64,000 nucleotides of DNA from Epiperipatus broadwayi (Eukaryota > Animalia > Onychophora): contig JAQFVV010000007.1 of NCBI GenBank assembly GCA_028023455.1, positions 17,856,001-17,920,000 on the forward strand. Direction: 5' to 3'. Both the position numbers and the translations under genes were made by a program. Positions 1 through 64,000 of this stretch are shown piece after piece. Numbering within the stretch: position 1 is the stretch's first letter; each line of letters starts with the position of its first letter. The notes beneath the pieces were generated by a model. The model ran no database searches. It saw only the letters and a program-made list of their open reading frames with translations, and was not told the DNA's origin.

Positions 1-330
1 GAATACTTATAAGAAAAGAAGTAGATATGTTACAGACTGTACTGTAAATTATGCAAAAGTAGACATTAGAAGTGATATCAAGAAATTGGAAATGAAATAT
101 ATAAATGAGAAAACAAAGTATTACAAACATCATTGAAAATATTAAAAGACTAAATTGGAGCTGTGCTGGAGATATCATTATAAGAAATGATACTAGAAAT
201 CATTAAATTAAATACAAACAATTTAAAAGATCTAAAAAACATATATAAGATGGGTGAATAATCTTAGGCAGTTTGCTTAATAATATATATATAAAAAAGC
301 TATTAATATGAGAAACTGAACTAAATTTAA
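1..330 (+). mobile_element. RTE-clade LINE 3' remnant
   Basis: One frame near 108-200 reads RKQSITNIIENIKRLNWSCAGDIIIRNDTR, matching the RTE C-terminal motif (TDI...IK.LKW.WAGH..R..D.RW); many stops. Confidence 0.65.
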
Positions 331-499
331 GAGAGACATTCTACCACAATGGATTGATAATAATCGATAATAAATAATAACAGGAATAAATATTAGCAAA
401 TAAATTCACACAAATCAGATTAGATTCTTGGTACATGATAATAAAATATGTTTATTAGTCAAAATGTAATCAAAATTGGATTGTGGAACAGATAATGTA

Positions 500-850
500 T
501 TCATCATCATTGATATTATTTTTAATCATTGATACGCTTCATGTTGAGGGTCTCTTTTTTGAACCATAATGTCTCCACATCACACAAGTAAGCTACCTTT
601 TAATTTATCCATTAAAGTCACATGGGATTTATTTTTAAATCTACAATTTTTTGAGATCCAGTTTAAGATTTTATCTATTATCGATTCTCCAAGTAATATG
701 TTTAAGTCAGCTTCATATCAGTCTCTTCATTCTTTTAAGAATATCAGTGATACCTGTTTACCCTCTCATCCATATATTTTGTTTCAATCTCTTATATCCC
801 CAGCATACATCTCTTCATAATTCACTGAATCAACTCTGCACTGGTTTAAT
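500..850 (-). mobile_element. RTE-clade LINE 3' remnant
   Basis: Minus strand reads ITDILKRMKRLI*S*LKHITWRIDNR; catcatcat-type tail near 502-512. Confidence 0.5.
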
Positions 851-914
851 TATAACCTAGATATCTCATCTATTGCTTTTATGAATTATAAATTTATTTG
901 AGATTTTGAATATA

Positions 915-1126
915 AGTAGATTGGTGAGTGATGTGATAGTTTTCAGGTAAAGAGAAGATTGAACTTGTGAAGTATTAATATGTACTAAGCATTTTTGAAA
1001 GTGTGTTCATTCATATTCATGGCTGGGAATATAAAGCACTATCTTTTGAAAGTGCTTAGCATATATTAAGAAATCAAAATCTCAAACTTCTCTTCAGCTG
1101 CATACTAACAAATCACTCACCAACTA
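915..1126. repeat. Degenerate inverted repeat (MITE-like hairpin, ~85 bp arms)
   Basis: ttggtgagtgat...aagagaag...ctaagca (921-990) is the reverse complement of tgcttagc...cttctctt...atcactcaccaa (1046-1123). Confidence 0.6.
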
Positions 1127-1139
1127 TTTTAATTATAGT

Positions 1140-1384
1140 GAAGTATAATCAGTGGCTTTCTGAAGGTTTATGATGATGGTGTTCTAGTTGTATTTTTATA
1201 TTGGACTACATACATCATCTAATATGAGTATTGAATGTCTTTAGAAAAATTTAATTATTTAAATATCCAAATACATTCAACTGTTAGTAATAACACATCA
1301 AACAGGTTAGTATATGCACAGTGTTTTGAGAGGTATTATTCTCCCCTCTTCTTCAGGTATTGACCAGTGACAATACTAGCATGG
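1140..1384 (-). mobile_element. tRNA-head SINE family, 5'-truncated antisense copy
   Basis: Reverse complement of 1564-1800 at high similarity. Confidence 0.7.
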
Positions 1385-1491
1385 CAAAAAATTCCATAAG
1401 CCACTAATCAACTTAGCTCTTAGAAAAAAGTGGAGAAATCAGGAGGAACTTAATAGATAAGTATATGACATTTCTACTGACTGTTGCCTTT

Positions 1492-1830
1492 GGCAGGATG
1501 GCTCGGTTGGTTAAGTGTTACCTTAAAATTCAATATTCAAGAATTTAAGGTTCAGGTTCAAATCCCATGCTAGTACTATCACTTGTCAGGCCAGCATACC
1601 TGAAGAAGAGGGGAGAATAATACCTCTCAAAACATTGTGCATATATTAACATGTTTAATGTGCTCTTACTAACAGTTGAATGAATTTGGAATATTTAAAT
1701 AAAAGTTTTCTAAAGACATTCAATACTCATATTAGATGATGAAAATAGTTCAATATAAAAATACAAGTATAATCATAATCTCTTACTAATGTAAATAGAT
1801 GTAAACCTTATAAACCACTACTGATCATAA
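1492..1830 (+). mobile_element. tRNA-derived SINE with hammerhead-like motif in its body
   Basis: A-box TGGCTCGGTTGG (1499-1510), B-box GGTTCAAATCC (1555-1565); body repeated at 1140-1384 and 35020-35285; contains CTGAAGA-A-GAGGGG-loop-CCTCTC-AAAAC. Confidence 0.7.
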
Positions 1831-2073
1831 CAAAAGAAACAAGGAAACACTGGAAATTGAAAAGTATTAGGAGATTGTCAAAAAAAAAAATGTGACAATA
1901 TTATAACAATAGTTGCAAAAGCACTGAAATAGAAATGAGCTTGAGAAAACAAACGCATAGTTTTGAGTTTAAAAGACAGTTGCAACATTGAATGATCTTG
2001 TGAGAAGATGCTATTAAAAGGATTACTGAAATGGGAGTTGTATATTGAAGAGGTTTACAACAAAATTGAATAA

Positions 2074-2169
2074 GACAAAATACATAAATAAATATTCAAT
2101 AATGGGTAATGAAATCAATGCGACAAAATACATAAATAAATATTCAATAATGGGTAATGAAATCAATGC
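2074..2169. repeat. 48-bp perfect tandem duplication
   Basis: gacaaaatacataaataaatattcaataatgggtaatgaaatcaatgc occurs twice in tandem. Confidence 0.9.
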
Positions 2170-3715
2170 TGATTGAATTACGTTAGTTAATCTAAAAAAA
2201 AAAAAATTTTTTTTATCTCTTATGAAGGAATCAATTTACATTTAATACCAAAGAAAAGTTATTTTAGCTTAAGGAAAATAACATATCTCTTATATTGTAT
2301 AAAAGTAAAATCTTAAAAAATTACTTTTTAGTATAGAAGTTAAAGTGGAAAAAACAAATAAACATCCAGGATGGTTTCAGAAAAAATCAAGCAACAAGCA
2401 GGACATTTTTTTTATATATAATGTTAATTAAAAAGGTGTAGGAATATTATATAAAAATTAACTTGTACTTTATTGATTACAGCAAGATATAATAAGCTAG
2501 AAAATAGTCTAGGGATACGACAGGGTAATATTGGACAGGAGTTTATTAAGTTCTAATATCAGAACTTTTATTAATTACTCAAGTTTACAAAATGGCAGCA
2601 GTAGAATAGAAGTAAATTTATTACTAAAAAATACCATTCATATAAACATTAATAATAGTAGTAGTAGAAATAATAATGAGCTGTTTTATTTCAAAAATAA
2701 ACTTTATTTACATTATAAATCAAATGCAGAAGGTTATACAGAAATACAAATCACAATCGAGTATAGTGCAAATAGTTAATCCAGATTTACAAAATATAGA
2801 CGAATTGCATGTATAATTTACAAGGAATTGAAACATATTACACTAAATAAAGAATGGTTAAGAAGATTAACCAAAATGGCATTGTATATGAATAACTTGT
2901 CAATACTGTAGTGGCTCTTCAACTAAAGCCTATTAAGATATTTCAAACTGATATGAAAATTATGAGTAAAGCAAACCCGACATGATATGAAGTACAAGAT
3001 AAATAGGTTACAGATCGCAAATGTTGACTCACAATGTAAATTTTGTCATTGATTCTTTATATTGTACTTCATATCCAGGAGGGGTTATATTGTGAGCCCA
3101 TATAGTCTTTACTAGTCATGTATAATGTAATGCTATGTTGTTTAAATTTGTTAGTCATTATATATTTAGTATAATACGCATTCATTCTTTAAGTTGCACA
3201 TGTTGTAGCCCGGTTTATCTAGCCTTTATAACTCTAGATAAATCATATATATTAAATGAGCTGTTTTATATGACCATCATAATAATTATTCATTCATTCC
3301 AATAAAAAAATATTAAAAAATTCTTCTATATATACATTTAATAAACAAATTATTAAAAAGGTATTAATAAGACTCATGTAGAACGATAATGTGGATCTCA
3401 AGTAATATAAATAATTAATTATTAATTAGTCAGTATATAGCCTATTCCATTAGCTGAATTCACTAGAAAAAAGTTTTTAAGCATATACTAATCAATTAAT
3501 AATAAATATAATTACTTATTAAGCAATTTTTGGCTAGTTATAAGTATGTTATATGCACCAATTCTAAAACAACTAGTCACCAAACATGGCCGGGCCAAAT
3601 AATAAGGGTGCTAGTTAAAGAATAATCTATTACTATGATTTATAAATACAAATTTATTTTGGAAATCTTTTCTTTGGTACATAATTAAAATTTCCCATAA
3701 AAAAACATGCTAAAG

Positions 3716-3815
3716 GCTTTATTGCTCAGGAGTTCGTAAGAAGTTTGAGTGCCAGAATCGAATGTGGGACTTTCTGACCCCATGTTGGACACTCTACCAA
3801 CTGCACCAAACTGTG
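3716..3815 (-). mobile_element. tRNA-derived SINE fragment
   Basis: Minus strand has TGGTGCAGTTGGTAGAG (A-box) and CATTCGATTC (B-box-like), then caaacttcttacgaactcctgagcaataaagc, which recurs at ~27478-27512 and ~46757-46788. Confidence 0.55.
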
Positions 3816-4098
3816 GTGGGCCTATGATTTACTGCAATAAGCACAACCTTAAATGAATGATTTGTTAAATGTTAACTAATTTTGTAGAAGAAAATTGCCT
3901 TGAAACTGCCAAAATAGTAACTATTGCTAAATAGGTATGCTGCAGACATTTAGTGGCTTCAAAACTATGACTCACTTTTTTTATAAAGTACTTTTTTTGT
4001 ATTAAACTTATTAATCCATTTCTTAAGTATTGTCAGTCATCAACCTACCAGCTTATGCTAATAAAGTGGAAAGCTGTTTTCGAACCTACTTGTTTGTT

Positions 4099-5290
4099 AA
4101 AACAATATCAGATTTTTCCACACAGTGGTGCCACCTACTGCAAGCTCTAGTAATAAATAGATAGTAGAAGGTTGTGCATTATAATTCCTATCCAGTGCCT
4201 ATCTTTCCAGTATTGTGGTTTCTAGCTTATCCATTTCATCAGTGAGGAACCTTGCACTGCATCACAGTCTTTGGATTGAATGCATTGCTCATGTATTCAC
4301 TTTATATCTTTTTGCTTAACTATAAAGCTATTAGTCTAAACTGAAAATCCAATAACATTTTAAGTCAAGCTATCACTTCTACAATCATATAGTTGTGAAT
4401 CTACCACTATATAGAAAACTGTGCTACTATTTTAACAGCTTTTGTAAGCATAAAAAAGTGATCACATGATGTTTTAATGGTTTAATACTAATCCTAGTCC
4501 AGATGTATTGGTGATTATGATTATTAAAAAATGAAGATTGCAAACTGGATTCAGACCTGTATGAATATTCTAGAGAATTAGTTTGGATTGAAAACCTTAT
4601 TACATTTGCAGTTTGGGCTAATGGCTTTACAATTAACCAAAATAATAAAAGGTAGTTGCAGGAGTGGTGCATTAGATTCACAGATCTAGATGCACTGCTC
4701 CCAGGTCCAAGGTTTCTCACTGATGAAAGCCATAAGCTAGAACTTGTTTCGGAATATTGGATAGGTAATCCTAGATGGGGACTCTAATGCACATTTTTCT
4801 AGAATATGTTGATTATTAGTGCAAGGTGGCAGTATTGTTTTAAAAAAATTGTACAATTGCAACAGATTGTGTAAGCATAAGAAAAGTTGATCATGTGATA
4901 CTTTAATGACTTAGTAGTAGTACTAGCCAAAGGGTAACAGTAACTATGATTATTAAAAAGTCAAATCACTAAAATATATAACATATTGGATTGAATTCAG
5001 ATCTGTATAGCTTGGAGGAAAACATTATTGTATGTTTTAATTTGAACTAATAGCTTTATAGTTCAAAAAAAGGTAAAAGGCGGAGTGCTGGAGAAGTGCA
5101 TTATATCCAGGGGCGCTGCTTCGAGGTCAAAGATCTTCATTATTAAAAGTCATATGCTTGGAACTAATCTGGGAATATTGGGTATGTATACATTGGATAG
5201 GGATTATAATACACAACCTTTTAGCATCCATTTATTACTAACACTTGCACTAGAGGACTCTATTGTGTGGAAATATTGACTACTATTTTG
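4099..5290. mobile_element. HHR repeat family A: antisense arm (4099-4375) plus two tandem sense units (4430-5290), older copies
   Basis: CTGATGAAAGCCATAAGCTAGAAC at 4720; decayed second core ~420 bp downstream at 5140; antisense core catcagtgagga near 4237. Confidence 0.75.
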
Positions 5291-6775
5291 TTTCTTTAAA
5301 ATTTAAAAGATGAGATTTTTAAATAGACTAGTGTAGGAAATAGTGATAGAAATGCAATTTCTAGAATGGAATTGATGATTTTCTAGCCCAAGAAAGCTAA
5401 ATAAACATTTAACAATGGATGTTTTCAGAGATTGGTTTGAGTCTTCTACTTGAGAGAAAAAATCTTAATCCTGATTGAACTCTGAACATTTTTTCAAGTT
5501 TATTCCAGCCCCATGATTATTGCTACTATATCATGTAAAGTTTCATAATTTTCTATCTTTAACCAGAAGTTTATTAAGATAAAATATGGTTTTCAAGAGA
5601 AGACAATTCATTTCACAATCTAATGTAGCTACTTGCAAGACTCAGGCTTTATTCCTAATATAACAAAGATAGTATCATTTCATATAAACAACAGTAAAAA
5701 TTTTCATAATATGAATACAACCTTTTGCATTATGAATACAATATTTTGCAATAAAAACAAACATAATTATACCCCATGGTATTTGGAAAGAACATTGGAT
5801 TGTTGCCTAACTTATTTTCCTCATTTATCTAAATAGATCTAAAATAATTGTTATGGATAATTTTCTTGAAAACCTGGATGGCTCTACTTGGGATTGTAAA
5901 AGAAGTATTTTAAGGATAGCTTTCTTCATACTAGCTTATTCTGATGGTGAATATAAAAAAGGCTCACAATAAAATTCTGGATACTCATTTTAATATCATC
6001 ATAAAAATAGTACTGGTACACTGAAGTCTATTTTTATGTAGTGGCTTTCTGTGCTTTTTATATTTCTTGTCAGCATTGTTTCACTAAAAATGCATAATAG
6101 CTGTTAAGTAGATTAGAGTTGCCAATAACTTTAAATATAAAGTGGAGTCATAAACTGTACTATATCTAACTAAATAATTTCAATTATATGCTATCACATA
6201 AACAATCAAATCAAAATGTAAATAAAGCAACAACAAAAAAAAAACAAAATTTACAAATTTTATATTTGACAACCATTTTTCCTTCTTTGGGTGCTATATG
6301 TGAGTATTAATAAAATTTCTTCGATTTATATTGAAAGTACATCAATTATCTTTTCCATATTTGAAGGGCAGTATTTTGTGTAATAAAATACTTTCTGAAC
6401 ATATTGCTAAAAGTTTTACAAAATTTTAGAAGACTCTAAAAGTTGTTACTGATATAAATATGTCAAAATAATTAGAGAGTTCCTAATTTTGGATAAGAAG
6501 ATCAGTATTATAGTTCTATAAGAGAAAAAGTTGCTTTAAAAAAAGAATATTATCCAGATAATTAATTGTGATGGAAGTCTGATATTTTGCTATTTACTTT
6601 ATTTTAAAAATAAAAGTATAGTAATTTTTCTTTCCTTGTTCTTCTTTATTTCAGTAAATGTAAGAGTGAACACACATGTAAAATATATGTAAATGGGTCC
6701 TCTCAATTTATTAATAATTATTATATTATTATTTTTAAACTTTTGTTTAGACTATAATCTTGATTTATATATGCA

Positions 6776-6778
<3 letters not shown>

Positions 6779-6836
<58 letters not shown>
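6779..6836. repeat. (TA)n microsatellite
   Basis: Pure TA run. Confidence 0.98.
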
Positions 6837-6840
<4 letters not shown>

Positions 6841-8498
6841 ATGTGAATCTTGAAAAATACTGTACACATTCATTTCAATAAACAATATGTATATTATACT
6901 AATCAATGCTTCTCATTAAAACATTACCTATTATATGCTATATATGTTTGAACACAGGGTGGCTTGAAACAAAAATTATAGTTTACAACTCCATTGTAGT
7001 TTCACTACCTAAGACAAATCTCAAATCAATATGTCTTTCTAATGTTCAACTGCGAATTACAATCAAAGAATAATAACATAAAAAAATGGATTTCTTATGA
7101 AGTTCCAAACAAATTTTTTTGTTAGATTCACTAGTAAAGCTAGCTGTATTTGCTCTTTCTAGATGCCAATCTCCTCAAAATTCAGCCTAACCCATGGTCA
7201 TTACCTCATCTTCTTCATAAATAAAATTTAATAACCACTGATTTATGTATAAGTGGATAAACACAAACTATAAACTAGTAGTTAATATAGTTGATAACTT
7301 AAATAAATGATTACAGAGAATTGAAAGACTTAATAAAGTCATTCCTGGTGCTATTTTGTGGTTGGAATCTCTAAAATTTCTTTTATGATATCTTGTTGAT
7401 AGTTAAGCTATCTAATAAAAAAAAAAAATCTATAAGCTATCTAAATAATAAAAAATTCCATTATAACTTTATAATATAAAGTTTTTAAAATTATATTCTT
7501 ATATTAAATTGCATATTTTTTAAACAATTTTTAGCATTAATATTAAAACTTTCTGTTATGTTATAATTAACACAATCAGTTCTGATTTTGAATTTCTGGT
7601 GTCAGCCAATTTATGTATATATTTTAGATTTGTACTATTAACTTTGGCTTCAAGTTGGTGAATTTTTATTATGCTGATATAAATTGTTGCTTTGTTTATC
7701 ATTTGTTTATTAAGTTATAAATTTCTAATGTTATGATTTTAGATGCAAATAAATTTAAAAAAAAACAACAACACAGCTACATATAAAAGTGTGTAATAAA
7801 TATTGCTCTATAAATAAACTTTTGCAAGAGATTTTATGTATTTCAGATTTTATTTTAATGTTGGAATTATAAGAAGTAAGTATGCTGATTTTTTTTAATT
7901 ATTTTTTTCTCCAGCATGCTAATAAGATAGAAGAAATTTATAATAAGTTTGGCATGAGAATAAATACAACTCAAACTGAAATACTGAAAGGAGAATAAAA
8001 ATGTAAGACTGCAAAATTAGATAGAAAAGTATAAAGTAAGCTGACAACTATTAAACGAAGATTTTAAAAAAAAAGTCATAAAAAATAGAATGGAAATTAT
8101 AATAGCTTTGGGGTTATGATTTGTTTTATTTGGAAATATATAGAGGTGAAACTTGGACAATTAAGAATATTGGAAGTCTCCAAGATCGGGATTTCGAAAT
8201 GATTAGCACAATTAGATGTGAAAAAACAATGCTACAAATATTTAAAAAAACCTGGATTTTTCATATATAATTAGATATTAAAAAATTGTGATAGATATGA
8301 TACAAATATCAAACTATTGATTATATGCTTATTAATGACTTTAGTTTATTTATATACTGAAACAAAGCATAATGACCCAAATATTGCATGTACTACATGT
8401 AGTAAATCATTCAAAACATTCCATCTTGAGCTATCTATGTAATATTATTAATCAATAGACACTAGATAGCAGGATTGGCTAGATCCTCCAACAAGTAT

Positions 8499-9265
8499 AT
8501 CCAAAATAGTATTTAATTGGGTTACAAGTAAAGGGCAGGCAACAAGATGGGTGAGAAAGGTAATGCGGTATGCAGAAGATTTGGATAAAGAATTTATGTC
8601 AGTATACTTGTACAAAAGGTGGGATGATTGTATTAGGAGGATTGTTGAGTGCTATAGTGGTAAGAAGTGGGATAGAAGAATAGATGCATTAATAAAGAAT
8701 AGGGAGTTGGAGAGATGGAGAACTAGTATGGAGAGTAAAACGAGTTTAAATATATATAGAAGTAAACAGAACATTGGGTGTGAGTTAATTTATGATAATA
8801 GTAAAGAAAGTAGTTTATTGTTTAAGGCTCGAATGGGATCTTTAGCAACAAGGGAATATACATGTAAATGGAAAAATATGGGTGATTTAGTCTGCAAGTT
8901 GTGTAAGGAAAGCATAGAAAATATTAGGCATCTGTTACTTCAATGTAAATGCTTGAAAACAGAAAAGGTACAAATAATGAAGTTATGGAAGATTAAATAT
9001 GAACAAAGTGATTGTACAAAAAGTGAAGTGAGTTATTGGTTTTTATGCTAGGTTTGGGAAAAGATAAGGGGAATTTAGATATGAAGGTCATGGAGTTGAC
9101 AAAGATTATGTTGTGGAAATGGGATGGAGCAGATTATGGAAAAACTTAGGGTGGGCATGGAAAAGGAAGGTAAAGTGGCTAACAGGTTTCTCTGAGCATA
9201 GCTGCTGAGTGATTCCTGACTCCATTTAAGGAGAAGTCACAGTGCATCACATCATATCACATCAC
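8499..9265 (+). mobile_element. Non-LTR retrotransposon 3' fragment (copy A), C-terminal CCHC finger, (CACAT)n tail
   Basis: ORF 8551-9051 has CKLCKESIENIRHLLLQC; near-identical to 10155-10914. Confidence 0.85.
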
Positions 9266-10914
9266 AAGTTTTATAGATATAGAGAAGGCATATGATAAAG
9301 TAAATAGAAATAGATTATGGATAAGTTTAGCAAATTTGGGAATGGATGAAGCTTTAGTGGATGTTATTAAGAAATTATATGAAAATAATTACTATACATA
9401 TCAATTAGGGGATATAGAATCAATTAAAGTTAAAAATGGGGTGGGACTAAGGCAAGGATGCCCTATGTCACCTATTTTGTTTTTATTGTATTTGAGTGAA
9501 ATGGAGAGAGCAATAGAAAGACTAGGAAGAGGGATAGAGATACCATTAATAGCTGGCAAGGAAGTATATATATTGTCGGGTCTTTTTTTTGCAGATGATG
9601 ATTTTTTGTGTGCAGAAAGAAGAGGAGATATGGAAGTTATGCTGAGAACATTCGCAAGGATGGGTAAAGATATGGGGACTAAATTTAGTGAGAAAAATCA
9701 AATATAATGATGGTGAATACTGGGGAAGGAGAAGACAAAGATTTCTTATTGGGGGATATAAAGTTAAGTGTGGTGAATAGATATAGTTATTTGGGAATCA
9801 TCTTGAGCAATCAGAAAAATTGCTTGGATGAATGGGAGAAAAAATTGATAAATGAAGCAAAGAAAAGAAAGGGATTGATAAAGAAATTAACAGTATTTTC
9901 ATATAATAAATATGATGTAGCTAGAATTGTATGGAAGGGAGTGGCAGTAGCAGGGTTAACATATGGCAATGATGCATTATGTGTTAGTAAAGGGGTATTA
10001 GATTACTTAGAAAAGTACAAAGGAAAGTAGGAAGACATGTGTGGACAGCAAAGGAGGCAATTCAAGAAGAAATGGGATCATCAAGTTTTTATTTGAGAGA
10101 TGCAAAAAGCAAAATGAAAATATTTGGCAGATTGCAGTTTATGGATAATAAAAGAATAGCCAAAATAGTATTTAATTGGGTTACAAGTAAAGGGCAGGCA
10201 ACAAGATGGGTGAGAAAGGTAATGTGGTATGCAGAAGATTTGGATAAAGAATTTATGTCAGTATACTTGTACAAAAGGTGGGATGATTGTGTTAGGAGAA
10301 TTGTTGAGTGTTATAGTGGTAAGGAGTGGGATAGAAGAATAGATGCATTAATAAAGAATAGGGAGTTGGAGAGATGGAGAACTAGTATGGAGAGTAAAAT
10401 GAGTTTAAATATACATAGAAGTAAATGGAACATTGGGCTTGACTTAATTTATGATGATAGTAAGGAAAGTAGTTTATTGTTTAAGGCTTGAATGGGATCT
10501 TTAGCAACCAGGGAATATACATGTAAATGGAAAAATATGGGTGATTTAGTCTGCAAGTTGTGTAAGGAAGGCATAGAAAATATTAGGCATCTGTTACTTC
10601 AATGTAATTGCTTGGAAGCAGAAAGGGTACAAATAATGAAGTTATGGAAGAATAAATATGAACAAAGTGATTATACAGAAAGTGAGTTATTGGTTTTTAT
10701 GCTGGATTTGGGAAAAGATAAGGGGGATTTAGATATGAAGGCCATGGAGTTGACAAAGATTATGTTGTGAAATAGGATGGAGCAAATTATGGGAAAACTT
10801 AGGGTGGAGAATGGAAAGGGAAGGTAAAGTGGCTAACAGGTTTCTCTGGGCATAGTTGCTGAAAGATTCCTGAGTCCATATGAGGAGAAGTCACAGTGCA
10901 TCACATCACATCAC
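9266..10914 (+). mobile_element. 5'-truncated non-LTR retrotransposon (copy B): RT domain plus CCHC finger, with frameshifts and stops; clade not assigned
   Basis: FIDIEKAYDKV at the 5' end, GLRQGCPMSPILF, LFFADD, YSYLGI, CKLC..H...C; tail catcacatcacatcac. Confidence 0.9.
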
Positions 10915-11404
10915 AAGTATCAGACTTTTAATTATCTTCCCTCCTCTCTGTGGAAACATATAGCAATCTCATTGCCAGTAGGCTATGATATTTTTATGGT
11001 TTTGATATTTTTAAATCCATATTGATTTCAGAATGTAAATGATCACACCTACTTGTATACTATACACATAAAATAACATCTATGTTATATAAATATGTTG
11101 TTAAAAAGTACTGCATATTTGCAGCTTAATAAACAATACTTATTCTATTTTAGTTAAAACTTACCAAAAAACATGATATATAATAAATCACATCATTCTC
11201 TTCCAATAATTAAAATTAATTAGTGTAATTCTAGGCAACACTCAGACAATAAATGGAAATCCATTTGTTATCAGAATTTAAGATCTTAAATAAACATTGA
11301 GTGTTAGGAATTGATTTAAACAGTTTGAGATTAACACTGCCTTGGAGTTTAAAATAAAGTTCATTAAACAGGCCAGGATAAATAAATTGCACATCACATG
11401 AACA

Positions 11405-11712
11405 CCATTTCTTATATGTCTATATAAGCTAATGAGCTTGGATTGAAAATATTATTATGTTTTCAATTTTAGATTCATGAATTTGTAGTTAAGTAGAGAT
11501 AAAAGGTGGCTGCTGGAGGATTGCATTAGACGCTAAGATCTAGGTGCAGTGCTCTCAGATCCAAGGTTCTTCACTGGTGAATGCCACAAGCTAAAAACTA
11601 GCCTGGGAATATTAGATGAATAAGCACTAGATAGGAATTTTATGCACAAACCTTCCTTCATCTATTGATTACTCTGGCTTGCACTGATGGCACTACTATA
11701 TGGAGAGTTTAG
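11405..11712 (+). mobile_element. HHR repeat family A, single sense copy with mutated core
   Basis: gatccaaggttcttca-ctggtgaatgccacaagcta-aaaactagcc-tgggaatattag; the rest matches the family consensus. Confidence 0.85.
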
Positions 11713-13399
11713 CATAGGGTTGGGTCCCCCTGGTTTAGCCTCTGTGGAAACACAATATGATTCACATTTATTTTTTCTACATTATCCCTTCAAGGCCACT
11801 TCTATTTGAGCCCATTGTCCAATTGAAATTTGTTAATATTTATGGACTATTTACTTTATCTAATAATATTGCCTTAAAACATTTTGCTATAGTTAACCCT
11901 TTGCATTGCACATTTTTTTGCCAGCATCCAGGGACCATTTGAGTTACATTTTCATGTTCTTATTTTAATGAATAAATCTTTATTCTTCATTATATTTATC
12001 CATTTTTAAAATTATTTTTTAGAAACATAACTTTAAAAATGAAAAGCATTTGCAAAAGTAATATTTCATCTTTGTGAATGTATAAAAAAAGTAATGAACT
12101 GGAATACATAATCAGGACAGTAGATTTGATTATTTTTCTCTTGGAAAAAAAAAATAGAACTCTTATCTTAAACTCAAAATAAATTTTATTTAAAAAATGC
12201 ATGATAATAAATTTTATACATATATTCCATATACAATTAATTTTAAAGTGCTAGAAAATGTCAACATCCTGCATTATGTTTTAACATTTATCTTGACTTG
12301 TATTTTTCTAAAACAAAATATTTTTGAATGAAAACTGAATCTAAATATCAAATTAAAAGTTAATATCAGCATATTTTTAAGTTCTAATTTTTATCATTAA
12401 ATGAATGCAAAACCTGCAAATGATTGCTTCAGATAGCTGCAGAGAGTTATTTTAACCTGATCAGCCCAAATACCATTCCTGGTATGAAAGTTGCCATTTT
12501 TATTAAAGAAAAGATTAATTTATTTATTGAAGATTATTTGTTCATTCATCTACATATTATCAGCCATGTCTTCACAATTAATAACATATTGTTTTTTCCT
12601 AAGAAATATATTTTTTTCTATTCTGTTTATAGTTTTTGTTTTTATTTTCATAGAAATTGTTATTTAAAAATGAATGTGCCTAAAGGTAAGCATGTTATAT
12701 TGCAGTAATAATGTGCTATATTGTTATGCACATGACCTGCAATTCAAATTTGGATGATTGAAGATTGCTTAATTTATATAGATGTTTATTGAGAAAGTTT
12801 CTGTTTTTTTTAATAGCCATTAGCTTGGGAATAACAATTTAATCTAATTTGAATAGATAACTATTGTAATGTTGACTATGAAACAAACATGATTGTAACA
12901 TGATATGGGATTCACCAATGAAAGGAATTTATTGTGCAAATTAATGCACATGTCTGATGTGATCTTGGGTTCAAGATCTGGGCAGGTTAATCTTAAAAAA
13001 TTTCCAAGTTGCAAACAGGCTTAACATTTTTCTTTCAGGCAGCAAAACATTTAACTGTGATCAGCCAATGGATATTCAACTCTAGCTATTATTAGCTAAA
13101 AAATAGAGATTCCCTGGTTAATTTTTATTATTCACATGGGAGGGGATCGATCCTCTGACTTTATTATAAAAGTAAAAAAACACCCCATAATTGTAATGAT
13201 AATGCTGCCTTCGATACTGGTAGAAAAGCATCATATTTTTATGGTGATGACTCCACAGTTATCTTTACTTACCCTAGTGGTGAGATAGCTAATATAAATC
13301 TATGAATGCTGACCCATTCATAAATGCTATTGGCAGTTTTGGCTCTCAATCTCCTCCCCCCTCTCTCCAGTATTAATAAATTTGTAAAATATAGTCAAC

Positions 13400-14720
13400 T
13401 TATAAAAAATGTTCAAGATTTTATACGCTGTAACTATATTTACGCTACCTTGAGGACGTTAAAATCTATTTTATAATAAATATATTTAAAAAAAGAATAA
13501 ATGAAAGAGTTTTTAGCTTAAAAATATACCTAGCAAAAATATACGTCCCTACTGTCAACTGTGCAAATAATACTTCACTACTCGTTAGTGCAAAATTATT
13601 TATTGGCATTGTAATAACGCAACGCTCCGGTGATTATTTTGCTTTACTTTCTCGGAGTATTAATATGTCGTTAAAATAATTGCTTATTTTTAAAAATGAA
13701 AGTTAAACCGCATTTCCTATGTAGAGTTGGTTAAAAGAAGAGCGAGAAAGCATTTAGCGGCGGCTCGGTTCAGATGTTTGAATAGGTTTTATCTTTCCCA
13801 GATAGTGTGAATGCAGGGGGGAAAGCTATCAGATAGGAGAAAAATATATTAAATTATATAACAACACAAAGTAACTACTGTGAAATGTTTTTATTGCAAA
13901 AATTAAAACTAAATTCCGCAATATTCTGAAAAGCAACAATGGTCATTATTTGATTTTTACGAGAAAAAAAAAATACAATTTTAACTAAATTAACTTACAA
14001 TATTATGTTCAGTTTAACAATTTTGTATTAGAATCTCAAATGACACTCCAAGCAACTGATTTTAAATAAAACAATGTCTTATCTTGGTACTTGTCTGAGA
14101 CTTATTATATATCCCAGTTTGCCTTAAAAAATTCTGATTTTTGTTTTTTTCATCCCCACTTTTGATCATTATATAAATTTGTTTCAGACGGGAAAACAAA
14201 TTTAAAAAAAAAGAAGTCTTGCATTGGTGGTCGAGAGGTCTGCGCGATTGCCTTGCACTTGCAGGCAGTTGCCCGGGTTGCGGGTTCGCGTCCCGACCGA
14301 TGCTATGATACCTAAAAAAAAAAAACTTTAAGTAAATAAAATAAAAACGAAGATATATAAAAGCAGAAAAAAATTATAAAATAATAATAATAATTATTTT
14401 TTAAGGATAACAATCAATGATTTTGTTATTTAGGAGTTCATAACGAAATTCGAGCGCCGGAAGTGACAAGATTTGGCGCGATCCATGGAGTTTAATTTAG
14501 TTCCGGAATCCACCTCTCTACTACTATATATACCAAATCAGATGTACTTAATCATTAAAATAAAAGAAATCAAAATTTTTATCTATCTGTAAAGATTTGT
14601 TATTATGAGCAATTTTTGTTTATATATGAATTTGCGTTAGTAAATTAATCGTATGGTTTTTGCTTGAGAGTTTATAAGTTCGAACACGGAAGTGCTACTG
14701 CAGGGCTGGAAGAATACAAT
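13400..14720. promoter_or_regulatory. CpG-retaining region, possible promoter
   Basis: Local CpG excess over flanks; CCGGAAGT at ~14457 and CGGAAGT at ~14688 (ETS-type motifs). Confidence 0.35.
14216..14325 (+). mobile_element. Short tRNA-Gly-like SINE with poly(A) tail
   Basis: GCATTGG/CCGATGC acceptor stem and GGGTTCG T-arm as in tRNA-Gly; near-identical copy at 59511. Confidence 0.8.
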
Positions 14721-14952
14721 TAATGACTTCATTTATCATAAATTTTAATCCTGTCTACCAATGAGATTTAATAGTTGTTTTTTTTTTTTTCTGTTAAATT
14801 GTGGTATAGCTTTGAACATATATAACATATAATATTTCTGATTAATAAACCTATTTTATTTATCTAAATTGTGCTTACTACTAATTATTCTTCTATATTT
14901 TTGAAATACAAACATAATTCAATCACTTGGAGTTTTAAATGTAATATAAGGA

Positions 14953-15518
14953 ATTTGAAGACAGACTTCCAAGCTCCCTTCAGCAATCCACTCTATCTCA
15001 TACAATCGATACCCATGACCACCCACATGTGAAAGAGATAAATAATCTCCAATATATGTATTTCATGCTGAACCAGCACTCAATCAGTTCGTCCAGGTCA
15101 TCATCTCCCCTACCCACACATATAATTAGTGGTCGGTTTATATTAAGGTAGCAAATTTTCCAAATTTTAATGGACAGGCTTCAGTTTACTCCACACTCAA
15201 ACTCTTCACTCATCAATACCATTGAAAACTAACCCAATCCCTTGTTTATGCCAATTTACTGTTATGCTCATGTTGACCTTAAGTCACTCTGACTAAAACT
15301 TGTTCATTAAAGTTTGAAGATTATCGTAATTAATTTAAACTGAGCAGTGAATATGTGTGTGTGGAAGATGTTGATCTGGATCAATTGATGTGCTGGTTCA
15401 GCATGAAAAATGTATATTGAAAATCATTTATCTTTTCCATAAATGTGGGGTCATGGGTATCAGTTGTATGAGACAGAGTGGATAGCTAAAGGGAGGTTGA
15501 AAGTCTGTGTTCAAAATT
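14953..15518. mobile_element. Long inverted-repeat element (~180 bp arms, ~200 bp spacer), MITE-like
   Basis: 14953-15130 is the reverse complement of 15340-15518; the left arm recurs at 63863-64000. Confidence 0.7.
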
Positions 15519-17429
15519 AACTATTTTTCTATAGTCATTACTTTTAGAATTTAAGAAAAACCTAGAATAGGTACATAGGAACAGCAGTCTTTTTTTTTTT
15601 TTATGAACTTCTAGGTACGTAATGCAGATTAGTCCATTTTTTTGCAACATCCCTTAGCTAGAAGACTTAGATTGTTCATTTTTTAGATAGCTGGAAGCTT
15701 TAATCAATGCTGGAATTTTTCCCTTAATAATCAGCTTATAATTAATCCACACGTGCATATACAAACTTTGTTATAATAACTGAAAAAATCTGTTTATGAT
15801 CATTTTTAAGATAAACCTATTTTTTAAAAAAAGCAAATAAACTTTATAAGCTATAAATGTAAAAAACTCATATGACTATGGGACTTAAGTATTAAGAGTA
15901 AGTAATGTATTACAATTATATTTTAGTTTATGATCAGAGTACTAACATTACTCGGACTAATACAGATTAACCTAAACACTGTATATATGGATGTAGGAAA
16001 GAAATGATTCATAAAATAAGATTTATAAAAAAATTATGTTGAGAATTTATATTTTAGAATTAATGGCCTCTTTAGAGATAAAAACCGATACATATCAAAG
16101 TATTGATTTATTAAATCAATTTAAGAATGCCTTGTAATATTTTGGAATGATCTGTAAGACCGATAGAGATATTATTAGCTTGCTAAGTGGGGTGATATTA
16201 AATCTATAATTGTAAAGGATTATCTAGTTTGCATTGCGGATGGGTCAGTGACTAAAAATAACAGACTTCATTAAAAAGTATTTTAGGCTAAACTGGAGCC
16301 AGGTTTTAATGAGATTCTGCTTTTGATGGCATAAACAGATCCTGTTTACATTATAAAGATTATCTAAAAAATAGCCTAAAGGTGAACAGGATTCATTGTT
16401 TTTATTGGAAAAAGACTGAAAATGGATTAAAATCGAGAATTAGAATTAAATAAGATATTAAGGATTAAAACATTTTTAAAAAATGACTGCAGAATAAGTT
16501 AAAAGGAATTGCATATATGACAAATAGAAAACTAGCTTATGATTTATATAAATGAAATTTGTATTTCATTGTGTTTTGTGTATTCATTATCTTTTTTAAC
16601 TTTGTGTTTTATCCTCCACCCCCACCCCCTTAATCTTTAGAGTTGGAATATCCATATAGTGACTATTGATAAAATATGTAAATACATAAATTGTAAGACA
16701 AAAAACAACAACTTCCTTTTCTATGTACGATATATCAATACCATTGTGCCATACCCTTTTGTAAGAAAGTCTGCAATTGGCTATAGTTGCACTCTCAGGT
16801 GTTTATATATCTTTTGCTGCCAGAAAATAATGTATTCTAGCCAAGATATAAACAAAATAAAAATATGTATTGTGTCTACTTTACTTACAATAGTTAAAGA
16901 AGTTCAGTGCTGTTAAGGTTAGTGAAATTACAAATACCACATGTTAACCATAGCAACCAGTACATTCGAGGAATGCTGTGAAACTTTTTAATAAAATCTA
17001 AACACTTCCAGCCACCTTGACTTGCCTCATAAAATATATGTTAATATTAGCCACTACTATCTTTTCCCTCTAAGCATAAACATGCCTGACTGCATTCTAT
17101 CAAACAGTGGGCATCATATGAAACTGTCAGAGTAATACCCAATGAGCATTAGTGCTCTGAATGTATCACAATGACCACATCTTATTATTTGATGCAGTTC
17201 ATTTTATATACAAACTTTCTTTTCTCACTGTGAACAATATTGACTTAGTTACATGTTTGGCCTGTTTCTGTCATTGGGTTTTACATTATTGTTTTTCATT
17301 GGTGAACTGTACTGTACATTGAATCTGATGTAGATAGTTCTACAGTTTGAATAAGATTATTCATTATTGAGGATAATTTTAAGATAAATCCACAACAGAT
17401 ATTAAAAAGATAAATACCAGCATAGTGCT

Positions 17430-18125
17430 TAAAAAATTTCAATCCAGTGCTGCCCTCTACAATATCATCAGGTTAGTTTCTAGCTTATAGCTTTGGCTCT
17501 TGGAGTAATGCATCTGGATTTTTTGAACCTTTTAATCTAGCAGCCATTTTTTATTTTATTGTTTTTCTATCAAACTATCAGCTCAAATTGATAAACATAT
17601 TAATATTTTTAATATCAGCTAATACACTTATATAGTCATATAGATCTAAAACCAATCCAGTATCTGCATATTATGGTGTTATTAGTTTTTTAATTATAGG
17701 TACCTCTATTCTTTGGCTAGGTTTGGTGTAGTGCCACATAACCCTATCTCATATATTACTCGCAGCAAAGTTGTTTAGTACCAATTTTGTTTCTCATTAC
17801 AATTATGACATATTATTCAAGATATAGTGATAAATAAAAGCCAGATGGTAGTACTTAATAAATCTCTATCCATTGCTGTCTTGTGTTATACTATATCACC
17901 AAACTAGATTTTAATTTGTGGCTTTCATCAATGAGAAGTTTTGGACCAGTATACCTGTACCTTCAGAATCCATTGCATTTTTCCTCTAGCAACTTGATAG
18001 TAAAAGATTCTTGCTAGGCAGGTCTAAATACACTACTCCAAGATCTAAATTTCCTTATTGATAAATGCAATTAAATTAGAAACTAGTTTTGTGATATTGG
18101 ATAGAGCAGGATTTATTGAGCACTA
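17430..18125. mobile_element. HHR repeat family A, old degenerate antisense and sense fragments
   Basis: tagtttctagcttatagc (~17475), ttgtggctttcatcaatgagaag (~17917), ttagaaactagttttgtgatattgg (~18077). Confidence 0.55.
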
Positions 18126-18249
18126 TCATCAGACATATTGATTTCTAAATCTCACACTAAGTGGCATAATCATGGTGGAAAAAAAAGAATTTACTGCTGA
18201 ATAGCACTGGATACACGTTATATGAGATAAGGCTAAATAATATAGAATG

Positions 18250-19100
18250 AAATTAAAATTCGAGATCGCAAGAATAAACAAATCTTTTATACTTGCAGGC
18301 ATTCTAACAGAGAGAGACAAAATGATTTTGACAATATACGGAAAAGGAAGTCGTTTACGCTGTCTTACATTTAATTTCATAGTGCTATATTTATTTGTAA
18401 ATATACAAACTATACATTATAATCAAAAATTGGAATTTATAGCGATATTATAATTTATTCTATGACTTTTGATTGACATTATATTATTAATTGATAGATT
18501 ACAATTTTTGTCAATTACTTATATATGCTAATTAATCCCAAACATAATGACTTCATAAGAAAAAAAACAAATCTAGATAATTAAATGATTTCATTTATTC
18601 TGAAAAAGGAAATGTTAACAAAATATTTTTTTGTTGTTGTTGTTTCTGCATTACGTAGCCACCATTGGCCAGTTTATGAATAAATAAAATATGAAATTGT
18701 ATAATATCAAGCAAATTTCCAATTTTTTTTTTTAATAAAATAACTAAAAGTAATAGATAAATTCATGGACAACATTTTATTTATGTATTTAAATGGCTCG
18801 CAGCCTTTATCGCAATATTGTGTTTATATTGTAGTATAGCCGGAAGTAATATTCCTGGCTATTTATCAATAACACACAATTCTGTAAATAAGTATAAAGA
18901 TATTCATGATACAATATATATGTAAACGTTTTGATACAATAGATCACCTGCATTATGGTTGGAAAACTGTGCAATTAACGTTTGGGAAGAAATGTCGTGT
19001 TTCCCTTTTCAGTCTCGTCACTTCCAGCCTACAGGTGTCTTTCCTCATGTGCAGTACAGTGATAATTGTAGTTAGAAGTTTTCTGCTCCAGGCTTGAGCC
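18250..19100. promoter_or_regulatory. CpG-retaining region, possible promoter or first exon
   Basis: Many CpGs; GCCGGAAGT at ~18840. Confidence 0.3.
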
Positions 19101-20597
19101 TGCTTCCTGCATTCAACTGTATTGTGAAAAACATAGTAATACAATTCAACATCTAACAGTTGTCTGATATTGTCTGAACATCTGAAAGTTGTCTGTATTG
19201 TCTGATTTTTCTCTCAAATGGATCTCAATATATAGCAAGATTCCTATCCTTACTCTAAATAACTAGTAATCTTTGATAACTTTTACAAATGCTGTGTTTT
19301 AAATTGTAATAAAGAATCCTGCCCTCACAAGTATCTTTATCAGAGCTCTCACTTCTAGAAACTTAAGATTGGCTCATATAATTATATTTGAATTCAGGAA
19401 TTAAGACAGCCACTTCTATTTCTTTATGACTGGAGCGAGAGTATCCTTATAGATTGAACATCTCTGCTTAATGCCGCTTGTGAGGAAAGGATAATTACTT
19501 TCTATAATTTATTTCAATAACTAAATTCATTGATCTAACTTTCCATTTGACCTGTTAATGCCAAAGACTATTTATTTTATTAGTCAGTTTTATTGTGAGT
19601 TGATTCCATTTTTGATAATATTGTAGTAAGGATAAATCCATCTGTTAAATTAGGATGAATTCACTACATGCAATGTATGACCCAATTAATGCGGTGTTTT
19701 TGTGTGTATAGTTAAAATGTGACAAGATTGTGATAAGAATATAAGCAATGGAAAATTAAGTGATGATTATTGAAGAATAATCGCTTGTTGTATTATCTCC
19801 AAAATGTTTCAACTCTGTCTTTGAATAGAGAACTATATATACTTAAATATAAATATGGATGAGCATTATAATGACACAAGGTATTTTATTGTTGTACAAC
19901 ATAGCTGTAAACTTTAATTTTTATTAAAGTTTATAATAAGAGTTACTGAACTGGAAAATAATGGCAATTATGGCTTATTTGCATTCTCTTATTTAGTTAC
20001 TATATCAGTTTTGCCTTTGGGCTATTTATTTATTTAATGCATAATTTTTTTTAAACATCTTAACTATTGGCTAGATACCATAAAGGAACCTGTAGAGATT
20101 CCCAATCAGAGATAGATTTTTTATTATATTCTTTATTTCTGTCATATAGCCATAACTTAGACAGTCATTAATTATGTGTTTCATGCATTGGTTTTGTTCA
20201 TGTCTATATCGATCAGGGACATATAAATTATATTTAAAAAGCAAATAAACACAGAGGTTGTTCTGAATCTGTTAATCAGATTGTTTAGAAAGATTCAATC
20301 CAGTTGCCTATATTGTTGGATCTGGAAAAGGAAATTTGTTTGGAATCTCATAAGTATTTTATTTTTATGCCATAATTCCTGTTTTACAGATTGTTAGTTG
20401 AACATCCAAAAAGGAAATTATGATTTGAGACAAGTCTTAGGAAGGTATTATATCTTCTTTTATTGAAAAATTCAATTTACTTAACAGCCTTTTATACATT
20501 TTCTATAAGACAATCTTTCTTTTAATATATGGTGGAGGAGTTTGTGAAAAAACAAGAAACTATTGCTAAGGAATAAAATTGAATACTGTTTCTCATA

Positions 20598-20962
20598 GAA
20601 TATAATGAGCATTCTAATAGCTCTAAACAAGCTTTTCTGACAAATGCCAGAAGAAAAAGCATTAAAAATCTCTATCTAGAATAATCCCATATCCCCAAAC
20701 CAGTTTCAAGCTGATGGCTCTTTTCAGTGAGGTGCTAGGATATTCAGACACTAGATCTAAAATACAAACTCACGCCCAGCAGTTATCGAATATTTAACTA
20801 TTAAGTAGAAAGTGTTTGAATATTCTAGCACTTTACTTACGATAGCCATCAGCTTGAAACTGATTTGGGAATAGGGATAATTCTATATAGAGATTTTAAA
20901 TGTTTTTCTTCTGGCATTTGTCAAAAAAGCTTGTATAGAACTATTACCATACTCATTATATT
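20598..20962. mobile_element. Older family-A subfamily fold-back
   Basis: Arms of ~150 bp are reverse complements. Left arm reversed reads cctca-CTGAAAA-GAGCCATCAGCTT-GAAA-CTGGTT-TGGGGA; right arm has tagccatcagcttgaaactgatttggga. Confidence 0.75.
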
Positions 20963-22662
20963 ACATTTGTAGTACAAGCTTATTAACTTAAGTCATGCAA
21001 TATAGTATTTGATTTTCTTACTATTAAATGGCTGGTATACATAAAACTGTTAATATTGGAATATCCAGAAATCCTAGTAGAAGAACATTTCTCTAATGAT
21101 GACACAAATTTATATGTAAATAGAATAAACATATATGTATATTATTTAAAGACAGTGCAGATAATGTGTAGAAAATTTAAAAAGTAGAAAATTATGTTTA
21201 CAGGGTCATTTTATATCAACTCAAAAAAAATAAAAAGAATTTAAAGTCTGGAGGCATTTTGTAGACTTAATACTTCATTTAAAGAAAGAAATTTTAAATG
21301 CTTAAAAAAATTAATAACTGCATCTAAAAAATGAATTTATTAGTAACATGATAAAGAGCTTCAAACAAGCAATAACAGTTTAACACTCGGTTACTATTTA
21401 CAAATTTATTAAACAACATTTATTTTGCTATGCCCACAACCTGAGATTTGAATGAAAGCAGATAAATCATGAAAGTATTTCTGAATCACAAGCAGACTTT
21501 CAATTTCACTTTTAAGTAGCTGGATCACAACCTAAATAATCAATATAGCAGTGGTTTAGTAAATGGTATCTAACATTATTAGCTAAAAAGTAAAGATTCC
21601 AAGGTAATCAAAGTTGGTCTGATGAGTGTCAAAATACAGACCAGAAAACTAAAAGAAAAATACACCTCTAATATAATGTGGCATTTCATGGTTTAAAAAT
21701 GTTATATTCTTATCAAAATTGAAATCAGAGTTTATCTTTGTCTAAAGTCACTGGAGTATAAAAAAATACTGCTGTCAAATAGATATTAAATGTAAGCTAT
21801 AGAAATTATACAAAGGCATTGTGACAATGATTTGTGCATTTAAGCATACTAGATACAGAACCTAGAGTCTAATTTAGAATCAGATAAATATTGAAATCTT
21901 CTCAGATCAGAAACAGGCTTAGGAATTTTCTTTCAGGTAAACTTTTCACAACTGAATTAGTTAACATATCAAATGTAGTCAATGAATGGGAATCTAGTAA
22001 TTCTTAGCTAAAAAATAAAGGTGACAGGTCAATTTTAATTTATAAGATGGTTGCTGATGCACTAAATGTAAAAATAAGTATGATTGTAATAAAATGTTTT
22101 GGTTTGTTTTACTGAATCCTTCATCTCAACCTCACCATATCACAAACATCCACTAAAACAGAACATCAGACATCCTCTTTCACTGTGGATGCATTTCAAG
22201 AAGAATTTTTGCTCTTCAGGTGAGATAATATCAGACACCTACATCTTTATATCCACATTAACAATTTGCTATTTTTCATTTTATCACTCTCACACAAGAT
22301 AGATATAGTGGGTTAAAAGCTCTAAGCTTTTACTTTTAATCAAACACACCCTTCACCTCAATCTCACCCCATCATATGATCATTTATCAGTGCAGAAATT
22401 CACAACATCCACTTTTGTTTATTTATGTAATCTGTTAAAATATTATTTTGTATTAGTTTCACTAATCAGGAGAAATACATATACCAAAATATTTTCATTA
22501 TCATAGATTGTTATTGTTTTAATTCTATTGAATGTACATAATATGATGATGAACCATGAAACATATGTGCCAATTCGCATTTCATTGACGTGATATGAGA
22601 GTGCCAAAACTAAAAGAGATAAAATTAATTATAAAACTTCAATTATATATATATATATATTC

Positions 22663-22697
<35 letters not shown>

Positions 22698-22850
22698 CAT
22701 TGTGATGCAAAAAAAATAGTTCAATTAATACAGTTTAAGATACTCAAATTATAAATTAAAGAACTTCCACATGACTCAAAAACTGATGTCTACCATCTCT
22801 GGGATATGCATTGATTTTTTTACTCCATCATTTTTATTTTTTTAAGAAAG

Positions 22851-23030
22851 ATAATTATGTGGCTAGTTGCTGATGTTTGAGCATCCTAGGAGTACAAAAA
22901 GAAAAAGATAAATGTATGGCTAGTTGCTTAGGAGATGAGATGATGTTTGAGGATCCTAGGGGCAAAAAAAGAAGATAAGTATGGCTAGCTGCTCACGAGG
23001 TGGAATAAGGTTTGAACACCCTAGTGGCAA
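22851..23030. repeat. Three imperfect ~60-bp tandem repeats
   Basis: gataa..tatggctagttgct...tgtttga..atcctagg..caaaaa, three times. Confidence 0.75.
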
Positions 23031-23359
23031 ATGTACTACAACAAATAAATTTTTTTGTAAATGATTGTAATATGATAAAAAAATATTCTACATTAAACTG
23101 GAATATTATTTTTCCACTTTGTTTTAGAATTGTTTACTTGTCTCAGTAATGAATTTTATTTTTGTACATTATATAACACCAACTTTTTACAGTTTTTTGA
23201 ATAAATAATTTCAGATGAAATTATTATTAAAATGTCTCAAGATCTATATATAATATTTATTTTTCTATACAATATTATATTATATATATATTGGTTATTT
23301 AAGATGAGGTAGCAGATTTGATTCCTGGATAAAGCAATTACTTTTATAAGTTTAAAGTA

Positions 23360-26300
23360 TTTTTCACTTACGAGGTCAGACATACGAGAAGTCAACAGAC
23401 CAATCCAGTAAAATATATAACATTATAACTAGGTCCACAGTGACATACCTGAAGAGAAATCAAGCGATAGTGAACCTAGTTCAGATAAAACAGTAATTAA
23501 TTACATCCCTAATAACTATATGACAGAATGTGATTTAGAAGTCGATTCTACATGGTCTTCTTTAGGCCATGAAGAGGGGGAAAAAACTTCAAACTCAAGT
23601 GACTCAAATAAAAATGACTCCATGGAAAAAATAAAGAAGAAAAAAACAAAAAGTGAATGAAGAAGAGCTCGAACTCAATCTCTCCATCCAACTTGAGTTA
23701 AAGTAGTGATGAAGAACAGAAACAAAGAAAAAAAGATTCACCATCTCCAGAAACCAGCATTTGTCATAAGGACTGACAAAAAAAGAAAACTCAAGATCAT
23801 CAGAAACAAGAATATCAGCTTATATTGAAGGACCAAACTCTATAATCAATCAGACAAATCCCAGCAAGATGACTTATCAATCGAGAAAAATAAACAATAT
23901 ACAGAATATTCATTTAAATGGAACAGAGGGAAAATATATAATTACAATGATAGAATAGGAAATGGCTAATGAGTGATTATTAGGTCAACACAAGTTTATA
24001 TCATGAAACATGAATTAAATGAAGTTGAAATTCTTTGGAATTAATGTTCACGATCAAAGTTCATGCAATAAAAGATTGGTTAATTAAACATAAACCCAAT
24101 ATTATATGCCTGGCCAAAACTAAAATTTCATAACAATTCAAGTCATAAAATTCATCTAACCTTTCAAAATCTTGGTTATTTCAATTGCTCAACCTCAATG
24201 ACTGCAGCAAAAGGAGTGGTGATTCTAATCAATTCCAGATTAGACCCTCCTTCCAGCTTTAAAATATATCTTGATTCAAACTGTTTAATTATGCATTTAA
24301 CCTATCATCAATTCCAAATCAATCTAATCTATCTATATTTGAAAAATAATCAAAACCTAATTAGAAATATGATCAACATCATAAACTCAGCTATCACATC
24401 TAATCAATCTCCAATAATTATTATAGGTGATTTCTGCACAACATATGACAAATTCAATAAAAAATATGTCCACTGTCTCAACAGAGTGGTGATGTGTGGA
24501 GAAGGCCTATCCCCCAACAATGCCTTCTCCTTTTACAGATTACCTCTCTTATTGATCTTGTTTGCTACTTGCCCAGTTTGCACTTTAACATTGATGGGAC
24601 ACTCTGGACTGTCTCTTTCTCTGATCACCTTACTCTAAATATAGGCCTAGAAGTTGACACCAGGCAGGAAGTCATTGATGGAATGGATAGGACTATTAGA
24701 ATGCTACTCAAGCAAACAACTCCAGAAAAGCTTTTCTCTGAAGCCTACATCTGTTTCAATAAAATTGACATCCTGAAAATGCCGGTGGAGGAGGCTTGAT
24801 TTTCCCTTCACCGCCATTCTCCATTACATAATCAATAAAATTACCTTCAAATAAAAGGACTGATAAGATTACTTGCAGATCTGGATTTAATAGACAATGA
24901 AATTAGAGCAACCACACCATCCACCTCAAATACAGAATTTGTTGGATCGAGTTATTGCCCTCAAGAGCCAATATAAAGCATGACAGAGATCTCTGGCTGA
25001 ATATTTATCCATCAAGTGGAGAGATTTCTGTCAGACCAGTGGTGTTGGTCTAGTAATTACATTTGGTGGGCTCTGGGGTGAGGAAAAAGAAAGCCATACC
25101 ACATTTATTAACAATAAAAGACAAAACACTCATAAGCTCAGAGATGATAAATACTATTTGGCAGCATTTTCGAGCAAGGCTTCAATTGAAAAAGAGCAGG
25201 GACATCAGTGAGGCTATATATCTTGATGCAGATAATTCTCATGAACTTTGAAGAAGATACAGCTTAAGATTAGGAATCTCCCAGAGAGGATTCACCCAGG
25301 GGCATATGGAATACCTAAATTTTTTCTTTTTCATTTGGAAAGATTCTCGGCACTCATAATCAAAGCCATGATTGACCACTTTACAGAGGGATATAGAGAG
25401 ATTAAGAATTTATACCTAATATCTCTTGTCCCATTTTTAAAAAAGAGAGAGGAAGTCTCTGATCTAAACAATCTAAGGCTCATTTTGATGTTTTCCCTAT
25501 TAATAAAAATAATTAAGCAGCTAATCAAAGATCAAATACAAAACAAAATCTTCAACTTTAATTCTAAATATCAATATGCTAGGAAAGGGGAATTATCAAT
25601 TAATGCATCAGTCAAATGAGGCTCCTTCTAGACTATATTAGAGCCAAAAGAATGTCCAAATCAATTGCTGTCCAACTAGATATTGAGGCAATGGTCGACT
25701 CTGTCAGACCAAACATCCTGGTAGACATCCTCCAAGAATATGAGGTGCTGAGAGTTTACCTCAAAATAATTGCCAACCTATTAACAAATAGATTCATATT
25801 CATTACAATAAATGGTAAAGTCACCTCTGAGTTTGATCCTCTCATTTTGATCTCTCAGGGATATCCATTCAGCATGCTATTATTTATAGCATATATCAAT
25901 CTGTTGCTGAGTGAGATCGAAAAATCATTTCCGAGAGTATATGTGTTGACCATTGGACGAGAGATAAAGCACATCAGTTATATAGATGATGTACTTGTCT
26001 GTCTCCCTTCCAGAAAATATATACCCAAATTAGAAAAAATTATATCCAATTACAACAACAATTTCAAACAGAAATTTATCATGACCAAATCGGCCACATG
26101 GCAATTGCTAAATGGAAAGAGAATAAAAACAAACTTCATGGCAAATACGCAAAAAATTTTAGGTTTTGATTTTTACAAATCAAAGGGACTGATGAAGCAA
26201 CTAATTGAAGAAATACTACTAAGCTTAATATAAAAGACAATCACTTCACTTACCAGGCTATCTATCTCATTACAAGGTAAAGTCACACTACTCAAATCGC

Positions 26301-27413
26301 TGGTGTTCCCAAAAATTGCCTATTTCCTCACTGGGATGTTCCCATCCAAAAAATTCATTCAAAAAGTAAATGCCTTTTGTACTATATTGTTTTGGGGATG
26401 AAAGGTCACCACTATTAGTCTCTGAACACTGCAAACACCAAGAAGACTTAATGACCTTTCACTCCACTCCATTAAAACACTAATCATACAAAACAACTAT
26501 CTCTCACTATTTAATATAACAAACAATTACCCAACCTTATCACTCAAAGAAGACATTATGCTTATGAATCAGCTCCTACCAGCTAACAACAAGTGGATTG
26601 AATGTCTATACAAATATATAAAAGGTAATTGACTTACAAGAAAACCCAATCACAAATAAAATAAAATATTGGACAGCACATAAATTACTAAATGGAGAGA
26701 AACTCACAATCGACAGAAAATTGGACATCACCAATCAACAACTAATATATAAATCTCATTGTTGGTTCATTGAACCAAAGTACTAAGACTTTATGATCAA
26801 GTTATTTGGATTCCCTTTCCACAAATGCCTTCCTGGTACACCAAAAACATAAAGAAAATAGACCCTATGTGCCAGATGTGTGGCAGGAAAGAGGAATCCA
26901 TTGATCATATATTTATAGGATGCAGTAATCTAAATTACCATAGAACACTCATTACATGATGGTTAAACAATCCATTTGGGCAATTTATACCCATTAAAAG
27001 ATGCATCAAGCAAGGCATTTATACAGTAATAAGGCTTACAATTTTTATGTACTTCGCATTATGGTGCATACGATGTAAAATCAGTATCGGGAAATTGATA
27101 AATCTGCAGGGAATGGAACTAAGGAAAATCGTAAAAAAAAATCAAACAAAGAGACAATTTAATAGCTCAAGATTATTTAGTAAACACAACTTGGAAAAAC
27201 TTCAAGTAAAGAAGATGATTGCTAAGTCTACAGAATTAAACCACTGGGGAAGCATCTGCATACATAAAAATAGACACATTACAATGGTGTTATTTACATC
27301 TGAAAATGTAATGTAACAAGATAAATCAATTTATGTTATATTGTATTGGCATGTAATAACGAATTTGTATATTTGTTTGTATTGTATAATAAATTTCTCT
27401 TAATAAAAAAAAA
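23360..27413 (+). mobile_element. Decayed L1/Tx1-type LINE (APE endonuclease, RT, CCHC), A-tail
   Basis: AAKGVVILIN, IIIGDF, SDH (APE); LDIEAMVDSV, SQGYPFSMLLF, SYIDDV (RT); CQMCGRKEESIDHIFIGC at ~26871; aataaa...aataaaaaaaaa at 27388-27413. The 5' boundary is uncertain. Confidence 0.85.
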
Positions 27414-27984
27414 GTATTTTTATATATTATTTATTGTTTTCTGGAATTACAATTTATCAGTGATTAAAAAACAAAGTTCCGGAGTTCATAAGAAGTTTGA
27501 GCACCAAAATCGTCAGTTACAACATGAAGTGAAAGAAGAAAAATATTTTTGTTTGCAATTCTATATTTTCAAAATATAGGATTTAGATATACATTAAAGT
27601 TTTTTTAAAACAAATTATACAGCAATCCTCAGATACCTGGACTCATCATCATGGTAACAGTAACTGACAAACTGACAATGAATTAATAAAAGTTTTTTTA
27701 AAAAAAATCTGAAAATTAGTATTAATGAATTTCTTTTGATTTTACATGTACTTGCACCTACATGTGTGCAGTCACTAATTCCATGTCAATCTGCCAATTA
27801 ACTCATCTGATCTATTCAGTTAATCATAGTGTTGTTTTTCCTATATTCTTTCTAGATTCATTAATGTAATATACTTTGCATAAGTGCATTATTAATTCAA
27901 TTTAGCAGCAGAGAAATAAAACATCAGACAACATCAATAATATAAATACTTTACAAATAAAGAAAATATGCTACTTTTAATAAT

Positions 27985-28160
27985 ACCATCATTATTTTCA
28001 CCTATTTTTGATCCACTGCAGGCTGAAGATGCCCAAAGTTCAATCCATCTTCTCTGATATTTAGCCTCTCTTCTCCACATGGCGCCTGCACATGTTCTTA
28101 TTTCATCCATCCATCTCACATGTGGTCTCTTTCTGGGTGTTACAATCTCTTGAAATTCAT
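27985..28160 (-). mobile_element. RTE-clade LINE extreme 3' end
   Basis: MRWMDEIRTCAGAMWRREAKYQRRWIELW resembles the RTE C-terminus. Confidence 0.65.
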
Positions 28161-29080
28161 TTTAAAATTTCAAATGACCATTTATTCTCTTCTAGCAATA
28201 GCTTCAATTTATTTAATAACATAATGTATATTTATTTTAATTACAGTTCAAATTCAAAATATTGTTTGTTTGTTTTTAAAAAACAATATCAAATAGTTTT
28301 AAAAGTATTTAGCATTTATATGATATACATATTGATCATTGTATAGATATGAAAATGAAAAACCAATTGAATATCCTTATTCTTTTTTTAAAAAAATAAA
28401 TAAATATGTGCATCATATCTTTACTTGGCATATTAATTTCTAACAACTTCAGTAAAATGCTTTCATGTTTTACAACTGTGAGAGATATTATAGTTGTAAC
28501 ACAACTACTAATAAGATCTTATAAGAAATAGTAGTCAAATCATGAGCTGATATACTGTAGCTCTCTGCAGTATGCTTTGGGTTGAGTAGGAATGATACTG
28601 ATGTAATGATATCAAGGTACTCGTGCATATAAATAAAATGTCTTCAGTAGCCAAGATATTTTAAAGGAAAAAGCAATAGTGGATGAATTCTTTATTTATA
28701 ACAAAAGTACTTCTAAATAAAAACTTCCTTATTAGAATAATCTTTTGGAATACAATTCTTATGTCAATCAACAAAGACATTAGTAAGTAATAGTAACTTG
28801 GTTTTTTTTTTCAAATTCTTCAATGTGAGCTAAGCAATTTTTTTTCATACAAAAGAATATCTGAATATTTTTTCAATGAATAAAAGTTACATGATCATGT
28901 AATTATGTTAAGTGATCTGCTGAGAAAATAGAATTTTATGATTCCAAATAATATTTGGTAAAGCTCTGAATATAGTTTTGAATAATAAGAGAATAATAAA
29001 GTTAAAAGTTAAAGAATCACACCTCTTCATACTGAAGTTCAATCTTATTTTCAGTGTTCAAATGCCATTTAACTTGACTA

Positions 29081-29360
29081 AGTTATTCAAACAGGCAAAA
29101 CTCTCCATACAGTAGTGCCATTCAGTGCAAGCCAGAGTAATGAATGGATGCCAGAAGGTTTGTGCATAAAATCCCTATCTAGTGCCTGCTCATCCAATAT
29201 CTCCAGACTAGTTTTTAGCTTGTGGATTTCAACAGTGATGAACCTAGTATCTGAGAGCACTTCACTAAATGGCACTACACTATGGAGAGTTTTCCTGTCT
29301 TAATAACAGTTATGAGCAAGCATAAGAAATGATGATCATGTGATGTTTAGTGGTTCAATT
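29081..29360. mobile_element. HHR repeat family A fold-back
   Basis: Antisense arm runs to gagcacttcac (~29264), then switches to sense taaatggcactacactatggagag. Confidence 0.88.
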
Positions 29361-30519
29361 TCTACTTTTTATTTGTTGTAGGTTTTGTTCGCCAATACAA
29401 AAGTATTACACTTACTTAGTCCTTGAGTTTAACAAATCCTTAACAAAGATTTTAAAAATATAAAAAATGTTACACATAAAATTGCAAAGACATTACAGCA
29501 GATATTGCAGCCTAAGTAGCATTTAGACTTATCAAGGTTTAGTAATGTTTTCCAAATACTGAAAAGCATATCTCAATTGTTCTCTGTGTCTTTGCTTTAT
29601 GCTACCTATATCCAACAACAATATTAGAGAAGTAGTAAAAGTGAAGAAAGATTAGGAATAAGTCTATGGTCCCTTATTCTAAAGGTGGTATCCAGTATTT
29701 TGTAGCTTACTAGTGTTAAGCTTGAATAAAAAGTTATTTTGTGGATTGCACCTTTTGCAATCTATTTAAAGTTGGATGATGCATCTGGAAATATAACCAA
29801 TACTCTGAAAAAACCCTGGATAGAATAGAATAATTCAAAACATTATACAATTCTTGTTTAACCATCACTTATAGTTTGAAAGTTGAGTATTTGATGTTAT
29901 GATCATAATAAAACATAAATTAACCCCAGACTTGATATGACATATTTCATTTTCATTTTAGATAATGCTTTATACATGTGACCTCATGATCAATTACCAT
30001 AATATTGCATACTGTTGACAGATACTATTATGATTCATTTGACATCCTTTTAAACTATATATATATATAATTCATATAACAGCTATTTTTCTAATAAACG
30101 AAAAAATTCTCACTGGCAGTTTAATTAAATAATAATATATTTATAGGAAGTATAGATTATTTTATCAATATTTTTTAGACCGATAAATAAGTTATTGATT
30201 TTATCTTTTTCTACAAACAATCCAAAATTTGAAATATTTATTTTCAATAAATAATTTTAATTTGATTATTTATCTTTTAATCAATGTAGCTTAATTTTTT
30301 TTTCTTTTAGCCAGTAGGAATAATTTAAAATTCACTTTACTTTTTGTGGATACTTAGTTTGAGAGAAACAATCTGTGATTTATATATATTTAAAGTGCTT
30401 CTAGTTATAGCTTACATCAATGTTTCTAGTTTAACTATTAATACTAGTTGAAAATCACATAAATCTTAATATTGTTTAGCTATATGTGTTGATAGCAATT
30501 TGGTTCTAAGATACTTAAA

Positions 30520-30893
30520 ATCACTCAAACATCACATGTTCACCATTTTCTATGCTTACACAAACTGTTAAAACACTAGAAAACTCTCCATACAGTAGTG
30601 CCACGTAGTGCAAGCCTTAGTAATCAATGGATGCAAGAAAGTTTATGCATAAAATCTCTATCTAATGCTTACTCATCCAATATCCCCAGACTAGTTTCTA
30701 GTTTGTGACTTTTCTAAAATCTATGTGCAGTGCTCTCAAATTCAAGGCACCTTACTAATGAAAGCCACAGGCTAAAAACTAGTCTAGGAATATGGGATGA
30801 GTAGGCATCAGATAGAGATTTTATGCACAAACCTTCTTGCATCCAATGATTACTAAAACTTGCACTGTGTGGCAGTACTGTAAAGAAAGTTTT
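30520..30893. mobile_element. HHR repeat family A fold-back
   Basis: Arms of ~130-150 bp are reverse complements and share private variants (ttagtaatc, atctctatct). Confidence 0.88.
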
Positions 30894-31860
30894 GTAATGA
30901 TGTGTTATGTGTTAGTAAAGGGGTATTAGATTACTTAGAAAAAGTGCAAAGGGAAGTAGGAAGACATGCATTGGATGCAGATGTATGGACAACAAGGAAG
31001 GCAATTCAAGGAGAAATGGGATGGTCAAGTTTTTATATGAGAGATGCAAAAAGTAAAATGAAAATGTTTGGTAGATTGCAGTTTATGGATAATAAAAGAA
31101 TAGCCAAAATAATATTTAATTGGGTTACGAGTAAAGGGCAGGCAACAAGATGGGTGAGAAAGGTAATGCGGTATGCAAAAGATTTGGATAAAGAAATTAT
31201 ATCAGTATATTTGTACAAAAGATGGGATGATTGTGTTAGGAGGATTGTTGAGTGTTATAGTGGTAAGGAATGGGATAAAAGAATAGATTTATTAATAAAG
31301 AATAGGGAGTTAGAGAGCTGGAGAACTAGTATTGAGAGTAAAAAGAGTTTAAATATATATAGAAGTAAACAGAATATTAGGTGCAAGCTAATATATGATA
31401 ATAGTAAGAAAAGTAGTTTATTGTTTAAGGCTCAAATGAGATCTTTATCAACAGGAGAATATACATGTAAATGGAAAAATATGGGTGATTTAGTCTGTAA
31501 ATTGTGTAAGGAAGGAATAGAAAATATTAGACATCTGTTAATTGAATGTAAATGTTTGCTTAAAAACAGAAAGGACACAAATAATAAAGTTATAGAAGAA
31601 TAAATATGAAAAAAATAATTATACAGAAAGTGGATTATTGGTTTTTAAGTTGTGTTTGGGAAAAGATAAGGGAGATTTAGATATAAAGGCCATAGAGTTG
31701 ACAAAAATTATGTTAATGAAATGGGATGGAGCATAATATGGGAAAACTTAGAGTGGGAAATGGAAAATAACGTGGCTAACAGGTTTCTCTGGGTATAATT
31801 TCTGAGAGATTCCTGACTCCATTTAAGGAGAAGCCATAGTACATCACATCACATCACATC
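30894..31860 (+). mobile_element. Non-LTR retrotransposon 3' fragment (copy C of the 8.5-10.9 kb family)
   Basis: ORF 30902-31603 is homologous to 9970-10770; same (CACAT)n tail. Confidence 0.88.
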
Positions 31861-32104
31861 AATTGCTTTTAGAAGGCTTGTTGATAGATCAAAAAAATTT
31901 GTCTTTTATATTACTATGTATAAAGATGGCAGATGGTTCTTTTATTAATATACTTCACAATTTGAACCAGAATGTACCACATTAATATTACGGGAGAAGG
32001 GGCAAAGAATGTTAAATTATCACATGATCAAATATTGTGCCATTACCATCAGTAGTATCACAACCTGCCTTTGAACTACTAAATATCACATCATCACCAT
32101 TCTT

Positions 32105-32225
32105 TATGCTTGCACTAGATTGGGATTTTATTCACAAACCTTCCTGCATCCATTGATTACTCTGGTTTGCACTAAGTGGTGCTATTGTATTGAGAGTTTT
32201 GTCTATGTGTAACCTGCTTTTGATT
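32105..32225 (+). mobile_element. HHR repeat family A fragment lacking the core
   Basis: gcactagattgggattttattcacaaaccttcctgcatccattgattactctgg...gagagttttgtct. Confidence 0.8.
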
Positions 32226-32982
32226 GAAAATTAAAATACATTTTACATCACAACAGAATGACTTAAATTACTTATTTCATAATTATTCATAACAGTCTGA
32301 ACTTTAATTTATTTTTTGTAGAAATATTCCTATTTACTTTTATAGTTTAAAGAAAAGCTTTCAGAGGGCTAATTATATTTATACTGTCTGAGTAACCTGA
32401 TAGGTACTGTAGTAATTAGGATACTGTTAATATGATTTTGATAGTTGTTCTAGTATAGTAGTTTCATTATATATGACCTTATTCTGTTTTTATTCTGTAT
32501 TGTAAAATAAATAATCAAATGTGCAGTCTCATGTGGTGTTCAGCATCAGAAATAATATGTAGAGCTTCAATCTATGGCTCTTTAGATCTCAAAACCATTA
32601 CTCTACAACTGTTTTAAATCCCACTCAAATGTATCGGAAGTGACAGATGGTGCTTTAATGTGGAATATTTGATTTCAAATCTAGTATTTGATATTGTGAT
32701 AGACTATACAGGACATATATACTGTGTGTGTATGTAAGTATGTTTGCATACATATAGTGAAGTTACTATTGAGTTTCTCATCTCTAAATTCTACATTTTT
32801 CCTATTCTAATTTTTTCATTTTTATAGCTTTTATTACTAAACATCAATAAAATATCATTTTAAAATGGATACTACTGGAATTATTTTAATTTTATATTCT
32901 TCAATATATTACTCCAAAGTCCTATTATTTTTCTCACTTATACATAGATTCATTCATAATTTTAATTATTAGAAGTATCAAA

Positions 32983-33644
32983 ATAGGCAAACTTTCCATA
33001 CAGTAATGCCACTCAGTGCAAACCATAGTAATCAATGGATGCCAGAAGGTTTGTGCATAAAATTCCCATCAAGTGCCTACTCATGCAATATCCCCAGTTT
33101 AGTTTCTAGTTTGTGGCTTTCATCAGTGTGGAATCTTGAATCTGAGAGCACTGCACCTAGATTTTAGGATCTAATGCAACCCTCCAGCAGCCCCCTTTTA
33201 TCTCTACATAACTACAAAACTATGAGAATAAAATTAAAAACACAATAATATTTTCAAACTCATTAGCTTATGTAGTCATATAGGTCTGAACTCAGTTCAG
33301 TACCAATATATTTTGGTGTCTTTGGTTCTTTAATAACCATAGAAACCACTATTTAGGCAGGTTTGCTGTTAAACCACTAAACATCACATGTTCACTATTT
33401 CTTATGCTTGCTTATAACTGTTATTAAAGCAGCCAAAACTCTCCATATGGTAGTGCCACTCAGTGCAAGCCAGAGTAATCAATGGATGCCAGAAGGCTTG
33501 TGCGTAAAATCCCTATCTAATGCCTACTCATGCACAAGCCTTCTGGCATCCATTGATTAATATGGCTTGCACTGAGTGGCACTACTGTATGGAGAGTTTT
33601 GCCTATATAATAACAGTTATGAGCAAGCATAAGAAATGATGTGA
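32983..33644. mobile_element. HHR repeat family A: full ~445-bp antisense unit, tandem continuation, then fold-back
   Basis: aaact.tcca at 32990 and 33436 gives the period; inversion junction near 33520; antisense core tttcatcagtg at 33118-33128. Confidence 0.9.
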
Positions 33645-34097
33645 ATGGTATTTTTTCAAAATGACCCATCATCAGTTTGATTGCTTAGATTTCTCATTAG
33701 TAGATTTATTTTTGAAATGGTGGAATTCATCCACCTTATTTGTTATCATCCAATTCTTGTTTTTATCATCAATATTTTTCTAACATAATCCACTTTTTTT
33801 AGCAGGATCACCTCTTACCTTATGACCAAAATTATACAATTTCAGCCTTACTATTGTTTAGAAATGAAAGATCCAATCTAATTGGACTGAGTACTCTTTT
33901 TTTTTTTCATTTTCACATCATCGTACAAAATCATTAATAGCTCTTTTTATATTTGTTTGTTGTTCAACTTTCATATCTATAAGTTCACAGAAGTTTCCAG
34001 AAATACTATATCTTGAACAATTCTGATTATGTTATATATATATATAATTCAAATTTGCAAACATTTGTTCATCTGCATATCAAAGTGGTTTTTTTCT

Positions 34098-34485
34098 TAT
34101 ACAGAGGCAAAACTCTCCATACAGTAGTGCCACTCAGTGCAAACCAGAGTTATCAATGGATGCAGGAATGTTTTTACATAAACTCCTTATCTAGTGCCTA
34201 CTCATCCAATATCCCCAGATTTACAGTTTCTGGAGAGTTGCATTAGATCTTAGGATCTAGATGCAGTGCTTTCAGACCCAAGACTCTTCACTGATGAAAG
34301 CCACAAGCTAGAAACTAGTCTAGGGATATTGGATGAATACGAACTAGATACGGACTCTATGCACAAATCTTCCTGCATCCATTGATTACTCTGGCTTGCA
34401 CTGAGTGTTGATATTGAATGGAGAGTTTTGCCTCTGTATAAACAGCTTGTGTAAGTATAAAGAATAGTGATCATGTAATGCTTAT
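34098..34485. mobile_element. HHR repeat family A fold-back
   Basis: 34098-34225 is the reverse complement of 34315-34440. Confidence 0.9.
34278..34332 (+). ncRNA. Type I minimal hammerhead ribozyme motif
   Basis: TCTTCA CTGATGA(34291-97) A AGC CACAA GCT A GAAA(34311-14) CTAGTC|TAGGGA; predicted GUC cleavage after 34320; one mismatch in stem I. Confidence 0.7.
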
Positions 34486-34944
34486 TGGTTTCTTTCTTTT
34501 TTATAACCCTAATGCTAAAGCTATGTTTGTGGTGAACATCATCAAAAGTTCACTTAGCATTAGAATATAAAAAAGAAAGGAACCACATTGATACACAGAT
34601 GAACAAGTATTTATAAATTTGAATTACAATTACAAACTAAAGAAAAAATCAAAATTATATATTGATTAATTTAAAGATTTGAGATTAAGACGTAAAAATA
34701 ATGTGGAATTTTTTTAATGTAATAATCTAGATTAAATTTCTGCTATGATATAACTAAGTAGGAATCAGTTAAAACTGGCAATGTAAGTTGAAATCTTTTA
34801 TCTATTAATAGCTATAATATTGGCCGCATCTACATTAAGCCAAAGTGAAACTGCTTTTGCCTTAAGCTAATATAAAACCACTATAAACCAGACATAAGAT
34901 ACTTTATATATCCATGCAAATCATTAAATTAGTATACATGTTAT

Positions 34945-35285
34945 ATAAAATTGTATTTTTATATTAGACTGTTTTCATCATCTAATATGAGTAATGAATG
35001 TCTTTAGAAAAATTTAACTGCATTACCTTAAAATTCAATACTTGAGAATCTAAGGTTCCAGGTTCTAATCCCATGCTAGTACTGTCACTGGTCAGGCCAG
35101 CAACACCTGAAGAAAAGGGGAGAATAATACCTCTCAAAATGCCATGTTATACTAACAGTTGAATGTATTTGGAATGTTTAATAAAGTTAAATTTTTCTAA
35201 AGACATTCAATACTCATATTAGATTATGGAAATAGTCCAATATAAAAATATAACTAGAACACCATCATCACAAACCTTCAGAAAA
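34945..35285. mobile_element. Fold-back of the 1492-1830 SINE family (short antisense arm plus 5'-truncated sense copy)
   Basis: catctaatatgagtaatgaatgtctttagaaaaattt (34978-35015) is the reverse complement of 35190-35225. Confidence 0.75.
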
Positions 35286-35754
35286 ATATGGTATGTATAA
35301 TTTTCTGATGGTAGAGTTACACTATTTGTTATTGTAAATTCCAAGAAGTTGTTATGCTTCACAATTTTGCACATATAACATATCTATGTACTCTTATATC
35401 AACTGCAATATTGAGATAAAAGTGGTTCAAAATTTAGAGAAGTTGTTACTTCAAATTTTTGCTAGTATTAAATCTATATGTATGTATATATTAAAATATA
35501 AATTTTTATTGGCTACAGAAATAAATGATATATAATTCAGGTTCTTCCGTGTATGATTCATAGAATGATTATATTGACATTTTGGCTGGTTCACACTGAT
35601 CATCAACTAGGTAGTAAATGTTATTATAAAAAATCATTGTAGAAGTTCTGTAATCATTTTAGTATAACAAGAGTACATTTTTAAATTAATTTATCTTTAT
35701 CTTGTTATATATGAAAGTTTAAAGTGCCTCTACAATAATTTTTGTAATATAGTC

Positions 35755-35835
35755 ATTACCCAGTTGATAACTGGGGCAATCCAGACAAAATAGTTGGTAC
35801 AATAGTACTACAAATCATACATGGATGGACCCAGA
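35755..35835 (+). repeat. Fragment homologous to the 38570-38650 PLE-tail-like sequence
   Basis: cccagttgataactggggcaatccagacaaaatagttggtac...atggatggacccagat resembles the reverse complement of 38572-38650. Confidence 0.5.
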
Positions 35836-36114
35836 TATATAAAAATATAAGGATGAATCTTAAAAAAATTATAGGACTATATTAGTAATCTATTAATTCA
35901 AAGTGAATGTTATATTTTCAGAGTCATTAATATAGATTTTTTATCAGCCATTCCTATATAATTATGGGCATTCTAATATCAGACCAAAAGACAATGGTAA
36001 GAAGGCAAAATCTAAAAATTTAAACATGAGTTTTGGACTAACCATGCAAAATAACTCTTGAACATGAATATATATATAATATCCATTAATTAAAAACAAT
36101 ATTGTAATTATAAT

Positions 36115-36454
36115 TGAAATAATATTTTTAACAGTTTACAAACAATTACAAAGAATCCTTAAATCCACAGAGGTACTTTCAGTTACTTTCTAACCTGCCT
36201 CAACTGCCATTAAATTTTCCGGTTACTTTCTAACCTGCCCCAACTGCCATTAAATTCAAAAACCAAAAGCGGAAGCAAATGTCATGACGTTTGCTTCCGC
36301 TTTTGGTTTTTGAATTTGAATTGATGACGTTTGCTTCCGCTTTTGGTTTTTGAATTTAATGGCAGTTGAGGCAGGTTAGAAAGTAACCGAAAGTACCTCT
36401 GCAGATTTAAGGATTCTTTGTAATTGTTTGTAAACCATTAAAAATATTATTTCA
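36115..36454. mobile_element. 340-bp loopless palindrome; fold-back of a PLE 3' tail (family C) with hammerhead-like motif
   Basis: Centre gtca|tgac at 36284/36285; arms homologous to 57365-57495, directly downstream of the GIY-YIG ORF. Confidence 0.8.
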
Positions 36455-38569
36455 TATATATATATATTCACAGTGATGATCTATTATTTTTAATATCTAT
36501 CTGCATGAAGTTTTCTTATCTTCACAAAATAGATTGTTTAGCATTGTATCCAACAACTGAAGACCATACCAGATTGGTTTATGATCCTGTCATATATTTT
36601 TATACTTTTATGGATATTCTAAAGTAAAAATTTTCTGATGTTTTGTTGTATATATAGATAGTAAGTTTAAGTCTTATTTTTATATAATAAATAACAAAAT
36701 AATAGCTTTGTAACTCATTTAAAGTATAATTTCTCCTATTCTTATTTGCACAACCCTATTGACAATTTCGGTCATATTTTCTTTTTTGGTAGTGATCATA
36801 ATTTTTGCCTATCCATAAAAAATTTTGAATAAAATATTTTTTATTTGAATTCCATTTTTGAAATGAAGTTGAGACATCACAAAGAAATGAAAATATGACT
36901 TAAAATTCAAATTAAACTAATTTCTTTACTAGTGTTTATGAAAGTTATTATTATTCATCAATAAAACAGTTTTCCCATTATTATTATTATTGAAAATTAC
37001 ATTTTTTTTTTCGAAAATACTAAACATCAAATCACTTCTGAGATGCCTCATATCAAATAATCTACTAATCAGTGACATTACTGTTTTCTTTGTATTATGG
37101 TACAACCAATTGGCACTGTCAGCTTAGTGTTATATTTAAATTGATGTTGATATTTGTATGAGGTTTATATGACACTGATATTTTCAGAATTTTTTGTAAA
37201 GTAATAATTTTAGTTTCTGCACAAAAACAAATGAGCACAGTAACATTTTAGATAACTACAAAATAGCAAATAAAAGCTGAAAGCAATAACATCACCATCA
37301 TCATCATGCCCCAAATATTTCAAAATTAATGAGAAAGTTGCTGACTTTCCTACCACTTGATAAACATCTAATTTAACTGCAATAGTTATATCACTATGAA
37401 AAAATTGTATAATAAAATATCCATGTCACTTAGTAATTACGATTTGATGCTCTGGTCATCACGGATCAAAGTTTGATTCCCCACAAAGATAATTATGATT
37501 TTTTTCTTAAGAAGTTGGAAGTCGGCATATATTTATAAAGCTTTGTTTTCATTTAATTTTAATTTATATTACGAATCAATAATATTCATGTTATATATAT
37601 ATATAGAGAGAGATATTAAATAATTGTACAGATCACTTTGGAGTTTTAACTATATACTCAATTTTTATCAGAATCTTAAAAACAATAAAATTTAGGATTT
37701 AAATAGCTTAGTTCCAGACTGAAAGCCAGAGTAAACCATCCAAACAATTATACAGTCCAAGAATTCAAAGAACCAAGTAAAGTTGTTTTATTTCTGTTTG
37801 TGGGAGGGGGCAGGTTACTATATATTTGATTCCAAGATAACGCATTTCTCTTATTTTAATGCATTATACTGACTTTTGCCTCAGCATTTTATCGCGTGTG
37901 TGTATGCGCATGCTGTGTTATTTGGATTGAAAAAACTGAAAAAATTCGCTTACACGTTAAAATAACGTTAAATTATTATTTTTAGATATGGACAAATAGG
38001 CATTATTTATATTAAATTTCATGATAAATCATAATAATTGAATGATATCCCATCCTTCAAAAATAAATAAATAGAAGTTATTTAAATTAATTTTTTAATT
38101 ATATCCACATTTTTTTTTATTTATAAATTTAATGTAATTGTTTATTTTGTGTAATATATTATTCATTTCGTGACCTTCCCATATCTTTCTCTCTACCTTT
38201 TGTGTGCTTTTTCCCTCTCTGTGTATATATATATGTACTCAATGTGTGTGTGTATTGACAAATTTATCTATAAATTTGAACATGGATTTTCAGTTTAAGA
38301 ATTCTTTCATTTTCTATATGCATAAACAATATTTGTAGTTTAACTTTAAAATTACACTCTTAATAAAAATATATGCTTGAACGAAAGTTGAATAAAAATT
38401 ATTGTATAATTAAATTAATTTATCAATTACAACCCCATTATTTTAATATAATTGTTTATTTGTGTAATATATTATTTATTTCTCTCTTTTCTTTCTCCTT
38501 TCTTCTCCCCATCTACATATATATATATATATTAAAATAAATTTTTTTATAAACATTAGATATAAGAGA

Positions 38570-39093
38570 TATTATCTAGGTTCATCCATATATAATTTAC
38601 ATTAGTATCATACCAACATTTCAGCTGGATTACGCCTGTCATTGACTGGGTAATGAATGTTATTTTAAAATGAAAAACTTATAGAGATACTGCAGGCAAT
38701 AACATGTATAACAAGAATTAAAGATTCAATCAATGAAAAATAAAATAGAACATATTAAATTATGAAGATATGTGGGAGAGGGGTTATGATAGTGGTTGAG
38801 AATTCACCACAAAATGAACAGGTATTCTGATTAGTGGACTTTGAAAAAAAAATTTACAAATGAAATTTACATATGTAATTACTCTTCTTGATACAGTATG
38901 GTTTGTTAAGCATCTCAAGAACTTCTCTGATTTTTCTTTGGTAATGCATGTTACATCTGGATAAAATTATATTTGAAAAATCTGTATTATGACAAGTATT
39001 TATAATATGGAGTGAGATTGCTGATGATGATGAGTGCAGCTTTATTGCATTAGCACATTCATCTTTTCTTGCACTGATGAGATGAATTTTCAT
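38570..39093 (-). mobile_element. Penelope-like element 3' remnant (C-terminal half of GIY-YIG endonuclease plus tail)
   Basis: ECANAIKLHSSSSAISLHIINTCHNTDFSNIILSRCNMHYQRKIREVLEM matches the PLE endonuclease C-terminus (S A+..H.....H..DF....IL.......RKI.E). Confidence 0.65.
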
Positions 39094-40454
39094 AGACCCA
39101 TAACAGACTACACAAACTCTTTACAGGCTTATATAAATTCACTGGGCTTCAAAAAACATCAAATTCTTAAGATAAAACAGAATGTTATCATTTTTTTTCA
39201 TTTATGATATATATTAATTTTACATTATAATGTTTCAGTGTATGTCCAATACTGAATATAGTCCTATTCATATAAGAAATACAAGTTCTAATAGCTATTG
39301 TTTTATTCTATCTGATTTTATTTATTATGACTACTTTGGGTGTGATAAAACTTTTTCATGGTTTGATTATTGCAACTATTAACTACCAAGATATTACTCA
39401 TATAATTTATCTTTTCATTTAGATAGGTTAACTGTTTGAGTAAAGAGAGTTTTTGCTATAGAATTCTACACCAGATAACAAACTGAAAATATGAAGTATC
39501 TATCTGTGTATTTTTTCTAAAAATGACAAATGTCAATACCCGTTAATAAAAATAAATATTGCTTATCAATTTTTTTGTAGTACATCTTCCCTCTTAGACT
39601 TAATAAATTTCTGGTTTTTTTTTGGTTGAACCTTTAATTTTGTATGTTGCAGTCCACAGTGTTTTTTCAGTGTTTGTTAAATAATATTTATTACCCACTT
39701 GAAATACATTATATTAATACTATTAATTAATATGGATAAATGTAAATATCTTTTACATATATTTATTCAACTTTATTTACTTATATTAATATTATTTTTT
39801 ATGTCTTCTACAGAATTGTATACAAACTTTTAATATTACATACAGCAATGTTTGATAAAATATCAATTAATCTTTTGCAACTCATATTTCTGTCAATCAA
39901 ACCTGATATCATCAGCTGCTCAAGAAATTAACTGAGATCAAATTAAATATAGCAACTCAAATTGATTATTGTGAATCTATTTAAATAGAAATCTTATTTA
40001 TTATTAAACATTAATAGATATTTCTGTAGTATTTAATTAATTAATATATAATATATATTCAATATGCATAGTTTATTGCAAATTTAGATACGAGTTTAAA
40101 CCTGAATTTTCAATTTGAGCATTCTTTTCTTTTCTAAGTGTATAATCAATGTCATAGCTTAATTTTGAAATTATACTTCTAGTAAAAATTATATGCTTGA
40201 ATGAATGATTAATAAAAGTTATCATATCCTTAAATTTTAATTATATTAATCATCATTATTTTCTCTCTCAATCTCTTTTCATTATTTTGCCCCATTTACC
40301 TCTAATAATTTAAGTTAGAACAGAGTTTATTCATTAAGATATTTTCATGCCACTTATCATCACTTTATGGCAATTGTGATAATGAATATGTGTGTTTGCA
40401 CATTTCTATTTCTTAATTATATTCACAGTAATTTTACTCCAATCTTTTCTTTCT

Positions 40455-41060
40455 AGCTTTACTGGCATTAGTGCAGACTATAATAATCAATAAATTTCCA
40501 AAAAGCTTCTGCATTTAAATCCCTATCTAGGGCCTGATCCAATATACCCAGACTACTTTCTACCTTGTGACTGTCATCAGTGAGAAGCCTTGGATCTGGC
40601 AGCATTGCAGCCAGACCTTTGGATCTAATGCATCTCACTAACAATTACCTTTTACCTATTTAGTCAATAATAAAGTAATGGCCTAAACTGAAAACACAAT
40701 AAAGTTTTCAATCCAAACTAATTTGCCTGCATAGCTATATAAATCTAAATTCAGTTTTGTATCTATGTATTGTGGTGTTTTTGATTTTTTATAACTATAG
40801 TCACCAATGTCTTTTGGCTAGGATTGATAAAGCACTTAAACATCACATGACTATCATATCTTTACCTTGCATGAGTTATTAAAACAATAGAATTTAGTCT
40901 GGGAACATTGGATAAGCACTATATAAGGCTTTAAATGCACACACTTCTGGGATTTATTGATTATTATAGTATGTACTAGGAGGCACTATTGAATGGAGAG
41001 AGTTGTTACTATTTTAATAACTTGTGCTAGAGGAAAAAACAATGGTCATATAATATGGTT
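40455..41060. mobile_element. HHR repeat family A: near-full antisense unit plus inverted sense fragment
   Basis: Reversed core ttctca-CTGATGA-cagtcacaaggta-GAAA-gtagtc at ~40550-40587; sense fragment starts near 40895. Confidence 0.75.
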
Positions 41061-41239
41061 TTTTATCCTTGTTTTTTCTTTCCTAAATAGCCATTTAAGT
41101 GTTATAAATAAAGTTCATGATTGAGTTCACAGGTTTCATTTAATTAACCAAATTGTGATTTTTCTTTTCTACAGGGAATCATTGCAGAAACTTTGGAATC
41201 CACTTCTCTATCACTTTTGGCATTATTAATTTCTTAGCA

Positions 41240-41585
<346 letters not shown>

Positions 41586-42167
41586 TGATTTATGATAATA
41601 AATTTGAAAGTAATTCTTGTCAATTTCAACTATAAGATATTCATGCACTCTGCTTATTCTTTCTGCAATTAATTACACAATTTGCAACCTCTTCTATGTC
41701 TGTTATCAATGCAACTATTATACATCTAGAAACAGTTATCTCATTTTATTCTAACATTACTGCCGCTATTTTTAAGAATTTCTCATATATTCTGGAGCAA
41801 TACCCATGCAATTTGCTCAGCCCTTTTTCTGATAGATGTGATGTTTTATTTCTCAAAAAATTAATTGCTTTAACTCTTAATAAAAATAAATATTAAAACT
41901 CTGGTTCTCTAAAGTACTCTGTGCAACTAAAACACACACAAATCAAAGTTTTTGTGAAAGCTTTTTAAAAAAGGATTGAATCCTTTTTTTAAGTTTAAAC
42001 TTCAGTTGTCTATGTTCTCCTTTCAGGATGAATTATGTGGCCTGCAATACTAGCATTGCACTACATAGAATAATTTTATCATCTCTATTTCTTGCTGAAT
42101 TTAATTATAAATATGTTTCAAATAACTCCATGAAGAAGAGTTCTGTGTAAGCAAACATTTTATTCTT

Positions 42168-42484
42168 ACATCACATGATCATCATTTCATATGCTTACAC
42201 ATGCTGTTAATAAGAGTATAAAATTCTCCATATAGTAGTACCACCAAGTGCAAGCCTTCATAATCAATGGATGCAGAAGGTTTGTGCATAAAGTCCTTAT
42301 CGAGCTCTCACTTATCCAACACCCCCAGACTTCTCACTGATGAAATATACAAGCTAGAAACTAGTATGGGGATGATAGATGAATAGGCACTAGATAGAGA
42401 TTTTATGCACAATCTTTTCTGCATCCATTGATTAAGAAGGATTGCATTTGGTAGCACTATGGGATGGAGAGTTTGAGTAATAAG
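42168..42484. mobile_element. HHR repeat family A fold-back with degenerate TSD
   Basis: CTGATGA at 42337, GAAACTAGTA-TGGGGA at 42357-42372; flanks ttttattcttaca (42158-70) and ttttatttctaca (42485-97). Confidence 0.88.
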
Positions 42485-44234
42485 TTTTATTTCTACACAA
42501 GGCATCTTAGCATTTAAAGCACCATTACACACACACTTTTTACAAAATTTTAATTACTGAAGTGTAAGCCTAACCATGTAGAATATATAATAAAGATCGA
42601 AATGAAATTTTTTTTTTGTAAATATTCGTATTGCCAGTAATTTTATTGCTATATATGTATATGTGTGTATATATATATGAAATTAGAATAAGCACAAAAC
42701 TGTATTGGAAATAAATATAGAAAAGTATGCACCACCCACCTACTTCTAAATTTTTCAGCAACGAAGTAGCCAAAAAATCTTGACAAATTGTGGATTATTT
42801 TATAGTCACACTCTAAAATAAATCCATACCACATGGGCATTAAAGATGCAGTTTGTTGGACAATTTAGAATTTAGAACACTCCAAGGATAAAAATGGTTA
42901 TGGTATTACAAATAAATCCTATTCCAATCTAAATGCATTGATAAGATTTGGTTTTTTTTTTAAAAAAAAGAAATTATTGCCACTCTTAGTAGATTTTAAA
43001 ACTTGTTAAATACTTAAGTAGTAATCTGGATTTTTAAGCTGGTCGGTTATGGGGGTGATGTATTCCTCTTTAAAAATGTGTTATTGATAAAATCTGTTCA
43101 TGGTGTTATTAATGGGACTATTTGCTAGACCATATATTTTTAATAAAAAAATAATTGAATTATTACTTGCATCATAGGTCATGTGATATCAAATAATGTA
43201 AAGAGAGAATGAGTTTCAATCCAGCAAATTTATTTTTTTGATTCATCGCTCTAACACTATGTTAAATTTCAGAGGGCTTTGTGGCCTTCTCTGCTGTTCT
43301 AAATGAATAAATAAAAATGGACCTTTTTAGCAATATTTGGACTTAATAGCATAAGTTAAATAATTGATGAAATACATAAAAATAATTGGTGGAATAAAAC
43401 TACAAAATAAATAATCTGATCATTGCAGTCAATTTAAAACTTTTTTGATGAATTGATACTAATATTTAGATTTGGAAAAAATATTATAGTCCAATAAATC
43501 TATGTCCTCTAATATATATATATATATAATACATAAGTATTAGTATAGTGATGAAAAGTGATACACTTTGGGATTCTAGGTCTACGATTGTTAGAACTAC
43601 GTCACTTCCGCTTATTGAACTTTTTGATCAACAATTCATTTGATTATACATATGTATGATAAGGTGATATTTTGATTAAATGGTGATAGTGTTTTGATTA
43701 TTTCTTGAATAATTTTGTAAGCTAAACTAATGCTACATACCAAGTTACTGATCAAATGGTTTGAATCCAGTTGAAGCAAGGATATTAACATATTACTGAA
43801 CTTTTCATATACATACTTTTTATGCCACTTAAGAATTTCAAATGTAGATTTAATTGTTAATGGAGATTTTTTTTTTTAAAAAAAAAGAATTCTGTGATTA
43901 TTAAGTTATGCCAATGCCATTATTATGTTGAAAACACCTTATGATAAACACAGTTTACTTAGTCTGCTTAAAAGAAAAGGAAATACTAGAGGAAGTGTAT
44001 GCTGATTCTACACTATTGATCCTATCAAGTCACTTGCTGATTTGGTTTAATTTCTACAGAGAGGTTTGCTTGTGAAATCACTTCCGTTCAAAATGGAGGA
44101 AAAATAGCAAGTATACATAAAAAATTCATCTAAATAGACTAAGCCAGGTTAACCAGTCACCAGAAGCACAATTGTAGCAGGATACTGCAACGTGACTAAC
44201 ATCCACATCACAAGATATCTCCATTCATGCTGAG

Positions 44235-44555
44235 AATCAAGCATACTGTGGGCATCGATTAAAAAAATCATGGGTGTTTGGATTGAAAAGAGGTTCACAT
44301 TGTCACTATTTCTGCATTCCATGCCAAAACAGATTGACTCTAATTTCCATCATTAAGAGAGAATGTGTGGTTGGCTCAATCATTTTTCCATTCTGATGAA
44401 TAACTAACCATAGAGACCTCAGTGCTAAAGGATTCAAACTTTTCACAGTCAATCACCTACTGCATTATGGAGCTTTCACCCAAGCAATCAAACAATCTTG
44501 GGTTGAAACAAAAGTCAAAATTGTCAAGAGTAGGACGATTATGTCCCAATCTTAA
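44235..44555 (+). pseudogene. Merlin/IS1016 (ISXO2-like) DDE transposase remnant
   Basis: GHRLKKSWVFGLKRG...NRLTLISIIKRECVVGSII (HSDE* in a shifted frame)...GFKLFTVNH...FTQAIKQSWVETK. Confidence 0.75.
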
Positions 44556-44898
44556 TTTTTATCTGTTGGAAAATGAGATGGAAAAACAGTAGCATTGTAG
44601 CCTTCAGGACATTTATGTTATTTATCAAAGCCAGGGATAAAGTTAGCTTGTGATATTTAAAAAAAGAATACTGTTTGTACTTTAAATAAAACTTGTTCAT
44701 AGTATTTGTTAATTAAGTACCTTTTTTCTTGTTTGGATTATTAATTAAAAACTCTTGTTCTTCTTTACTTTGTAGCAATTTATCATAGTAAAAAATATGG
44801 TGGCAGATTAGCAGTATTACTTCATTGTAATACTGTTTATTATTTGTGATATCATCTTTGTTTTACATATAATAAATTAAGAATAAGTGTATTATATG

Positions 44899-45496
44899 GG
44901 TACTTATGTATTATCCTTCCTACCAAACTTGGCAGTGATTTTTATTTGAAGTTATACATTTTCATGGGCATACAAGTATTTGTTTATGTAATTCTTTTTC
45001 AATTTTATTTCACTGAGTATGTGTTAGTTTTTAAGTTTAGAAACAAATAATAATTCATTTATAAATACCATTCAGAAGGTTTATTTCAACACCTGGATTT
45101 CTATTTAGGTGAATTTATGTGGCTTCAACTGCACACAAAAAAAGATTCATTTGTGGAGATTTTGCAGGCCCTTAGGGACTTCAGGCCACCAACATGAATA
45201 ATACTCATTTATCCTTCTTTAAAAATAATACATATAAAGAAGCTTATTTTTTATTTTTATTTTATGTTAATAAGTTGACTTAATACAAAAAGAATAATAA
45301 TAATAAATAAAGTGGAAATATAATTAATTTTTGCAGAAAATTTTCCTTATTAATATAAAAATTACAAAAAAAACTATAAATTTTAACCACTTCTTATCAA
45401 CCATTTTGTTTTAAAAATTTATTGTACGCCCATGAAAATGTATAAGCTTAAAAAACAGGCTGTCAAGCTTGGTAGGAAGGCTTATACATAATTACC
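44899..45496. mobile_element. MITE with ~40-bp terminal inverted repeats starting GGTA (Merlin-like)
   Basis: ggtacttatgtattatccttcctaccaaacttggcag is approximately the reverse complement of ctgtcaagcttggtaggaaggcttatacataattacc. Confidence 0.7.
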
Positions 45497-46786
45497 ATTA
45501 GCATAATTATATGTATTCAGTGTTCAAACAACCTGCAAAATAAAATTATGAAATTCCTTGGTATCTGTTTATTCATTATTTACTGTTATGTTAGTTTTAC
45601 CATTTAGTATGTCTGCAGATTGTTCCATCACTAAGTCCCAGAATGGATACTAACAGTGAGTCAATAGTATTTGTAATAAGAAATTGCACACACCATGTAG
45701 CAAGTAGGCTAGTTAAACTATCAAATACATCAATTATCTTTTTATTGATCTCATGAATTTGGAATTTGTTAAAATGATGCAAAGTTTGTTTAAATTCATT
45801 GTAATATTTTTGAAGATTACAAATATCAACTGTTAACTGTTTTCTTTAGTTATTGTCTCTAATTTTACATATACTTTATATTTTATTAATTCCTAATCAA
45901 ATCAGTTTATTCGCTGTGTATACTAAGTATATTTCATAAAATCTAGAACTTTAAAATGCATTTTATTATAGTTATTATTATTCATGAATCTCAGTATTTG
46001 CAATCATGTAAACAGTATACTTGATTTGGATGCTATCATGTTTTCACTTTGATTTTTCATAACATACATACACATATTTTTTTTACACAAATTCACAAAT
46101 CTATTTCCTTTCTTATTTTTTGATTTCATACTCAAATTTGTCCACCACATTTGCATCTTTCAATTGTTTACAGTAATTTTTAAAATGTTGTTCCTCTGAT
46201 TAAAAGCATTGTGTACATCTAAATCAATTTTTTTTTATTTTCCATCAGAATGGGAATTTGGAGTGTAACCCTGAATTCTCAGTCTTTGGACATTGTTCTA
46301 CTTTTAGGCATAATGAATCCCATTCCACTTCTATTTCCAATATTTGTTCCTTTATAATATTTTATACATTCATTTTAAAATCAATTGGATTTTCAGTCTT
46401 GTCTTCTACAAGCTTCACAAAGATTTTATTGTTTTCTGTTTATCTTGAAGATGTCTGAGAGACATTTCAACTTGAAAACCTTAAATGTAATTGTAAAACA
46501 GATTCCTTGATTTAATTATGGTAGAATTGGCTTTAAACAGAATATGGAATAATTAAGAATTAGAAAATCATATTTGACATTTATGTTTAATACACCCAGT
46601 TTCTTTTCAAAACATCTTCATAATTCCTACAGTTTTAAAAATCTCTAGTTGTGTATTATATGTTTATTAATAATATCCTGTGTGGGCAAAGGCATTGATA
46701 AAGTAACAGATTCTGGAGTATAATATCGGATCGGTTTTTGTGTTAGCACTTCCTTGCAAGCTTCTTACAAACTTTTGAGCAATAAA

Positions 46787-46888
46787 GCCATATGTTGAAT
46801 ATACTCAGCTATTAAGTGAAGTTAGGCAATGTTATGCTCATTTAGTACTTGGATGGGTGCCTGCCTGGTAATACTGAGTGCTGTAAGC
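46787..46888 (+). pseudogene. 5S rRNA-derived sequence (pseudogene or SINE3-type head)
   Basis: gaagttaggcaatgt...ttagtacttggatgggtgcctgcctggtaatactgagtgctgtaagc matches the 3' two-thirds of eukaryotic 5S rRNA, including the C box. Confidence 0.85.
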
Positions 46889-46894
46889 CAGCTT

Positions 46895-46975
46895 GCACTG
46901 CCATGCATGGATTAGTGCAGTGGTTCTGGGTCAGACTCTGAAAGTTAAGGCTTTCAGATCGATTCTGCTTATGGC
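46895..46975 (+). mobile_element. tRNA-derived segment directly after the 5S-like sequence
   Basis: TAGTGCAGTGG A-box and AGATCGATTC B-box-like motif. Confidence 0.5.
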
Positions 46976-47199
46976 ATTGCCTGAGTTTGAACTTCTTTGA
47001 AGTTACAAAACCATTCGATCATTTACAGTGGTTCCTTTGGAGATAATAGTATCTGGATTGTGCATAGATAATGATGATGATTACGTGAGTTAATGTTGAA
47101 TGTAAATATTGTGGGTTATTCGTTATTTTCTAACCGTTTATTGTTAATAGATGACATTTAGTTTAAATATTCTCACTAAATGATTGAGAGCACATTTTT

Positions 47200-48220
47200 A
47201 TTCTTTACAAATATATGTATTTATGTGTGCGTGCTATTTTATTATTTCGGAAGCAGTGTTTTATCATGAATCACTTTCAACAATAGTATAATGATTTCTA
47301 TTAACGGCTAAATAGCAACGGTATTTCCCCCGCTCAAAAGGAAAAAAGTATTATTATTTTATCATGTCTGTTTAGCGTCAATAAACTCGCTTCTGTGCAG
47401 TTTTTTAAATCCACACTATTATAAATTTTATACTGTATTTTCATTTTTTTTTTTAAAAAAAATTAATTGCGGACAAATATTCTACTAACAGTTAAAATTT
47501 GCATTTACTTATTTCGCTTGATTGACGCATTCTAATTGGTTTAGACTGCGTTAGTTAAGTCTGTTTATCTACTCACTTTTTTTATTTACAATTTTATGTA
47601 TATAATATTATTTATTTATTAATTTTTTTCATTTTTTTTTAATGAGTGTCATTTAATTACTCCTATAGATAATAATTTATTAAGTAAATTCAAATTACAT
47701 ACGATCTAATAAACAATTTTCTCTAATTCTCCACTAAAACTATACGTAGTTTTTCGGTTTATTTGTTGTTGTTTTTTTAAAAAAATTACGGGAAAATGGG
47801 AGGAGGGTCTAAAATTAAATCAAGTCTTTATAAGTAATTTGAAGTAATACAATTTTTTTTTTACGGACATTATCAATTCACATAAATAATATATATGTTG
47901 CAGACACTTATTAAGTTGCTTTATCATTTGTGGCTAATTAGAAGGAGGGGAAAGGGGGCGCCGAAAATGACTGACTATGATTTCTACTTAGTTTTAAAAG
48001 CTTTTCCATTCTTCAGAGACTTCGTTAATTATCTGATATTGAAACAACTGGTTTTATCACAAGTCATTTTCCAGGTTCAAATCTTTTATTACTTATCCTA
48101 GTCTTACATTCCTTCGATTATTTGTGTCGAATCTAATGATCTAAATTTATTTATCTTCGAATCCAGAAATTTAAATTTAGCCAAAACAGAAATTGCTAAA
48201 ATTATATATAACAAAGTAAG
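47200..48220. promoter_or_regulatory. CpG-retaining region, possible promoter or first exon
   Basis: CpG excess; TGACGCA and ATTGG at ~47523-47538; purine/GC patch before ATG at 47968; AAA|GTAAGC donor-like site near 48216. Confidence 0.3.
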
Positions 48221-50497
48221 CTTTCAAAAATGAAAAATGTAATTGAATTTATCATTATTAATCATCATCATCATCATCATCAATCATTATCAATCCCACT
48301 GCAGGATGGTTTCTCCAAGTTCAGCCCATCTCTGATCTCTAGTCTCTCTTCTCCATATTATCTCTGCACACTTTCTTATTTTTTCCATCCATCTCATATG
48401 TGGCTTCTTTTTGGATCTTTTACAATCTCTTGGAATCTATATTAATATTTCAATTTTCCATCTATTATCATCTCTTATAGCAGTATGTCCGGTCCAACTT
48501 CACTCCAGTCTATTAATTCTTTCAATGATATCAGTAACACCTGTTTGTTCTCTTACCCATATATTGCATTTTTGATCTCATCTTTTTACTTCTAATATGC
48601 AACTCTCCCTACTTCTTTGAGTGATCTGAAGTTTCTGTATTGCTCTTCTATTAACTGTCCAAGTCTCAGATCCATAAGTAAGAATAATAAAACACATTTA
48701 TTAAAAGCTTTCTCTTTCAAACACATAGGCATATTTCCTTTTGACATTAAGTTATTTCTAACAAAAGCACTCCAACCAAATTTAATCTATGATTAATTTA
48801 ATCCATTATGTTTTCATCTGTAGTAATAATCTGACAGAAATATCTGTAGTTTTTAACTTCTTCTAACTTATCATTATCAATCTTTATTTTCAGCATTTGA
48901 AAAAATCCATTGAACATTACTTTAGTGTTTTTAATGTTTTCATTTAGTCCTACTTTCATTAAAAAGACTAAAGTAATGTTCAATGGATTTTTTCAAAAGA
49001 TGAAAATAAAGATTCATCTGATAACTCTTGCAACCTTTCCTGATGCGCTGAAGCATTATTTGCAAAAACAACTACATCATCTGCAAAATCTATATGATTT
49101 AAATAATTTCCATTTACTTTTATTCCCTTTAGCTTCTCATTTTAATCCAAAAAATATTCCTTGTAGCATTGCTGTAAAAAGTATTAGAGACTTGGAGTCA
49201 CCCTGTCTTACATCCTTCTCAATATTAACCTTCCTAATATCATTATGTAATATAAGGTTTGCTGTTGTATTTTTATAAATATTCTTCAAAATATGACAAT
49301 ATCCTGAGTCTAGATCCAATGTTTTAATCATTGAAGAAATGCTTATAGAATTAAATGCCTTTTCATAGTTTACAAATCCAAAGGATAATGGCAACTCATA
49401 TTCATTGGTCCTTTCTATAGTTTCTCTCAATACTTGGATATGATCTACTGTATTAAAACCACTTTTAAATCCAGATTGTTTTTTGGTTAGTTGAAATCTA
49501 AAGTTCTCTGTAGATAAGTTATAATTATTTTGGTAAAAATTTTGTATAAAACTGATAATCTGTAATTTCTAATATCTTCTTTATTATCTTTCAAAAATAG
49601 AATATTAATACTGCATTTTTCAAATGGTACATCTTTATTATTTAGATATTTGGTATATAACTTGGCCAAAAAATTTTCTATTTTTTCACCTACTTCTTTT
49701 AAGATATCGATTATAGTTCCATCATTACCTAAAGCTTTTTCCTTCTTCATAAATTTAATTGCATGTCTCACTTCTTCATTTAAAATCCTGGGCAATTCAG
49801 AAGATATAACAGTTGTAGGAGATATTTGTTCTTTATTACCATATAATTTTTGATAGAACTCTTCTACCCATTTTATGATGCCATCTCTCTTTTAGTAATA
49901 GTTCCACCTTTTTTTATTGCAGACAGAATTTTCTACCAATATCAAAATATTGTTTTATACATTTGAAACTTTTATTTTCTTCTATAGCTTTCCTTGCTAG
50001 TTCACAGTTATACTTTCTTATATCATTATCAATTCTTTTTTTTACACCATTTACAAAATTCAAAACATTCAATTCTTCTTAATGCATCATTTTTATATAT
50101 TTTCATATTCCTTTTTTTCTTCATAAATTCTCTAGTCTCAGTAGAAATTTTATTGGTCAACTGCAACTTTTTTCTACCTTTGTTGTGATTTTTTTAAAAG
50201 TATAACAGTTATTTTTCTATTGATTTCATTCAAATCTGAATCATGTTCACAAACTGCTAATATTTGAATATGATTTGCAAGTTCTAATTTAAATTCATTA
50301 GGATGTTTCTGAAGATTAGTAATATCAACTATGAATATTGTTTTTCTTAATAATTTGTGCCTCTTTAGTTTTGCATTAACACATATCTTACATTAAAACA
50401 GGCAAAACTCTCTATATGTATTGCCACTCAGTGCAATCCAGAGTAATCAATGGATGCCAGAAGGCTTGTGCAAAAAATCGCCATCTAGTACTGACTC

Positions 50498-50556
50498 ATC
50501 CAATATCCCCAGACTAGTTTCTGCCTTGTGGCCTTCGTCAGTGAGGAGCCTTGGAT
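50498..50556 (-). ncRNA. Type I minimal hammerhead ribozyme motif (antisense arm)
   Basis: Reverse complement: ATCCAA-ggc-TCCTCA CTGACGA AGGCCACAAGGCA GAAA CTAGTC|TGGGGA-ta-TTGGAT; stem I fully paired. Confidence 0.75.
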
Positions 50557-50600
50557 CTGAGAGCACTGCACCTAGATCTTAGGAAGTTCAGTACTCTCAG

Positions 50601-50659
50601 ATCCAAAGCTCCTGACTGATGAAGGCCACAAGCCAGAAACTAGTCTGGGGATATTGGAT
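50601..50659 (+). ncRNA. Type I minimal hammerhead ribozyme motif (sense arm)
   Basis: CTGATGA(50616-22) A GGC CACAA GCC A GAAA(50636-39) CTAGTC|TGGGGA; predicted cleavage after 50645. Confidence 0.72.
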
Positions 50660-52089
50660 GAGTAGGCACTTGATGCAGATTTTATGCACATGCCTTTTGG
50701 CATCCATTGATTACTCTGACTTGCACTGAGTGGCAATATGTATAGAGAGTTTTGTCTGTTTTAATAACAGTTATAAGCAAACATAAGAAATGGTGATCAT
50801 GTGATATCTTACATTCAGTAATTGATAATTACTTCCTGTGTTGAAATTTATTAAGAACATTGCAATCTTGAAATATGTATTTTCTATTAATCAAAATATT
50901 ATCCAATTCTGCTGCATCTTCATTTGGATGCTTTAATGTCTACTTCCTTTTAACATTTTTTTCAAAAAAAGAATTCATAATATAAAGTTCTTCTTTTTCT
51001 GCAAACTCCACAAATCTATGTCATCTCTCATTTCTATTACTACAATCAAATTTACTTACAGCACTTTCATCTTTCAATTGTTTACCAATTCTAGCATTAA
51101 AGTCTCCCACAACAATTTTAAAATGTTTGGTCTGATCAAATGCCTTTTGTACATCCATATAAAATTCCTCTACTATTTCATCATTATGAAAACTTGAAGG
51201 GACATAAACCTAATAATAATTCCAACACAATTGAAATAAAACAACTATATAAAAATAAATATTTCCTTTATTATTTATGTTTGACCACTGTTAAGGATTA
51301 AGGGCATAAACCTGAAATATATGCATTTTGCATCTGCTATTTAGTTGAATAATTAATCTTGCCATTCTGTCTGATAGACTATCAATCTTCACAGTGTTGA
51401 TCTACTATGTATTTATAATAAATCCTATTGCACTTGTTCTTTCAATATTTGTGCCTTTATGCTAGAGAACATGTCCACTTTTTTAATCAATTGTCTCATC
51501 TTTTCTTTTTACTTCACAAAGTCCAGTAATATCCCATTGAATATGAGATAGTTCTTCCAATTCTTGCAATCTTCCTTCACTTGAAAATGATCTGCAGTTG
51601 TAAATACCTAATCAAAGGTCATCATTGAATGGCAGCTTGGGTTCACAATCAGGGGATTCTTAGCATCCTCCAACTTTGGCCATCATGGCTGCTTTGGCTG
51701 GTCACTTTACAGCCTCTTGGAAATAAGGGTCATAATTTATTTTTGTCTGTAATGATTGTAAATGTCTATTAAAAAAAAATCATTCACATACATGTTTATT
51801 CTATCTTATCAGGCAATTAAGAAGAAAGTTCATGATGTTTCTTGATCTTAAGTTTAGAAGTAAAAAGCCAATAAACTTACCACACTGGCTAATGTATGTT
51901 GGTGAACAGTATATCAGTGTTCTTATACAATAAGTATAATCATATTGTAATAACAGCTGCAATGACAAGAATGTATGGAGTGGATATTAGGAATCTGCCC
52001 TGTTTGGTTCTGTTAATGCCTCCAAGAGAAATCAAAGGGTCTCCTTTCAGTTAACAGAAAACTCTTTTCTGCAACCACCATTATCAATA

Positions 52090-52810
52090 CCATCATTATT
52101 ATCATCATTTTAATCTACTATTAATTCATTGCAGAATAAAGATATCTCCAAGTTTAATCCAGTTTCTCTTCATAGTCACCCATTTCTACATCATACCTTC
52201 AGATTTCCTTATTTGCTCCATCGTCTTAGGATCAAGTTTAAATCTTCATTTGTCTATCTATTATCATCTTTTCTAGCAATATGTCCAATCCAGCTTCCCT
52301 TTAAGCTTCTTAATTTTTTTTTATAATCTCAGTAATATCTGTTTCTTAACATCCACATAATTCATTTTGGTTTTCTTTTTATTCCCAACTTACACCTTTT
52401 CACACCTTACTGTATAATCTAAAATCACAATATTGCTTCTTTGTTTAGTATCTAAGTCTCAGATGTATAAGCAAGAAATAGAAAAACCATATCTACTGAA
52501 AAAACACCCTTTCTTTTCCAACATCTAGTTATATATTTTTTTAATAATAAAGTATTTCTACAAAAAATATTCTATCAAAGTTAAATTTTATGATCAATTT
52601 TATTCATTATATTTTCATATGTATTAATTTAACGGGATCAACAATTTTGTAATTGGTAACTTCTTTGAAATCACAATTATCAATCTTTATTTTTTTTACC
52701 TGAGATAATTAAACATTACTGGTAGCCTTTTTAACATTTATTTTTAGTCCTATATTCTGATATTCATCTGATAACTCTTGTAACAGTTCCTTAAGCTCTA
52801 AAGCCTTATT
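52090..52810 (-). mobile_element. RTE-clade LINE 3' remnant
   Basis: Minus strand reads KLKGSWIGHIAR; catcattattatcatc tail near 52091. Confidence 0.6.
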
Positions 52811-53472
52811 TGCAAAAACAATTATAATCTAGATGACTTAGTCTCCATATATTTTTAAAATGTACCACAACTAGCTTCAAAGTAGATAGATAGAAATCAA
52901 TCATTAAAATAAATATAGAAGAAGTTTTTATCATAATAATTTAGTTGCTTGGGAGGTCAGATGAGAAAATTCTATTCAATCGATCAGATGGGGGGGAGAA
53001 CATAATTTAGATTTATTTACTATTAAAAAACAATTTATTAAAGTTATGAGTGGGCGAATAAACAATTGTTTTTTTTATTACATTAATAAATGAAATTAAT
53101 AGTCTAAAAATGACATCATAACAACGGAAGTGATGTTTCTTATTTGAAATAAATTTTTTCATTTTCAAATTAAGAAAAATCTGTTAACGATGTTAATCTA
53201 TAAAAATAGTTACAGCTGTTGGAGAGCGTTTGATAAAGGTTGTTTATAATATAGATTTTCCAGAACTGACAGTAAGTTAAAGACAATAGATTTATTTGGA
53301 ATTCAATAATTACAAAAATTAGTTTATGGATTAATTAAATGTATTCATTTTAAATTGTAGCTTAAAAATAGATTTATGTATTTAGAGCAAGGAAAACCGT
53401 TTATTTGTTTTGCTGTTCTCTGATTAATATTTTATTCAACATCTTCAATTCACAATCATATTAAAATAATAG

Positions 53473-53679
53473 TCCACTAAACATCATATGATCACCTTTC
53501 TTTTTGCTTACTCAAGCTGTTTACACAGAGTCAAAACTCTCCATAAAGTAGCGCCATTCTGTGCAAGCCAGAGATGAATAGGCACTAGATAGGGATTTTA
53601 TGCATAAACCTTTTTGCATCCATTGATTAATCTGGCTTGCACTAAATGGTGCTACTGTAAGGAGAGTTTTGCTTCTGTG
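53473..53679. mobile_element. HHR repeat family A fold-back (core deleted at the junction), 11-bp TSD
   Basis: TAAAATAATAG at 53462-72 and 53680-90. Confidence 0.88.
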
Positions 53680-54195
53680 TAAAATAATAGGCGTTAATAT
53701 TTATAAATAAAGCACATTATATTTTAGTGTTTACTATATTTGTCTGTTTTGAATATGAACTCGGAATTGAACCAAGATGACAGTTTCTTCAGGTAACTTT
53801 TTAAGCAAGTTTATACCTTTATTAGGTTAGCTAACCCACAATCAACTTAGCTGAATATTCAATGGCAAACAACTATGGACATATAAGTTAAGGAAAAAAA
53901 TAGATGAATATTAATACACTAGAGATAAGTTTGTGATGACTATACAAATGATTTCTACAAATATAACCATATGTAGAAGACTCTAATTCATTATCCTATA
54001 TATTTGATTATGTTGACTTCTTTTGGAACAATCTTTCTTTATGGAATAATTCAACACTATATGTAATTGCTCCAATGTATTCTATCATCTTCCAATAAAA
54101 ATGATAACCAATCAATTTTTTTTAGAAGTTCTTTGAGATAATCTTTATAATTTTATCAGAGATCTGCCTCTCTCATGATAAACATGCTCAGGTTT

Positions 54196-54557
54196 CATAT
54201 ATATATATATATTTCTTATAATACTTCTTTCATATACACTTCAATGCAAACAAATTTTCTTAAAAAACTTCTTTATTTTTCTTACAGTTTTGACTGTCCA
54301 GCAGTCTTTGTCAGAGCTTATCAAACTTTATCTGTTTTAAAAGTAAATTTGGAAAAAAAAAAAGGTTACTTTTAAAGCAGAGGAAGTTTGATAAGCTTTG
54401 ATGAAGATTGCTGGACAGTCGAAACTGTACGGAAAATTTAAAAAGTTTTTTAAGAAGATTTGTTTGCATTGAAGTGTATATGAAAGAAGTATTACAAGAA
54501 ATATATATATATGAATATATGAAGATATGCAAAAAAAGTAAAAGAGAAGAATAAGAG
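54196..54557. mobile_element. Second HHR family (B) fold-back with ~15-bp TSD
   Basis: Right arm TTGATGA A GATTG CTGGA CAGTC GAAA CTGTA (54398-54429); left arm reversed CTGACAA A GACTG CTGGA CAGTC AAAA; flanks aacatgctcaggttt (54181-95) and aatattctcaggttt (54558-72). Confidence 0.8.
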
Positions 54558-55479
54558 AATATTCTCAGGTTTACTATATAATACTCTTTTAGAATATCTT
54601 GTATCATTAATTTCTTTCATTTGCCTCATGAAGATGTGATTTTACAATAGTAGATACTATAATACCACATTCACCAAGTTAAAGAACAAATTGATTGGTC
54701 TTATAATTTACCATTATAATTTTTAAAATGTTAAGAGCAACCTTAAATACAATTTTTAAGATGCTTTTAAATTATCTCCATAAGATAAACCAAGACTCAC
54801 TTTCATAGAATAAATTAAATAATAACCCTATATACAACTAATTTTATTGCTGTTACTATTTTACTGTGATAAAAATCCATATTTTTCATTATTATACCCT
54901 ATTTTTATAGCAGTAAAAGTACCATATGGATCTAAAATTTAATAACACACTCCCATTAAATTAAAAAATGTTACTGTTATATATAATAATGGTGTGATAT
55001 TTTAAAAAGATAAAAAAAATCTTTTGAATAATAATACAAGAATTCAGATTGTTGCTTTAAATATATTTTTCCTTTTAATTTATTCAAATTTGGAAAAAAA
55101 AACATCCAGCTTAATCTTAAAAGTTGAAGGATTATTAGTCCTGATGATACAATGTTAAGACATTAGAAATGACAGTTTGAACTTTAATTTAAAAACATTT
55201 ATCAGGTTAGTAGTCCATCATTCTATTAATGTACTCAACCCTGAATCATTTATGATAATTATCTAGCTGAAGGCAGCAATATTTAAATAATAAAATATTA
55301 TGACTTAGCAATAACACTTGATCATTTTCATTGGTAGTTTGTTATGGCTTTTTTATGAGATGCCTGGAAAATGTTCAAAATATGATGATCATATGGCAGT
55401 TTCAAAAATAGTCAAATTCTTTTAAAAGTGCATAGCCTCATGAAATTATGCCATCGGCTGTGAAGATGCTTTTATTGTT

Positions 55480-56500
55480 CCAATTTTTTAAATTAAAGAC
55501 AATAAATAAGAAGTGAAATATTATTATCATTATCCACCATGGCAAAGTAATATTTGACAATTTTATTGGAATTGGTTGCTTTCAGTCATAATCAGTGTTT
55601 ATCAGAGACTGTGTGGTTTAGGAAAATGTTGAAGCATTATAAACATGCTTTTTTCTGCCAAACAAATGTAAGAGAAGTAAAGGAATGATTTTTATAGGCT
55701 TTTAATGCTTCAGTTAAGGCAGGTACTATTAATCAATATGAATATGGTACTGGTTGATAGTCATTGATTATTACAAATGTTTAGTCATATTATATCATTT
55801 CTACATATTGTAGATAGAAAATGAAAACTGATGGTAAACAAGAATATGTTCTTCCTCCAGATTTGCTTTTGATTTTTATGATAATAATTTAGGGTAGCTG
55901 CCTCATAAGTCAGAAATCAAAATACAATATGGATGTGACAATAGAATTTTTGATTAGTATTAAAAGAATGGTGATGACTGTGCCATTCTTTCCAATTCAA
56001 ATAATGATTTACAGAATGCAATTAATGCTTTGACTGCAACTTATAAAGACTTTGGTTTAGTAATTAATGTTTGCAAAATTAAAATTCTTTACCAGCTAAG
56101 GCAATTTGAGAATGCAAATCAATTTAAATATCTTGGTAATTTTTCAATTAGAAAGTCAGACATAGATGTTGAGGCACAGCCAGATTCATATTTATTGTTG
56201 CTGCATTTAAAAATTAAAAACTGTCTATTTAATCACAGTGATATATGTGCTATAACTAATTATTAATTTTGGCATTACAATTATTTTTATTATTTATTCA
56301 AGTAATCCATTTGACATTGTAAATTAGCCAGGTGTTGCAATATATGCAAAATGTAGATCATCTTTTTAAGTCTTACTACATTTGTTTTGACTGTGATTTA
56401 GGCACTTGATGGAAAAGCAATGCAATGATTGAGATCATTAAAGCAAAATATAAAAATATACAAGCTGTAATTTAGAAAGAGATTAATAATTAAATATATA
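55480..56500 (+). mobile_element. Heavily decayed RTE (BovB-like) RT remnant
   Basis: FGLVINVCKIKIL...FKYLG (ORF 56030); GKQEYVLPPDL resembles GVKQGCVL.P.L; CGFR-like tgtggtttagg. Confidence 0.6.
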
Positions 56501-57364
56501 GATGAGAGGGGAGATTCTCACTAGTGTCATAAAAATAATACACTGAAAAGAAACTAGACAATCCTCTTTTTTTTAAAAAAGTGACTAAACCTCAATGTGG
56601 TTTAATAACATTCAAATTCAGACTACAAATGATATCTCATACCACTCATTAGATATGTATTTGTTTTAGATTATTATCATTTCAAATTTAATGTTTTTAA
56701 TAAGGATTGTTTATATAAAGTATTAAATTATCTGTATAAATTTTTTTAACATATAGGCAGAAAATAAAATAAAATTATCTTTGTTTAACTAGATTTAGTT
56801 GACAGATTTTTATAACTAGTTGATTGCTTTTTTGTAAATAGTGATTTTAATAAAATAAATTTGCTACTTAATATTGTTGCCATTAGTTACAACACATTTT
56901 ATTATATTTCTTTTTAAAAAGTAGCACTTAAGCTGTCAATTAAAAAAGATGAATTTTTTTAGCCAAGTCTAAACTACAATTGGTGTATGGTACCACTAAA
57001 ACTGATAGGGAGGCATATAAAATTAAAACTATATGAGCTAAATTCAAACTAACTTGAGTTTTATAAAAATGTGTCACACCTAGGAAGGTACTAAGAGGGG
57101 TATGTTTTCAATTTAAAAATATGAAATTAGGGTATTTGAAAATTGGTTGTTGTATCATATACCATTGTTGTTATTGCAGATTAATTGAGTAATTGAAGTA
57201 CTAAACTGGTTTTCCAAACACAAACATGTAAATGAAGATCACACATAAAATGGATGAGATGAATGTATTTGCTGTGGAAAATAAAAGCCATGGTGTAGAG
57301 AAACTGAATTAAATTTTCTGTTGTTTTACAGGGTGTTGATGATTATATACATATAAACAATAAA

Positions 57365-57910
57365 AATAATATATATAATGGTAATTAATTATTATATACA
57401 GTCTTTCAATCTGCAGAAGTACTTTTGGTTAATTCCTTAATTAACTGTCATTAAATTAAAAAAAACAAAATGGAAGCAAATGTCACCAATTCAAATTCCA
57501 TGAATTCTGAATTTTAACATTAACAGCTTGTCTATTAATTATATTCATTTTATTTCTATTTATTAAAATTGTCTCCTTAATTTTTCTTTCATTATGGTTT
57601 CTCTTTTCATGAAGAATCTTCACACTTTGAAGATCAAACTTAAATTTATATTTACATGTTCTTTTATGATCCAAGAAAATTGAAGCAGTCATTAATTCAT
57701 TATTATTTTTACTTTTCACACTCTTGTATAACAATTCATGCTCCTTTAATCTTTTCTCAATACTGCATCTCGATTCACCTATATATGATAACATACATCC
57801 ACAAAAAATTTGATACACAACATTACTTTTTTGCTTGACAGAAATGACACTTTTAGAATTATTCACTAACTTATTAATGTTATTTGTAACACAAAATGAA
57901 ATATTGAACA
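57365..57910 (-). mobile_element. Penelope-like element 3' portion: GIY-YIG endonuclease ORF plus tail
   Basis: KSNVVYQIFCGCMLSYIGESRCSIEKRLKEH...DH...KILHEKRNHNERKIKETILI is the PLE-type GIY-YIG with CCHH residues; frame open to 57483. Confidence 0.85.
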
Positions 57911-58928
57911 TATCCTTATATATATATATCCTTATAAAATTTCTCCTGAGCATAATTTTTAATTAACAGATATTTTATTTGTATTAAATATAAATATCAT
58001 TGAAAAACAGTCAACATTTAGACAATCCCAATATCAATAACAGTGAAATTGTTTATTGTTATTGATATTGGGATAGTCTAAATATTGACTGGTTTTTAAT
58101 GATTATTTACAAACCCATTTAGCATTAAGCATTATTACACTCACATATATAACACTTCCATAAATAAAAATGGATATTAATATATAACTGAGAATTAATA
58201 AACATTGCAAATAACATTCTCTCATATCATTGCAGTCCAGTAATCAGATGAAAAATAATCTTTATCTGGTCTCTAAGATCTTATGTAGTGAATAGATTAA
58301 ACATTATTTTATTGGGTTAGTGATCTTAGTAAAGTCTTAATCTTAATCTGATTGATTTATAATTTCAGATCACTACTTTTATAATATATAAAACCTATAA
58401 TATAGATAACTTATATGATTGACTATTGTATAAAATTTTACAGATCATATGAAGATTGATTTATTTTTCTTCCTGAGATGGGTATTGTATTAATATGAAA
58501 AGATGTTATTTGCAATTAAAAATGACTCTATAAATATTTGTTTCATTTCTTTTACCAATTATAACCCAATGTAGGCATGTTTTATGTGTTTCGTAAGAAA
58601 AGATTATATTTAACCAAAGTTTATATGCTTGGCATGCTTTCAACTATTACAAATCATAATCATGGCATAAATTATCTAGTTTATATTTTCACTAGAGTAT
58701 TTAAATATCACTCTATTATAATACTATTTACTCATGGAAAATTAATATTGCTATGATTATGACTATGAAATAGTTGAAAGTATGCTAATTTTTGTTAAAT
58801 ATAATCTTTTTTTTTTTTTACGAAACATGGAAAATGTGTTTACATTGAGTTAAAAACAACTCTATAAAGTCTGGCTTTTAAAAAATCTTATAATGTGTGG
58901 ATTTGAAGAATATTACTTCATATTATGG

Positions 58929-59450
<522 letters not shown>

Positions 59451-59510
59451 GTTGCCATAAAAGTTTTTATAGATATCAAATGTGTTTTTGGTCTTAACTG
59501 TGTTTGAGAT

Positions 59511-59616
59511 GTCTTGCATTGGTGTTCGAGAGGTCAGCGCGACTGCCTTGCACTTGCAGGCAGTTGCCCGGGTTCGCGTCCCGGCCGATGCTATGACATT
59601 TAAAAAAAAAAAAAAC
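59511..59616 (+). mobile_element. Short tRNA-Gly-like SINE with poly(A) and 13-bp TSD
   Basis: CTGTGTTTGAGAT at 59498-59510 and 59617-59629. Confidence 0.88.
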
Positions 59617-59922
59617 CTGTGTTTGAGATCAGGTATAAAGAATATCATTTAAAGAAAAGTCAATCCAGAAAAAGATTCTCATAGCTACTGTGTGAATATT
59701 TTTTTTATGCATAGTAACACTTGAAAAAATATTTGACATATAATATATATAGTATATTTAGTTTTTTTAGTTTCCTGTTTGTAATCGTTTAGATTAGGAC
59801 AAAATTTAGTCCTTGAACACTTCTCGGATTCATAAGTATAACTCTGCTCTGTGACAATGATGTGTTAATGTCTTTTTTTATTACTGATTTGTGTTCTTTA
59901 CTTTTTTCCTTTCTATTTTTAG

Positions 59923-59991
59923 ACTTCTGCTGTTCAAATGACCATATTCATTAATCAGAGGCTTTTAATGACGATGATGCATAGATAACAG
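59923..59991 (+). other. Candidate 69-nt internal exon (non-coding or unknown gene)
   Basis: Long polypyrimidine tract plus TAG acceptor; CAG|GTAAAT donor; stops in all three frames. Confidence 0.25.
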
Positions 59992-60360
59992 GTAAATCAT
60001 AATTAAAAACTTTAATAAATTAGATTTGCGAACTACCAGTTAATGAGTTTTTAGCAGTTGTCCATTCTTGTTTTAAATTGAGTTAATAATAAATATCCAT
60101 TTACTGGTCAATAGTGTTTTTCCTGCATGGTTTGGTACAATAGGGGGAGCATCTGATTTAGAATCAGAATGTCCCAGGATCGATTACCTAGGTTTGGCAT
60201 TATAAACTCCTAATCAATAAAACCATATGCCTTTTTTTTTAAAATTAAGACGACTATGAAATTAGTGAAATTTTTTTTAACTCTGATTAAAATTAAAAAA
60301 AAATATACTCATCTCGTATTTAAATCCAAGTCATAAATAATGATATGCTATTGTATTATT

Positions 60361-60573
60361 TACACAAAGACAAAACTCTCCATACGGTAGCACCACTCAG
60401 TGCAAGCCAGAGTAATCAATGGATGCAAAAAGGTTTGTGTATAAAATCCCTTATCTAGTGCCTACTTATCCAATAATCTCAGACTAGTTTCTACCTTGCA
60501 TTGAGTGGCACAACTGTATGAAGAGTTTCGCCACTGTGTAAACAGCTTGTGTAAGTATAAAGAAAGGTGATTA
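60361..60573. mobile_element. HHR repeat family A fold-back with degenerate ~18-bp TSD
   Basis: Junction ctaccttg|cattgagtgg; flanks atatgctattgtattatt and atatgcttctgcactatt. Confidence 0.85.
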
Positions 60574-63500
60574 TATGCTTCTGCACTATTACGATACTAC
60601 TAGGTCATTCAATATATATATTAAAACAAATATTTTCATGGACAACAGATAAATTCGGTTCATCCATATAATTAACAGTACTTCTGTACGGCCATTTTAG
60701 TGAAATTGCACCTACCACCAATTAAATAAAATATACTTTTTTTTTTCTTTTTAAAAAATCCATTATAGAAGCACTGTAATTATTTTTTAAGAATAATATT
60801 CCTTATCCACTTTTATAGCAACTTAGATCCAATCAAAGTATTTGTATAATATGAACTGTATTCAGACAAACCCAGATAATATATCTCATATATATATATA
60901 TATATAAATTTGTAAATTTCAACATTTAATTTTGAAGCTATATTTTCTTAGGCAATAAAGAGTAGAGTTTTTACATCCAATTCACAACACTTTATTTTAT
61001 TGCAATTAATTATTTACATCTAAGTGATATTTTTTTTATTTTTGAAAAGACACTTTATTGAAAGCATATTTCAAAGCAATAAATATATCTACCATATATC
61101 AATATTTGATATTGGATAGTGAAAATATTTTTTTTTTCACTTGTGAAAATGATGTTATATTGTAGAAATGTTTATTATAATAGTCCAAATCTATTCATTT
61201 TATTTACTTTTATTGATCTTCATACATCTTTAATAGCATCTGTTTATATTTTAATCATATTGCTTCTTTTCACCACCAGGAGAATTGTGTCATAATATAA
61301 GTTCAAGCATTGTTGCATCACTGATCATGTGATTGTGTATACATTACAAAGTGAGATTCTTTCATCCTTTTTTCATATTATTTCTAGTTAATTCCAACCA
61401 TGGTTAGGTATCTTCTTATACTCCAATTGCATGTGAGCATTTTTTTGGCACTCCATAATGCAATATAGTATGAACTTAGTATTTATGTAATATTTTTAAA
61501 TATTCTATTATACATTAAATGCACTTATATGAAATGACTCTCTAAAAAGATATTTAGAAAAAAACATTCAAAGCATAAAATAGTTTACAATTTGGTGGAC
61601 TTAGAACATTTTTTTTAATATTCCAAGAATCATAAACTCAATATTAATTCCATTTAGAAGATAATAAATCGTTCTCACCAGTGCAGTATATAATATTAAA
61701 TCAATGATGTTAAAGGTGTGAATACTCTTGTTCCAACCACAAGATAAATAGTTTGAAAAAATAATGATGACTGTCTTATTTTCAAACCTAAATGCACTTA
61801 TATAGGCCAATCTTAAGAGTCTTGAAATGAGAGTGTGTATATATTAAATCATTTACTATAAATCCATTTTTTAAAATAATTTTATTAACACTTCTGAAAT
61901 TGAATGATTTAATATAGTGCATTTCGGTTTGAGGATAAAACAGTCATTCTTATTGTCTCAAAGCCTCTATCTTATGGCTGCAGTGAGAGTATCCTGATAT
62001 CAAACATCATTGATTTAATGTTAAGTACAATAGTAGTGAGGAAAATTTATTACCTGCTAAATTGAATTACAATCTGACACATGCTAGTAAAATTCATTGA
62101 TTAGAACTCAATATAAATAATTATAATAAGCATAAAAAGGCAGAAAAGCTCATTTTCTTACACATATTTTTGGGTATCCATTTCAAATTCCCAAAGTGTT
62201 CTATTTAATCATTTTATGTATCTTTTGAGCTATCAGTTCAGTTATATAAATGGCAGCAATAATAAATATATGATCAAAAATAAAAGAAGTAAATATTAGC
62301 AAATTAATAGCTCTTGCATAAACAGTCAATAATTATAATTTATTTGTTTGAAAATTGATGAAATTGTAACATATTTCTATTTATTATTCTTCTTTACTTT
62401 GTAAAAAAGTAACTATCAAGTTATTGAAGTTTGGCATTAATGCAGAAAAATAAGTTGGATTAATTGTTCCATGAGATTGTGTTTCATTAAAAACACATTT
62501 TATAATCTTTATTTGGATTTAAAGTTTATATCTGGGTTAAGAAGGATTATTCATTTTCAACATGAAAAAGGTTTAAATTATTGTATAATTGATAAAAGGA
62601 TTGAAGATTCATTGTATTATAATCTTAAATGGATAATGAAGTCATAAATTAAAAGTAAGATTCCCATTAGTTCCATCCTAGTGCAATTGTTGAATCTATT
62701 CCTCCTCAACTTTTGTTGAAATATTAGCGTATAAACTTCAAAAACAGATTGCTAAAAGAAAAAAATGATACAAATGACTTTGATAAATATTTGTATTACT
62801 TCGAAATATTGAAGAAAAGAAAAGCTTTAATATTCAAGCTTGTGGTAAAACAATTTAAAAGTCTAAAACTACAATGTTTTATTATTGTTATATGATTTAT
62901 GAATAAATAAAGAAAAGATATTTATGAAGCTTTACAGTATTATTAGGGAATAGAAAATTATTTTCCAACTTCTTAGGGATATCATGCTCTTTATTCATTA
63001 ATGAATGACAGCAATATAAAACTTGTTGAAATTATTTATGAAAAGCTACAAAATACTAGAAGCTAATTTCTTTGTATATTTGAAATATCATTACTTAAGA
63101 ATTTTAAACAAAATAAAATAGCTGAACTTTTATTTATGATTTTTTAAAAGAACAGTACTTATGCAAAAAAATTTCCAAGACTGTAATGTTTTATTTCATT
63201 ACTAATTAATTTGATTATTTTATTATATTTTTCATTAATAAAATGAATGCTTATTATTATAGACTTCATTCTCAGTTTTTTCTCTCTCCACTATTACATA
63301 AATAGTCTCTTTTCTCTCTGTTATTACCATTACATAAAATATTGCCTACAAATACATACTTGTAAATAAAGTGATAATAAAAAATATATGTAACCCATAA
63401 AATACCCCCCCATAGCTTTGAGAACATGCTTTCCCTGTAGCTATGACTGGAATGTAGGGTACCTAAGTATATAAAAATTTAGAGAAATAATGCTAAATTC

Positions 63501-63862
63501 AAATTATTGTTTCACATACATAATTTATAATTAGCTATAGTTAACCATACTTCAGTATAAAGATATTAAAATGAAAGTTTTCATGGACAATAAAAATATT
63601 ATTATCCATAGTAGCTTCACAAACAATAATATAGAATATTAAAATATATAAATATATCCAACATTTCCATAAAATAGCATTTGCTCCAAATTGAGAGAAG
63701 ATATTATATCATTACCAAGATAAAGAGTTTCTAGATTTTTGTAGTAACTATAATATCTTTTTCCACTTGAGAGATATTTTATGGAAAGAAAAATGTTTAT
63801 AAATTTTAATATTGTACATAGTCATTGTTCCCAGAAGCTATTATGAATAATATATATTTATA

Positions 63863-64000
63863 GGAATTTAAACACAGACTTTTAAGCTTCATTCAGCTAT
63901 CCATTCTATCTCATACCACTGATACCCATGACCACACACATGTAAAAAAGGAAAATGATAAATGATCACCAATATATGTGTTTCATGCTGAACCAGAACT
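63863..64000 (+). repeat. Copy of the left arm of the 14953-15518 element, cut by the window end
   Basis: ggaattt...cagac...gatacccatgaccac...tttcatgctgaaccag shared. Confidence 0.75.

Follow-up and report, generated by a model that had tools for sequence, protein, structure and literature searches.

A non-coding repeat with a predicted hammerhead motif, inserted head-to-head in a decayed LINE, with the footprint of a Penelope-like element insertion

The fold-back within the LINE

The 64-kb window, i.e. the whole stretch of DNA analysed here, contains a decayed LINE on the minus strand, of which RVT_1 pieces (48983-49568) and an AP-endonuclease-like GDFNA piece (51024-51209) can be recognized. 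This element is interrupted by a 409-bp hairpin (50395-50803, referred to below as H50) composed of two inverted arms, in which positions 50383-50571 pair with 50586-50774 at 87% complementarity around a 14-nt spacer. A preliminary description of this DNA had placed the hairpin between perfect 12-bp repeats inside a LINE, and we could confirm this, the repeat ATATCTTACATT matching at 12/12 positions on the two sides. A paralogue of the LINE at 45.7-46.2 kb, approx. 75% identical, is colinear across the H50 site with no insert and carries a single ATATTTTATTAATT at the site matching the H50 target. The empty site that had been proposed as a check is therefore found as a LINE copy, not as an allele. 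In addition, we compared public contigs over 49600-51600, and in contigs from three DNA runs position 50393 is joined directly to 50844; as the LINE and the inserted repeat are both extremely repetitive, this comparison shows insert-free LINE copies and does not reach the level of alleles.

Both arms of H50 belong to a non-coding unit of approx. 460 nt (family A), which is found as fold-backs and also in tandem. The sense strand of this unit has no open frame of more than 58 codons, and its longest frames are antisense (approx. 60-79 codons). Contigs of family A occur in an RNA run, a result that concerns their presence only. The left arm of H50 has a tailless outer end, its sense sequence ending in ...GAGAGTTTTGCCTGTTTT, whereas the right arm ends with the tail (...GGTGATCATGTG), and the inner joint falls within a natural near-palindrome of the family-A unit (CCTAAGATCTAGG). 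Each arm bears a predicted hammerhead motif, with the core CUGACGA on the left and, on the right, helix I, CUGAUGA, a 3-bp helix II (G-C where the family has A-U), GAAAC and a palindromic ACUAGU before the predicted cut. This motif was assessed by hand and by pair counts: its register is 83.8% paired, compared with at most 44% when the partner is slid, the covariation not going beyond that of shuffles, and position 10.1/11.1 is A/A. Rfam, at the gathering threshold and at E values up to 10, detected no hammerhead and returned only chance microRNA-like matches on the hairpin, and folding of the tail plus linker RNA gave no significant structure (z = -1.2). H50 is thus an old, single insertion in which a small non-coding repeat with this motif is present as two head-to-head copies.

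Table 1. Coordinates of the LINE, of H50 and of other family-A copies in the window
Feature	Position	Strand	Remarks
Head-to-tail tandem of older family-A units	4553..5273	+	460-nt spacing (4553/5013)
Fold-back H32	32062..32223		12/13 duplication at 32062/32211
Composite fold-back	32978..33649		1.4 tandem minus-strand units plus a short sense arm
Fold-back H34	34086..34498		12/13 duplication TGGTTT(T/C)TTTCTT at 34086/34486
Fold-back H42	42158..42496		weak 10/12 duplication at 42158/42485
Decayed host LINE (AP-endonuclease-like piece, then RT)	48983..51209	-	hosts H50
Left TSD copy, ATATCTTACATT	50383..50394		single copy in LINE paralogue
H50 left arm, antisense family A	50395..50578	-	profile columns ~122-315
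H50 inner head-to-head joint	50566..50585		~1 nt filler
H50 right arm, sense family A	50579..50803	+	profile columns ~135-357
Predicted minimal type-I hammerhead, H50 sense arm	50599..50662	+	motif by hand
H50 tail, ~40 nt	50765..50803	+	one arm only; between the family's two 3'-end zones
Right TSD copy, 12 bp	50804..50815		
Fold-back H53	53462..53690		11/11 duplication TAAAATAATAG at 53462/53680

Duplications, ends and arms of the family-A fold-backs

Flanking repeats were scored against 3000 random pseudo-loci, for which P(score ≥10) = 0.006. This score was reached by four of the 11 loci, with repeats of 11-13 bp (null P ≤0.006 each), and weak repeats flank three further fold-backs; overall, the whole insert is bracketed at 4-7 loci. 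The duplications around H34 and H32 are additions to the list in the preliminary description. Among the repeats already listed there, that at 53462/53680 was recounted at 11/11, and that at 42158/42485 is present, but as a weak match of 10/12 and not 11/13. A match of 14/18 at 60343/60574 was not reproduced; the repeat at 60340/60570 matches at 12/16 by eye and at 10/13 for the candidate duplication, which is weak (null score 7). No duplication was visible at the young fold-backs at 11.4, 29 and 30.5 kb (H11, H29 and H30), of which the last has a tail that seemingly continues into the linker, making its true end uncertain, and the search at the old copies H4, H17 and H40 gave nothing above chance.

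All fold-back counts given here come from this one window (n = 11-13). The inverted junctions of family A number 13 head-to-head and 0 tail-to-tail, in agreement with the constant polarity originally claimed, and all young insertions of the family in the window have the fold-back form. The outer ends form two classes, at columns 314-328 of the family profile (with overruns in two alignments, which reach 337 and 343) and at columns 362-376, such that in 11/11 informative fold-backs one arm carries a tail of 40-55 nt and the other ends just before it. The hairpins are consequently not symmetric, the tail on one arm being absent from its partner. In H53 the tailed arm is the left, antisense one and the right, sense arm is tailless; the left arm is likewise the tailed one in H42, with a tailless right arm, and H34 has the tail on the right and a tailless left arm. 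The inner joints are precise, with an overlap of -1 to +9 nt that is mostly 0-5 nt, so the short microhomologies reported for them are borne out. The two arms overlap in nine of the 11 fold-backs, and the tailless arm extends further 5' than the tailed arm in ten. The tailed arm of H11, like that of H32, consists of the tail only and stops just short of the other start zone; the left arm of H32 is an inverted tail of approx. 36 nt and its right arm a tailless body (columns 218-323), with no overlap between the two.

The 460-nt period is seen at 4553/5013 and again at 33.0-33.5 kb. The latter is a composite fold-back, in which a tailless minus arm running from 33535 down to 32978 is joined head-to-head to a tailed sense arm (33530-33649); two separate insertions at this place (S33.0 and H33) were considered and rejected, as both form one tandem arm. 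Tandem units with this period show that the template is a longer, repeating one, with the tail and the start sites in its interior.

The arms of H50 are 88.2% identical with each other and at most 84.4% identical with any other arm. Across the fold-backs, partner arms have more derived bases in common than non-partner pairs (Mann-Whitney p = 5.6e-6), and a comparison of arm with arm, proposed earlier as a check, finds partners to be closest relatives, i.e. sister tips on the tree, in five of the seven testable pairs (chance approx. 0.03 per pair). In H42 these sister tips have four private bases in common, and in H34 the variant GCCTCTGTAT is common to both arms. The statement that the arms of one hairpin share locus-specific variants therefore stands as an excess of common derived bases, but few of these are strictly private, most recurring in some other family-A copy. 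Together, the bracketing repeats, the paralogous empty site and the sister relationship of the partner arms indicate that each fold-back is a single insertion event, as had been suggested. The accompanying suggestion of one template for both arms may also be right, but common variants would likewise be expected from two RNAs of one source locus or from conversion between the arms.

Insertion mechanism and alternatives

The preliminary description had noted a resemblance to the inverted pLTRs of Penelope-like elements (PLEs), and we find more than a resemblance, as no part of the published footprint is missing: there are a 5'-truncated copy in head-to-head orientation, a tail on one side only, 3' ends of two classes, tandem units and a predicted hammerhead motif. 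In addition, a coding Penelope fragment in the window forms the same kind of fold-back as family A. This GIY-YIG fragment (57483-57953) is missed by Pfam, even at E = 10, and was classed as PLE by the motif VVYQIFCGC...YIGES and its ESM Atlas neighbours; a fold-back at 36.1 kb is the 3' end of the coding PLE endonuclease fragment (57364-57498). Within the window there was no autonomous PLE whose terminal repeat resembles family A, and searches with the family-A profile and tail matched family-A copies only and not the window's sole PLE fragment.

On this evidence, family A was most probably moved in trans by a PLE reverse transcriptase/GIY-YIG endonuclease, through fold-back insertion primed from two strands. 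Two staggered nicks some 11-13 bp apart in AT-rich DNA would give rise to the later flanking duplication, and the 3' end of each nicked strand would prime reverse transcription inside the RNA. One strand would start in the downstream zone (...CATGTG to GTTTAGTGGTT), so that its arm retains the tail, and the other 40-55 nt upstream (...GTTTTGCCT to AATAAC), giving an arm without it. The two cDNAs would then converge, stop early (5' truncation) and join at 0-5 nt of chance homology. In the expected product the left arm is antisense and the right arm sense, both 3' ends point outward and there is a single tail. In vitro, the PLE start site showed no difference between the two strands (PMC11167929), a result that lends the one-tail rule no direct support.

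Several other origins have been weighed. A self-priming (snap-back) route, in which the 3' end of one cDNA folds at a small palindrome and copies itself, with endonuclease trimming leaving a one-sided tail, would produce sister arms automatically, and the H50 joint does sit in a near-palindrome; self-priming from palindromes at inverted junctions was proposed in PMC3846280, and endonuclease-mediated resolution was suggested for the tail in PMC8557442. Most joints, however, are asymmetric by 40-330 columns, and the tailless ends are concentrated within 7 nt, a zone in which tandem arrays end too, as a start site predicts. The tail-only arms of H11 and H32 share no homologous columns with their partners, so neither arm copies the other and snap-back copying is ruled out as their source; for the family as a whole we regard this route as unlikely.

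Inverted arms of constant polarity within a flanking duplication also have the look of a DNA transposon of the fold-back or MITE type, in which long terminal inverted repeats are combined with variable internal deletions, but the outer termini are unlike each other (tailed and tailless, on either side), the units also occur head-to-tail with a 460-nt period, the inner ends result from truncation of a linear unit, which occurs at many positions, and the duplication has no fixed length (11-13 bp). As the predicted hammerhead motif and a coding PLE 3' end of identical architecture moreover point to reverse transcription, such a transposon is extremely improbable. Only slightly less remote is an origin from a SINE-like RNA through twin priming driven by a LINE, or from two insertions that took place independently and whose arms later underwent conversion. 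LINE reverse transcriptases are abundant in the window, and H11 and H32, with their non-overlapping arms, resemble classic products of this process. In L1 twin priming, which Ostertag and Kazazian are said to have described in 2001, both target strands reportedly prime on the RNA to leave an inverted 5' segment, the whole insert being flanked by a duplication, the inner joint showing microhomology and the arms coming from different parts of the RNA, the second priming reportedly taking place at random microhomology. The non-overlapping layout is common to these products and to H11 and H32, but in family A both primings would lie in fixed zones near the 3' end, and the arms usually overlap to make a hairpin; furthermore, all insertions rather than a minority are inverted, the 3' end is neither poly(A) nor LINE-like, and the only matches to the tail within the window are family-A copies. 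Two separate insertions are excluded by the duplication around the whole fold-back.

Within the preferred reading of PLE-driven, two-strand-primed insertion, both arms may tentatively be viewed as copies of a single RNA molecule, made by two reverse transcriptases for which the two target strands serve as primers at neighbouring start zones, the downstream (tailed) enzyme trailing, although we hold this to be somewhat less probable than its alternatives combined. It would account for the single tail per insertion (11/11), the tailless arm reaching further 5' (10/11), the tail-only arms of H11 and H32 and the sister partners.

Relation to known elements and significance

PLE insertions with an inverted pLTR, a 31-bp one-sided tail and a duplication round the whole insert were described by Arkhipova et al. 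2013 (PMC3846280), a tail at one end was also reported by Craig et al. 2021 (PMC8557442), and Frangieh et al. 2024 (PMC11167929) showed that PAc nicks and extends both strands, and that the two sites at which it starts are internal and enclose the tail. Family A has in common with endonuclease-positive PLEs the head-to-head 5'-truncated inverted copy, one-end tail, whole-insert duplication, partial tandems, AT-rich targets, a predicted hammerhead motif and two internal reverse-transcription start sites. It differs from published PLEs in having no ORF and a length of only approx. 460 nt, in its duplications (11-13 bp, compared with 8-10 bp reported in Adineta), in its tail (approx. 40-55 nt, compared with 30-40 bp) and in that all its insertions in the window are fold-backs, a form that the literature describes as occurring 'often' in PLEs. 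H50 is a clean example of the published PLE insertion footprint, and its structure is one already described, not a new kind.

Circular RNA intermediates are a defining feature of retrozymes. Animal non-LTR retrozymes (Cervera & de la Pena 2020, PMC7229834; Li et al. 2026, bioRxiv 10.64898/2026.07.22.740005) are, like family A, small, low-GC, non-coding and tandem, with a type-I hammerhead (a predicted one in family A), duplications of >4 bp and a proposed dependence on PLEs. These papers deal with tandem arrays and circular RNAs and leave inverted copies and tails unmentioned, whereas the dispersed copies of family A are fold-backs, and the predicted family-A hammerhead is of the minimal Penelope type missed by Rfam, unlike the retrozyme case. 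In Schistosoma, pairs of minimal hammerheads that lie 100-700 bp from each other on opposite strands represent the same observation for motif pairs and were ascribed to truncated PLEs (Cervera & de la Pena 2014, PMC4209133); that study contains no analysis of duplications, tails, joints or arm relatedness.

As the structure is a known one, the value of fold-backs of the H50 type lies in data rather than in discovery. The published papers on PLE integration call the tandem and inverted structures and the tail unexplained steps. Short non-coding fold-backs preserve both ends, the arms and the joint of one event within 200-400 bp, and very many are present in the genome. Those of family A are direct evidence that hammerhead repeats of this type take the Penelope route of insertion, with RNA in linear or tandem form as the source. 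Counted in large numbers, they could reveal whether use of the two start sites is coupled between the DNA strands, a point beyond the reach of the pooled in-vitro products (PMC11167929). If both arms are indeed copied from one RNA by two reverse transcriptases, the fold-back would be an obligatory and not an occasional product of integration in this lineage, and the small non-coding copies would be single-event records of Penelope integration.

The H50 hairpin and its host LINE

The preliminary description placed the fold-back H50 (50383-50815) inside a LINE between perfect 12-bp repeats, and this is borne out by the inverted arms, both copies of the repeat and the LINE flanks. These flanks, in a window of 28% G+C, belong to a decayed LINE on the minus strand. 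At 45.7-46.2 kb, a ~75% identical LINE paralogue is colinear over the insertion point and carries a single copy of the site (ATATTTTATTAATT) without the insert. In addition, position 50393 is joined to 50844 in public contigs of three DNA runs, which therefore represent further LINE copies lacking the insert. These data show that the hairpin is an insertion and that the 12-mers are its target-site duplication.

Contigs over 49600-51600 were also compared for depth. In organism A the summed depth of the family-A arms is ~10 times that of the flanking LINE, whereas organism B, represented by four small DNA runs, has lower depth over the arms than over the LINE. This contrast gives a hint, on the poor measure of contig depth, that family A expanded in a lineage-specific burst.

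Coordinates of features in the window
Feature	Position	Strand	Details
H50 inverted arms	50383-50571, 50586-50774		87% complementary, spacer 14 nt
H50 flanking 12-mer	50383-50394, 50804-50815		ATATCTTACATT, both copies present
Host LINE, RVT_1 fragments	48983-49568	minus	
Host LINE, AP-endonuclease-like piece	51024-51209	minus	contains GDFNA
Further LINE fragments	8551-10491, 24198-26233, 30902-31603		RVT_1, zf-RVT, endonuclease-like; zf-RVT ORF at 30902 adjoins the H30 fold-back
Antisense open frame of family A	50397-50579 (+), 50575-50760 (-)		same frame in copies at 33.0, 34.3, 29.1, 30.8 kb
PLE endonuclease ORF	57483-57953	minus	motif VVYQIFCGC...YIGES
tRNA-Cys(GCA), ARAGORN call	59516-59592	plus	in region with long minus-strand open frames (58913-59648)
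Perfect repeat	near 58.93-59.0 kb		translation IYLS

Arms, ends and duplications of the family-A fold-backs

The two arms of H50 are 88.2% identical to each other, compared with at most 84.4% for either arm against any other copy. Across ten fold-backs, derived bases were shared more by partner arms than by 322 non-partner pairs (p = 5.6e-6), and in a tree of 23 arms with eight cherries, partner pairs formed cherries in 5/7 cases (chance ~0.03 per pair). The named variants, said to be private to the arms of one hairpin, were found in the alignments of H50 (GGCCTT, CTCTCTATA and ATTGCC, the last accompanied by a shared 1-nt deletion) and H30 (CTAA), but ‘private’ was too strong a word, as most variants shared by partners also occur in some other copy. 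Together with a duplication around the whole, these results support a single event for each fold-back; conversion between arms is possible but not needed.

The window has 13 inverted family-A junctions, all of them head-to-head, with the antisense arm on the left, the sense arm on the right and the 3′ ends pointing outward; tail-to-tail junctions are absent, in keeping with the constant polarity proposed earlier. All young family-A insertions of the window take this fold-back form. The 5′-truncated arms meet, again as proposed, at short microhomologies, the inner joints being precise with overlaps of 3, 3, -1, 0, 5, 2, 9, -1 and 4 nt; that of H50 falls within a near-palindrome native to the unit. 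At the outer joints, 0-6 nt (by eye) are assignable to duplication or template alike.

The outer ends fall into two classes, according to whether a tail of ~40-55 nt is present. Tailless ends (...GTTTTGCCT to ...AATAAC) occupy profile columns 314-328, apart from two alignments that run on to 337 and 343, and tailed ends (...CATGTG to ...GTTTAGTGGTT) occupy columns 362-376. With the piece at ~33.0 kb treated as a tandem continuation of the left arm of H33, each of the 11 informative fold-backs has one tailless and one tailed end; six carry the tail at the left and five at the right. The tailless arm extends further 5′ in template coordinates in 10/11, a trend that is weaker when taken by cDNA length. 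The tailed arm of H11 and of H32 is the tail alone (columns ~333-372), and because it ends shortly before the other start zone is reached, there is no overlap between the arms.

Flanking repeats were scored against 3000 random pseudo-loci, with abutment within 10 nt as a requirement, where a score of 10 or more has a probability of 0.006. This threshold is reached by H50 (12/12), H53 (11/11), H34 (12/13) and H32 (12/13), giving clear duplications of 11-13 bp. The repeats claimed earlier for other hairpins thus stand for H53, whereas those of H42 (10/12, against the earlier 11/13) and H60 (10/13 for the candidate duplication, against the earlier 14/18) are weak, as is that of the H33 composite at 32978-33649 (7 exact), each with a score of 7 (P ~0.1). 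By the same null, no duplication was seen at H11, H29 or H30.

Three insertions (H32, the H33 composite and H34) lie within 2.4 kb at 32062-34498, H32 and H34 each with its own clear duplication and the composite with only the weak 7-nt repeat, a clustering that points to a local hotspot or to nested targets. At 54181-54580, a repeat family unrelated to family A has a fold-back that adjoins (AT)n and is flanked by a 23-nt direct repeat (83% identical); this seems to be a second family with the same insertion format.

The family-A unit

A profile made from window copies found 29 family-A pieces in the window. The sequence that precedes the apparent 5′ ends shows the unit to be circularly continuous: the 3′ tail leads through a ~85-nt linker into the following unit, and the units repeat with a 460-nt period at 4553/5013 and at 33.5-33.0 kb (minus). 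Family A is therefore a ~460-nt repeat able to stand in tandem. Its sense strand has no open frame above 58 codons and carries a putative minimal type-I hammerhead motif, comprising helix I in two parts, CUGAUGA, helix II of 3 bp and GAAAC, with palindromic ACUAGU replacing helix III. The proposed pairing is in register, with 83.8% of cells paired, compared with at most 44% for a slid partner; covariation in these decayed copies does not exceed that of shuffles, and the motif was undetected by Rfam search. A compensated A-U to G-C change in helix II is common to both arms of H50 and was present in the source of the insertion. An antisense frame of ~60-79 codons (...LPLSASQSNQWMPEGLCIKS...NIPRLVSSLW...) is kept in 7/9 copies despite 15-20% divergence, probably by chance in a unit of higher G+C than its surroundings.

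Proposed insertion scheme and the Penelope link

In the best-supported reading, staggered nicking would occur at an 11-13-bp spacing, each 3′ end would prime on RNA at its own start zone, and the two cDNAs would be joined at a microhomology. This scheme predicts the observed polarity, duplication, single tail and truncated inner ends. Pure snap-back copying is argued against by the non-overlapping products of H11 and H32, which argue for two primings. Twin priming as in LINEs is unlikely, because family-A ends have no A-tail and no LINE 3′ end in common, and because the inversion is universal in the window. A DNA transposon with terminal inverted repeats was rejected, since it does not account for unequal outer ends, for units in tandem or for inner truncations at varying points. 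Of the earlier proposal that inversion arises during integration from one template, the single event is supported by the data; from 11 loci in one window we infer that both primings of the dual-priming scheme plausibly took place on one RNA.

The suggested likeness to the inverted pLTRs of PLEs (Penelope-like elements) is upheld by the literature and by the window itself. The family-A footprint is that published for PLE insertions (PMC3846280, PMC8557442, PMC11167929): an inverted pLTR completes an insert flanked by a 9-bp duplication, where one inverted pLTR bears a 31-bp tail and the inverted junctions contain palindromes (PMC3846280), and an inverted 5′-truncated copy occurs with a 30-40-bp tail, often at one end only (PMC8557442). 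Both DNA strands are nicked and extended by the purified PAc protein, which initiates reverse transcription from two adjacent internal start points that enclose the tail (PMC11167929). In the window, the closest ESM Atlas clusters to the endonuclease ORF, undetected by Pfam search, are eukaryotic GIY-YIG/HTH_animal/RVT_1 proteins (score 0.96). A young palindrome at 36109-36460, within an (AT)n microsatellite and with arms 94-97% alike and internal 40-nt direct repeats, matches the last codons and 3′ UTR of this fragment (57364-57498), so that a coding PLE in the window forms the same fold-back as family A. Just upstream of the ORF in the element's sense, a palindrome of ~110 nt (57991-58109, 85% complementary) may be the head-to-head joint of this truncated PLE copy.

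Minimal hammerhead pairs on opposite strands, 100-700 bp apart, have been reported (PMC4209133), and dependence of retrozymes on PLEs has been proposed (PMC7229834; 2026 preprint); inverted copies or tails are not described in the latter two papers. The H50 observation is confirmed and its interpretation supported: the family-A fold-backs show the insertion footprint known from Penelope, here in a small, non-coding repeat with a hammerhead motif. Our data go modestly beyond the cited papers in that the fold-back is universal in the window, the rule of one tail per insertion holds throughout, and tail-only inverted arms exist.
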